DNA of 64,000 bases from Squalus acanthias (taxonomy: Eukaryota). Below the pieces are notes generated by a model, which made no database searches, was not told the origin of the DNA, and saw only the letters and a list, made by a program, of their open reading frames with translations. This document shows, in pieces, positions 1 to 64,000 of this stretch. The DNA is taken from positions 127,536,001 to 127,600,000 of the forward strand of contig CM059431.1 in assembly GCA_030390025.1 (NCBI GenBank). The letters run 5' to 3'. Position 1 is the stretch's first letter, and the number at the start of each line of letters is the position of its first letter. A program made the translations under genes and the position numbers.

Positions 1-900
1 CAAGACCTGCAGCCCAGAGGAGCGGGTGGACATGCCTTATCAGTAGCTGTCAAAGTCACCAGCGCCCTCAACTTCTTCGCCTCAGGCTCCTTCCAGGGAT
101 CTGCAGCAGGCATTTGCGACATCTCGCAGTCGGCCACCCACATATGCATCACACAGGTCACTGATGCCCTGTTTGACAAGTCAGCCAATTATATCAACTT
201 TGCCACTGATGAAGCCAGTGTTACTGAGTGGGCGCTCGGCTTTGCCACTCTGGCTGGCTTCCCACGGGTGCAGGGCATCATCGACTGCACACATGTGGCC
301 ATCAGGGCAGCCCATCATCACCCAGGAGTCTTTGTCAACCACAAGGTCTTCCACTCTATCAATGTGCAGCTGGTCTGCAACCACAGGGAGATCATCATGC
401 ATGTGTGCGCCAAATTCCCTGGCAGCTGCCATGACTTTTTCACTCTTCTAAACAGACTTTCCAGCTGGCTGCTTGGAGATAAGGGCTATCCACTGAAGAC
501 ATGACTCATGACACCCTTGAGGTGGCCAAGTACAGAGGCCCAGGAGAGATATAATGAAATCCACATTTCCACCAGATGTATCATAGAGCAGACAATAGGC
601 ATGCTGAAAATGCACTTCAGATGCCTTGACAGATCTGGAGGAGCCCTTCAGTACGCACCAGCCTGAGTCTCCAGAATTGTCGTGGTCTGCTGTGTCATGC
701 ACAACATAGCGCAGTAGCAAGGATTAGCGCTGCATGGGGAGCAAGGCACAGGGCGCACAGACTCTTCAAGGAGGAGGAGGAGGAGCATCAGCTGGAAGAC
801 GAGGAGGAGGAGCAGGAGGAACCTGTGGTCCAGATTCCGCCAGCACCCAAGCACATTGCTGCCGGGAGGCCAGGGATGGCCTCATCATGACCAGATTTAC
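1..900 (+). pseudogene. PIF/Harbinger (HARBI1-like, DDE_Tnp_4) transposase, decayed, 5'-truncated by window edge
   Basis: Frame +1 from base 1 reads [21 protein letters not shown]...[15 protein letters not shown]...SINVQLVC...FPGSCHD...[10 protein letters not shown]...TRCIIEQTIGMLK...CCVMHN. In-frame stops at 502 and 664. Confidence 0.93.
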
Positions 901-1203
901 TTAACTTTACACAGTACATCCATATGGCTGCCACATGCTGCGTCAGGTTGGCACCACTCCACAGCAACACCATAAAGCATCCCTACAATGACCAAACCAT
1001 TCCTTTCACACTGATCAACATTGCTGGAGGTAACGTTATGTCTCACCATTCACTCCAACTCATTAAGCCACTTCCAAAGGTGCGCACAAATTTGTCCAAG
1101 ATCCGGAAAGTGTTGAAAATAAAGATTTTTATGTGTGACATCACAGTAATTGAAACTTTACAGAAACTTTGAATAAAACACCCAAGTGCTTACCCTTGTG
1201 AAT

Positions 1204-3060
1204 CTACTTGTGTGTCATCTTTCTCTTACGTGTGCTGCTACAAGGTGCTAACCCTGTGGCTTCAGCAGAGCTAAAGGCAGATTGCTCGCTTCCCTGCTCC
1301 TTAGACACTCTTGGAGGACGTTCTCTGGGTTTTGGAGCCTCTGATGGCCCCACCAAAGTCTGCTCCTCCAGCGACTGTGCAGGGGCAGACTCGGCCATTG
1401 CCATTCGAGGAAGCATCTGGGGATCTGACTGAGGGGGTGGCAACGGGGGAGAAGTGTGAGCGCTTTGAGAGGAGTCCCCACTGCCATCTCCCCTCTCTCC
1501 ATTATCCCTCTCATGGACCACCCGCACTTCCCTGCTAGAAAGGAGCTGGAGAGCACCTTGTTGCACAGCAGTGGGGCCATGAGGACCCACGTCTACATTG
1601 GCATCCCTCCTAGAGAGGAGGTCTATGACCCTCTGCCAGCTATTTTCCATAGAGACCATGTGCTCCTGTGAGTGACGCATTAGCTGCTTCATGCAGGTGG
1701 CTATCCTTTCCAAGAGCCTACAGTCGCCATCGCCTGCGACATAATGGTGTTCATGTTGGAGACGGACTCCTCCATTCTCTGCACATTTGCAGACATCGCG
1801 CTCTTAAAACCTCTCAAAGCCTCCTGCACTCCTTGCTGCACCTCCAGGATCGCTCTCTTTCTGGATGGCTCCCGAGGCTCAGCGTCTGCATGCAGGTGAG
1901 CAGAGCTGGGAGCGTCCTGTGCCCTCCGGCGAGGAATCTCCACTGCTGTCCCTTTCGCCAGCATCTGTTCTTGCTCACTTGTGAGCTGTGACACACCAGG
2001 TAACAGCACTACTCTATCTTGCGTGGCATCCACCGAGGTGTGTGTATCTGCGCTGGTGCTGGGTGCACTTATGTCTGGTGATGGTGCGCCCTCAGAGGCT
2101 GGAGGCTCCTTTGAGGAGTCGTCTTCCTCTTCCTCCTGGACAGTGGAGGGGGGCTCTTGATGGACCTGTGAGAGAGTAAGACATGATTTAGATATGTCAC
2201 ATGAAGAATGGGTACAGATACCATCATGCACATGATGACCATTCACTGGCTGCTGTCATCAGTCCCCATTTGATTGACTGCTGTATGCCATGTAACTGTA
2301 TGCTATGTAATTCTGTTACCGGGTTGCTGAGATTACCCCCTCTCTCTGTCTCCCACCTCCAGTTGCTCGGCGAATCCCGAAACTTCTAAGGCAGCCTCCT
2401 CTGCTGTTGTTAGGGTCGCCAATAATGTTGTTCCACCTCCGGTTCTCTCCTTCTCCCTCTTATTGTGGGCTCTCTTTTCCTGCAAGGAGGGAAAGAAGAG
2501 AAGGTTAAGTGAGAGTGTTGGAATGAGTGTAAGGAATGGATGGGTTACATCTTTAAAGGGAGACTATGATGGATTGGGGTGCCAAAGCCAAGTGGCCTCC
2601 ATGTATTGTTAGTTGATATGATTTCATTAGGTTGAGGATGAGTTTGAGGGATGCCAAGTCAGAAGGGAATATGAGTATGTAGATAGAGAGAGAGGGATGG
2701 GTGGATGTGCAGGGTATGTTGGTGTGAGTAATGATGTGCAGGAGCAGGTTTAGGAAGGCAGAGTGATGGGGATGTGATGAGAGGCACAGCAGGATGAAGT
2801 TGAGTGTGACTTTGCACTCACCTTTCCTGATCTAATGAGATCATTGAAACATTTGTGGCACTGCACCCAGGTCCTCCTCACAACATCCCTGCTGTTAACC
2901 TCTGCAATTTGGAGCCAGGCTCATTTTGTCTCCTGGGGAGGTCTCTTCTGCCCATTTGAAGGGAAGAGGACCTCCCAGCATGCTCTGACTCCCTCCACAA
3001 GCATATGGAGGGATTCATCGGAGAACCTGGGTGCAGCCCTGTGCCTCTGTGCAGTCATCT
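1204..3060 (-). pseudogene. Harbinger Myb/SANT-like DNA-binding protein gene (three exons), convergent with the transposase
   Basis: Exon 1 reads APRFSDESLHMLVEGV...W..I...V......RTW.QC.K.FNDL and ends at a GTGAGT donor near 2821. Exon 2 (about 2480-2320) reads EKRAHNKREKERTGGG. Exon 3 (about 2165-1204) encodes an acidic/coiled-coil tail ending RKRKMTHK. Contains stops and frameshifts. Confidence 0.88.
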
Positions 3061-3796
3061 CTGGAAATATTTGCAGCACTCCAATTATGCAGTGTGCTGC
3101 CTGCACACTCCTAGATGAACCTTCAAATGCAATGTGGCCATGGCTCCTTTAAATATCCCGGCTGAAAATGCATCATCGATGATGTCATCAGACCCGCACC
3201 ATTTAATAGGGCCGGGTAATGCGCAGGGTGGACTTAATTGTCCCCATTAATGCAAAGTCGATTTCAGGAGTGGGATGGAATCAAAAATGGGGTTGCAACC
3301 TGCCACGCCGATCATCCGCACCTGACCCGCCCAGGTAAACAAGAATCTGGCCATAGAATTGAAGCATAGTTAGCTAACCAGATGGACAACTGTCTTAGCA
3401 ATACAAAGAGATCATGACAAAAGGAAATGGCTCTGTTTGATGGCAGTGGCTAATGCACATCTGTCCTGGGTATCCTTTTGTTCAAGCTAATCATGAGCAA
3501 TACAGGAGAGTAGCTAGTGCAACATTAGAAAATGTGCTAATGGCATGAAGATATGACTATAACTATTTGCAACATGATATTTCTGATTGATCCCCATGGA
3601 GGACAAGACCAGATTTCTGGTTGGTCCCCTTGGAGGACAAGTCACACCCAGTAGTTTGTCTGGAATGTGTAATTAGATCCTGCCTGCTGGAGTAACCAAG
3701 ATCTTTGTAATGTGTAATTTGATCCATTCATTGTGATAGCCAGGCTGAGGCAGCCACTACTGCTTTCAGAGAACAGTCAGGGCTCACCCTCCTGGG

Positions 3797-4500
3797 TTAG
3801 GACCTTCTCTCCCCCAAACAAGTTCCTGAACTTCTCCCCCGCAACAAATTCTTGACCTTCTCCCTCCACAACAAATTCCTGACCTTCTCCCCCCCAACAA
3901 ATTCTTGACCTTCTCCACCCGCCCCCCATAGATGGGGCATTGTGTGTAGGTCATAGATTGTAAACAGGTTTATTGGGTCCAAAGTGAATAGTGACAGTAT
4001 CATGACTTTCGGATTTTGTCCGGTCCAATGATATCACTTGCCGCACACGCGCCGGACTTTCTAAGAACTCAACCAGGTCTGGGGGGAGGAGAGGGAGAAT
4101 GTGGTGTGGGTGTAAAGGTGTGGGGGTGGGGTTGGAAGAACATGATCCATGTCAAACAGAGGGGAGAGAACGTGATCTGTCTTCCCATCTGGATCACGTT
4201 CTCCCTCTCATCTGCCCCCATCAGACCTGGATCACATTCTTCCCCCATCCCCACTGTGCTTTCCGTGCTCTTCCCCCACCCCCGAGTTCCTGACCTTCTC
4301 CCCCACCCAAGTTCCTGACCTTCTCTCCCCCAGAGCCCTTGACCTTCCCACCCCACCGAGTTCCTGACTTTCTCCCCGCCAAGGTCCTGAACTTCCCTCT
4401 CCCTGAGTTCCTGTCCTCCTCCCCCCTCCGAGCTCCTCCCTCCCCCTCCCCCCTCTGATACCATCTTCTCTCCCCACTCCGATCTCCTGACCTTCTCCTC
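3797..4500. repeat. Degenerate pyrimidine-rich minisatellite (GTTCCTGACCTTCTCCCCC-like, unit about 25-28 bp)
   Basis: Repeated 'gttcctgaccttctcccc' units at 3800-3925 and 4280-4500. Confidence 0.8.
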
Positions 4501-4887
4501 AAACACATGCAGCACAAACAGGCTGAAACTTCAGCCCTGCATCTCCACCCGAGGGATGCGGGGGAGGAGGGAACGACCGCTCCAGAGATATCCACGCGGA
4601 CAGTAAGCAGTGTTGAATCTCGGGCTCCGCGACTGCAGAACCTGAGTTTGGTCTCCACACCCAGACACCCACCCCGCGGCCACGGCCTATTGGTCAGGCC
4701 TACATCCGCCAGTGTGCCCCACAGATCGCCAGTGATGGCAGGACAAGGGCCCTCTGGTGGTATGCGCAGCCGCAACGCTGGGTGCAAATGTATAGCTCCG
4801 GTGGGGACAAGACGGTGTTTAGGCTCCGCTCCCATGTTTGTATAAATAATCACTCCGTGAAGACATACAGCCAGATGAGGAGTGAAA

Positions 4888-5658
4888 GGGGGAGAAATTC
4901 CCCTCGAGCCCTGTTTGGGGTGCTAAATCAGAAAAGCTGAAAAGTTAGTGCCAGCCGCTAACCTCTTCCAGCCTCTCTGAAATTCCCATTTTTTGCTCCA
5001 AGAGGGAAGTGGAGCGCTAAATCAAGCATTCCACTTCCTTCTTGGAGCGTAAGAGGAGGGGAAGTTCATGACCCGGGGTGCACCCGGGATGATGAGCTCA
5101 GCAGCGCCACGAGTGGCCAAGCGTGGTGCTGCCGCATTGCAGGGGCTCTTCCCTGAATTAAAGGGAAAGGCCCCACATTGCGAACTCTGCAGTTTTTTTA
5201 AACTTACCTCTACCACCGGAGAACGGGGGTGCAGTGCAATCAGCCCGGCACTCAAGCAGCGTGCCGGGCTGACCGATCGCAGCATGGACCCTGCGTCCGG
5301 AGGCGCAAAAAAAAAAGGTTTTAAAACATCCAACTTTATTTCCGGGCGGCCACCTCACCTTTAAATTCCGCCCCACTAGCGGTCGGCCGCACTGCTCGCG
5401 TCCACTGCAGCAGTCGCTGCCATCGCCCGGCACTGCCGCAGGGGGCGAAGGGGAATTTTTTTGTGCCGGGGCGATGCATCCGGAGATGACGTCACGATCT
5501 CCGGGCGCATGAGAGCGGGGCGTAACCCGGTAGCGCCGCTGCTAACCTCCCGCATAATTTGGCAGGAAGTGCGGTCAGTGCCATGTCCTGGGGGAAAAGG
5601 CCTTTGCGCCCCATTAGCGCCCCCCACGGGAGGTGCAATGGAGGTAAATTTCTCCCCC
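4888..5658. mobile_element. Non-autonomous Harbinger-type MITE
   Basis: 12-bp TIRs GGGGGAGAAATT (4888) and AATTTCTCCCCC (5647-5658). CpG-rich non-coding interior. The same terminus recurs at 31723. Confidence 0.8.
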
Positions 5659-6457
5659 ATAGTATTTAAAAGGATCTGGATAAATTAACTAGATATGCTA
5701 AATTAAAGCAGATGGATAATGTGGATAATATTGATAAATGTAACATGAAACATACAATGAATGTTTTATTTCAGTAGCTCAGTGATAAATATGAAACCAG
5801 CCAAGCCTAATTCCCATCAGAATACATGGGGGGGGAGAGTTTATCGGGGGCTCTGTGGGCACATTTGGTGGCGGGTCGGGTGGGAATTTTTTTTAATAGC
5901 GTTTCGGGAACCCGCTGTCAACCCACTGCCTCGTGACTTTCCCAGATGTTGGGTCTGTCAGCGCTGAACAGACCCAACACGCAGCAGCAGGGGAGGCAAT
6001 TTAGGTCATTATGACTTTGTTAAGAGCCACTTAGAAAGTATTTTGAGCTCACCTTTAAAATTTATGAGGTCGCCCACGGGGTGCACACTGCTCGGGGATC
6101 ACGTCAGGTAAGCAGGTCGGGAGTTGTATGACCAGGGGATCATCGCATTACTTGACCGCTGCAAATGTGCTATAAAAGCTCCCATCTCACAGCTGTTCAC
6201 TTTCTAAGCTCAGAAGCTGTTGCTTACTGCATTTGGAAGACAGTTTGAGATTTATGCAGGTTGCAAGAGTTTGGAGTAAACTTTGTATCCAGTGTCACCT
6301 CATTGGACCGACCTCTTTCACCATTGACAGATCGCTTCTGTCATCACAAGTTCACCTGCCATCTATTACATCATGCGGAGATGCCGGTGTTGGACTGGGG
6401 TGGACAAAGTGCGAAGTCGCACAACACCAGGTTATAGTCCAACAGCTTTATTTGAAA

Positions 6458-6494
6458 TCACAAGCTTTCGGAGCGCTGCTCCTTCATCAGGTGA
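6458..6494 (-). ncRNA. Minimal type I hammerhead ribozyme
   Basis: UCAC-CUGAUGA-A-GGAGC-AGC-GCUCC-GAAA-GCUU-GUGA: intact core, stems I and II pair, palindromic AAGCUU stem III. Confidence 0.8.
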
Positions 6495-6552
6495 AGTGAA
6501 GAAATACAAATGGGCACAGCATATATGCTGTGCCCATTTGTATTTCTTCACT

Positions 6553-6589
6553 TCACCTGACGAAGGAGCAGCGTTCCGAAAGCTTGTGA
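6553..6589 (+). ncRNA. Minimal type I hammerhead ribozyme (inverted copy)
   Basis: UCAC-CUGACGA-A-GGAGC-AGC-GUUCC-GAAA-GCUU-GUGA. Confidence 0.75.
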
Positions 6590-7199
6590 TTTCAAATAAA
6601 GCTGTTGGACTATAACCTGGTGTTGTGCGACATCTATTACATCAGCATCGGTGCCCTTGAAATAGCTCACCTTGGTCCTCAGAATCCCACCACAATCAGT
6701 CCCAACACCAGCAGCACCAGGAACACCAGCAGCACCAACAACAACACCAACATTCTCTGTAATCAACTGATGTTGCACAGGACAGAGGGCATCAGCACCC
6801 GACCACGTTGCTGCCCGGGAGGCCAGGGATGGCCTCACCATGGCCAGATTTACTTCACATGACACTGTACACCCTGGCTGCCACATGATACGCCAGGTTG
6901 GCACCATCCCACACCAGCACCATAAAGCATCCCTACAATGCCCAAGCCATTCCTTTCACACTCACACCATTGTGGGGGATACCCTAATGTCTCATCTTTC
7001 ACTACAACTCACTAAGCCACTTCCAAAGGTGCACACAGATCTGTCCAAGAGTGTAAAGTGTCGAAAATAAAGATTTCAACGTTTGGCAGCACATTAACAG
7101 AAACTTCACGTGAACTTTGGCTAAAACACACAAGTGCCTAACCTTGTGTGTTGTTAGTGGGTATGATTGGACTAGGATGAGGGTGAGTGTGAGGGAAGT

Positions 7200-7445
7200 G
7201 CATTTGATGCAGTGTACATGGATTTTAGCAAGACTTTTGACAAGATCCCACGTGGCAAACTGGTCAGAAAAGTAAAAGCCCATGGGATCCAAGTGAAAAT
7301 GGCAAGTTGGATCCAAAATTGGGTCAGTGGCAGGAAACAAAGAGTAATGCTCGACGGGTGTTTTTGTGACTGGAAGGCTGTTTCCAGTGGAGTTCCATAG
7401 GGCTCAGTACTGGGTACTTTGCTTTTTGTAGTATATATCAATGAT
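7200..7445 (+). mobile_element. CR1 LINE RT fragment
   Basis: YMDFSKTFDKIPRGKLVRKVKAHGI...WKAVSSGVP.GSVLG. Confidence 0.9.
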
Positions 7446-7449
7446 TTAT

Positions 7450-7970
7450 TCCTGTAAGCGGAAGCACTTGTAGGCCGCGATCTCCCTTACCTCGGCGGGT
7501 TCGGGGCGGGCGACGTCGGTGGTGGGTCCCGACCTCGCTGCTGGCTCCAGCCCGCTCTGTAGAATGATTTTTCCCTGATTGGGCTTGTTAAGCCCACCCA
7601 GTGAGTTTCCCGGCCTATTGAAGGAAGCGGGTCTGATGACTTCACTTGATGACCCGTCATCAGCCGGTTTCCTTAAAGGGACAATGCGCAAATTTATTTT
7701 GACAGTTGTGCTGTCAGTGTTCTACAGCATTGAGGTGCTGCAAACACTGACAAGTACTGCACAAAGGTGCACGGCTGCTCCCAGGCTCCCCGCATGGCTC
7801 CCTCCATATGCTTATGGAGAGAGTCACAGCACGCAGGGAGGTTCTCTTCCCTTCCAATGGCAGAAGAGACCTCCCCAGGACACCAACGCAGCCTGGTTGC
7901 TCATTGCACAGGAGGGCAAAAGCAGGGATGCCATCAGAAGGACTAGGCTGCAGTGGCCTCATTTGATGAT
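7450..7970 (+). mobile_element. Harbinger terminal fragment with decayed Myb/SANT exon 1
   Basis: AAPRL...KRPPQDTNAAWLLIAQE; homologous to the reverse complement of 2830-3060. Confidence 0.75.
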
Positions 7971-8449
7971 CCTTCTAACATATCATCCCTCCTCACAGAT
8001 GTAATTGTTTGTTTAACCAATATTCCAACTGCCCCATCCTTTTTTATTCCCCTCTCTATCTTGTCTGTAAATCCTGTAACGAGGAATGTTGAGTTGCCAT
8101 TCCTGCCCTTCTTTCAGCATGCTTCAGTAATAGCTATGATATCATACTTCTACGTGTCTACCTGTTCCTCAGCTTATCTGCCTTATTCACTAGACTCCTT
8201 GCATTAAATTATATACCATTAAGCACTGCCAAACCCCTTTGTTGTCTATTTTCTAGCCTTTTTTCCTCTGCCTTCCAAACTTACTTACTAATTTTCTGCC
8301 TTCCATTTCCAGCTTTGCTTCTCTCCCTTTGGAATCCACTCTCAGGTTCCCATCCCTTGCCAAATTAAAACTCAAATTACTTATGGTAATCAGCAGTTAT
8401 AAAAGGTCTCCAAAGACCCGATATATATTAATTGTTTATGTTCAAAGGC

Positions 8450-10340
8450 CACCCAGATATGAGCTATAGCTTCAAAGAGATGAGGGAAGATTTAAAAGAG
8501 GGAAGGGAGATTTAAAACAAATGGATTGGAGGAAGATAATTAGTGACACTTCAGTAGAAGATAAATGGAACATCTTTAAAAGAATAATGCTGGACATGCA
8601 AGACAAGTACACACCTAAGATCAGCAAGCTCAGACTAAAAAAAAACCTTAAATGGATTAACAAGCAAATTAAATGTAAAATAAAGAGGAAAAATTACCTC
8701 TACAAATCCTGCCAGTTAAAAGGGTGATCAGAGTGGCTAGAAATACTTAGAAAAAAGCAAAGCATAACAGTAATTATTTTTCAATATGAAAATAGCAAGC
8801 GGACTGACAGAGAAGAGTTGCGCCATTAAAAGATGCAAATGGACTTGAGACTGAGGATGAGCTGAATGATTACTTCCACTAGTATTCACAAGGGATGGCA
8901 TGAGTAATGTGCCCTCCTCAAAAGAAGAGTACCAATTCAAAATGCAAGACTTTGATATAAATGAGATGGAAACCCTAGAATAGCTGAAAGGTCTTTAAAC
9001 AAATAGATCCCCAGGGATAGATGGTATTTATCCCAGAGACTAGAGAGGAGATTAGTGAGGCACTGACAATCATTATGTAAAGAACAGCGTACACTGGGGA
9101 CATATAACTGGATTGGAAATAGTCTAAAGTGGTACCAATATTCCAAAAAGGCACACAACTACAGACTCATTCGTCTTACTTCAATTCCATGTAAATTAAT
9201 GGAATTGATTATCAGGAGTAAACTTGGGAATTACAAGTTACAAGAACAACCTAGTCCCCCGGCTTTAAGACAGGGAATATCCTGCCTGAACAACTTCTTT
9301 GATTTCATTGAGGAAGTGACAACCCAAGTTAACTGTGGTAAACCCTATGACAATGTGTACTTAGGCTTCCACAATGCATTTGATTAGGTTCCATGTGAAT
9401 GTTTACCAATCAAGTTCAATGCAATGGGGATTCAGGGTAAAAACTTGGTATGGATAAGAAACTGACTGAAGGGAAGAAAATGTGCACTGGTTAAAGGGAT
9501 AATGTCAGATTGGGAAGAATTACTGGGTGGGGTTCCCCAGGGCTTAGTATTGGGAGCACTGTTGTTTCTAACTTACGTCAATAATTTGGATTCAGAAACT
9601 CAGTGTAATTTGATCAAATTTGCAGATGATACCAACTTTTGAGGGTCAGTGGAATCGAAGGAGACAGACCTGAAACTACAGAATGACCGAAACAAAACAC
9701 GTGAGTGGACTGAACAATGAAAGATGACATCTTATGTCGACAAATGTAAAGTATTGCAGATAGAAAAAAAAATGAGCAAAGTACGTACTCCATGAGTGGT
9801 GTCGAAATAGCTAAGTATGATGTTGAAAGAGACCTAGGAGCTCTAACAAGTTCAATGATCAATATGTCCAACCAATGCAGAGCAACAATCAACAAAGCCA
9901 ATATAATGTTGAGTCACACAGCCAAAACAGTAGAATGTAAGTGAGCGGAAGTTGTGATCAAGCTGTACAGTGCTCTGGTCAGACCATACCTTGAATACTG
10001 TGGCCACTTCGATAATCAAGAAACAAGGGAGACATTTAGGCACTGAAGGCAGTTCAGAGAACAGTCACCAGACCGATCACTAGAGTTATGTGCAAAGACT
10101 GGAAGATTTGGGCTTTTCAGCCTTGAAAAGAAGTGTCTGAGAGGTCATCTCATAGAGATGTATAAGATAGTAAACAATATAGAAAAGGTTTAATCGGAAT
10201 ACTACTTTAAATTAAACAGTGGGAGTAGGACAAGGGGATACAGGTTCAAACTAGTAAACAGTAACTTTAGGGCTGCTATCAAGAGGTTCTTCAGGCAGAT
10301 CAACATTTGAAATAGATTACAGAGCATAGTGGTGGAGGCG
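8450..10340 (+). mobile_element. Old, heavily decayed CR1 LINE ORF2
   Basis: Remnant motifs: SCL.N...F.EEVT, D.VYL.F..AFD, GVPQG.VLG, KFADDT, RP.LEYC. Confidence 0.85.
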
Positions 10341-10364
10341 AAAACTAGCCCATCTGCCTTAGGA

Positions 10365-10575
10365 GCGTAGGAACGGGGGTAGGTCATTTCGTCCTTTGAG
10401 CCTGTTTCGCCATGATATTAGATCATGGCTGATCTGTATCTCAACTCCATTTATCCGCTCTAATCCATCCATGATACCTTTACCGAATAAAAATCTGTCG
10501 ATCTCAGTCAAGAAAATTTCAATTGACCCAGTATCCATAGCCTTTTGGGGAAGTGAATTCCACATTTCCACTACC
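10365..10575 (-). mobile_element. CR1 LINE 3' end
   Basis: VVEMWNSLPQKAM...IEIF.TEIDRFL, followed by the shared 3' UTR (GATCAGCCATGATCT). Confidence 0.85.
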
Positions 10576-11059
10576 ACTACTCTTGGCTTGAATACACAAT
10601 TCCAGAAACTCTCTCCTCCAGCTCCGGCTACAAAGTGGATGACAAACTTTGTAAACTCAATTTAATTTAAACGTAACACTTCAATATAAATCATATGCAG
10701 ATCCTTCTACTGGACAGTGGTCAAGCATCTCCTGAATCATGGCAATAGGAAAGCTGCACATGGTCTGCAAAATTATTGTGGCCCCCAAAAACCCACAGTG
10801 GTTCCAGGATGTGCCTGCTGTAACTTTGGTGGGAGTTTACTTGAATGGTGAGAAACTAGGCCAGGTCCTGGACACACCGATTCCGGCCTTATTAGCATTT
10901 TGCGATAACCTGTTGGGGGCAGAAGCTGATCGGGGTACCAGCAAGTTATTTACAGCAAGTGAAGGACATAGTAAGGACTGTTAATGCAGAGGGCCTTTGT
11001 GTACTCCTTCAGGTTACCTGAAGCATTGTGCATCCCTGGCATCTCTGATTACAAGTCAT

Positions 11060-11800
11060 TTCATATAGAAAATTGTAAATGAATACATTTTGGAAATAAG
11101 AATAGGGACAGAAAATGCACATCAAATGGCAAGACTTTAAATGGAGTAGAGGAACAAAGGGACCTGGTGTGCAGATACAGAGGTCATTAACAGTGGCAGC
11201 ACAAAGTAGATAATGTCACAAAAGAGACAAATGGAATGTTTGGTTTTGTTATAGCAGCATTGAATGCAAAAGCAGAGGAATGATGTTGAACTTGTGAAAG
11301 ATCTTAGCTAGGTCACAGTTGGAGGATTATGCGCAGTTTTGGGCACCCAGTAATAGACAGGATATAAAAGCAATGGAAAGGATGCTACATAGATTCAATA
11401 GAATAGGGTACTAGATGCTGAGAAGGGTGACAGTGATCTTCAAGATTATGAAGCATTATGATGAGGTAAATATTAATAGATTGTTGTCAGTAGTTAGTGA
11501 AAGAGTAACGAGAGGACACACATTTAAGGTTATCAAAGAAAAATTAAAGAACAGGTTAGAAAGAACTTCTTTACACAGCAGGTGGTTAGAATATGGAATT
11601 CTCCAACATAAGTTGTGTTGAAGCAGAATACATACATTTTTTTAAAAAAGGGAATCATTTGCTTGAAAAAGAGTTTTATTAAAGTATATGGGGAACAGGC
11701 TGAAGAGTGGGATAAGACTAGATTAGGCTGATGTGAAGAAAAAGATTAATATATATTTGATGGTCCAACTGGCCTCTTTCTTTACTCTACATTCTATGGT
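11060..11800 (+). mobile_element. Decayed CR1 LINE 3' portion
   Basis: C-terminal CR1 ORF2 motifs (HFG.KN, QFWAP, FKIMK, TRGH). Confidence 0.8.
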
Positions 11801-11849
11801 TCTTTAAATTGAATGTTTCACCAGAATTCAGGGGTTCATGAGCTTCACT

Positions 11850-12900
11850 GTATCCGCATTCTGTCTCTGTTTGGGGATTTCTCAATGGTATCATCAACCA
11901 GGGCTGCAGTGGGCATTCTTGGTCCCCTAGTGGCTAGGGGTTCAATCTGTCTGTAGCTTCAAATATTGCTGACATGTTGGATTGCCTCAATATGAAGGAA
12001 TCATGGTTTCTGCTTGGGGGACTGCACTTTAACTTGTACTATTCTGTTCCTGGGTTCAGACATCAGCTGCATATTATGGATTGAAATCCTTTCATATACA
12101 TTTGTGCAATGTGATTGTTGCTAGGGGTCCTAATGGCTACATATATGCCATCAACGAGGCCCTGCACTTTTGGAAAGCTTGCCATTTGGTAAAAGAGCTG
12201 TGCCATCTCATACAGTTGCTTCCTTTCCATGGTGAAAGTGCTTCCTTTGGCAAATAAATGTCATGTGTTGCAGATATCATTTACTGAAGTCTAACTACAA
12301 CAAGAAAAACAACTTGCATTTATATAGCGCCTTTAAAGTAGTACAATGTCTCAAGGTGCTTCACAGCAGCGATTATCAAACAAAATTTGTAACTGCCATC
12401 AGTGGTGCATTTGAATGATCCAGTTATATAAAATGTATTGCTTTTGTGACCTACACAGCCACAGGCATAAATGTCTCTGTAGTAGGTCTATAGGTTGGGC
12501 TTGAGTAGATGACAGAACTCCGTGACTGCCTCACTTGTGAAATGCAGATGATGAAAGCAGATCTCCTCAGTCATTCCTAAATTGGTGTGTCCAGGTCTGA
12601 GACTTAGCACTTGCAATGAGGCTGAATTAGTGCCAGAAGCCTCAGTACAATGACACTCGTCTTAGTTCCTGTCCCTGAACTCCTCTTCCTCCTCCAAATT
12701 GATCATTGACAGTAGACATGTCCAATGGAATTCTAATGCTGGACACTGTGACTACTGCTAATGAAGCAACAGCTATCAGCAACAGTGCTATGTGAAAGGA
12801 GTCTTGGCATATAAACACGCAACAGCAATAGACCAATGATACTGCAGACACAGTTATGTGATGTGTCAAAAAAGGAAACTTTCAATGTAATAACAAACTT
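11850..12900 (-). pseudogene. Decayed Harbinger (HARBI1-like) transposase, interrupted by an L2 3' tail at about 12295-12390
   Basis: Minus-strand remnants FPKVQGLVDGIYVAI, KGFQSI, HDSFILRQS. L2 tail reads AAAGGCGCTATATAAATGCAAGTTG on the minus strand. Confidence 0.75.
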
Positions 12901-13599
12901 CCACTTAAAGAATCAAATTATTGAAGGTCAGAGCAGGGAATCCTTGGCAAGCAGTCCTGAAAGAGTGTTCAGGTGAAAAGGATTGTTGATCTTTACATGG
13001 AACCAATTTACATATAATTGACTATAAATAAGAGATACAATGGGACTCACTTATGTTCTGTGCAAAGACTTCTAAAAGTCAGGCTGACTTATTCGGCATC
13101 TCAAAAATCGGGAAATCAGATCTAACTGCCTGATTCATTGAGGCTCATTTTTGAAATGTGTGGGTCTGTTCACAGAGGGCACATTGCAAAATCAGCCTTA
13201 TAGCGAATGAGTTAGTGAGAGAGATACGTAGGGTAGACAGAGAATGAGAGCAAGATCACAATTTATTTACCAATTGTCTTAGAGAAGAGATCAAAATTGA
13301 ACATTGTAGATTTTGTTCCTGTGATAATTGCTTTTCCATCTTCCACCCACTCCTTGTTGTGATTTTCTTCTTATGCAAACAAGATGTTGGTCTGATTAGG
13401 TGCCAGCAATGTCATTTCAATGCTAATTCCTTCACTTTTTAACTGCTGCCATCCTTGAACAAGGGAGGTAGGAGTCTAGTGACTCTATAATGCCTGTTAA
13501 ACAGTAGAAACTACATCCGAGGAGACCTTTAACACAACAAAGTGATGCAAATTAGCTGTTCCTTTTGGTGAATCACATTGATTAGTACAGGTGGCCTCC

Positions 13600-14620
13600 T
13601 CATTCCTGAAGTGGTAGAGTTGTGTCCACATTTTAGTACCTGAAATGAAAGAGAGGGACAAGCATTAGCTTTCAGTCTGAAGGGAGAGCAGAGGTAGAAA
13701 TGGCTGGTGAAAACCACTGTCGTTCGTCATGCAGACTGTGTGGGGGGAGATAGAAGTAATGAGGGAAAAAGAGGATAAGATGTGAAGAAGCATGACATCT
13801 CCTCCAGCGTTGCCACTCACCACAGTCCTGACTTTCCCCCTGCCTGTGATGGCCAGCATGTTTTCTTCCATGCGGAGTGGATGTGCAGGCGGGTTCGACT
13901 TCCTCAATCGCAGCATCCTACCGCAAGTTGTGCATGACTTTCTACTGCAAGAAAGAAGGGAGTGTGTTAGCGACATCCTTGTGAGGTGTTTAGAGAATGT
14001 GCCTTTCATGGTTATCTGGTTTGTATGTTGTGTGTAGGATGTAATGTATGAGGAAGTGAGGGTTGCAATACTGGTGTGTGTAGGATATGCAGAGTGTGTG
14101 AGTATGAGGAGAAGGAGGTGGAGTGAAATGTGGTGCAGTGATTGTAGGAGAGTGAAGGAAGTTGGGGAGGGGAGTAATGTGAGCAGTGAGGCTGCAGGTG
14201 GTGGAAGTGTGAGGAGAGAGTATTTGAGGTGAGAGGTAATATTCTTACCTTGACAACTCTTAGTGAGGTCACTGAACATTTTATTACATTGCCAACATGC
14301 CCTGGGAGCTAAGCTCCTGGCATTCACCTCCTCTGCAACCTTTTCCCAGTGGCAATGGTGGTGTTGCCTCATAGGCTTTCTTCACAGGGGAACAGGATCT
14401 CCCTCTTTTTGTCCACCACCTCGATCAGAGCCTCCATTGTGGCATCGGAGAAGCTGGGGCCTGATCGGCAAGTCTTGCAGCCATTTATTTCTTCAGAAGT
14501 GTTTCTTCCTGTCTGCAGCCAGATTTCAGCACCCCCCCCCCCCCCCCACCCCACCTTTAAGAGGAGCTGGCTGCCTTTAAGTGGCATCAGTGAAGTCTGA
14601 TTTCTGGCCCCCCAAACAGG
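13600..14620 (-). mobile_element. Harbinger fragment with decayed Myb/SANT exons
   Basis: PSFSDATMEALIEVVDKKREILFP...WEKVAEEVNARSLAPRACWQCNKMFSDL. Confidence 0.82.
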
Positions 14621-14704
14621 GGCATAGCCAATGATTAGTGCAACGACTGGTTTACTACTAAACTATACTAAGCAGAAGGTCTCAGGTTCAATTTCTTCTC
14701 TAGG

Positions 14705-17098
14705 TGATTTCAACTACCCCAATATTAATTGGACAGAAGAGGTAGGTAAAGTGGATAAGGGAATGGAGTTCCTGCAATGTGTACAGGACTCCTTTCTAAC
14801 CCAATAAATAAAAAGCCCAACAAGGGTCGATTCACTATTGGATCTAGTAATGGGGAATGAACCAGAGTAGATAAGAGATGTAAAAGTAGGGGAACATCTA
14901 GGCAATAGTGACCATAATATAATATGCTTTAAGATGATAATTGAGAAGGACATAAGTATGATGAAAACCAAGGTAATAGATTGGAGAAAAGCTGATTTTG
15001 AGGGGCTGAGAATAGAACTTGGGAAAATTAAATGGGCAACAATATTGGCAAACAACGATGTAGAACAGCAATGGAAAACAATTAAAACAGTGTTCAACAG
15101 AGTGCCAGAACAATATATTCCACTAAAAGGAAAGAACAAACTAAACACTAATGAGACTCCATGGATGAATAAAGCCATAAGGGAACAATTGAGGGTAAGG
15201 AAAGAGGCATACATTAAGTACATAGACAGCAGGGGAGTGCATGATAAGAGAGAATACAAAGAAATTAGGAGAGAAGTCAAAAAACAATTAGGAAGGCAAA
15301 GAGGAACTATGAAATTAAATTATCAAGGAACATAAAACAATATAGTAAAATATTTTACAGGCACATCAATAAAAAAAGAAGGTTGGGATAGGAATGGGGC
15401 CATTAAGGGATAGACAGGATAATACCACAGGTAACAATAGAGAGATAGCAGAAATATTAATTAATTATTTTGCTTCAGTATTTACCAGGGAGATAGAACA
15501 GGTGGACATGACATTGGATGATGAGATTAGTATTGAGATAAGTGCATTTAAAATAAAAAGAGGGATATATTAAATAAACTAACTAATCAAACTCAAAAAG
15601 GATGAAACCCCTGGTCCGGATGGATTGCATGCACGTATTTTAAAAGAATCTAGGGAAAAGATAGAAGAGGCATTACTACACATATTTAAAAATTTGTTAG
15701 AAAAAGGTGTAGTGCCAGAGGACTGGCAGCAAGCTAACATAATACCTATATTTAAGCAGGGGGTTAGAAAATGTCTCAGGAATTATAGACCAGTCAGCTT
15801 AACAGCGGCAGTAGGAAAAATAATGGAATCCCTACTAAAGGGGAAAATAGAAGAACATCTAGAAAACAAAAACATAGTAATGAATGGTCAGCATGGATTT
15901 CAAAAGGGAAAGTCTTGCTTGACCAACCTCATTGAATTTTTTGAAGAGGTAACAGAGAGAGTAGACAATGGTAATACAGTGGATGTAATTTATGTAGATT
16001 TTCAAAAGGCCTTCGATAAGGTTACCATAATAGACTGATGAACAAGGTCAAAGGTAACTATTCACAGTGGCAGAAGGTGGTTAGTGGTGTTCCACAAGCA
16101 CCAGTGCTGGGTTCACTGTTGTTCACAATTTACATTAACAATTTAGACTTTGGAATCAAAAACACAATTTCTAAATTTGTGGATGACACCAAATTGCAGG
16201 GGTAGTCAATACTGAGGAGGACTGCAACAAATTACAGGAGGACATTAATAAAGTTGCAGAATGGGCATATAATTGGTAAGGCAAATGAAGTTCAACACAG
16301 ATAAATGTGAGGTATTACATTTTGGTAGGAAGAATAGGGAGGTCACTTATTACTTGGAGGGTGCGAGCCGAGGTGGGGTAGAGGAACAAAGGGATCTCGG
16401 AGTACAAATACACAAATCACTAAAAGTTGAGACACAAGGCCATAAAAAAGCAAACCAAGCACTAGGGTTTATTTCTAGTGTTATAGAATTGAAAAGTAGG
16501 GAAGTTATGCTAAACCTGTATCGAACCTTAGTTAGACCACACTTCGAGTACTGCGTACAGTTCTGGTCGCCATAATAAAAAGGATATAAAGGCACTGGAG
16601 AGGGTGCAGAGAAGTTTTACAAGGATGATACCAGAAATGCAAGGGTATACATATCAGGAAAGGGTGAACAGGCTGGGTCTCTTTTCAATTGTAAAAAGAA
16701 GGCTTAGGAGTGACCTAATAGAGGTCTTTAAAATTCTGAAAGGTTTTGATAGAGTGGATACAGAGAGAATATTTTCACTTATGGGGAAGAGCATAACTAG
16801 AGGCCATCAATATAAGATAGACACCAAGAAATCCAATAGGGAGTTCAGAAGAAACTTTTTTATCCAAAGAGTGGTGAGAATGTGGAACTCGCTACCACAG
16901 AGCGTGGTTGAAGCGAAAAGTATAGATGCATTTAAGGGAGGCTAGACAAGCATATGAGGGAGAAGGGAATAGAGGGTTATGCTGATAGATTTAGATGAGG
17001 AGAGACGGGAGGAGACTCGAGTGGAGCATAAATGCCAGCATGGACTGGTTGGGCCGAATGGCCTGTTTCTGTGCTGTATATCCTATGTATCCTATGTA
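14705..17098 (+). mobile_element. CR1 LINE ORF2 (endonuclease end to 3' tail), decayed
   Basis: GDFNYPNINW, HLGNSDHN, NYRPVSLT, QHGFQKGKSCLTNLIEFFEEVT, VRPHFEYCVQFWSP. Tail ends in (TATCCTATG)n. Confidence 0.95.
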
Positions 17099-17186
17099 AT
17101 GTAGGTAGTGCTAGCTGCACACCTGACTCATATTATTGAGCTAGCAGCACCTTGCGCACCCATTCTCAGGCGCGATGAATTTCTAA

Positions 17187-19030
17187 GAGCTTCTACAAGT
17201 GTGTAAAAAGGAAGACAGTAGTAAAAGTAAACGTTGGTCCCTTAGAGGCTGAGACAGGAGAAATTATTTTGGGGAATAAGGAGATGGCAGAAACCTTAAA
17301 CAAATATTTTGTATCTGTCTTCACAGTAGAAGGCACAAAAGCATACCAAAAATGGTGGGGAACCAAGTGTCTAATGAGGGTGAGGAACTTAACGTAATTA
17401 ATATAAGTAGAGACAAATTACTAGAGAAACTAATGGGACTAAAAGCTGACAAATCCCCTGGACCTGATGGCCTACATTCTAGTGTTCTAAAAGAGGTGGC
17501 TGAAGAGATAATAGATGCATTGGTTTTGATCTTCTGAAATTCCGTAGATTCTAAATGGTCCAAGCAGATTGGCGGTCACAAATGTAACACTGCTATAAAA
17601 GAACGGATGGAGAGAAAAAACAGGGAACTACAGGCCAGTTAGCCTGACATCAGTCATTGGGAAAATGCTGGAATCCATTATTAAAGAAGTCATATCAGGG
17701 CACTTAAAATCATAACATGTTTAGGCAGAGTCAACATGGTTTTATGAAAGGGAAATCGTGTTTGAGAAATTTATTGGAGTTTTTTCGAGGATGTAACTAG
17801 CAGGGTAGATAAAGAGGAACCGATAGATGTAGTATATTTGGATTTCCAAAAGCTATTCGATAAGGTGCCACATAAAAGGTTATTACACAAGATTAGGGCT
17901 CATGGGGTTGGGGGTAATATAGTAGCATAGATAGAGGATTGGTTAATGGACAGAAAACAGAGAGAAGGGATAAACGGATCTTTTTCAGGTTGGCAGGCTG
18001 TAACTAGTGGGGTGCTACAAGGATCAGTGTTGGGGCCTCAGCTATTTACAATCTATATTAATGACCTAGATGAAGGGACCGAGTGTAATGTATCCAGGTT
18101 TTCTGATGATACAAAGCTAGGTGGACAGTAAGCTGTGAGGAGAACACAGAGTCTGCAAAGGGATATAGATAGATTAAGTGAGTGGGCAGTAAGTTGGCAG
18201 ATGGAGTATAATTTAGGGAAATGTGAGGTTATTCACTTTGGTAGGAAGAATAGAAAAACAGAATATTTTTTAAATGGTGAGAAACTTTCAAATGTTGGTG
18301 TTCAGAGAGATTTGGGTGTCCTTGTGCAAGAAACACAGAAAGCTAGCATGCAGGTACCGCAAGCAATAAGGAAGGCAAATGGCATGTTGGCCTTTATTGC
18401 AAGGGGGTTGAAGTATAAGGGTAAGGAAGTCTTGCTACAATTGTACAGGGCCTTGGTGAGACCACACCTGGAGTACTGTGCACAGTTTTGGTCTCCTTAT
18501 CTAAGGAAGGATATATTTGCCTTGGAGGCAGTGCAACAAATATTCACTAGATTGATTCCTCGGATGAGAGGGCTGTCCTATGATGAGAGATTGTGTAGAA
18601 TGGACGTATACTCTTTGGAGTTTAGAAGAATGTGATGTGATCTCATTGAAACATACAAGATTATGAAGGGGATTGACAGGGAAGATGCTGAGAGGTTGTT
18701 TCCCCTGGCTGGAGTGTCTAGAACTTGGGGACATAGTCTCAGGATAAGGGGTCGGCCATTTAAGACCGAGATGAGGAGGAATTTCTTCACTCAGATGGTT
18801 GTGAATCTTTGGAAATCTCTGCCCCAGAGGGCTGTGAATGCTGAGTCTTTGAGTATATTCAAGGCTGAGATAAATAGATTTTTGAACTCTAGGGGAATCA
18901 AAGGATATGGAGATTGAGCGGGAAAGTAGAGTTGAGGTCGATGATCAGCCATGATCTTATTGAATGGCGGAGCAGGCTCGAGGGGCCGTATGGCCTACTC
19001 CTGCTCCTATTTCTTATGTTCTTATGTTCT
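17187..19030 (+). mobile_element. CR1 LINE, 5'-truncated, decayed
   Basis: [52 protein letters not shown]. Tail ends in (TTCTTATG)n. Confidence 0.95.
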
Positions 19031-19539
19031 AAGCACATGCATACTGTGCAAAGAGTATCCAATATGTACTTCCAGCAGGCAAGGCCCCTCAGAAATTGTT
19101 CCCATGGTACTATGTTTCAAAGCAATTTTGAGGCTATTCGCATCCATTTAATAATCACAATCATAATTCAATAATATATAGACTTTTGTTTTTATTACTC
19201 CTGAGATAGAACATCTGGACTGATTGAGCCAAATATGAGAACATGCAGAAGTATGAAATAAGAAAAAAAAATTTAGCCTGTCAAGTCTTTCCCTCCATAA
19301 AATATGTGCACACTGTTATAAACTTGATCCAACCCACTCAATTTCATGAGGAAGCCAACCAACCATGGAGTAATTGAAAGGGAAAGGGGCGGGGTGGCCA
19401 ATTTGCTCTTGTTCGGTTTCTGCCCTCATTGAAGTTGAATTTCACCCCAAAGTATTCAGTCAGGTGCCAGCTTGTGTCATTACAATGTCTGCTACTATAT
19501 TCCTGTCAATGTGACATCACATGCTATTTGCTGTAACAT

Positions 19540-20700
19540 AAACAAATGGAATGAAGCCATGTACATCCCAATGGCTAAAAGAAGGACACATGGCAAAATA
19601 AAACCTTTACCGTTAACCAGGAATGTTCAGAGGCAAATTGGATTGAAACAGAAGGCATACTACACACTTAAGGAATTTACTCGCAGGAGAACAGGAACAA
19701 GTATCACACGCAATTGAGACAAAAACAGCCATATGGGTAGCCAAGAGATCTCTGGAAAAGACGATGGTGCACAACCACGTCAGAAGACTATTAAGGATCA
19801 TATCGAGCCACTGAAGGATACTGTAGGACAGACTCCAACTCATTCTCATGTTATGGCAGAGCTGCTAATTAGCTATTTTGCCTCAGTATAAACTCCTGTA
19901 GATGATGCTTATGTTCCAAATGGGGAGTGCTCTGTATTGAATAGCATTATTAATATTAAAAATAATTTCATCTTGGACATATTAGGAAAGCTCAAAATTG
20001 ATTGTGCTCCTGATCTGGATAATATCCATCCAAGTGTGATTAAGGAGATGGAACAAGTGCTCTGTGAGCCCCTTGCCTGTACCTTCAATAGTTCAGTAGA
20101 GTCAGGGATAGTTCCCTTAGACTGGAAGCTAGTTCATGTAATTCCTAAATTCACAAAAGGGACACATCAGCCTAACATCGATTATTGGGAAGAAGCTAGA
20201 AGGGATTGTAAGAAATGTCCTTTATGATACCTGGGAAAGGGAAGGAGCCATTAGAAATACACAACATGGCTTCCGGAAAAATATGCACTTTCAGCAACTT
20301 GCCACGCAAAAAATGTTAAACCCTAAATGTGCCATACAAATTTGATAGATTTCTTTGAGGAAGTTATTCGGGCAGAGGATGAGGGCAATCTGGTAGATAT
20401 TGTCCACCTTCCACCTTCTGCCACTCTGAATAGTTGCCTTTTACCCTAACTTGCAGCCAGCTAGCTAATCATTCTGCTACTTTTCCTCTGACTCTGCATA
20501 TTCTGACCTTATTCATTATAGTCTATTACGTGCCACCTTATCGAAGGGCTTTTGGAAATCTAGATAAATTACATCTACTATCGTACCCTTGTCTACTTTC
20601 TCTGTTACCTCTTCAAAGAATTCAATGAAGTTGATCAAGCAAGACTTTCCCTTTTGAAATCCATGCTGACTACTTATTTTTTATATTTTTGGTTCTTCCT
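19540..20700. mobile_element. Old CR1 fragment (+, to about 20410) abutting a CR1 fragment of another family (-, 20410-20700)
   Basis: Plus strand: APDLDNIHPSVIKE...VPLDWKL. The minus piece matches 15880-16080. Confidence 0.8.
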
Positions 20701-21031
20701 AGTTACTTCTCTTCCTCCTTTAGTTATATCTTTTATAATTAGCCATATATAGGCTTGCCGCTTCAGCTTTGGGGTGGGTGGTTGTTTGATGCCAATTGTA
20801 AGTGTTACAGCCTGCAACATATGATGCCACATTCATTTGTATTTCTTTGCATGGATTACAAAGTAAGACAAGGTAATTTGTTGGATGGTAGATCTGATTA
20901 ATACTAAATACCTTCAAACTCAGCTTTTTAACTTAAAATAAGACTTAAATTTGTAACTACTGCAAGAATGTTTTCCAGGTTACAGTTGCATTTATTCATT
21001 AAATGTGCATTCCAATGTGCTAAAACACATT

Positions 21032-21785
21032 GGGCCATAATTTGCTGTGGCAGGGCATCTAATGGTGCCTGCCGTTAGTCAGACTTGCCCTAGCACATTT
21101 AGGGTTTAACATTTTTTGCGTGGCAAGTTGCTGAAAGTGCGAGCTGATAACGGCGCAGCGAAGGAAACCAGGCATCTGGGACCTGAATAAACAGAGCTGT
21201 GCATCTCCTCAACCAATCAGATTGAAGGGTTGTGAAATATCTGCGCAAGGACTGAGAAGGAAGTATAAATTCGACTGGGTGAATTCAATTTCAAATCAGG
21301 TACAGAAAGGGAAATAAAGAGAGTGAAAGAGAGAGAGAGAAAAAGAGCCAGAAAGGAAAAGTCATGTTTTTAAAAAAATTTCCAACAACAATTAAAACCT
21401 GCAGGATTGAGACTCCACAGTTGTAACAGTTAATTTTCAGTGCCAGAGAGGATGATTGGCAGGAATTAACACTTAACACGTTGTTAAAAGGGTACTTAGA
21501 CTGAAATGGACAAGACTTGACTTTCTGTGGTGAGTTTAGTTCATATCTATCGCGCAAGTGCAGTAACTTCACACTGCTTAATGCATTTCAATGGTGAGGC
21601 AGGCAGCAAGATGCTGTTTTTGCAAAGCTAACGGCAGAGCAGCACCAGTCGGAAATCAACATTTGGATAGCTGCGCTTAACCACGCATCTGCCTCTCGCT
21701 GCTCCTGAAGTTGCTCAACCTTTTACGTGTAAATAACTGCAAGGGCTATTAGCCTCACCGTTCTTTTGACAGTAAGTTTTGGTCC
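21032..21785. mobile_element. Harbinger-type MITE
   Basis: Imperfect TIRs GGGCCATAATTTGCTG and CAGTAAGTTTTGGTCC. Confidence 0.65.
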
Positions 21786-21871
21786 AATAAATTTTAAATC
21801 AACAGCAACAAATGAAAGGCGAGAAATTATCCCTTAATACTTCAAATCTTTTCATTTTAATAGCAGCAGAA

Positions 21872-22095
21872 GGTCAGACCTGGGAACATCCTCTCCATAG
21901 CGATACAGCCAGGGGAGGGAATATTGATAGAAGGGGACAGTCGGAGCTGGGGACAGCCTTTCCATAGGAACACAGCCAGGGGAGGGAATATTGATAGAAG
22001 GGGATGGTCGGAGCTGGGGACAGCTTTTCCATAGGGACAGAGTCAGGGGAAATGAATATTGATAGAAGGGGCCAGTCAGAGCTGGGAAGAGCCCT
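21872..22095. repeat. Minisatellite, unit about 66 bp, about 3.4 copies
   Basis: Three copies of 'ccataggg.acagccaggggagggaatattgatagaagggg..agtcggagctgggga'. Confidence 0.85.
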
Positions 22096-22861
22096 TTTAG
22101 AGCTATCCATAGGGGTTGTAAATTGGTGAACAGTTTCTATGTAATTCTATGCCCATTGAGTAATCTCAGCCCAGCACATCATGGGGAGTCCTGGATGTCC
22201 CTGTTCACCAATGTGACCCAAATCAAGGGAGTAAATGTCCTTTCTCAGCAGTATCAGGCCATGCATTTCATCACAACTCACTGATGGTCTTGTAGTAACC
22301 AGCGAAAATTAGAGGATGGTGAAATCTGGGGAGATTGTCATCAGAATAAACCTGAGGGAGGGCTCAGTGAGCTACTGGTGAGTTTATAGCCTCAGCTCTA
22401 ACCTCACCATGACTACTACAGAATGCAAAAGTAAGTTTTACTTCACATTTTTAAACTTAAAATAATAGCATTCTACCCCGGATGTATCGCTCTCCCCTGG
22501 GAACATACAACATAACAAAGCACAACATTGACTTCAATGAAGCATAAAAGCGGGCAGGGTAGAAAATGTGCTTCTGACCTAAACTTGGCATGTACCCGCC
22601 ATGTGCATTGGGTTAAAATTATACCCACAGCTTCACAACTTTAGCTGTTCTAGTTTTATAGCCTTGCTCCAGCCTTGCTCCTGTCCATAGTGAAGGTGGT
22701 GTGGTTATAGGAGAGCAAGGAGTTATGGATGGAGGAGGGAGATGAGGAAATGATCGAAGATGGCCTTTGCCAGTGATCAAAACCTTCAGCAATGCCTAGG
22801 CCTAGTAGGATGCCAAGATTGAGGGGGTAACTTTGAATTGGGAGTTGATGGGCTGGGTGAG

Positions 22862-25800
22862 GCTGAGTAAACTAGCAAGAGATATGAAAGGAGATCAAAA
22901 AAGCTTCTATAGGTATGTAAAAAGGAACAGATTAGCAAAAGTAAACATGGGTCCCTTAGAGGCAGAGACAGGAGAAATTATAATGGGGAATAAGGAAATG
23001 GCAGAGACATTAAATAAATACTTCTGTATCTGTCTTCACAGTAGAAGACATGAAAACAATCCAGAAATAGTGGGGAATGAAGGGTCGAGTGAGCATGAGG
23101 AACTTAAAGGAATTAGTATTAGTAAAGAAATAGTACTGGAAAAATTAATGGGAGTAAAGCTGACAAATACCCTGGACCAGATGGGCTACATCCTAGGGTT
23201 TTAAAAGAGGTGGCTACAGACATAATGGATGCATTGGTTTTAATCTTCCAAAATTCCTGAGAATTTAGAACAGTCTCCATGGATTGGAAGGTAGCAAACA
23301 TAACCCTGTTATTCCAGAAAGGAGGGAGAGAGAAAACAGGGAACTACTGGCCAGTTAGCCAGATATTAGTCATCGAGAAAATGTTGGGATCCATTGTTAA
23401 GGACATGGTATCAGGGCACTTAGAAAATCATAATATGATTGGACAGAGTCAACACAGAATTATGAAAGGTAAATTGTGTTTGACAAATCTGTTAGAGTTT
23501 TTTAAGGTTGTAACTAACAGGGTGGAGAAGGGGAAGCCAGTAGATGTAGTCTATTTGGATTTTCAAGAAGCATTCGATAAGGTTATTACACAAGAGGTTA
23601 TTACACAAAATTAGGGCTCATGGGATTGGTGTAATATATTGGTATGGATTGAGGATTGGTTAATGGACAAAAAATAGAGGGTTAGAAATTCATGTAATTA
23701 CCGCCATTCCATAGTGCCGTGATATGGCCACAATGTTGAAATAAAAGCCATCACAAAGCAAACCTTCCAATCCAACTTTATACATCCATTCATCCAATAT
23801 GACATCAAGAAATCAAGTCATAACCTTTATTTATTCTCTTAGTGACTGTCATGTCTGTGCCTTTGCCTATCTTACTGATGTCACGCAGTGCTACCCCAGT
23901 GGCTGCAGCATGGCTGGTGGAAGGCTTGCTGACTTTCAGTGCGGGACACTGCAAATGATCTTGCTGGTCAACCTTGAAGAGCTGATGGCTGGGAGTGTGA
24001 AATGGAGTGACAATGTTTCTTCTGCTTCTTTTTCACTCTCCTCCTCCTTCTTCTTGGTCACCCATTGGCTGGGCAGGCTGCATTTCTTGGATTTGTGAAA
24101 TGAGGAAGCCACAAGGGGGGAGCTGTGGTGATGGGAGAGCGGGAAAGCAAGAGGTTCAAGCCAGAAGGAGGATAATGTATGAAGATGCCAGCATCTTTTA
24201 TCCTCTCAGCCCCGCCACTGGCCAAGGGCTCAGCCAAGTACCTGCCAAGAAGGCCAGCACCATCTCCTCCAAGGGGGTGAGGTGAGGCTAGGAATGGGGG
24301 GATGTTCCTCGTGATTGGTACAGATTGTTGGAGGTGAGTGATTGGGGGTGGAGGTTGTGCATTGAGCACTATGTGAGGCTAGTGGGGCAGTTGGTAGGAG
24401 ACGGCTTTTGAAGATGCATGCACTGACCTTTACCAGTGGTCTGAGCTAATGAAGCTTCTTTGGGCACTGGAGCCAGGTGGTGGGGGCGACACTGCTGGCA
24501 GTGATGGCCTCGGTGATCTGGTCCCACATCCTCCTTTCTGGAGGGCCTCTTGGCCTCTGTGTGTAGAGGATGTGTATTGAAGTGTTGACCCCTTGCACAA
24601 AGCTGGAGGGCTGCGTGCGAGACCCTGGCTGCCCCTTCCGTGGCTTGGTGAACCATTTGTGTTAGTGCTGAAGCAAGTTTCCCACTTGTTGAGGTTCGGA
24701 AGGGAATTCAGTTTTAAGAGCTGAATAATCGCATTCGGGACTTTTTAATGTTAACATTTTTTTTGGAAGGCAGTAAGGCTGAAAACTACATTTTTCACTG
24801 CATTTTAATTTCTATTAATTCAGAGTGCATGGCCCCTTTAATTCATAGCACTTTTAATTGCTCACAATTCCTTGCAAGTTCCACAGCCTCGATTCCAAAG
24901 GCTGTGCAAAGCTCGGACGCCACTTCAGGACGGGAACTTCAGCTCGGAGGTCTCCACTAACGTCAGCAGGAGGGCGATGCACGGAAGGTTAGCGCTGCGC
25001 TACCAATCTCCAGGCCCCCAGACTAATTTATTCCCCTTAGCGTTGCGGCCATTTTTAGCGACTGTTAACTCCAGTTGCCAGTGACATCGGCAACTTTTGT
25101 GGCGAACACAAATGTCTAGGCAAGAGAGTAGGAATAAACGGGTCTGTTTCAGGTTGGCAGGCTGTCACTAGTGGGGTGCCGCAAGGATCAGTGCTTGGGC
25201 CTCAGCTATTCACAATCTACATCAATGACTTAGATGTGGGGACCGAGTGTAATGTATCCAAGTTTGCTGACAATACAAAGCTAGGTGGGAAAGTAAGTTT
25301 TGAGGAGGATCCAAAGAGGATATAGACAGATTAAGTGAGTGGGCAAGAATGTGGCAGATGGAATATAATGTGGAGAAATGTGAAGTTATCCACTTTGGTA
25401 GGAAAAATGGAAAAGCAGAGTATTTTTTAAATGGTAAGAGACTGGGAAATATTGATATTCAGAGGGAACTGGATGACCTTGTACATGAATCAAAGAAAGT
25501 CAGCATGCAGGTACAGCAAGCAATTAGGAAAGCAAATGGTATGTTAGCCTTTATTACAAAAGGATTGGAGTATAAGAGTAAAGACGTCTTAGCTGCAATT
25601 ATATAGCACCTTGGTGAGACCACACCTGGAGTACTGTGTACAGTTTTGGTCTCCTTACCTAAGGAAGGATATACTTGCCTTAGAGGGAGTACAACAAAGT
25701 TTCACCAGACTGATTCCTGGGATGGGGGGATTGTCCTATGAAGGGAGATTGAGTAGAATAGGCCTATATTCTCTAGAGTTTAGAAGAATGACAGGTGATC

Positions 25801-26187
25801 TTATTGAAATGTATAAAATTAAGCAGCTTGACAGGGTAGATGCTGGGTGGATGTTTCCCCTGGCTGGGGAGTCTAGAACTAGGCGTCACAGTCTCAGAAT
25901 AAGTGGTTGGCCATTTAGGACTGAGATGAGGAGAAATTTCTTCCCTCAGAGGGTGGTGAATCTTTTGAATTCTCTACCCCAGAGGGCTGTGGATGCTCAG
26001 TCATTGAGTATATTCAAGACAGAGATCGATAGATTTGTGGATATTAAGGGAATCTAGGGATATGGGGCTAGGGCTAGGGCAGGAAAGTGGAGATGAGGTA
26101 GAAGATCAGCCATGATCTTATTGAATGGCGGAGCAGACCCAAAGGGCCGAATGTCCTACACTTGGTCCTATTTCTTATGTTTTTATG
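22862..26187 (+). mobile_element. CR1 LINE split by a Harbinger insertion at 23679-25122
   Basis: Collinear with 17187-19030 on both sides of the insertion. 3' tail TTCTTATGTTTTTATG. Confidence 0.93.
23679..25122 (-). mobile_element. Non-autonomous Harbinger with decayed Myb/SANT gene, nested in CR1
   Basis: Degenerate TIRs GGGTTAGAAATT and AAATGTCTAGGC. Candidate AGA TSD. Same family as 48916-51243, in the opposite orientation. Confidence 0.8.
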
Positions 26188-26799
26188 AGTGAGAACAGGA
26201 GGTTGAAGAAGTCGGAGGAAGAACACTCAATGAGAAAGTCACTGTGGGCCTTGAGATAATGAGGAGTTTAAGATGCTCAAATGGGGAGAAGGTGCTGGTG
26301 CAGGTGGACAGGTTGAGACAGGACTTAAAGGTGAAGACCACACTGTTGCCCGGTCCAATTGGGAGGGAATGTCGGTATAATCCTTATTTTGCTCTCTCTT
26401 CTGTTTGATACAGGTAATTCCCTGAGTTACCATGGTAACAGCCAATCTCCACCAAGGATAGGGATAATGATGCTTAGCCCCAGAATTGCACTGTGAGCTG
26501 TCACTGGTGCCTGGTGGTAGGTATGGTGCACGCCACAACTCAAACCGGAATCGGCTGCCCCTCAGAGGAACTCACACTTCAAATGGCAAATGGGATCAAT
26601 TGAAAAATCAGAGATGGAAAACTATTACTCATTTCAATCTACTGATGTGAAGTTCAGGCCTCGGTAATGGCAATTCCACTCTCTACCAGGGCAATTCTAG
26701 TGGGGTTTTTTCTTTCTAAATTAGGTCAAATTACAAATTAAATTGACCCTTATATTAAGCTTATAAATGTATCACTTTTTGGTTAAAATTAAAATTAAC

Positions 26800-29700
26800 T
26801 CTGTGTCCCTCATTCCCTCCACTCCACCATCTGCAGCCGCTTGCTCAGTCAGTCACCACGCTCCAGACCTCTGTAATTCTCTATCCAGTGCCATCCAATC
26901 CTAGCCTCCCTATTGGCCACCCCCTTCCCAACATTTGGCCCCCGTCACCAACTCCGTTCTCTAGCCATTGCTTCCATATCCCTCCCTTGCCACAGTCTGA
27001 GGGTAAACCAGACTGTTCACAACTTCGCCAGCCTATTTGATCCTGAGCTGAGATTCCGACCCCATACACTCGACCGTATATCTACAAGAGCACAGGAGGC
27101 TTGCGCTCAGAGAGAGTGAGCTTCTGAAAGGCGTGAATTGTAAACAGAGTGAATATTTTAAAGCGGGAATTTAGTGAGAGTCGGTTCGCTGCCGTGTTCA
27201 TGCTATGGACCACCAAATAGTGAGACAGAGATGGAGGAGCAAAACTGCAAATAGATTTCAGAAAAATGTAAAAATATTAGAGTCATGATAATGGTGGACT
27301 TCAATTATCCTAATATAAACTGCGATAAAAACAGTGTGAAGGTCAAGGAGGGGTAGAAATTCCTGATATGTGTACAGGAGAACTTTCTTGATCAACATGA
27401 TTCCAACCCTATGAGGAAGGAAGCAGTACTGGATCTAGTTCTGGGTAATGAAGTTGGGCAAATGGAGCATGTTTCAGTGGGAGAGCATTTGGGATCACAA
27501 CATCATTAGGTTTAGATTTGTTATGGAAAGGGATGAGGAACAATCAAAGGTGAAGATACTCAACTAGAAGGGGGCCAATTTCAGTGAGCTGAAAAGAGAT
27601 CTGGCCCAGGTGGATTGGAAACAAAGATTAGCAGGTAAAACAGTAAATGGAGCAAAGCATTCAGGTACAGACTAGACACATTCCTATGAGGAGTAAAGGA
27701 AGGGCATCCAAAGCTAGAGCTCCCTGGATGAATAACGATATAGAGATTAAAATGAAACAGTAGAAGGAGCTTATGATAAATATCAGATTCATAATACAGT
27801 AGAGAATCAAGCAGAATAAAGAGAGTGCAGAGGAGAACTGAAAAAGGAAATAAGAGGTGCAACGAGAGTTTATTGGAAAAGATTAACAGGGTAACACAAA
27901 AGGAACACTAGTCTTTTATAAACATATAAATAGTAAAAGGGTTTTCAAAGAAAAGGTGGAGCCATTTAGGGACCAAAAAGGAAATACTCTTGTTGAGGCA
28001 GAGGACATGGCTGAGATACTAAATGAATACCTTACATCTGTCTTCACAAAACAAGAGGTTGCTGCCAATGTTACAGTAAAGGAGGAGGTAGTAGAGAAAT
28101 TAGATCGGATATAAATAAAGAGGCACTTAAAAGGCTGGCAACGTTCAAAGTAGAAACGTCACCCGCTGCAGATCGGATGATTCCTAGATTGCTGAGCAAA
28201 GTAAGGGTGACGATTTTGAAGGCTCTGGCCGTAATCTTTCAATCCTCCTTGGATAAGGGAGTGGTGACAGAGGACTGGAGGGTTGCAAATGTTACACCTC
28301 TGTTCAAAAAAGGGGAGAGTGATAAACCTGGCCACTATGGGCCAGTCAGGCTAACGTCAGTGGTGGGGAAACTTTTAGAGAAGTCAGGGACAAACTTAAC
28401 TGTCATTTGGAAAGACATGAGTTGATAAATGACAACCAGTGTGGATTTGTTAAAGGCAAATTCTGTCTGACAGACTTGATTGTGTATTTTGATGAAGTAA
28501 CGGAGAGGGTTAATGAGGGTAGTGCGGTTGATGTTGTGTATATGGACTTTCAAAAACTGTTTGATAAAGTACCATATAATAGACTTGTTAGCAAAATTGA
28601 AGCCCATGGATTAAAGAAGCAGTGGCAGCGTGGATGCAAAATTGGCTATGGGACAGAAGACAGAGAGTAGTCGTGAATGGTTATTTTTCAGACTGGAGGC
28701 AAGTATACAGTGGAGTCCCCGAGGGACCACTCTGAGGACCACTGCTCTTTTTAATATATATTGATGACCTGGACTTGGGTATACAGGGCATAATTTCAAA
28801 GTTTACGGATGATACAAAACTCAGAAATGTAGTAAACAGTGAGGGGATATTAGCAAACTTCAGGAGGACATAGACAGACTGGTGAAATGGGTAGACACAT
28901 GGCAGATGATGCAGTGAAGTGTGAAGTGATGCATTTTGGAAGGAAGAATGAGGAGAGGTAATATAAAGTAAATTGTATAATTTTAAAGGGGATGCAGAAA
29001 CAGAGAGACCTGGGGGTTTACGTACACAAATCTGTGAAGGTGGTAGGACAAGTTGATAAGGCTGTTAAAAAAGCAGATGGGACCTCTGGCTTTATAAATT
29101 GAGGAATAGAGTACAAAGGCAAAGAAGTTATGCTAAGCCTTTACAAATCACTGGTAAGGCCTCAGCTACAGTATTGTGTCCAATTCTGGGCACCACACTT
29201 TAGGAAGAATGTCAAGACCTTGGAGAAGATGCAGAGGGTATTTACTAGAATGGTACCAGGGATGAGGGACTTCAGTTATATGGAGAGATTAGAGAAGCTG
29301 GGATTGTTCCCTTTAGAGTAGAGAAAGTTAAGAGGAGATTTAATAGAGGTGTTTAAAATTTTGAGAGGTTTTCACAGAGTAAATAAGGAGAAACTGTTTC
29401 CACTGGCAGGAAGGTCGGTAACCAGCGGACACAGATTTGAAGTAATTAGAAAAGATCCAGAGAGGAATGCACTGCCTGAAAGGGTGGTGGAAGCAGATTC
29501 AATAGTAACATTCTAAAGGGATTGGATAAATACTGCTGCTGAAACACTCAGCCTGTGCCCTAACTCGCACCAAGCCCTGTTCACCCATCACCACTGTGCA
29601 TCACCTGGTCTTCAATTTTAAAATTCTCATCTTTGTGTTCAAATCCCGCCATAGCCTTGCCCCTCCCTAGTTCTGTATCCTTCTCCAGCCCTAAAACCCT

Positions 29701-29850
29701 CTGAGAATTCTGCGTTTCTACAATTCTGGTCTCTTGTGCATCCCACACTCCCTTTGCCCCACCATTGGTGGCTGTTCCTTCAGCTGTATAGGTTCTAAGC
29801 TCAGGTGTTCCCTCCCTAAACCTCTCCGCCTCTCTCTCCTCTTTGTAAGA
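26800..29850 (+). mobile_element. L2 LINE remnants (about 26800-27070 and 29535-29850) flanking a CR1
   Basis: L2-type RT C-terminal and 3' sequence: LRVNQTVHN...LFDPELRFRPH, and 'tcacccatcaccactgtgc...tttaaaattctcatc'. Confidence 0.65.
27080..29535 (+). mobile_element. CR1 LINE (5' UTR-like piece joined to decayed ORF2)
   Basis: DFNYPNIN, VLDLVLGNE, EDWRVANVTPLFKKG, VDVVYMDFQK.FDKVP, VRPQLQYCVQFWAP. Confidence 0.93.
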
Positions 29851-29924
29851 CATTCAGAAGGAGACTATACCAAAATGGTTTGTAATTTGAGTTTTATTTA
29901 GTTCAAGACAGCACAGTTACCAAG

Positions 29925-30105
29925 TTTTTTAAATTTGTTTATGGGATGTGAGCGTCACTGGCAAGGCCAGCGTTTATTGCCCATCCCTAGTTGCACTTGA
30001 GGAGGTTGTGGTGAGCAGCCTTCTTGAACCGCTGCAGTCCCTGTGGTGAAGGTACTCCCACAGTGCTGTTAGGGAGGGAGTTCCAGGATTTTGACCCAGC
30101 GACGT
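29925..30105 (-). mobile_element. Non-LTR retrotransposon 3' end, same family as 45640-45930
   Basis: Reverse complement matches 45750-45925. Confidence 0.75.
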
Positions 30106-32649
30106 GCTTTGAAATATCCTGAGACTGTTAAGCACACAATTGCAAGTTTGTCCCTTCTTTCTTTATTAGTATAGCAGAGTTAAATGTTTTCATAACACTC
30201 TCTATGTCATTCTCACACCTAAATTTCTCCAACACTTTTTCAAAACTGTTAATCAACATAACATTAACTGCTTTTTCTTGGAATCTATTATTTGTAAAGA
30301 TTTTATTGCCTTGTGGAAAAGTAATTCTTTTGGTCTCTAGGCTCATTTGAGGTTTCCTAATTGTTGTGCTCATGTACTTCAGTTCTGTGAACACGGTCTA
30401 AGTTATTATATCCTCATTTTAAATCCTTACTTTTAATATTGGAATACATATTTTGGAATACATATTCCAAAATATGTTTGTCAGTTTTTTATATTGATGC
30501 ATGATGTCTCCTCATGGATCAATACAGTAGGATTAAGTGTTTTCGTTAGTGATTAAGGATGATAACACAAATACATTCTCATTGTACTGGTTAGATATCA
30601 GTGTTGTACTGAATGACACTAAAAGTTCTTGCTAAATCTATATGTTATTCAGGGATTAATTGGATCCACTGGCATTACAATTTTACTGATTTATTAAATC
30701 CATTTGAATCATTGCTTTTACTGACTAACAGCATTTCACATGAAGTCAGATATTACCTGCACGCTGTTGGGCAAGCATTAAAATTACCACCAGGCAGATT
30801 GTAACCACCACAGGATACTAATCCACCTTTATAATCCATGCCTACACCGCTGACTGGTCACATTCTATAGGTGATTCATCTATGGTCGCAACTGTATATG
30901 AACCATTTTGTTCCATTCAGTGTTTGATTAACTTCACCTATCCTTATCCTTTTAACCTCCACCCTATTGTGAAAAGTGTAATTATCCTGCTCTTTTTGAA
31001 GAGTTAATGAGTGTAGCATTAACTGTTTATTGTCTGGGAATCTATTCCACTACACTATAGAAAAAAAAAATTCTTGTACCCAAACAAACTTAAAATTTCC
31101 TAATTTGTGTCTCATGCTCTCTAATTATGCAGAGTCTAAGATAATTGTGATATCCTTATGTTAAATCCTGAATACTGTCAATATGGACAATATTTATTTT
31201 CGAGTTTTTTTATCTCATACTGGGTCATTCAGTTCAAAAATGAACTTGGCCTAGATAGTGTGTATCCTGTCCACCTTATGATCCAAAATAGTGAAATGGC
31301 CCAGTACTCAGTCACAGTTCTGTTACTCTCTGTGAACAAAACAGCAGATTTGCCTAAAACTTCTGGGCCTTGCTAGCCACAAATAATTTTCATTACAGGG
31401 TAAACCAATAGCCCACTTACACTGGCTCACTCAAAAAGTCTCATGGAACACCGTGGAGAGGCAGTTCAGCCCAATCCTCATTCCCCCATCATGCTTGGAA
31501 ACTGGTTAATCCCTTTTTTGTGAGAATGGACCAGTTTTAAAGTGCAGAGACTGCTGGGAAAGTGCTCAGTCATGTTCCTTGAATCTCTGCGGCAGGACAC
31601 ACATTATGGAGGCTAGGAGGAGGAGGTTAAGATATGTGACAGGGAGGAGAGCAGAGAAAGATATCAGGAAGGAAAACAATGATCTAAGCATCAGCCAAGT
31701 CATGCCAGCAATATAAATCTCTGGGGGAGAAATTCATTACAGCCCAGGAATGGGCGGTAACTTTTGAAAAGTTTGAGAATTAGCGCCAGGCTCTAATGCT
31801 TCAGACTGCATGCTAAATTCAGTTTCATTGCACAAAGAAAGGATTAGAGTGGTAAATCAAGCACTAATGGCCTAGTTCAGTGTTGTTAAACGCAAAGCAC
31901 TTTTTTCCAGTTCTTAAAGGGGAGGTTCATTGATGCTGCAGAACCTCATTCTCATCATTGCTGGCTGTGCAGCCGTCTCAGCCAGCAGCAGCAAGTCAAG
32001 GAGAAGGAGCCAGATGACTCAAGCAGCCATAATGATGGCAGATGCATGCCCCAGGGAGAGAGCCCGCAGATTCTGCGACCATGCATTGGAGGCGTTGGTG
32101 TTCGCAGTGCAAAGACGGAGGGTGGTGCTCTACCCGACAATTGGCAGGAAGCCCTCGCAACAAGTCTTCCACACCATGGGGAAGGAGGTAGCCCAGCATG
32201 TCTCGGGCAGCACTGTGCTCCCCAGGACCCACACACAGTGCAGGAAGCAATTTAAATACCTCACTCGTGTGGTCAGGGTGAGTCAATGCTTCAACAAATG
32301 CTACATACCACCATCTGAACCACAGTCTGCAAACACTGCCCCAAGCACCATACCCCCAACACTCACACACCAACAATCTCTATCTACCAACATTCACACC
32401 CACATCTCACACCTTGCACACAATGAGAGCTGTTCAACTATGGCAGGCACATCACCAAAACACGTTGCTTCACACTCAATCACACACTTTCCTCTCTCTT
32501 GCAGGCCAAGGTGGCTCACAACAGGAGTGAGCAGGAGCCCACAGGTGGGGGACAAGCCGACACCCAACCACTGTCTGAGCTCGAGACTTGAATGCTGTAG
32601 ATTATTGGGGGCCAGGTGGCGGGCTCCGTGGCCACCGTCGATGTTGACC

Positions 32650-33788
32650 TGAAGGGATATTTACTCGTCCTAGCCCCTTTAGAGCTACCCGGATTAGGCG
32701 TATTTCTCAGACGTTCACTTTCAACTAAAGTTTGAGGTAGCCGAATGCTAAAGACGCTTAATTGGGTCTAAAGGTCCGGGCCATCTCTCCCTAAAGGAAA
32801 GAAACAACCCGAGAATGTTACTGTCCTCCAGATAGCGCTTTTAATAAGTTTAGCTAGACTGTAACGTCCCAGATATTATTAGGGTCTGGAAAACTCCCTC
32901 AGAATTCTGTAACTCTTCACCAAAGAGTGTACAGAAATTGAGTTCGTGAGTTATTGATACAGAAGACTTATGCAAGACAATTCTAAAAATATATAGAGAT
33001 TTATTAAAGAACCGACATGCAATTTACAATTGGTGAATCAGTCAATCGCAACATTAACAGTTCTAAAAAGAGAAAAAATACTATCTTTTTAACAGAGAAT
33101 CTTACTTTTAAATCTTAACTTCGCTACAGTATTACAGTTCTTAAAGGTTTCTATACAGGATATCCATCCATATCAAATACCTTTGATCCCCGAGGTACAA
33201 AGACTTGGAGACTACAGAGCCACCTTGAAGCCGAGAATCGCTTTGCCCGATTAAAGCGAGTCTGATATCCCATTTGAAACTTCAATATTTATACCTTTTT
33301 CCAGTGGTATTTCCTTTAAAGTTTCTGCTGATGCAAGTCAATTATCCCTATTCATCTTTCTGCTGACCTCTGCAATTCTTACTGCTACATCAGCCAGAAT
33401 CTTGTCTCATCTCCAGGTGTTTTAGGGTCACCATATAGAATGGTGTGAAAGGCAGGTGTTCCTTATTTTATGTCATCTTTATGAGGGCAGATGTTCCTTA
33501 TCTTATGTGCCATCTTTATGAAGTTTAAATTAGAACACCTTATCCAGTGTGAACCATTGTTTTTGTTCCCAAAGGTCAGCCTGTTGGAGCCATGCACCTT
33601 CTGTTTCAATAAGGTTATTTATTCAGGGTCAACAACTGTCTTATCTCAATAGCCAGAATTCTTTCACAGCTATTTCATAGTTAGGTTTCTAAATTTCCAA
33701 ACCCAGTTTGTCATGTTTTAATAAGGCCAGAATTCTTTCATAAAATAGTGTATTTTTCTGAATAGGTTATATAGCTTATTCCTTCACA
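32650..33788 (-). repeat. 3' LTR of the foamy-like provirus (1139 bp)
   Basis: Starts TGTGAAGG immediately after the purine tract AAGAGGGGTG (33798-33789) and ends CCCTTCA. TATAAA at 33293-33288, AATAAA at 33005-33000, tandem repeats in U3 at about 33453-33523. Confidence 0.88.
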
Positions 33789-34212
33789 CACCCCTCTTGA
33801 CCGAAAAATGAGCTTGAGCATCAAGGGCAGAGTCTGGTCAATGTTTCAAATAAGGTTACAATAGTACATTAATTTCACGAGAGTCACAAGAGCCCAATCA
33901 TGTGCTACATGAAAATTCCTTTAAGTCATCCCAGGACAATGTTTTGCCTTATTTTAAATTGAACAGAAATTAAAAGAATGATAGGTACATTGTCATGCAA
34001 TTAGCAAAACAACATGTAATTAGAATGTCCAATTGGCAGATGTACGTTCTGTAGAGGTGAGTTATTCATACGAGTCAAGGAGACGTCATTTGGAGCTGGC
34101 TGAAGCTTGACACGCTGTTCCATTGATCCAGCGTGAGGACAGATTCTTGTTTTCGTAAAGTCCTTGCCAGAAGCTCAGTTGATTCCTTCTCCATCCGCAG
34201 TGTTTTCCTCCT

Positions 34213-34338
34213 TCATTGAAGTAACTTGTTGGTCTTTACTTGTTCTGGTTGTGGCTTTTTGCGAATCCAATTTCTAAGGCGTTTCCAAGCTGGGTCTTGG
34301 AAGACAGTGTACGACTGCACCTTGTATTGTTCCTCCAT
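34213..34338 (-). pseudogene. Probable N-terminal stub of env, overlapping the pol 3' end
   Basis: The ATG lies in the AAT-GGA (NG) codons shortly after DNLK of integrase, in the +1 frame. Reads MEEQYKVQSYTVFQDPAWKRLRNWIRKKPQ... Confidence 0.45.
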
Positions 34339-36163
34339 TTCGGTATCCCGCAGGACATCTTTTTAGATTGTCTATGGAGACAGTTTTAAAAATGTGCTTG
34401 CCATTCGGCAAATTAATATGTATTTCAACAGTTCTTTCGTTAATAACGGAACGTATTTGAACAGGTTTTTTCCACTTAGGTCTTAAACCAGAATTTTGCT
34501 TGAACTTCTTTTCCTGTACCCATTCTCCTACTAGGGGTTGCCATGCTTTGTTTGTTAATTTTTTCTGCCTATTTGTCTCCCTTATCCTCTGATCAATTTG
34601 ATGTATCTCCTCTGTTACTACTTTTTTTTAAATCTAACTGTCGCTGTTGGGTCAAGGAATCAGAGAGTGTAGAGGCAATAAAAGAACTATGAGTATGCGG
34701 TGTATGCATCTCAACCCCATACATTAGATAATATGAAGTTTTAGGGGACACTGTCCCTGATGCAGATGCGGGCACATTATTAAGTGATAGCTGCAGCTCC
34801 GGAATGACGGTGGTCCACTTATTTCCCCTGATTCTCAACAGTTTGACCAATAGCTTTTTTACTTCCTGGTTTTTACGTTTCACCAGCCCCGCTGATTGCG
34901 GATGACGTGGCGTGCTGTGCTGTAACCCAATCCCCCTTTGTTCGCAGTAGTCTTTGAAGACCTTGGAGACAAAGACTCCGCCTTGATCGGAGTGTAAGAT
35001 TTTGGGTGCACCAGCTACAGTAATTATGTCAGTAATAGCATTGGCGAGTGCGTTTTCCGAAACAGTTTTTGTGGGGACCAGCCAGCAGAAGGAAGTGCAT
35101 CCACCTACACAAACGAGAACATGTCTGTATCCCAAAGATGGGAGAAGTGTTCCAATGAAGTCAATAATTAATTTTCCCATTGGCTTATCAGGTTTCACAG
35201 GAGCCAATGGTGGCCTAATTAGTGATGACTTATTGGTTAAATTGCATGACTCACAATTTGCCACGTATGTTTTACAGGCCTTAAACATGCCTGGCCACTA
35301 ATATAAGGGAGTCAATTTGCAGAATGTTGTTCTGGCACCACAATGTGCTTGACCTATGGCCTCGTGAGCTTCTTTTACAAGCTGTTCTCGTTTGTGTCTC
35401 GGGGGTACCTCTCGGTTTACCTTGGGCAACTTAACTAGCACAATACCAGTAGGGGTTTCCGAGTAAAAGTACTTTGATGGATATCCTGGTGGATTCTCTT
35501 TTGTTGGGTCTAATAGCTGAATCAGTTCCTCATCCTGATTAGCTTCCCATTCTGCACCAGTGATAACACTAATATTAGCAGGCCCCTCCCGAGGGGGTAT
35601 CATGCAGACCAAACGTTTCACTTGTTCGTCTGCAAGACTGTTGCCTTTTGAGTGTACTGACCCAGTGGTATTCCCATTTACATGAATCACCGGACAATTC
35701 TGTTTCTCCATCCTCGAACGGAGAACGTCTTCCCACAATGACTTATGTTTTATGGGTTTACCCTTATGATTGGTAAGTTTGTATGTTCGCAGAAAACTAG
35801 ATCATGGTTATATCCTCTTTTACAACAGTCACTATCTGTATAGATTAGTGTGGGTTTAACAGGGTCTGTCTTTTCTAAAGCATATCGTAGTGCTGCGGCT
35901 TCAGCATATTGCGCTGTCTTATGACTAAGGGGTATGGACAGTAATTCTTCTGGATAAAAAGAATAGGAATCTCAAAGTCCCTACTACTAACCCCATCCCA
36001 GCTGACGATTGTTGGGATGTTCCTTTTTTAATCGTCATTGACGATCCATCACAGTAAATGTCTTGATGGTAGCAATCGTTTGAATTTCCTAATAAAAATA
36101 CTTGGCCATTTCCGACAGGGTTTGCCATTTTGTCAGGATAAAAGTGGGTAGGGTAGAAGGTAA
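34274..36163 (-). pseudogene. pol: Foamy-like pol remnant: RNase H and integrase
   Basis: RNase H: IYCDGSS, TAQYAE, IYTDSD, KPIKHKSLW, VHSKGNSLAD. Integrase: GYPSKY, AH...AHCG...CESC, IDFIG, HSDQG, HSTPRHPQSAGLVKRKN, WQPLVGEWVQE, LRPKWKKP, TVSIDNLK. Stops and frameshifts present; catalytic E replaced by K. Confidence 0.93.
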
Positions 36164-37969
36164 TGTATTTTTCTGAATAGGTTATGTGGCTTATTCCTTC
36201 ACAGACCCCCCTTGGGGACAACAACAGTATGTTTATCCCTACTCCTTCTTCTCACATCCCACTTTCCCCTCAGCCCACAAGCCTTTCGCACTTCCCAGCT
36301 AATCATGCTCTATGCATGCATTTCTCCCTTCCTGCCCCCTCCCCTCACCTTAACCCAAATCTTGTGCCTTTATGCTTTCAGATAATGAGCAAGCACCTGA
36401 GCAGCCTGTCCCTGATGGTACCGTAGAGAGCGAGGCGGGAGTAGAGAAGGAGGAAGAACACACCACGTCACTGCATCTCTCACCCACAGGCACCAGCTCA
36501 GATACTGGCACAACGCGTTCTTTAGAGGCTAGTATAGTAGCGGGATCTGCACAGGGTGATGCACCGTGGGCAAACAGGCTGCAGCAAGGCCAGGGGGAAA
36601 GGATAGCTCGGGACTCAGATGAGGACTTCGATGGGGTGGCCTGAAGAAAAAGGGTGATGGGCATGCAGACAGTGATGATAGGTGCAATGGCAAGGGTGCC
36701 TGAGAGCCTCTCGGCATTGTTAAGGAGCATGGAGGAGTCCGCCTCCAACATTGCACAGAGCTTTGCGCACACCATGGAGCCCATCATTTCCAGTCTGCAA
36801 AGGATGGTAGACTCCCAGAGAGACCGTGGTGACCCAGACCTGATGTTGCATGTGATGAGGGATCTGGCAGCTTCTATTGCAGCACAGGCAGAGGTGATGC
36901 AATGTCTTAGTGCTATAATGCAGTCTATGCTTGGTGGCATTCAATCTCAGACTGCTCTCATGCAGTCTCAGCTTAATGCAATGCAAGCTCTGACTGCTGT
37001 CATCGTGGCTGGGTCTACCACCGTCGACCAGGGCTTTCACGCTGTCACAGCAACAGATTGCTAGGGATGCTGAGGTGCTGCCCCGGGGGACTGTCAGTGG
37101 GTCAGTGGAGCAGGAATCTTCTGTCCTCTCTCAGGATGACAGCATTCCTGATCCCACCACTGCCACTCTGCCATTGCCCTTGTCGCTGCCTGTCATCCAG
37201 CCAGTTCAGACTGCTGCCGCCCATGCTGAGGTGGTGCAGTCTACAGCCGGGCCTTCCAGGCCCAGAGCTGGTCGAGGGCATCCTGCAAGGCCATCTGAAG
37301 TCTCCCGCACGGACACGCAGCAGCCTTCCACCAGCCCTGCTGCAGCCACTGGGCATACACTTCGTAGGAGCCCTAGAGTAGGCAAAGGCACTGTACGACA
37401 GGCACTAAGGGATTCCACTACTTCACACTATTATCCAAGGGAAGAACATAAAAATACAAAACAACAACTGGGAGAGGGATCTTGGGATCTGGTAGTATTA
37501 GGGAGGATGGTCTTAGGCACTTGGAGCATTTGGGTGGTTCTGGAATCAGGGAGCACTGGAAATATGATCTAGGGGTTTGTGTGCACTGAGAAGGGATTCC
37601 AGGAACTGGGAATGGGGGAAAGATTTGGAGAGTGGTATGGCAGCACTGGGGAGGCTTTTTGGAGTATTGGGGGGTTGAGTCTAGCAGTATAGGGGGTTGC
37701 TGGGATCTGATAATATTGGGGGCAGCAGTGTCTCATTTTCTTGTTGGGGGAGTGGGCACGGGAGTATAGGACCTGAAGTGTCCTTAGCTCTTTTTAAAGT
37801 ATCAGATCCCAAACCATACCATATCATATTCCTATCAATCAGCCTAATTGACAGTGCTCTTATACTCATAAATACCCACTTCACTGCTTTTCCTATTGTC
37901 ATTAGGTTTCCGTCTTTACATTCCTGCCTTAAAGAATTTCAGAATACATTTTCTGCTTGTTAAAATTAA

Positions 37970-40900
37970 TAGATGGAGTTCGGGAGAACGGGTTTACCGC
38001 AGGCCCTGTCAAATTTAAAGGCAGGGACTAATTAGAATTTGAAAGCTCTGTTTCTCGCCTGCAGCCAGCCAGATGGAGAGGCTGGCTGCGGGCGGGTAGG
38101 CCTGCAACACTAGGCCGCAGAGAGGAGGGAAAGGGGGAGGGATCGCGTGGCGGGGGAGGGGGAGTGATCGTGTGGCGGGGGAGGGGGAGTGGTAGGGGTG
38201 GCTCGGGACTCGGGAGCCGGAGGAGGATCAGGGGCCGGAGGGGGGAGGCCAGGAAGGCAATTACGGGCCAGAGGTGTGATTGGAGGCCTGGGGGGGGGGG
38301 GGCGATCAGAGGCCTTGTGGGGGGATTGGAGGCCTGAGGGGGGATTCGGAAGCCTCGCGAGTGGGATTGGAGGCCTGAGGGTGGGATCGGAGGCCTTGTG
38401 GGTGGGATTGGAGGCCTGAGGGGGGGATTGGAGGCCTGAGGGTGGGATCGGAGGCCTTGTGGGGGGGATTGGAGGCCTGGGGCGAGGATCAGAGACATTG
38501 GGGGGGAATCAAAGGCCTCAGAGGGCTATCCAGTGGTGGGTGAGGCAGGGACACTGGATCCAGGAGGTAAGTGGAAAGGCACTTACCTCCTGGATCCAGC
38601 AGTCTTCGCCTTACTTTAGCTGGCGGATTCCTCGAAGCCTGGGAAAGACGACCGGCCCGAGTTAAATTTGTAATGGTGGATCACCATGAGGCACACCAGC
38701 CTGATTATATTGGCCCTGAATTTGTGGTCGGAGGCTTCCCGCGGGTGGATGCCTTCGATAAGCAAAAAATCTATGAACTTACCCGATAGTCCCGGAGGTT
38801 CAGACACTTGCACTCCTGGGCCTCTATGCGTAGGCCCGCGTATCCCAGGGGCGCAGGTGGTTCGCAAGCACCCCTGGGATCACGTGAGCCGGACCAACCA
38901 ATGAAAGAAAGGGATCCTCATTCATACCTATGAGGGTTCCATATGTATGGAACCTCCATAAGTATGAATGGGAATACGCCCAAAATTACACATACACTTC
39001 AAATAATTAAAAAAAAACACATATTTAAAATTAATCAAAATGGCATTTAATTAAATATTTAAAACAAAAATTTATTTTTTTGAAAAATAAATTTACATAT
39101 TTTAAAGGAGCTAAAAACAAAGTTACCTTATGTCACAGGTTTTAAATGTATAAATTATTGAAAAATAATTATCTTTCTGTTCTTTAAAAGTCTTATACTG
39201 ATAAAAGCAGGCCTTATACCTGTTTTTATCAGGCGTAAGAATTTCACGGGCATTCGCTGGGCAGAAGTCGGGCAACTCTCCGCCCGCGGGTACCGTTTTG
39301 CCGGGGATTTGTACGATCTGTCAAGAAGATTCTTGACAGATCGCAGGTTCTGGGTTTTAGCGCATGCGCAGCACATGCCTGAACCCGGAACTTGCGCGGC
39401 CCCTACGGGCTTATGCACACCTCGTAGTGTAGAGGTTTCGCAATTATCGCGATTCAAATAATATGAGAGAAGCAGGTTCAATTGATCATTTTTATTAAAC
39501 GGAATGCTGTCCTGATAATAAAGGACACAGAAGCCTGTAAAATGGCCACCGCGCATCGTGGCAGAAGCTTCCAGAGACACAGTGGGCAGACAAGATGGCG
39601 TCGAATATACATTCAGTATGAGATCAGATCATACTCGGTACACATTGAAAAGGCAGGATGCAACCCGTTTGCATCCTGGACAATAGCAATGATATAAGTG
39701 CTTGAATCGTTTCATACGCACAGTAAGAATCATTGAACTGGGCCATCGAGAACCCATCCAGACACATCAATACACAAATACCCCCCCGGGCTCAACAATG
39801 AGAGAGACATTGGCGGGTGATTAAGTCAGTATTCGGGGGGCCCCAAAACCAGTCGAGGAGACGATTCATACACATCCTGGCTGGCTCAACAAAGGAGAAG
39901 GCATTAACGGATAGTTGGCCAGTTTCAGGTGATACCGAAACCCGTTAAGAAGATAATCGCCCCATGCTGGGAGTTTTGGGCACCAAAATCACACAAAGAA
40001 TAAACGTTTAGATTTGAGCGGGAGATAAGGCCGACAAGGCAGTATAACTATAGGGAACAAATGTCCATCGGTCTCTTGACTCTTGGCTCTTGACTCTTCG
40101 CTGGTCTCTTCCTCGCTCACTGGTTCCTTCGGCGGGGCTGTGCTGGTCGGTTATTCGAGTGTTGGGTGGAGCTCAATCGGAACGAGCCGCCTCGACAGGG
40201 CAGGTAACAGGGTACACCATCCCAAGCGTCGGTAAACGGTGTCCGGACCCAGAGGCCCGAGTAACAAGAAGAAAGACAAGAAGCAAGACGAGGAGAAATT
40301 CCACGTGCCGCCGCGGTCAGTAAACCCCGACCGCGCCCGAAGATATAATGACAGAATCCATCTTTGAATTCTACAGACTACTACATGAACCGTTTTCTTT
40401 GAATTCTACGGACTACTTCACGATCTGGTCTGAATCCATAGACCACTTCATGACATCAGGGAATCTGGCTTACCCTCCGGCTCTTTGAGCGGGTAGCCTG
40501 AGCCATCCGCGACGAACTTTACCGGGGCCGTCCCAAGTGGACCCATTCGCGGCAGCGAGAGTAAACAAGTGGGGTGCAGAAACCCTTACAACCACGTGAC
40601 AGTCAGGCGCTGCAGCGAAATGAGCTGAGAGCCTCATTTTAAATTTCCGAAGTGAGCCGAGTGGTGAGCATGTTTTCCGATCCTACAAATCCAGACGTAG
40701 TTTAGGTATATTAAGGGAGGGTGGTTTCTAAGGTTAATGTATAATGTGTTCCCCCTTTTACGATGTGTCGTGTGTTCCCCATTTCCATTGATCAAGTTTT
40801 ATGAACGTGTGTATACTGATACTCTATTTGATCTGCGCCTATGACATGTATTTCATGATTTTAGACGCCATGCAATAAAGACATTCATTTCATGCTATTC

Positions 40901-41112
40901 CACCAGGTCTATTTGAGTCTTTTCTCTGCATTACTGCTCCTTGCATCTAAGTCCAGGTGTCAGAACCGTAAGGGTGAGTGGGTCGAACCACTCACGGGTG
41001 CTTATTGCAAAAGTCTGGCCGGAGACCAGAGCAAGCAATAGTATAGGCAACGAAAGCCTCACCTCGCACCAGTCCGTGACCCCTTACAGTAGGGACCGCA
41101 AATTATGGCCCA
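37970..41112. mobile_element. Harbinger-type non-autonomous element containing a G-rich minisatellite (38270-38520), interrupted by a solo LTR
   Basis: Right end AAATTATGGCCC. Internal palindrome at 38919-38970. GGAGGCCTGAGGGGGGATT repeats. Confidence 0.65.
39428..41088 (+). mobile_element. Solo LTR, 1661 bp
   Basis: TGTAGAGG...CCCCTTACA with a perfect 4-bp TSD GTAG (39424-39427 and 41089-41092). AATAAA at 40874. Internal tandem repeats at about 40340-40455. CpG retained. Confidence 0.88.
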
Positions 41113-41453
41113 ATATTTAAATGCGCGACCTGCCTCTTGGGAGTGGGTTGGCTGCCCGCACCCCCACCCCGCCTCCGTTAAAACTGAAAGTGGGCAGGTT
41201 GGGGTCGGGATTCAGTCTTTTAAAACTTTAACCTCCGCCTGACCCCAAGCCACCCGTATTTTGGGGGTTAAAATTCCCTCAAGGAGTGAATTTCCATGGG
41301 GGTTCTCCTGTCTTTCTGGGGATTCTGTGGTTCGTCCACCAAAATTACAGCAAACAATTAGGAGAGCTTCTGGGAAACTTAGGCTACAGTAGCATAGTGG
41401 TTATGTTACGAGAGGAGTAAGCCATAGGCCTGTGCTAATGATCCAGAGACATA

Positions 41454-44400
41454 GGGCTCGATTTTGTCATTGGGGCGGGCTGGGGGCGTGTCATCCGCTT
41501 TTCGTGTTAGCCACCCGACTCCAATTTGATGTGGGAAAAATATGCGATTTTCCCCTAATTGGGCAATTGATTTCCAGCGTGTGGGAACCCCTGGCCCAAT
41601 TAGTCTTTCCATTCTGAAACTCGCCTCCGATGACGTCATCAATGCTACTGGATTTAAGGCCAGCAAGCAGCCTTGCTTCTTCTGCAGACTGCAAACCTTT
41701 TGGCCTTTGCTCTGATAGTTTCTTCCAGGCAAACTGTCCACAGTAGACCTAAGTCTGCACCGAGGTTTGATGACGCCGCCCTGCAAGCTCTGGTGGAGGG
41801 AGCAAGATGGAATAAGGAGGTGCACTTCCCTTCTTCAGGGAGGAAGAAGCCTCCCCAGCAGACGAAGGCTGTGTGGATGCAAGTGGCCCAGGAGGTCAAC
41901 TCCTTATCTATGTGCTGCAGAACCTGGCTGCAGTGCAGGAAGAGGTTTCATGACCTTCTGCGCACTGGAAAAGTAAGTGTGACTTTCCCATCACCCTCAA
42001 TCTGATCCCCATTGCCTCTCCTCACCAGCACTCAGCTTTGACAATCTCTTCCTCCACATCCCACTTGACACTGACATCCCTGCACCCTTACCCATTCCCT
42101 CTCTCTGTATGTTCACATTCACTTAACTATTCGACTATGCAGCCCTCACACTCCTTATCGCTGTGATGCTATGAAAACAACTTATAACACACAGGGAGAG
42201 CCCTTGGTCTTGCCACCTCACTGAATCTTTGTCTCCTTCTAGGCATCTATGCTATGGATTCTCTACACTCACTCCTTCATTCTCACTCAAACTCCAATTG
42301 TCTCCCTCATTGCAGGAAAAGATAGCTCACAATAAGAGGGAAAGAGCGAGGACAGGAGGAGGGCCACCCTCAGTAGCCCAGCTCACCCCCTGGGAGGAGG
42401 CGGCCCTGGAGATCGTGGGAGTGGAGGACGATGTGCAAGTGGGGGACGGACAGATGGGTGCATCAGAGCAAGCTGGTGACAGAATAGTTTTTCATCTCTC
42501 TCATTGACATTGCATGAGTCACTGATAATGATTCTGAAGCTCTAACAGATTGACTTATGATCATCTGCAATATTCAATATGCATGTAACCTTGGCCTCAC
42601 ATCTCTGACTCTTTCCTCTACTCCCCCACAGGACCATCGAAAGCCCCCGTCCCCACTATCCAGGAGGAACAGCCTGAGCCTCCAGACACCTCAGAGGAAG
42701 CTGCAACCTCTGAGGGCGCAGAGTCAGCAGAATTCAGCACACCCAGCACCAGCACAGACACTCACACCTCGGTGGTACCTTCGCGAGATAGTGTAGTGTT
42801 GTCACCTGATGTATCACAGCTCACAAGTGAGCATCAACAGATGGTGGAGACAGGGACAGCAGCAGAGAGTCCTAGTCGGAAGGCGCAGGACTCTGCCAGC
42901 TCGGCTCAGCTGCATGTCAACCCTCTGCCTCTGGGTCCATCCAGAAGAAGAGCGGTGCTGGAACTCCAGGAAGAGGTGCAGGAGTCTCTGGCAGGTTTTG
43001 TCTCCAGGGTCACTGCGAGTGTGGAGCGAATGGAGGAGTCCATCGCTAACATGAGCAGAGCCTTTGTGGAGGCGTTGGCGCATGAATGCATCACCACGGA
43101 AAAGATGGCGACCTCCGTGGAAAGGATGGCTACCTCTATGGTAAGGCTGGCTACTGTAGAGGAGAGGATGGCTACGTCCATCGAGGAGCTTAGTGGCCAG
43201 GGTATGGAAAACACAGTCATTGTTCAGAATAGACTGACATCTCTTAAGGAGCGATGGTCAGCTATTGAGCAAACAAACCAGACCTTCAGGCAAGTCCTCG
43301 GGAGTAGGACTTCCAGTACAGAAAGGAGTCCTCATGGCCCCCCTGAAGTGCAGCAAGGTGCTGTCAAGCCACTTGCTAGCTCTGAAGTGGGGCTGACCCA
43401 TGAGAGGGATGTTGGTGGCAGACAACAAGGGAATGGGGGCTCCTCTCCAAGCGCTCACACGACCATGCCACTGCAAAGTCCTCGGTCAGAGCCCCACCAG
43501 AGTCCCCACCCAACTGAGATCAGCGTCTCAAACCCTGCACAGCTGCAGGAGCAGCAGACTGTTGCCGAGCCCTCACAGGCTCGCAACCCCAGAGGACACC
43601 CGCCAAAAGTGTCGAGACAGGAGCAGCAAGAAAGTGAGCAAGGGGCCTCCACATCTGCTGAAGCCACAGGGGAAGCACCACGTAGGAGCACGTGTAAGAG
43701 GAAGATAATGCACAAGTAGTCACAAGGGTAGTCACTTGGGTGAAATGTCATGTTTAATGTTGAAAAGCCATCAGGTAGTTATTGTAAATAAAAAATTCTG
43801 ATGGCAACTGTTGCAGTTGTGGCATCTGTCATATTGCTAATGGGACTTCCACACTGAGGGCTTAGGATGACTTGCAATTGTCAGTATGGTGGTCAGAGTG
43901 ATAGGAATCCGCAGGTTCTTGGCCATTGTCGATGGTCTGATAAGAAGGTGCGAGGCAAAAGTGTTTGATTGTGCAGGCTAAGCAAATCTGGCCAAGAGGA
44001 GTGCGTCCCTTGCATCCCGGGCAGCAATGTGGTCGCGCGCTGGCGCCTTCTGGCCTGTGCAGCTTCAGGTGGGTGAGCAGCAGCTTGGCGCTCCTGTTGT
44101 TGCTGCTGCTGTTGGTGGTGCTGTTGTTCATGGATCTGTTGCTGCCACGGCTGGTCTTCGTCCGAATCTGATGTCCAGGAGGAAAGGAAATAAATGGTTC
44201 CCATGCTTCTGGTATATGCCTCAGTTGAGGAAGCACTCATTCAAGGTGGCGAGAGGGGTTTCCCAGGAGGTCACACTGGAGATGGGTGTCAGGCTCCAAA
44301 CTTCCACAACACTGAGTATGCCTGCTAAAAGTTCCCCCAGACCTGAGACAACAAAGTTCTGCCACCTGCAAATGATGATTGCTGAAAACTCCTTTTTAAT

Positions 44401-44734
44401 GGTGGAGCTGCAGCTGTTAGTAAGCAGTCCACTTGTGAGGCCGCCAGGATTCACTGACGTGTTTCAGAGGAGACGTGAACCACGTGGGAAAAGTGTTAAA
44501 ATCAGAAAGGCCTCTCAAAATGGGATTATAGAGGCACTTATCTGGTTGTTAAGGGCCTTAAGGGCCTATCCCGCCTCTTGGAGGCGGGATTGAGACGGTG
44601 TCAGAAAACTCGCATTTGGGAAAATTGCTCGGAGGCGGGATGGAGGTGGGATCGGGCCCGCCCTCCATTTTTCGCAATTTTAACACCTCACACGCCTCCA
44701 ATCCCAGCTCCTCGGGCCTGGCAAAATCGAGCCC
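41454..44734 (+). mobile_element. Full-ended Harbinger element lacking the transposase
   Basis: Perfect 13-bp TIRs GGGCTCGATTTTG and CAAAATCGAGCCC. 3-bp TSD ATA (41451-41453 and 44735-44737). Confidence 0.93.
41715..43719 (+). CDS. Harbinger Myb/SANT-like protein, open across three exons (to 41972, 42316-42475, 42632-43719); start codon uncertain
   Basis: GT-AG introns with compatible phases (0 and 1). Reads APRFDDAALQALVEG...WMQVAQEV...RTWLQCRKRFHDL|EKIAHNKRERARTGGG|...coiled coil...KRKIMHK. No in-frame ATG before the domain (ATA at 41715). Confidence 0.75.
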
Positions 44735-45639
44735 ATAAGCTCAAATCGGACGGCAGCTGGGGAATTAAAAAAATTGATTAAATGAATCTGGAATAAAAAA
44801 GCAAGCTAGTATCAGTCATGGTGATGAAATGAAATTACCTGATTGTCATAAAAAACCCATCTGGTTCACTAATGTCATTTAGGGAAGGAAATCTGCCATC
44901 CTTACCCGGTCTGGCCTATATCTGACTCCAGACCCACAGCAATGCAGTTGACTCTTAACTGTCCTCTGAAAAGGCCTAGCAAGCCACTCAGTTGTATTCA
45001 AAAAGGTGGCTCACCATCATCTTTGAGGGCAATTAGGGATGAATAAAAAAAAGACACAATTTAAAATAACACATATCCTTTCGATGGAAAAATGGCCAAA
45101 GAATCCTGAAACTAAGAGAGGATTTTATGTTTACAATCTTTGAACACTAAATTGACTTCCACATCCCATGAATGAATTAAAAAAAAACACCACAGTCTTT
45201 ATAAACATAATTTTCCATCAACAAAAAGAAACCTAAAAAAAATGCTCCAAAATGAACTGTTTATACAGTTGAGCCAGTCCATAGGTCGGTCCGGGGGGTG
45301 GGGGTGGGGGGAGACGGGGGTGGGGGAGACAGACGGGAAAAGGGGGGCAGGCCATGGCTATTAGAGGCCTGCAGTAATTTTGTGGAGCCAGGAGAAGCAC
45401 TCCTGCAGTTTTGTTGGCGGCCTCCAGCTAGCCTATTAAGGACCACAGGTTAGGCTGCTGAAGGACCAGAACAACTGGTTTGAGCATGCGTGGTGACACA
45501 AGCACCACCCAGTCCTAAAACTGGCATTAGGGTCTCGATTTGCAAATTCAAGGAGCCTAACGCCTGTATCAGGCAGGTGCCCTAGACACTTGAAAGTAGA
45601 CAGCTTCCAATTCAGCAGCCAGAGCAATTGCAGGGGCGA

Positions 45640-45930
45640 CCCGAAATTCTACCATCTAGAAGGACAAGGGCAGCAAGCGCATGGGCATACTACCACCTCC
45701 AAGTTACACATCATCCTGACTTGGAAATATGTCATCGTTCCTTCATCGTTGCTGGGTCAAAATATTAGAACTCTCTCTCTAACAGCACTATGGGAGTACC
45801 TTCACCACATGGACTGCAGCGGTTCAAGAAGGCGGCTCACCCCCCCCCTTTCTCGAGGGCAGTTAGGGATGGGCAATAAATGCTGGCCTTGCCAGCTATG
45901 CCCACATCCCGTGAATTAGTAAAAAGAAAA
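45640..45930 (+). mobile_element. Non-LTR retrotransposon 3' end
   Basis: Shares its tail with the SINE at 44995-45050 and with 29925-30105. Ends in an A-rich run. Confidence 0.7.
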
Positions 45931-46124
45931 ACCCAACGCTCAATTTTCGCCCAGAAAACGAGCCCAAATGATGTCCAATGTCTCCCTTCGAGGACTGACC
46001 TTCAGTGGCCTCTTATCTATGTGGGCAGAGTCCATTGCACTGCATTTGCCATTTTGGTTTTCATCTAGTATATCTAAATGGTATACTATTAATGAGAGGC
46101 TCCTTGGAATCCATTATTTCAATT

Positions 46125-47470
46125 TACATGGGAACATAGGAGTAAGCCATTCAGACCCTCAAGCCTGTTCTGCCATTATATTAAATCATGGCTGATCTGT
46201 AGCTGAACTCCATTTACCCTCCTTTGATCCATATCCAATGATACCCTTATCTAATAAAAATTTGTGAATCTCAATCTTGTAAATCTCAATTGACCCAGCA
46301 CCCACAATCTTTTGGTGGAGAGACTGACCCACTTCTACTCTCCTGTGCTTCCTGATTTCATTCCTGAATGGCCTGGGTCTAATTTTAAGATTGTGACCAC
46401 TTGTTTGGGATTCCCTACCAGAGAATATAGTTTTGCTGTATCTACTCAATCAAATCCTTTTATCATTTTCAACAGCTCAATTAAGTCACCCCTCAACTTT
46501 CTACACTCAAGGGCTTACAAGCCCCAGTATCATTCTGGTGAATCTGTGCTATACGGTGTGGTGCCCAAAACTGAATGCATTACTCTAGATAGGGTCTGAC
46601 CAGTGCTCTGTACAAATGAAGCATAACCTCCTCCCCTTTGTATTCCAGCCCCCTTGAGCTAAACGGCAATATTAGCCTTTTTGAATACTTTTGTATCTGT
46701 GCATTAGCTTTCAGTGCTTTGTGTACCTGGACACCCAAATCCCTTTGTTCCTCCACAGTTTCTAAGCTCTCGCATTTAAGATAATATTCCAATTTTTCTT
46801 TCTCGGAACCAAAGTGGATGAGCTTCCTTGCATTGAACTCCATCTGCCATAGTTTTGCCCACTCATGTAACCTGTCTATATCCCTTTGTGACTTCCTGCT
46901 CTCATCTATACAACTTACCATGCCTCCTAACTTAGTGTTATCTTCAAACTTGGTTTACAACTCTCTATTCCTTCATCCAAATCATTGATATATATGGTGA
47001 AAAGCTAAGGCCACAGTGCAGATCCCTAGGGAACAGCAATTGTTACATCCCGCCAATCAGTGTACATTCCCTTTATCTCTACTCTACGTCTCCTACCGCC
47101 CAACCAATTACCAACCCATGTCACACCATTACCTCCAATTTCATGCACTCTAACTTTTGCTAATAATCACGCGCGGAACCTTGTTAAATGCTTTCTGGAA
47201 GTGCATATTGAAACATCCATAGACACTGCCCTATCCCCCATGTTAGTGACCTCCTCAAAAAAATTCAACTGGATTAATCTGACACGACCTACCCTACACA
47301 AATCCATGCTGAATCTCTTTGATGAGCTCATAATTGTTCAAGTGCTCAGTCATTCTGTCCCTAATGATAGATTCCAGCAACTTCCCCACAAAAGACGTTA
47401 AACTGGCAGGTCTGTAGTTTCCTGGTTTCTCCCTCCCTCCCTTCTTAAATAATGGAATGACATTTGCAAT
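46125..47470 (-). mobile_element. CR1 LINE, decayed
   Basis: ANVIPLFKKGGREKPGNYRPASLTS, QHGFV, RDIDRLHEWAKLWQMEFN, YRALVRPYLE. Confidence 0.93.
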
Positions 47471-48559
47471 AATGGACTGACATTTGCAATGTCCTTTGCC
47501 AACTATTGTCCATGTGTTTAGAGGAACAAAAAAGTGCAAGTCATTCCTGATGCATCAACATCCTTTGCTGCAATTCAATTTTCTACCTTCCTACCACAGA
47601 ATACTTCAGAAATGAATCATACAGCAGATTGAAGGATGACACTTGAATCTTCTGCTTCATTTCGAGAAATCCCATCTCAAGATAGCTAGAATTCTGCGAT
47701 GTTGAGCAGTCATTTGTTCTGTTTGTCTGAGGCAGCTCTCCATTATGAAAACATATAGAATTTCTTCATGTTGTGCAGAAGGCAAAACTCCAGGCCAAAT
47801 GAATTAACTGGACAAAAAAAAAATCACACGCATGAGTGGATAAAAGCATTTAACAAATTTAGGGTTCTGCCAAACACAGCAAAATATAGAGAAACATAAA
47901 TCAATAATGGAACATTTGAAATGCATATTGAGATTATAATTTAGCAATAGCAAGAACTGAATTGGAAATCAAACTATTACAAATTACCAAGTGTTATGCA
48001 ACAACAATATAAAGAGACACAAATCAAACCCACAGGAAAAGGAAAGTGTTCAAGGAAAAATTATGATCAAAGTACCTCTGCACCAAAAGAAGGAACTAAA
48101 AAGAAAACTATGGCAGTGAAAAGATTATAGCCCAGGCTGTTCAATTGAACTAAATACATCACAAATACAAGTAATTGGGAGACAGATTCAAATTTACCTG
48201 TCAGTCACTTTCTTTCCCCATTTTAGTGTTTCAAGGAAATTCTTTCATTACATTGCAACTCATTATTTTTGGCCTTTATCACCGCTTTTTCTGGAACTCA
48301 CTCTTACACTGTAGTTGTACAGAATCATATGTGCAAAGCTCCACTCACCCCTTTCTGAACATCAGTGGAATTTATAATGTAATTTAAGAGTGGCTTGTCC
48401 TATTACCTTTTTATTAACTTTAAAAACTGTAAGGTTATCTGCTAGGAACTTTTTAAATTCTTGAAGCTGCTGATTCCTCACTGATTTATGGCTCCGTGGC
48501 TGCAGAACACTCTCTGATACCAAGCTATACATATGATCAGGAGTCAACCGTGGAAGGCA

Positions 48560-48835
48560 TCAAAACTGAGCCAAACCCTGTCTTCAATGGATATCCAGAC
48601 ATGTGCTTTGCCAGCAGGGATTGCTGGATAGCATGTAGGAGCAGTAACTTTGGCCAATTTTCCCTCACCCTAGCATAGGAGGAAGATGGGGAAGGGAGGC
48701 TGAGACCAATTGTGCCATGCCTACCACTGCAATGCTGAGATCAAGTGACTCAGTACAGATCAGGGATTATCCCTGGGACATTTCTGTTCTCTGTGGCTCT
48801 GCTAATCACTGTCTTAACCAACTGAGGAATTAGAG
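48560..48835 (-). mobile_element. Old tRNA-derived SINE
   Basis: Minus strand starts CTCAGTTGGTTAAG (A-box-like) and has a degenerate B-box region near 48765. Confidence 0.45.
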
Positions 48836-48915
48836 GAGTGTCTGTGTCATGTTTTATGTATATGGTGCATCCAGTCCTCTGATTGGTGAAAAAAAGAGGT
48901 GCAGAGAATAGATAT

Positions 48916-51243
48916 GGGACTAGAAATTGGATATGGCCACGAAACAGGCAGTGTTAAGGCCCAATGATGTTAAGCTGCGCCATGTTGAAATGGTCTAGGT
49001 AGCAGGCAAGAGTCATACTCATTCCTCATTAACATGATTATAGACTTGGGGGGAAAGTTTGTATGCACCAACAGAATTGCCGGTGTTGCCGGCAACGCGA
49101 GTTAAAGGCCGTTCAAAACAGCCGCAGCGCTAATGTTGAAAAATTGGCTCTGGAGGTTGGCGATGTGGAGCGCAGCACTAACTTACCGTGCAACGCCCTC
49201 CTGGCGGCGTTAATGGAGGCCTCCGACCCAAAGTTCCCATCCACAGCCGGCGTTGCTGCTTCTTACAGCCTGTGGGACCGAGGCTGTGGAGTTCGCAAGG
49301 TATTGTGGGCAATTAATGGGGCTATGAATTAAAGGGGCAATACATTCAAAACTAAGAAAAATTAAAATCAAGTGACAAATGCATTTTCAGCCCTTACTTC
49401 CTTTCAAAATAAACATAAACATTAAAAATAATTCCCAAATGGCAGTCTTCAGCTCTTAAAGCTGAATTGTCTTCCACATCTAAAAAAATGGTAAAAGTGC
49501 TTCAGCACTAACACAAATGGCTCAGCAAGCCAGGGAAGGGGCACCCAGGGTCTCGCACGCAGCACTCCAGCTTTGTGCAGGGGGTCAACACAGCAAGACA
49601 CGTCCTCTACCCACAGGGGGCCAGGAGACCCTCCAGAAAGAATGATGTGGGAGTACATCACTGAGGCCGTCACTGCCAGCAGTGTCACCCCACCACCTGG
49701 CTCCAAAGAAGCTTCATGACCTCAGACCACTGGTCAAGGTCAGTGAATGCATCTTCAAAAGCCGTCTCCTACCAACTGCATCACTAGCTTCACACACTGC
49801 TCAATGCACGACTCCCCTCCCCCCCATCACATCACTTACCAACAATCTGTATCAATCACAAGTAACATCTCCCATTTCTAGCCTCACCTCACCCTCTTGG
49901 AGGAGCTGGTGCAGGCCATTCTTGGCAGGGGCATGGCTGAGCCCTTGGTCAGCGGTGGGCCCGAAAGCAGACAAGATGCTGGTATCCTCATTAGTTATCC
50001 TCCTTCTGGCATGCACCTCTTGCTTTCCCGCCCTCCCCTCACCTCAACTGCACCCTTGTGCCTTCCTCATTTCACACACCCAAGAAATCCAACCTGCTCG
50101 GCCAGTGGGTGATGAAGATGAGGGAGAGGAGAGCGAAGAAGAACAAGAAGAAGTTTGATTTGACACTCCCAGCCACAAGCTCCTCGAGGTCAACCAGCAA
50201 GGCCATTGGCAGTGTCCCCCACTAGAAGTCAACAGCCTTCCACCAGCCATGCTGCAGCCACTGGGGAAGAACTGCGTGACATCAGTAGGATAGGCAAAGG
50301 CACATATAAGACAGTCACGAAGAGAATGAATGAGGGTGATGAGTTGATTGCTTAATGTCATATTGGATGGATAGATGTTAAATTTGGATTAGAATGTTTG
50401 CTTTGTGGTGGCTTTTATTTCAGCATCGTGGCCAAGAGGACACTGTGATGGTCAGATAATGAAAGGAAGGTAAGGTGTGGGACAAATGTTGAAAGGGGAA
50501 TTGGGGTTGTGAGCACTGGAACCGCAGGTGGATGATTCCTTCCCAGATATCCCGGCCACAAAGGGGCTGTCTGGGATGCATCCTTCGTCTTCTGCTTCCT
50601 CCTCTTCTGCTTCTTCCTCTTCTGTGTCTTCCTCTTCCCTCTGCGAGCGGATGCTGTAAATCTGAAATCCCAGCATAAAATGCTGAAAATACTCAGCAGG
50701 TCAGGCAACATCTTGACCTGAGACGTGAACTCTGTTTATCTCTCCACTGATGTTGCCTGACCTGTTGAATATTTGCAGCATTTTCTGTCTTCTCAAAGGC
50801 CTTCCTTTACCATCCAAGCCTTGCAAGGATCCAGCAGCACTCCCTACACACTTATAAAACTTTTAACCTCTATTGCAGCAAGCCACTACTTCAATAAAAT
50901 CAAAAATATACCCAGTCCAAATGCATAAATTCAAACTTACCTCAATGATGTGTGTGTCCCTTTAAGAGGTGCTGACATCACCACTGTCAGTCTACTTGCA
51001 CATCAGGTTTACCTGATGTGCTTAGGACCCAGCGCTCAATTCGACGCTAGGGTCAAAGTTCGGACTGGTGATGTTAGGTCGACATTTCATGCCGATTGAT
51101 GTCACCACGCTGCCATTTTTTTCTCCAGGGTGCTGCTAGTTACCAGCAGCGCAAAGGGGGGGACAAAAACAGCGACCGCCACCAGCTGATGAAAGAGCGG
51201 TGGCCGGCGTTTTAGTGGCGTTGAGGAGATGAATTTCTAGCCC
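48916..51243 (+). mobile_element. Non-autonomous Harbinger with decayed Myb/SANT gene and transposase C-terminal remnant
   Basis: TIRs GGACTAGAAATT and AATTTCTAGCCC. 49300-50450 is homologous to the reverse complement of 23710-24900. Confidence 0.83.
50647..50790. mobile_element. Degenerate Penelope-derived fold-back, same family as 63741-63974
   Basis: gcggatgctg.aaatctgaaat...aaaatgctg.aaatactcagcaggtcaggca, followed by its inverted copy. Confidence 0.75.
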
Positions 51244-51955
51244 TTGATTTCAGGTAAAACTGCTGCTCATTGGCTTAATGCTCAACAGGTGGACTAATAT
51301 CGGGTCCAGTCTAATTCCCAGTCATATTTACTCCGACGTGTACTGGAGGGCTCCTCCCGAGTGGTCAAAGCAGCAGTACCGTTGCTTCAGTAGTCCAATG
51401 GTCTACTCAATAATGTTCCTGGTGGAAGCATGGCTCTCATTATATGATTGCTAGGCATGAGTGGTGGGGTTGCGGAGGGGAGTCAGGTGCATTAATTTCT
51501 TGCACCAGCTGGGCTCTGTGGTGGAACCACTGGATTTTCCAATTGGAAAGCTGCTCCAAAAGTGCAAGCAGCTCACTGACGGAAGGCAAAGGGTTTGGAC
51601 CTCCTACCTCTTTCATTGATTGGTTGGTTGGCACGCTCCCGCCAGTTGGAAACAATCACTTGGCAATTGACTCTATAGCACTCACCGCACTCCACCCGTT
51701 CAGCAATTATTTCTTCAGTTATTTGTGTGGGTGCGTTATAGTCATGCACATGAATGTTGTGAGGTTTACCCACAGTTTTGACATAGGTTAGAGAATTTCA
51801 AACAACCTACTTATTTCATTTCCTGATATGACAATTACATAGAGGCAACTTAGTTCTTTGGACATGCCTTGTTACAATAAGATTCCAAATCCAGTGTGAG
51901 CTTGTAGTCAACAACTTTCTTTTAACAATGCAAAAACCCAATGTATAAAAAATCC

Positions 51956-54900
51956 AGGGGGCTAATTTCCCCACTGTAACACCAGTAGTTTAGGCACTAA
52001 GGAGTCTCCGAGATAGCCAAGTTGGGTTTTGAGCTGCAACACCTGGTCAGCCCGCCTTTAGCACAAAGACGCCATCTTGGTAAAGGAGTTTAAGTGCGCG
52101 CTAGGAACAGCCGGCCCGAGGATGATTAAGCCTCTGATTACCAATTAAATTTGCTGCTAACACTCATTAAAGAGATGGCACATCATTTTGTTGGCTAGCG
52201 TTGCAATTGTCGACCTCTCCGAACAACGACCAGCTGAACACGGGTAAAGAGGTTGTTGGTGAGGATTGCGAGTGTTACTTACAGCCATGCTCAGCTTTCA
52301 CTGTTCACTTGCTGATTGAGATCGACTGACTACACTGCATTTGAAGAGGACTTTTGATACACATCGGGAGACTTTCTGGGGCACTTTGTCAAGACTTCTC
52401 GAACACTCTATCAATATTTTTTCCAGAAATTCTCTGAGGACTTCACCTTAAGAGAGCGAGTGCTGTGCTACTGTACCTTATTGGAGACCTTATAGAAGTC
52501 AGTAGGAGAAAGGGAGTGCTTGGTCATGGGGACCTTGCAAGGTGTCCCCTTGGTCTGGAAGAGAAATGGAAGGAGATGAGGCCATGAAGAGCAGCACCAG
52601 CTGCTGGAGGAGAGAGGGACAGGAGGGACAGGAGGGTGAGGAGGGCTGCAGATTCATGGTGACTTGCTGCATGCTCCACAATCTGGTGATCATGAGTGAC
52701 CAGCCGTTACCACGAGCAATTGTGCCAGAAGGTCAAGCTCAGGAGCCACAGGAAGAGGAGGAGAAAGAGGAGGAGGAGGTTGAGGAGGAGGTGGAAGGTG
52801 AGAGTTCCAGGTAGACAGCTCGCACCTGGGAGGGACGCTCGGTGCCGTCTAATTAAAGACCGCTTTTGAGAGATGTCTTCCACAATCAGACTTCAGAGTA
52901 CGGTTGCCACATGCCTTACCTTCAGGGCTGAGGATCCATTAAGAAGTTCACCATCTGCACTAAATCCTTTCAACCCCTTCCTCATGAAGAACACAATAAA
53001 AAAAACACCAATTTGACCACTACCCAATTACCATAATCATTCTTTATCTAGAGCAAAAACAAACAATGAAAATATGACACAGCCAACAGCACTTGCAAAT
53101 ATTGAAGTATTCACCCTGGTGCTTACCCTTACTGGCTATCCTATAAGTGCTCTTGCCGACTCTGGTGCTTCTACAAAGTACATTCCGAGTGGCAGCAGCA
53201 CACAAGTTGGATGGCTGCTGAGAATCTGAAGAGGGCAGTTCAGATGCCCTCCTGCGATGCCCTCGAGAGGCTGTGGGCCTCAGACTGCACCAACTCAGCA
53301 GTCTGAGCCGCCTGGCTGACAGGCAACTGCAAGGCCAATGGTAGAGTGGTGGGCGAGGGAGCAGCAATGCTGCCATCCAGAGAGAGGCCAGTAGGTTCCT
53401 GCTCCATGATTCCCACGCCACTACCACGGTGCGTCTGTTCAGCCAGCCCAGTGATCTGCTGGAGGACAGATCTCTGGGCAGCTGAGACATTCTGCAAGCC
53501 CCTTTCAACTTCCATGGAAACTGCTGTGACTGTAGTGGAAGCTGTGAGCTCAGTCATCAGATGCTGCATGATGTTGGGCTCTACAGGTCGCTGGATGGAA
53601 TTGGCCAGCCTCTCCACGCTGGTGAGGATGGGTTCCAGGCTCTGTGTCCAACCATGGACCAAGCTGGAGGTGGACTCCTCCATTCCCCTGGCCACAACCT
53701 GTAAGCTTTCAGGCAGGCTGTCCATTGCACCAAGTATTTGCTTTGTCAAACCCATCAGCCTTCTTTTGAAGGTTGGCCCTGCGAGATTCATATCCACCTC
53801 TTCCACAGCAGAAATAGTATGTGATTTTGCCTCCGGCAAGGTGCCACCTGCGGTGTCCCTTCCACCAGGCGTGCTAACTGTCCATTAGCGTCTGCTGCGT
53901 GCCACTGTGAGTATTCATGTTCTACCCTAACCTCTAAATTACATGTGGTGCCGGTTGCTGAGCTGGCTCCTGTGACCATGGCAACGGTTGGCACATTGCC
54001 ATCTTCCTCGGTCTCCTCCTCCTCCTACTCTTGCTCGGGGGAGAAAGGTGGCTCTTCCTCCTCCTCCAGTTCCTCGGGAGCGGGGGGGGGGGGGCGAGGT
54101 GGATCTTGCTCCTGGAAGCCTGCAATGATAAGGCTAGAAGGGTTAGTGTGCAGTGCGTGTAGCCACTATAGGAGGATGTGTATGATGAGGCCATATGGAG
54201 CTTGTGAGTGAGGATAGGTTTGGAGCATTAGGGATCAGGAATAGCTGTGCATCTGCAAGGAAGCTGGAGAAGCCACATACCTCTAGGCGAGATGTCCACT
54301 GCTCTGCCTGTGGCCACGGCGTCTGCCACTCCTCTCCCGATTACCACCAGCACTGTCTCCTCAAGGGGAGTGATGTCAAGGAGTCATGCTTCCCCTCTCC
54401 GGTCAGGTCCTGCTGGTGCCTGTTATGAACTATCTTATCCTGGAAGAGAAAGGGTGGTGATTGTGAATGATTGTATTGCCACGTATGTTTGTGTGTGTGT
54501 GTGTGTTGCCTCACATGGTTGAAGAGCTGTGAGATGTGTCTGAGGTGTGAGTAGTGCCTGTGAAAGATGCAATAGTGTGGGTTGTGTGACTGACAGTGTA
54601 TCATTAGATGCTGGATACAGTGTGTTTTGGTTGAGATGCTGGTGGTGATGCAGTTATTGAGAAGTGTGTTTGTGAGATGAGATCTTACTTTGACCACTCG
54701 TGTCAAATCATTAATTTTTTGTAGCACTGGAGCCATGTCCTGGCGGGCAGTACTCCTGGCTGTGACATCCTCAGCGATCTCCTCCCTCATCTTATGCTTT
54801 TGTTGCCTCTGTGACCTCCGTCCCCCCTGCGTGTACAGGATACCCCTCCTCCGCTGCACCTCCTCCACCAGGACCTCCAGTCTGAGAACCTGTGAGCCCT

Positions 54901-55220
54901 CTCCCTCGATCCCTGAGCCATCCTGTGAAGTGCCATTGTCCTGCTCCTTCAGTTTCGCTGTCAGCCAGCGCACTCCAGACCTTCAGTGGAAGTGGATGCG
55001 TGGAGGCTACATTCACCACTTCAAGAAAATTGCTCCTAATCAGCGCTTGAGTGCTAAACATTCAGGTCTCCATTTTAGTGCCTCCAGGCACGTTTAAACC
55101 ATAACAATCAGCAACTAGCCCCAAAATTGTGGGCTAAATCCAGACTCTTAACCAGGCACGTCTTATTCGCACAGCACTCACTTAGCGCCTGTTTTCACCC
55201 TTTCTCCAAAAAAACCCTTA
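51956..55220. mobile_element. Harbinger element: truncated transposase remnant (+, about 52450-52870) and decayed Myb/SANT gene (-, about 53100-54930)
   Basis: Plus strand: VTCCMLHNLVI with an acidic tail. Minus strand: LEVLVEEVQRRRGILY...EEIAEDVTARS...NDLTRVVK, then a GTAAG donor. Confidence 0.82.
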
Positions 55221-55499
55221 TCTTTGATCCATTGTACTTTTCAGTGTATACACAGAAACAGTCCAGAAATGAACTTTTAATCACGCTTAAGGCAATCAGC
55301 ACATGATGTGAGGTATTTTAGAGAATCCAGCACAGTGTGAGAAAGAAATATATTCATGGCTGGACTTGACTAATAGCAACAACATTTTTAAGTAGATTTA
55401 TTTTACGCTGTACAGAACAAATGCAAAAAGCACAGATATAGCTATAAAGTTGCAGATAAACTGTTGCATTTGTGACTTTTTCTGCATAGTAACAGGCTG

Positions 55500-56480
55500 C
55501 CCCAGCTATCAGTAGATGGACAGACTGACACATTATTAAAAGACAGCTTTGTTAATGTTAATGATATACCAGAAATTCAAGCTCTCACGCATGTTAAATT
55601 ATCCGATTTTCTGTCAGTTTGACCTGTTAACTCTGCATATCAGGAACGAGTCAGCAAATTAGAAAGTTGGATTTGACTCAACCATTCTGTGATGCCTCAT
55701 GCAGTCACGCTGTGCTAATATAGCTTAGCAAGTAGCAGAAATTTGGGAACAATGACATTCTCCTTCAGTTTGATTGATTTGAAAGATTAGATAACGAATG
55801 ACCTAATTGGATGAAGCTACATCATTTACAATGCAGATTTTATGAGAATACATCAGTTATGACAGGTAAATGGCTAAAACCTTTTGCTTCCTGTAATTAC
55901 ATTACAACAACTTCTAGAAATGCTGGAAAGGAAGACTGATTAAATTACCATAAATTGATTATTGGATTTGATTTGCTTTAGACATAAAAACTGGTAACAG
56001 TCCGGGGAAAATATAGAAACAATTTTTCTTGTTTCACTGTCATGACAAGTTGAAGAGGAATATGTAACTTGACAGAGTTATGTTAACATTGCTGAGACTG
56101 GAAATGAGAGAGGCCATGACAGCGACTGACCATTTATTATTCTCAAGCCGCTTCTGACAGCAAGCTTTAATTTTCCACATGCACAGTCAATCTATGGAGA
56201 CACCTGACAAACAAAAGCTCTTTTTGTTAGGAAAAGTACATGCTGCTGTTCAAAGTTTTCATCATGTTCTGTGCTGCAGCTGACAGTGGCCAGCTCTGGG
56301 CTGTGTCACCTTGACAAGACAGTTGGCGTCTGCATCCACAGAAAATTGAAAACGGCTTTCACAATGCTAGACAAATAGACAAGCATCCATTTTACTGTCA
56401 TCCAGCCGTTCATCTTAACCTGTCATGGCAAGTTATCTTATTCTAACTAATTCCTGAAATGTCAGAGCTTGCATCGAGAA
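55500..56480. promoter_or_regulatory. Candidate enhancer: homotypic cluster of TGACAG (MEIS/PREP/TGIF) sites with a PBX-type TGATTGAT
   Basis: Nine exact TGACAG/CTGTCA hexamers between 55611 and 56425, TGATTGAT at 55771, and no recognisable TE. Confidence 0.55.
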
Positions 56481-56846
56481 GCTTTCTACCTGCATGCTGC
56501 AACGGAGATTGAAAAGGGGCATCATACAAAGCCAAGCAGATCAAGAAATCTATTTGCAACAACCATTGACACTGGTTCAGTCCCTATGGGCAAATGGTGT
56601 GAGCACTGGCATGATAAAAAGTAACTAAAACTTCTTTTAAGAAAACTGGAATTTCCACAGACCTGAATTAAAGAACGATTTCAAATACATTTTCTTCTCT
56701 GTGTGCCATTTCACCACCTCACAGTGTCAGTTGAACATAGAATGAGGTGAGTTTCCACTATAACTCCAGATGTTTGTTCTTGGGGTAGAATTAAAAAGTA
56801 CTGCCTGTGGATGCACAACACTGAACATCCAAAGACTTCTCAAACC

Positions 56847-56872
56847 ATATATATATATATATATATATATAT
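56847..56872. repeat. (AT)n microsatellite
   Basis: About 13 AT units. Confidence 0.9.
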
Positions 56873-59458
56873 TCACTAACTCTTGTTTTACGGTAATTAC
56901 AATTATTTGAGTTAAGGTAGCAGGGATCAAAAATAATGCACAGTAAGTAAACCGTACAACAACAGCAACAACCTGCATTTACAAGATGGTCCACATTTGT
57001 GCTAACTATACCCCCTTCCCCCTTCATTGCCAAGCTCAGATCAAGTGCCAGACATGGCTGATGAAGCCAAAACTATTTTATTACAGAAAGCAATTCATGG
57101 GTCTATGAATCAGGTCAATGCAAACCACTCAGGTACTCCATAATTAGCATAATCTCCAGCCACAAAGTTACAGGTCTGGATGCATCAGGCTGCACTGTGT
57201 TTAATCATTTAACATATTGCATAGAGATAAATCCATTCCAACAATTTTTAGTCCCAATACACATTAACATAACATTATACTCAGACCTGCATTACTATCA
57301 CTAGCCTTATATGCACTCAAGCTTTTGCTCAAGATGCATGGAGAAAATCTCTGCTTTCAGTACACATGACTGACTGCATGTCAAGAAGTAATGCTCTACC
57401 AAGCTATAAGATGCAAATCCTAACTTAGCATCCTCTTCTGTGCACCATTATACTGGATCTGACATAGAAATACAACTCTTATTAAACATGTAACACATTG
57501 CAAACAGCATTCTTTAAAATGTTACTTAACATCCAGGAATCATAGTCCTCCATTTTGCTGGATCCACAATTCAAGGTACCAAATCTATCAGGGGCAATTT
57601 TACATACCAGCACATTCGATGCATAGCCTCACCCACCAGAGTGCATTTTCGGAATTCTGGCACACGCCCCAGCCCTATGATTTTCCATCTTTCCATTTTA
57701 ATGGACAGAAAATTGTATCCACTCGCAACTGGATTCCCAATACATGTTTTCAGTGGGCGACAGTCTATGCTGGGAATGTGGTTTTGTAAAATTATCCCTA
57801 TCCCGTAGAAGCCAGTTAAGCTGGAGCAGTGAAATCCTGCACTTGATCCCACAGCGGAAGTACAATAAAGAAACAGCAAGTTAGAAACGATGGCTTTAAA
57901 CTGTCTGGGTAATAACTCTAAACATTTAACATGGCCCGAGAAATTCCGCTGCCCGATGTTTTAACCCAATTAAAATAAAAAAGTTAAGAACTTTTTTTTA
58001 AATAGTCGACAAAGGAATTTCAAATACACACATTGCGCAGGATTTTGCACTTGAGACTAGCTTTAGAGCATATGGTTGGGAAATTCACTGACTCCTCGCT
58101 TGCCCCTGCCTAATATGGGAATGTCAGAAATATGACATATTACCTCTGATTTGTGCCTTGGCAATGCTGAGTGCAAGGAACATTAATGTGTACTATGCAT
58201 CCTGAATTGCAATGGGCAGCAGGGAGGAGTTCAATTTTAAATTCCTGAATTTGAATAAATACATTTAGAAATTCTCCCCAGCTTCAGCTGGTTAAGAGGT
58301 CGCTGGTGTAGGCCAACCACAGCCATTGTCCATCTCCCACCCCTCTTGGGAGAGTCAGTTATAGTACGCAAAATAGCTCGACTCTGGGAAACCTGCCTGA
58401 CCAAACATGCATCGAGAAGTGGAAAATCCCAGCTATTAAGCATTCATATGCTAACATTTGCACAGTATAATTTCAAGGCATTTATTTTTAATTATCGCCT
58501 GATTTCTCCAACAGGTAATATTGGAAACAGAGTTTGCTCCTCCGTCCAACCTTTAATTAAGCGTTGCTAGACTGAACCCCCTCGCAAACTTCCTCGCCTT
58601 TCAGATTTTCAAATATTCTATTACCATGGTTACCATTAGAAATATAATTAATTGCAGGAAAATCCAAACTTAGGTTCAAAATCTCCCGCCCTGGGCAGCT
58701 AATTTTTAACAACTGCACTTCAAAGATTAATTTGAATAATGTCAAGCTGTCTGAGAGAAGAAAGGTATTTCTGGAAGTTGAATTAACCCTGGCTTTTCCA
58801 AGATTTTTAAAGCTTAACCTGGACGAACCCAAAAATCTTCACCATATACAGTCGGTAATGACTAGGGTAAGGATCAATTTAAATACTACATATAGATTTT
58901 TATAGTCTCCTACAATTTCTGCATATTCATTCTACCTACAGCATGTTATATTAATGAACTTTCAATGGTATAGCATTATTGATTTTCAATATTAAAACAA
59001 AGTTGTACTAAATAAATTTAACGCATAACTATAAATTTGATACAATATTAATAACTTCCATTGAAAAACTTGTGTGAGATTACATCTTTCCATGTTATAT
59101 CCCTACTACATTGGGATTTAGGTTAAAAAAGTGGGTTTTTACTACCTGAGAGTTAAGTCAGTTATAGATCTAACCAAAACTTTCAATTTTGCACTCAATA
59201 TTGGTTTCAAGACCACCTCCATATTAAGCTATGTTATCCAGCTGTTGCAAGTACTAACATCATTTTCAGACATGTTTTAAACGTGTGGTATACAGAGATG
59301 TAGGATCAATTCCTCCCCCCCAATGGTAAAAATATTGGACAATGAAATATCAAAACCCAGAACTGCAGAGCCCGCAAAAAGGGCTCGGTAATAAAGGGTT
59401 AATTCAAACATTGCAGCTGAAACTACGAATCTAAAATCTGAACAAGGACATCTGCATA

Positions 59459-60101
59459 ATAACAACAGAAAACGCTGGAAAAACTCAGCAGGCCAGGCAG
59501 CATCCGTAGAGAGAGAAAGAGAGTTGACGTTTCAGGTCGATGACCTTTCATCAGAACTGGGAAGAGCTGGAAATCAAATAGATTTAAGGCCAGGGTAAAG
59601 CTGGGAAAAGGGGGAGGGGATAAAGGAACAAAGGAGGAGATGAAGAGACATTAAGAGACATTAAGAGATATGCAAGGCTAGAGGTGGTGTTAATGTGACA
59701 GATTAAGGCTGAATGAAGTGTGAAATCCACTGGCAGAATGAAGGACAGCTGCCAGCTTCTAGGAGGAAAAAAAAGGTGGGGGGGACAAATAAAAGGGTGG
59801 ATAAAATAAAATATAAATGTGATTGGAGCTGAGGTTATGATCTAAAATTGTTGAACTCGATATTGAGTCCAGAGGGCTGTAGCGTGCCTAAACGAAAGAT
59901 GAGGTGCTGTTCCTCGAGCTTACGCTGAGCTTCCGTGGAACAGTGTAATAGGCCGAGGACGGTGAGGTCAGAGTGGGAGTGAAGCGGTGAATTAAAGTGA
60001 CAGGCCACCGGGAGCTCGGGGTCCCCCTTACGGACTGAACGGAGGTGTTCCGCAAAGCGGTCACCCAATCTGCGTTTGGTCTCCCCAATGTAGAGGAGTC
60101 C
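59459..60101 (-). mobile_element. 5'-truncated Penelope-like element: GIY-YIG endonuclease end plus 3' pLTR
   Basis: CGLLYIGETKRRLGDRFAEHLRSV...PVACHFN...RKLEEQHLIFRLGTLQPSGLN. 11-bp TSD ACATCTGCATA (59448-59458 and 60102-60112). Confidence 0.92.
59522..59558 (-). ncRNA. Minimal type I hammerhead ribozyme in the Penelope pLTR
   Basis: AGUU-CUGAUGA-A-AGGUC-AUC-GACCU-GAAA-CGUC-AACU, with a GUC cleavage triplet. Confidence 0.8.
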
Positions 60102-60923
60102 ACATCTGCATATTCATTTACCTTAAGGGATTACATTGTCCACGTTAGACCATGGTCCCCGAATAACTATTTTAAGTGCAGGCCTAGACAATGGGCCTTG
60201 AACCTTTTGAATACGAATGCTAACATAAACCAACAACTTCGCATATGCAGTCACTTTGGGAAGGTTGCATTGTCAGAAAGGTATCTCTAATCAATGGACA
60301 ATACCGGGGACAATTCACACATTTTAAAATCAATCGTATGCTCAGGAGGGGGCCAGGAAATGTGTGTCAAGATACTGCAAGTTGGTTTTGGTTTAAAGTA
60401 AGAGCACTTCGAAGACAATGGTGTGGGAAGCCGATGGCAGAACAGCGAACACAAAGATTCGGGCCTACAATCAACTCCAGGAGACAGCCGATCGGGAGTG
60501 GTGATTGTATGTTTCTGTCAAATCATAGAGGGGGCTTTTATGATTGAGTCTGAGTAAGTTTGTGACTTTCAGTCAGATCACAATAAGGGTTTTGTGATTG
60601 AGTCTGGGTAACTTTAAATGTAACAGTCAAATCGCGGACGGGTTTAACTGTGTCATATTGTGTCGATGCAAATGACCCTTGCGTAGGGGTTTGTATTTTG
60701 GGGTTGTTAGTCTAATATAAATCGTAGGGATTTATACTGGGGAAGTAATTGTGTGTGTGTGTTCAATAAACAAACAAATCAAAGGTTGAGCCAAAACCCT
60801 GTGCCGTGTGTATTTTGTTCTTATAAATCCTGACGTCCAACAACTGTGTGTAACGGGGGACCAGTATCGGAGAAACCCCCTTACAGAATCTGGCGGCAGG
60901 ACGTCAAGGTTTAGAATAAAATT

Positions 60924-62597
60924 ATGGACAGGGTTAAGTGCAAGAAACCCGCGATGGAGGATAGGATATCCTCGTATGTGTTTGGGAAAGTAAACATTTC
61001 CCAGCACTGGGTGTGGGAAATGTTACACTCTGACAGTCCGTATGAGAAAGCGGTAGAGTGGACGTGCAGTAGTATACATAAGAAATCGAAGGAAAAGGCG
61101 ATTTAGCTAATATGTATGCAGAAATAAATTCAGATGCTCACGGAGAAGAAATGAGCATTTAGGAAAAGAGAAACAGGAATCAGAAAGTAGGGCCGGAGAG
61201 AGAGAGGCCGTAGTGAACCGGCTGACGGAAGATTTGAGCTCTCAAGGCAGAAGAGAAAAGCGCAGGAAGAAACAGCTAGAAACACGTTAGAGTACCTGCA
61301 ATGTCAGGTCACCGAAAGTAGAAGGCAGTGTCAGGCTCAGCGTGAGGAAGGTAATAGGAAGTCAGAGAGAGCTGACAAGGCTGAGGAGCAGTTAAAAGAT
61401 ATAAAGGTGGCATACAGGGTCGCCAAAAACCGGGTACATGAAGAGGCCGATCACGGGCCCTGTAATGAAAAAATCCGTAAGTTGACCCTAGCATTATCCA
61501 GGGCCAGGGGTATGGTTTGTCTCATGGCACCAGGGGAAGTTGGCGTAGACTGGGATAAGGAGGAAAAGGAGCCCGATGATGGGATCCAGTATAGAGAGGT
61601 TCGACCGGCTCCCGAAGCACAGGGACCACCGGGACCGATGTGTCCCCTGCGACAGCAAAGTTCGGTCCACCCCCACAAGGCGGCGATCAGGGGCCATTGC
61701 AGAGTGATTATGTGCTTCCCTATATGTCCCTTCAGTTGCAGGAAATGCTGGCCAGTGTGCCGAAACTGAAGCACGGAGGGGATGCCTCTGTTCATTTTGC
61801 CAACGTAGAGCAGATAGGGTGGATCAATAATAGTGACGACGACGAACAGAAAAAGCTGATACTGTTCTCTCTAGATGGGAAGCTGTACCAGGGTTTGTCG
61901 GCAGCCACTAAGTTAGGAGAGGGTACCCTGGACGGGGTAAAGGACGGAATTTTAACGGCACTGGGACATAGCGAGGGCAGCCCGTTCTTGCAGGTCGAGC
62001 AGACCAGACAGCTGGCTGGCGAGGCACCGGATGCATTCGTAGACAGGTTGTGGCCCGTGTATCTGAAAGTGTCGGGGGGAAATCTAGCCCGAGCACAGTT
62101 GTTAGGGTCTCCCAGGAATCATTGGTTGAGGACCCTAGTGGCTAACAGCCTGCCACGGATCAGGGCCAGGGCGGAATCATGGTTCGACTCCGAGGATGTT
62201 AATAATACAGAGCCAGGCATGTTAAGGAAACTGACTCTGGCTTTTAAATCCGACCGATGGGAGGAGAATAAACAAAAGGGAAAAGTGCACGAGATGAAGG
62301 GAAGCGTGGATGGTAGAAAAGAATGGAAGCAGGAGTGGGGTAAGGTGGACAGATCCCAGGCGTGCTTTAATTGTGGTAGAATGGGACACTGGAACAGGGA
62401 GTGCAAGTTCCCTAAAAGAGAAAAACCAGGATACAGGGGTCCCTCAGGGTCAAAACCGCGGGTAGTAGAGGCGAGGAAGGAGAGGGTAGAAGACCCGGTG
62501 GAACTTCTAGTTATGGCAGGTTATGGGCAAAGACCAGGGAAAGCTGGACGCTGCCGTATGCAGTAAAAAGTCCAACACGCCCCCACTTCTCCCATGA
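60924..62597 (+). pseudogene. gag: gag of a retrovirus-like element (charged helical N-terminus, capsid-like region, CCHC knuckle), disrupted
   Basis: ATG 39 nt after the LTR. Zinc knuckle CFNCGRMGHWNREC. Capsid-like QLAGEAPDAFVDRL. Several stops and frameshifts. Confidence 0.85.
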
Positions 62598-64000
62598 CTA
62601 GGACGCACCCAGCCCGAGTACCTGTGCCCGCTCACCTATGATGAGTGGCGCAGACCTTGTGTAGAGATCAGGGTAGAGGCCATTCGGGGAAAGTATCTAG
62701 TGGACACCGGAGCTTCCAGTACGGTGGTTCACTCACCAAACCCGACCACTTCTCCATGGTCGAGCAGGGTCCCGTTTAAGTTAGTGGGTTTCACAGGGAA
62801 CGAGCAGGCTGGGGCGGTATCGAAACCTTTCTCTGTAGGGTTAGGACCCCTTGTCACTAAGTGGGAATGCGTACTGATGCAATGGGATCAGCCCGGCGCG
62901 GGGGTCCTCGGAGCTGATTTTATGCTGGCCCACTATGTGATCGTGGAAATGAGAAACCACTGTCTATGGGGGGCAGTTGGTTCAGATAAACCTGAGGAAG
63001 TTCTAGTTATCCCCAAGGCGGAGAAAGTGAAAGGTAGCGCCTATACTATGAAGCCGAAGAGAAGCTATGACTTGGAACATTTGGTCCGTAGCACCCCGGA
63101 AAGATATCGGGGGTGTGAAAATTAATCCCGCAGTGTTCACCACTCACCGACATGAATGTGGTAGGGTAACGGGGGTAGAGGTGGAGGTACACGGGGACCC
63201 AATGTCGCGACCTCAGAAACAGTATAGTTTTCCCCAGGAAGCAGAGAAGGACATGGAAACTGCACTGAGCTCCCTGGTGGAACAATGGGTACTGAGGCCG
63301 ATAGCGACCCACGTAAATTCACCCCTATGGCCAGTTAAGAAGCCCGATCAATCATGGAGAGCCACGGCAGACTACCGGGTTCTCGATAAAGGTATTCCGG
63401 CATGCGCGCCCACGGTAGCAGCAGTGGCCGATCTAATAGGGAATATCCCTGCGGAGGCAACGACGTTCACTGTATTGGACATAGCTAACGGGTTCTGGTC
63501 TATCCCAGTAAGATGGGAGGATCAGTATAAATTTGCCTTTACATTCAAAGGGCAACAGTATACGTGGACGTGCCTCCCGCAAGGGTTTCATAACAGTCCC
63601 TCGATTTTCCATCAGTGTATGGCTAATGCTTTAAACAATTTCAGTCAGCCTAGCTAGTTGATCCAATACGTGGATAACCTATTATTATTCTCAGAAAGTG
63701 CAGAGGACCACGGGCCACTACTGGACGAGCTACTAAAACTAATACAATAGCAAAATATTGCGGATGCTGGAAATCTGAAATAACAACAGAAAATGCTGGA
63801 AATACTCAGCAGGTCAGGCAGCATCCGTGGAGAGAGAAACAGAGTTAACGTTTCAGGTCTGGGACCCTTCATCATTCTGATCAAGGGTCCCAGACCTGAA
63901 ACGTTAACTCTGTTTCTCTCTCCACGGATGCTGCCTGGCCTGCTGAGTATTTCCAGCATTTTCTGTTGTTATTTGAGCTACTAAAACTGTTGGGGGAGGC
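62598..64000 (+). pseudogene. pol: pro-pol (aspartic protease and RT), disrupted, runs off the window
   Basis: YLVDTGASST, VLGADFM, NSPLWPVKKPDQSWR, TVLDIANGFWSIP, QYTWTCLPQGFHNSPSIFH, IQYVDNLL. Confidence 0.93.
63741..63974. mobile_element. Penelope-derived fold-back insertion in the RT gene
   Basis: Inverted repeat of about 95 bp. 14-bp TSD GAGCTACTAAAACT (63727-63740 and 63975-63988). Arms are homologous to the pLTR at 59459-59558. Confidence 0.9.

Follow-up and report, generated by a model that had tools for sequence, protein, structure and literature searches.

A foamy-like endogenous retrovirus and its probable non-autonomous deletion derivative in an elasmobranch genome

Foamy viruses have been used to argue for a marine origin of retroviruses over 450 million years ago, and cartilaginous fishes are the weakest part of their deep-time record. 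Foamy fossils are described as "extremely rare" in a review from 2022 (PMC8922424). The window analysed here, a stretch of 64,000 nucleotides, contains a locus that had been read from its letters as a foamy-like endogenous retrovirus (ERV) with both integration ends preserved in a probable shark genome, which raises the question of what kind of element was inserted and how much of its present form it already had at that time. We conclude that a non-autonomous deletion derivative of a foamy-like ERV was very probably inserted into the germline of an elasmobranch (shark-like) host and now lies dead at positions 32646-36207. The element lies on the minus strand, and the GACC duplication, complete 3′ LTR, polypurine tract, RNase H and integrase named in the original prediction were all recovered, the last four within 32650-36203. 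The features are as follows.

32646..32649, no strand: target-site duplication, 3′ copy (GACC, plus strand), read directly
32650..33788, minus strand: complete 3′ LTR, 1139 bp, with TG...CA ends; boundaries from six solo LTRs with duplications
33789..33798, minus strand: polypurine tract AAGAGGGG (33798-33791) and the two bases before the LTR; same position in relative L039
33799..34276, minus strand: spacer from the end of pol to the polypurine tract, by comparison with relative L023 and the C20 provirus
34277..34627, minus strand: integrase C-terminal SH3 domain, frame shifted relative to the core (Pfam SH3_11, PDB matches)
34622..34629, minus strand: run of eight A, the integrase frameshift site
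34630..35543, minus strand: integrase N-terminal extension, zinc-binding domain and catalytic core (prototype foamy virus (PFV) integrase 3l2q, Pfam, a relative's open Pol)
35544..36071, minus strand: RNase H domain, Pol 561 to about 735 of a 1153-residue relative (tblastn, Pfam, PDB)
36072..36128, minus strand: gag codons 1-19, opening with the ATG at 36128-36126 and joined in frame to Pol residue 561 at the derivative junction
36129..36136, minus strand: last 8 bases of the 5′ leader (alignment to L039)
36137..36156, minus strand: 20-base filler marking a second deletion, which is unique to the window copy (alignment to L039)
36157..36203, minus strand: 5′ LTR stub, the first 47 LTR bases
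36204..36207, no strand: target-site duplication, 5′ copy (GACC, plus strand), read directly and from paralogous empty sites

Read from 33788 to 32650, the 3′ LTR runs TGTGAAGG...CCCTTCA, with putative TATAAA (33293-33288) and AATAAA (33005-33000) motifs. The reading frame of the window copy is broken at four places by three frameshifts and one stop: in addition to the run of eight A, comparison with the relative's Pol (tblastn) places two frameshifts in the RNase H domain, near 35970 and 35800, and the integrase core carries an in-frame TAG at 35300-35298, together with a third catalytic triad position that is not conserved.

Both ends can be accepted as integration ends because paralogous copies of the host repeat preserve the empty site: all four uninterrupted paralogues that were fetched read across it, with the tetramer, or a one-base variant, present once. 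The chance of a 4-bp flank match alone is 1 in 256. Solo LTRs of the family have perfect 4-bp duplications in five of six cases, the sixth having one mismatch, and L039, a complete variant copy, has a 4-bp duplication as well. The predicted combination of a 4-bp duplication and an LTR longer than 1 kb is present, the LTR measuring 1139 bp. A foamy-type integrase put the element into a host-repeat copy, creating the 4-bp duplication. The claim of two preserved ends holds for integration at both borders, but what remains at the 5′ end is merely a 47-bp LTR stub, as the rest of the LTR from position 48 is gone, together with the primer binding site and most of the leader (1342 bp of L039). This private loss of about 1.34 kb, like the three frameshifts and the stop, postdates the insertion of the window copy, and in-place decay at the locus is therefore real.

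Decay of this kind would make it conceivable that a full-length provirus was inserted and that every deletion, including the loss of gag, protease and reverse transcriptase (RT), occurred at the locus later. The internal junction between gag codon 19 and Pol residue 561 argues strongly against this history. All 39 other scored matches, of 643 first-look candidates, span the junction at 92-95% identity, and in every one of them, at loci spread over many chromosomes, it is gap-free and identical. Because the same junction occurs at dozens of other loci, the deletion predates the insertion, and the inserted form was already without gag codon 20 through Pol residue 560. L039, one of the junction-bearing loci, is a complete derivative copy with its own 4-bp duplication. 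We therefore consider deletion entirely in place very unlikely, and of the earlier reading we retain the RNase H and integrase content but not a simple truncation from RNase H onwards, given that the coding part starts at Pol residue 561. A search of the assembly with the LTR, as had been proposed, likewise returned relatives, with 35 of the 40 other scored rows matching the window LTR end to end at 92-95% identity. The derivative thus combines one internal deletion shared by many sites with retained LTRs and cis signals and missing replication proteins, and its Gag N-terminus also opens gag in four full-length relatives. Separately, one copy (C4) carries a second, different deletion, a single case.

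A frame that joins the start of Gag to RNase H and integrase might also suggest a gene kept by the host, such as a restriction factor derived from an integrase. Gag and Pol are joined in frame, and equal-length DNA queries gave more first-look candidates for the integrase region (524) than for the RT region (165), as such a gene could predict, although an amplified derivative that has lost RT would give the same imbalance; against a host gene, the frame of the window copy is broken at the four places given above, and copies have LTRs and their own duplications, like insertions. On these grounds host retention appears highly improbable, and a derivative amplified as a mobile element is the reading that we carry forward.

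The identity of the enzymes was assessed by profile searches and by searches against PDB chains. In the PDB, the integrase matched PFV integrase 3l2q at E 2.4e-62 (HMMER; query 87-385 against chain 9-297), the only strong match, followed by Ty3 (E 7e-12) and HIV/HTLV (near 1e-6). All five PDB matches of the integrase C-terminal domain were PFV integrase (E 7e-11), and all five of the RNase H piece were foamy virus PR-RT-RNase H chains. HMMER alignments to solved PFV chains bear out the comparisons with PFV in the original prediction, for the N-terminal extension, the catalytic core and the STP.HPQS motif as well as for the C-terminal domain including TVSIDNLK and the GN.LAD motif of RNase H. 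With Pfam, the window copy scored 41.5 bits for rve (cut-off 32.6) and 48.8 bits for SH3_11 (cut-off 25); RNase_H and Integrase_H2C2 were below cut-off in the window copy and well above it in the open relative. The PFV-type integrase architecture (extension, zinc-binding domain, D,D,E-type core and SH3 domain) is thus present, though inactivated. The relative's open Pol (1153 aa) shares 37-39% identity over 92-94% of its length with simian and feline foamy virus Pol, at E 1e-204 to 1e-223, the next classes being Gypsy-like at about 1e-51, and foamy viruses again ranked before Gypsy among 1.84 billion protein representatives. No protein more than 41% identical to the family was found in two large protein collections; the closest named proteins were an RT fragment of Scyliorhinus torazame (41%) and a fragment from C. 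milii (35%).

The window element belongs, as a single degraded copy, to a large family that mostly lacks env, for which the same genome yields about 500 internal and about 5,700 LTR first-look candidates, which are not validated copies. Full-length relatives of about 8.7 kb consist of an LTR, a tRNA-Lys(CUU) primer site, gag (about 525 codons), a TGA, in-frame pro-pol (about 1200 codons), about 0.6 kb and a second LTR. In two of these (L021 and L023), Pfam assigned Gag_FV_central (48.7 and 51.7 bits, cut-off 30) and Spuma_A9PTase (30.4 bits, cut-off 21), and reported no zinc knuckle (zf-CCHC). These spumavirus Gag and protease genes are deleted from the window copy. Eleven matches to Foamy_virus_ENV (PF03408) were found in the same genome, two sets of which, scoring up to 87.8 bits, lie directly 3′ of pol copies of the family; env is nonetheless rare in the family and absent from the window copy and most relatives. 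Env-bearing relatives have an env of about 3.2 kb at the position equivalent to the spacer at 33799..34276, where the window copy gave no env match, and in the C20 provirus about 1 kb separates env from the LTR. In nine copies the 5′ LTR is followed by the primer site, TGGCGCCCAACGTG or a close variant; the site is deleted from the window copy, and the host's tRNA-Lys(CTT) genes end with its complement in nine of ten fetched loci. Foamy viruses are likewise described as using a tRNA-Lys primer (PMC5035957).

Phylogenetic analysis recovered a foamy clade both from Pol (33 rows, 18 of them in the clade, SH-aLRT 100) and from integrase alone (28 rows, 14 in the clade, 100/100), the five rows that contain no integrase having been dropped from the latter. 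In both trees the family is separated, at full support, from Gypsy rows and rows with an MLV-type integrase C-terminal domain, where the outgroup retroviruses are labelled by Pfam content only and include no named ERV-L, lokiretrovirus or epsilonretrovirus rows. Grouping of the integrase with Gypsy or orthoretroviruses, which the original prediction had named as the outcome that would count against it, was not seen. In the Pol tree the family falls in the starred clade with mammalian foamy viruses, and salamander and chimaera foamy-like rows lie outside; branching within the foamy clade is not firmly resolved, with open forks in the integrase tree and SH-aLRT support only in the Pol tree. In a RAG1 tree the host fell within Elasmobranchii (100/100), separate from the clade of sampled rays and skates (100/100) and from the three galeomorph sharks included (96/97). 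Of the predicted shark genome, then, the elasmobranch part is supported; the RAG1 position is compatible with a shark of an unsampled lineage, which fits but is not proof.

Some properties of the family would also suit a Ty3/Gypsy retrotransposon, or a gamma/epsilon-class or class II ERV: Integrase_H2C2 and rve are common to Gypsy elements, gag and pro-pol are separated by an in-frame stop, much as in gamma- and epsilonretroviruses, and most copies are without env. Gypsy-like proteins nevertheless match with E-values about 170 orders of magnitude higher than those of foamy Pol, the two trees separate the family from Gypsy and MLV-type rows with full support, and relatives carry spumavirus Gag, protease and Env families, so that an origin outside the foamy-like viruses is scarcely credible. 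We accept the predicted foamy-like identity because the PDB matches, the database best matches, the spumavirus Pfam families, the tRNA-Lys(CUU) primer site and both trees support it.

The family retains nearly all hallmarks of modern foamy viruses, but differs from them in the layout of gag and pro-pol. In spumaviruses pol lies in a different frame that overlaps gag and is expressed from a spliced mRNA of its own, so that no Gag-Pol fusion is made. That gene layout was not found here: an in-frame TGA separates gag from pro-pol in 13 of 14 copies, and the start of gag and pol share a frame in six of the nine copies in which both are visible. This layout could indicate a separate lineage beside Spumaretrovirinae, with foamy-type proteins and an orthoretrovirus-like Gag-Pro-Pol made by readthrough of the TGA, as might the Gag-Pol length (1687 aa) of the nearest unnamed protein relative, P0009, and an identity of only 37-39% to exogenous foamy viruses. 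The Pol tree, however, nests the family with mammalian foamy viruses to the exclusion of the salamander and chimaera rows, DNA alone does not reveal the mode of Pol expression, and the hairpin that follows the TGA does not exceed shuffled sequences in stability (z -0.91). We therefore regard a separate lineage as unlikely and treat the family as foamy-like.

Compared with exogenous foamy viruses (prototype/simian and feline), the family has the same Pol order (A9 protease, RT, RNase H, integrase), an integrase with an N-terminal extension and an SH3 C-terminal domain, a Gag central domain without a zinc knuckle, a tRNA-Lys1,2 primer site, a 4-bp duplication, an LTR longer than 1 kb and, in rare relatives, a foamy Env. 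It differs in its 37-39% Pol identity, in being endogenous and multi-copy, in the absence of env from most copies and in having gag and pro-pol in one frame split by a TGA rather than in overlapping frames. Endogenous relatives of foamy viruses are also known from other non-mammalian vertebrates, including CmiFLERV (Callorhinchus milii), ERV-Spuma.0-Sca (small-spotted catshark), salamander and teleost foamy-like ERVs (FLERVs) and CoeEFV, and a tRNA-Lys primer site is reported for teleost FLERVs too (PMC5512871). The chondrichthyan members are described in the published accounts found by pol only, or as having "no Gag or Env domains" (PMC5512871, PMC10699275), unlike the present family with its recognisable Gag, protease, Pol and Env. 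Given these published descriptions and the 41% ceiling on protein identity, the suggestion of an undescribed lineage is plausible.

Env loss accompanies genomic expansion in env-less "superspreader" ERVs, reportedly the subject of work by Magiorkinis in 2012, and MusD/ETn is an autonomous/non-autonomous ERV pair in which the proteins of full-length relatives copy a deleted derivative that has kept the same LTRs. The present family resembles both, combining env loss and expansion with a same-LTR derivative that would be copied in trans; unlike MusD/ETn-type derivatives, this one keeps 1.78 kb of 3′ pol coding sequence and not only non-coding ends. An env-bearing foamy-like virus may have entered the germline, then lost env and spread by intracellular retrotransposition, a capacity described for env-deficient PFV (PMC5035957, PMC3185757), and the Gag and Pol of full-length relatives could have copied the derivative. 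The parts that the derivative retains (LTRs, primer site, leader with the start of gag, 1.78 kb at the 3′ end of pol, and polypurine tract) would correspond to CAS-I, CAS-II and CAS-III, which foamy vectors need in cis; architecture and the literature on mammalian foamy viruses are the basis for both trans-mobilisation and this analogy. CAS-II, which occurs in foamy viruses only, is described as spanning about 1.8-2 kb of 3′ pol. Minimal foamy vectors similarly contain R-U5, primer site, leader with the start of gag, about 1.8 kb from the 3′ part of pol, and polypurine tract with LTR (PMC5035957, PMC3185757). The derivative differs in being a natural product of a shark-like genome and in having 57 nt of gag, against about 200 nt in CAS-I.

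Tentatively, these observations could be joined in a single scenario, in which a true foamy-type elasmobranch lineage that produced Pol from a single gag-TGA-pro-pol frame gave rise to an env-less superspreader and to a natural "minimal vector" keeping only equivalents of CAS-I, CAS-II and CAS-III. If so, the lineage would link spumavirus and orthoretrovirus expression strategies, and a packaging signal in 3′ pol would be common to this shark-genome lineage and mammalian foamy viruses. The gag-TGA-pro-pol layout is also relevant to the time at which foamy viruses came to express Pol separately. Two natural experiments are available in the family, a foamy-type virus that expanded without env and an amplified deletion derivative whose retained parts mirror the cis-acting regions of laboratory vectors, and hundreds of copies with recognisable Gag, protease, Pol, Env and primer site in a shark-like genome would provide a full-length anchor on the chondrichthyan branch for trees and dating.

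The copy in the window is a dead, internally deleted foamy-like endogenous retrovirus on the minus strand (32650-36203). Its features are as follows, listed from its 5' end after the flanking duplication.

Features of the window copy
36204-36207 and 32646-32649: 4-bp duplication, GACC on the plus strand, read in sequence
36203-36157, minus: stub of the 5' LTR, the first 47 LTR bases
between the 5' LTR stub and the ATG, minus: 20 bases of filler, then 8 bases of leader
36128-36126, minus: ATG opening 19 codons
36071-34277, minus: RNase H and integrase coding sequence with four breaks
between the integrase coding sequence and the purine run, minus: 0.48-kb spacer
33798-33791, minus: purine run AAGAGGGG
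33788-32650, minus: complete LTR of 1139 bp, TGTGAAGG...CCCTTCA

After insertion, this copy lost everything from LTR position 48 to 258 bases beyond the LTR, equivalent to 1342 bp of L039 (a complete copy of the same deletion derivative), and 20 bases of filler now stand in place of the missing segment. RNase H is broken by two frameshifts, the reading frame is further interrupted by an in-frame TAG (35300-35298) and by a frameshift within a run of eight A (34629-34622), and the third position of the integrase catalytic triad is non-conserved. The window copy can encode nothing functional, and it is without a 5' promoter. A repeat search also found a unit of ~35 bp in two to three copies within the U3 of its LTR (33451-33521), which may represent repeated promoter or enhancer elements.

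The insertion lies in a high-copy host repeat that makes up both flanks, for which the assembly had 4987 and 7080 first-look candidates. A polypurine-tract-like stretch just ahead of the 5' stub (9 of 10 bases matching) suggested a rearranged tandem element instead of a true 5' end, a reading that we ruled out: the same purine-rich sequence is present in all four uninterrupted paralogues of the host repeat that were fetched, and it is therefore host sequence bordering a clean insertion. In each of these four empty sites flank runs directly into flank, with the tetramer, exact or altered at one base, present once, bearing out the original prediction that both integration ends are preserved. Among solo LTRs of the family, 4-bp duplications were perfect in five of six, with one mismatch in the sixth, and L039 is flanked by ctat on both sides.

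The remainder of the 64-kb window contains repeats only, and no single-copy host genes were seen in it. The host-repeat flanks (31918-32652 and 36354-37064, plus strand; paralogues L034-L037) carry long open frames, and similar frames elsewhere in the window match Myb/SANT-like DNA-binding domains (54341-54982, minus); a 376-aa frame at 42589-43719 had no match at E 1e-10 in an index of 5.8 billion proteins. A second, unrelated retroelement occupies 61191-63657 and beyond (plus), truncated where the window stops, with a gag-like frame bearing a CCHC zinc knuckle followed by an aspartic protease and a reverse transcriptase (RT) (Pfam zf-CCHC, RVP, and RVT_1, respectively). There is also a fragment of a Harbinger-type DDE_Tnp_4 transposase (1-504, plus), together with LINE-like reverse transcriptase fragments at 14871-16945, 18132-18635, 25593-26057, and 28027-28425 (plus).

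Several lines of protein evidence identify the window copy as foamy-like. Pfam searches of its pieces recovered rve (41.5 bits) and SH3_11, the integrase C-terminal domain of the type found in prototype foamy virus (PFV; 48.8 bits), while RNase_H and Integrase_H2C2 fell below the Pfam cut-offs in this broken copy. Against solved structures, the integrase read-through, with the stop codon entered as X, matched PFV integrase at E 2.4e-62 over the N-terminal extension, zinc-binding domain, and core; the next classes were Ty3 (7e-12) and the HIV/HTLV cores (near 1e-6). All five matches of the integrase C-terminal piece were to PFV integrase, and all five of the RNase H piece were to foamy virus PR-RT-RNase H chains. 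The motif pairs with PFV noted at the outset were all seen in these alignments.

The full-length relative L021 has an open Pol of 1153 residues, for which the top match was simian foamy virus Pol (39% over 92% of the length, E 6.6e-223), followed by feline foamy virus (37%), an unnamed 1687-residue protein (35%), and a newt protein (31%); Gypsy-like proteins appeared only near 1e-51. A HMMER search over 1.84 billion representatives left the order of relatives unchanged and found none at 50% identity or more. The closest chondrichthyan proteins were an RT fragment of Scyliorhinus torazame (41%) and a fragment of Callorhinchus milii (35%). One annotated S. torazame protein (P0274, 891 aa) combines a foamy-like RT fragment with a PRDM PR/SET domain; its gene model probably runs across an ERV insertion, making the fusion an artefact.

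We then placed the family by phylogenetic analysis. In a Pol tree of 33 rows and 1166 columns (quick search, SH-aLRT support only), the window copy grouped with L021 and L023, another full-length relative (100), within an 18-row foamy clade (100) that was apart from the rows with an MLV-type integrase C-terminal domain, the Xenopus-type group, and the Gypsy rows. The family was joined to the unnamed 1687-residue protein and the catshark fragment (90), and a larger clade (95) also took in a frog lineage and the foamy viruses of mammals, leaving the salamander and chimaera rows outside. An integrase-only tree (28 rows, 401 columns, careful search; five rows lacking integrase dropped) again recovered the foamy clade (100/100) and did not resolve the branching order within it. 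The outgroup retroviruses were labelled by Pfam content only, with no named ERV-L, lokiretrovirus, or epsilonretrovirus rows; against these outgroups the foamy clade was separate in both trees, and the integrase therefore groups with neither Gypsy nor MLV-type rows, consistent with the foamy-like assignment made at the outset.

Han 2015 (PMC4422223) is reportedly among the literature on chondrichthyan foamy-like elements. Only pol and no other gene was detectable in CmiFLERV of C. milii (PMC5512871), ERV-Spuma.0-Sca of the small-spotted catshark is described as having 'no Gag or Env domains' (PMC10699275), and the 12 species screened in the latter study include no squalomorph. In the literature searched we found no description of this family, of a foamy-type expansion without env in a shark, or of a natural derivative retaining the cis-acting regions (CAS) needed by foamy virus vectors. 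The suggestion that this is an undescribed lineage is plausible for the proteins and literature searched, and novelty of the family is probable, not proven.

A search of the 3.71-Gb assembly with the window LTR, as had been proposed, recovered family members widely: there were 5757 first-look candidates, and 35 of the 40 other scored rows matched end to end at 92-95%. With DNA queries of equal length from a relative, the integrase region had 524 first-look candidates and the RT region 165. All of these figures are first-look candidate counts, not validated copies, and we used them instead of a protein first-look count of 14,885, which probably takes in other integrase families. Together they point to internal copies in the hundreds and LTRs in the thousands, the latter mostly solo.

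The full-length relatives L021 and L023, each ~8.7 kb, consist of LTR, leader, gag, pol, ~0.6 kb, and LTR, with no space for env. Their frames carry Gag_FV_central (48.7 and 51.7 bits; Pfam cut-off 30), Spuma_A9PTase (30.4 bits; cut-off 21), RVT_1, RNase_H, Integrase_H2C2, rve, and SH3_11, and Pfam detected no zinc knuckle in them. The foamy envelope family PF03408 had 11 matches in the genome, including two sets immediately 3' of pol in copies of this family. A stretch of roughly 1 kb separates env from the LTR in env-bearing copies. In one provirus, on contig C20, env pieces cover ~3.2 kb between pol and the LTR, and its gag-pol is 85-92% identical to that of the env-less L023, which, judged from these sequences, argues that the abundant env-less form descends from an env-bearing foamy-like virus. 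Nine relatives carry a primer site, TGGCGCCCAACGTG or a near variant, separated from the 5' LTR by two bases; this site is deleted in the window copy. The genome contains 302 occurrences of its 15-base complement vs 9 of a reversed control, and nine of ten fetched loci were tRNA-Lys(CTT) genes with the complement at their 3' end; foamy viruses are primed by tRNA-Lys1,2 (PMC5035957, PMC3185757). Upstream of the gag start, L021 (reverse strand, 1-2613) matched itself repeatedly at offsets of ~35 bases, a pattern suggestive of tandem ~35-bp units within or next to its 5' LTR.

The gene layout of the family differs from that of exogenous foamy viruses, in which Pol is expressed separately from an overlapping frame (PMC3196705). 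Here gag (~525 codons), a TGA, and pro-pol (~1200 codons) all lie in one frame. The gag start and pol shared a reading frame in six of nine relatives with both parts visible, and 13 of 14 copies (L051-L062, L021) had the TGA at the same codon, ~22 codons ahead of the protease domain, the query copy being the only one without it. A GC-rich hairpin begins one base past the TGA (e.g., L060:1780-1869); the 90-nt fold did not stand out from shuffled sequence (z -0.91), and we do not claim a readthrough signal. Pol could be made either by readthrough or from spliced RNA.

In placing the host, a protein-atlas search resolved no further than Chordata, the assembly gave no cytochrome b match, and RAG1 had no exact match in the collection searched. 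By homology, the single-exon RAG1 of the assembly had 90% identity to Heterodontus francisci RAG1, with Rhincodon typus at 87% and S. torazame and Amblyraja radiata at 86% each. A RAG1 tree placed the host within Elasmobranchii (100/100), outside three rays and skates (100/100) and outside three galeomorph sharks (96/97), which fits, but does not prove, the original inference of a shark, in this case of a lineage outside the tree's sample. LTR-LTR distances in three relatives were 0.033-0.040; at 5e-10 substitutions per site per year, a rate used for a catshark (PMC10699275, Table S7), this corresponds to roughly 33-40 million years, a rough figure given the borrowed rate. The 5' stub of the window copy has two differences in its first 40 bases and, at 47 bases, is too short for dating. 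No public sequencing run contained half of the stretch's sampled words, and there was no RNA run among those listed. At least four coded organism labels were represented among runs that each yielded 473 to 2656 contigs, at least 99% alike and covering all 30 bins, which argues at the sequence level that the family or very close relatives are present in those sources; these short repeat contigs speak to the family and not to orthology of the window insertion.

The window copy belongs to an internally deleted form of the family. It aligns only to Pol residues 561-1153, and the 19 codons ahead of residue 561 are the gag start, as in four full-length relatives, fused in frame. A 154-base query across this junction had 643 first-look candidates in the assembly, and the junction was spanned gap-free at 92-95% in all 39 other scored matches, on many chromosomes; the derivative has therefore been copied many times, although it is without gag, protease, and RT. 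The complete copy L039 has LTRs of 1132 and 1138 bp (K2P distance 0.040), a primer site and leader of 258 bp, the fused frame, spacer, polypurine tract, and its own duplication. The excess of integrase over RT candidates (524 vs 165), a rough count, is in keeping with a CAS-retaining derivative. A different internal deletion, of L023 positions 3661-5947, is present at the C4 locus (L032 + L033, minus). It extends from the 3' portion of gag through protease and RT into the beginning of RNase H and spares the integrase region; C-terminal foamy Env sequence is likewise retained, and this may be a second independent derivative retaining 3' pol.

Intracellular retrotransposition is on record for env-deficient PFV (PMC5035957 and PMC3185757), and a similar process may underlie the spread of the env-less form. 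The parts kept by the derivative, namely R-U5 and the primer site, the leader with the start of gag, the 3'-terminal 1.78 kb of pol, and the polypurine tract and LTR, correspond to the three cis-acting regions (CAS-I, CAS-II, and CAS-III) of foamy vectors, as described in these two sources. Repeated copying without gag, protease, and RT of its own would require proteins from full-length relatives, which would thus supply them to the derivative in trans.
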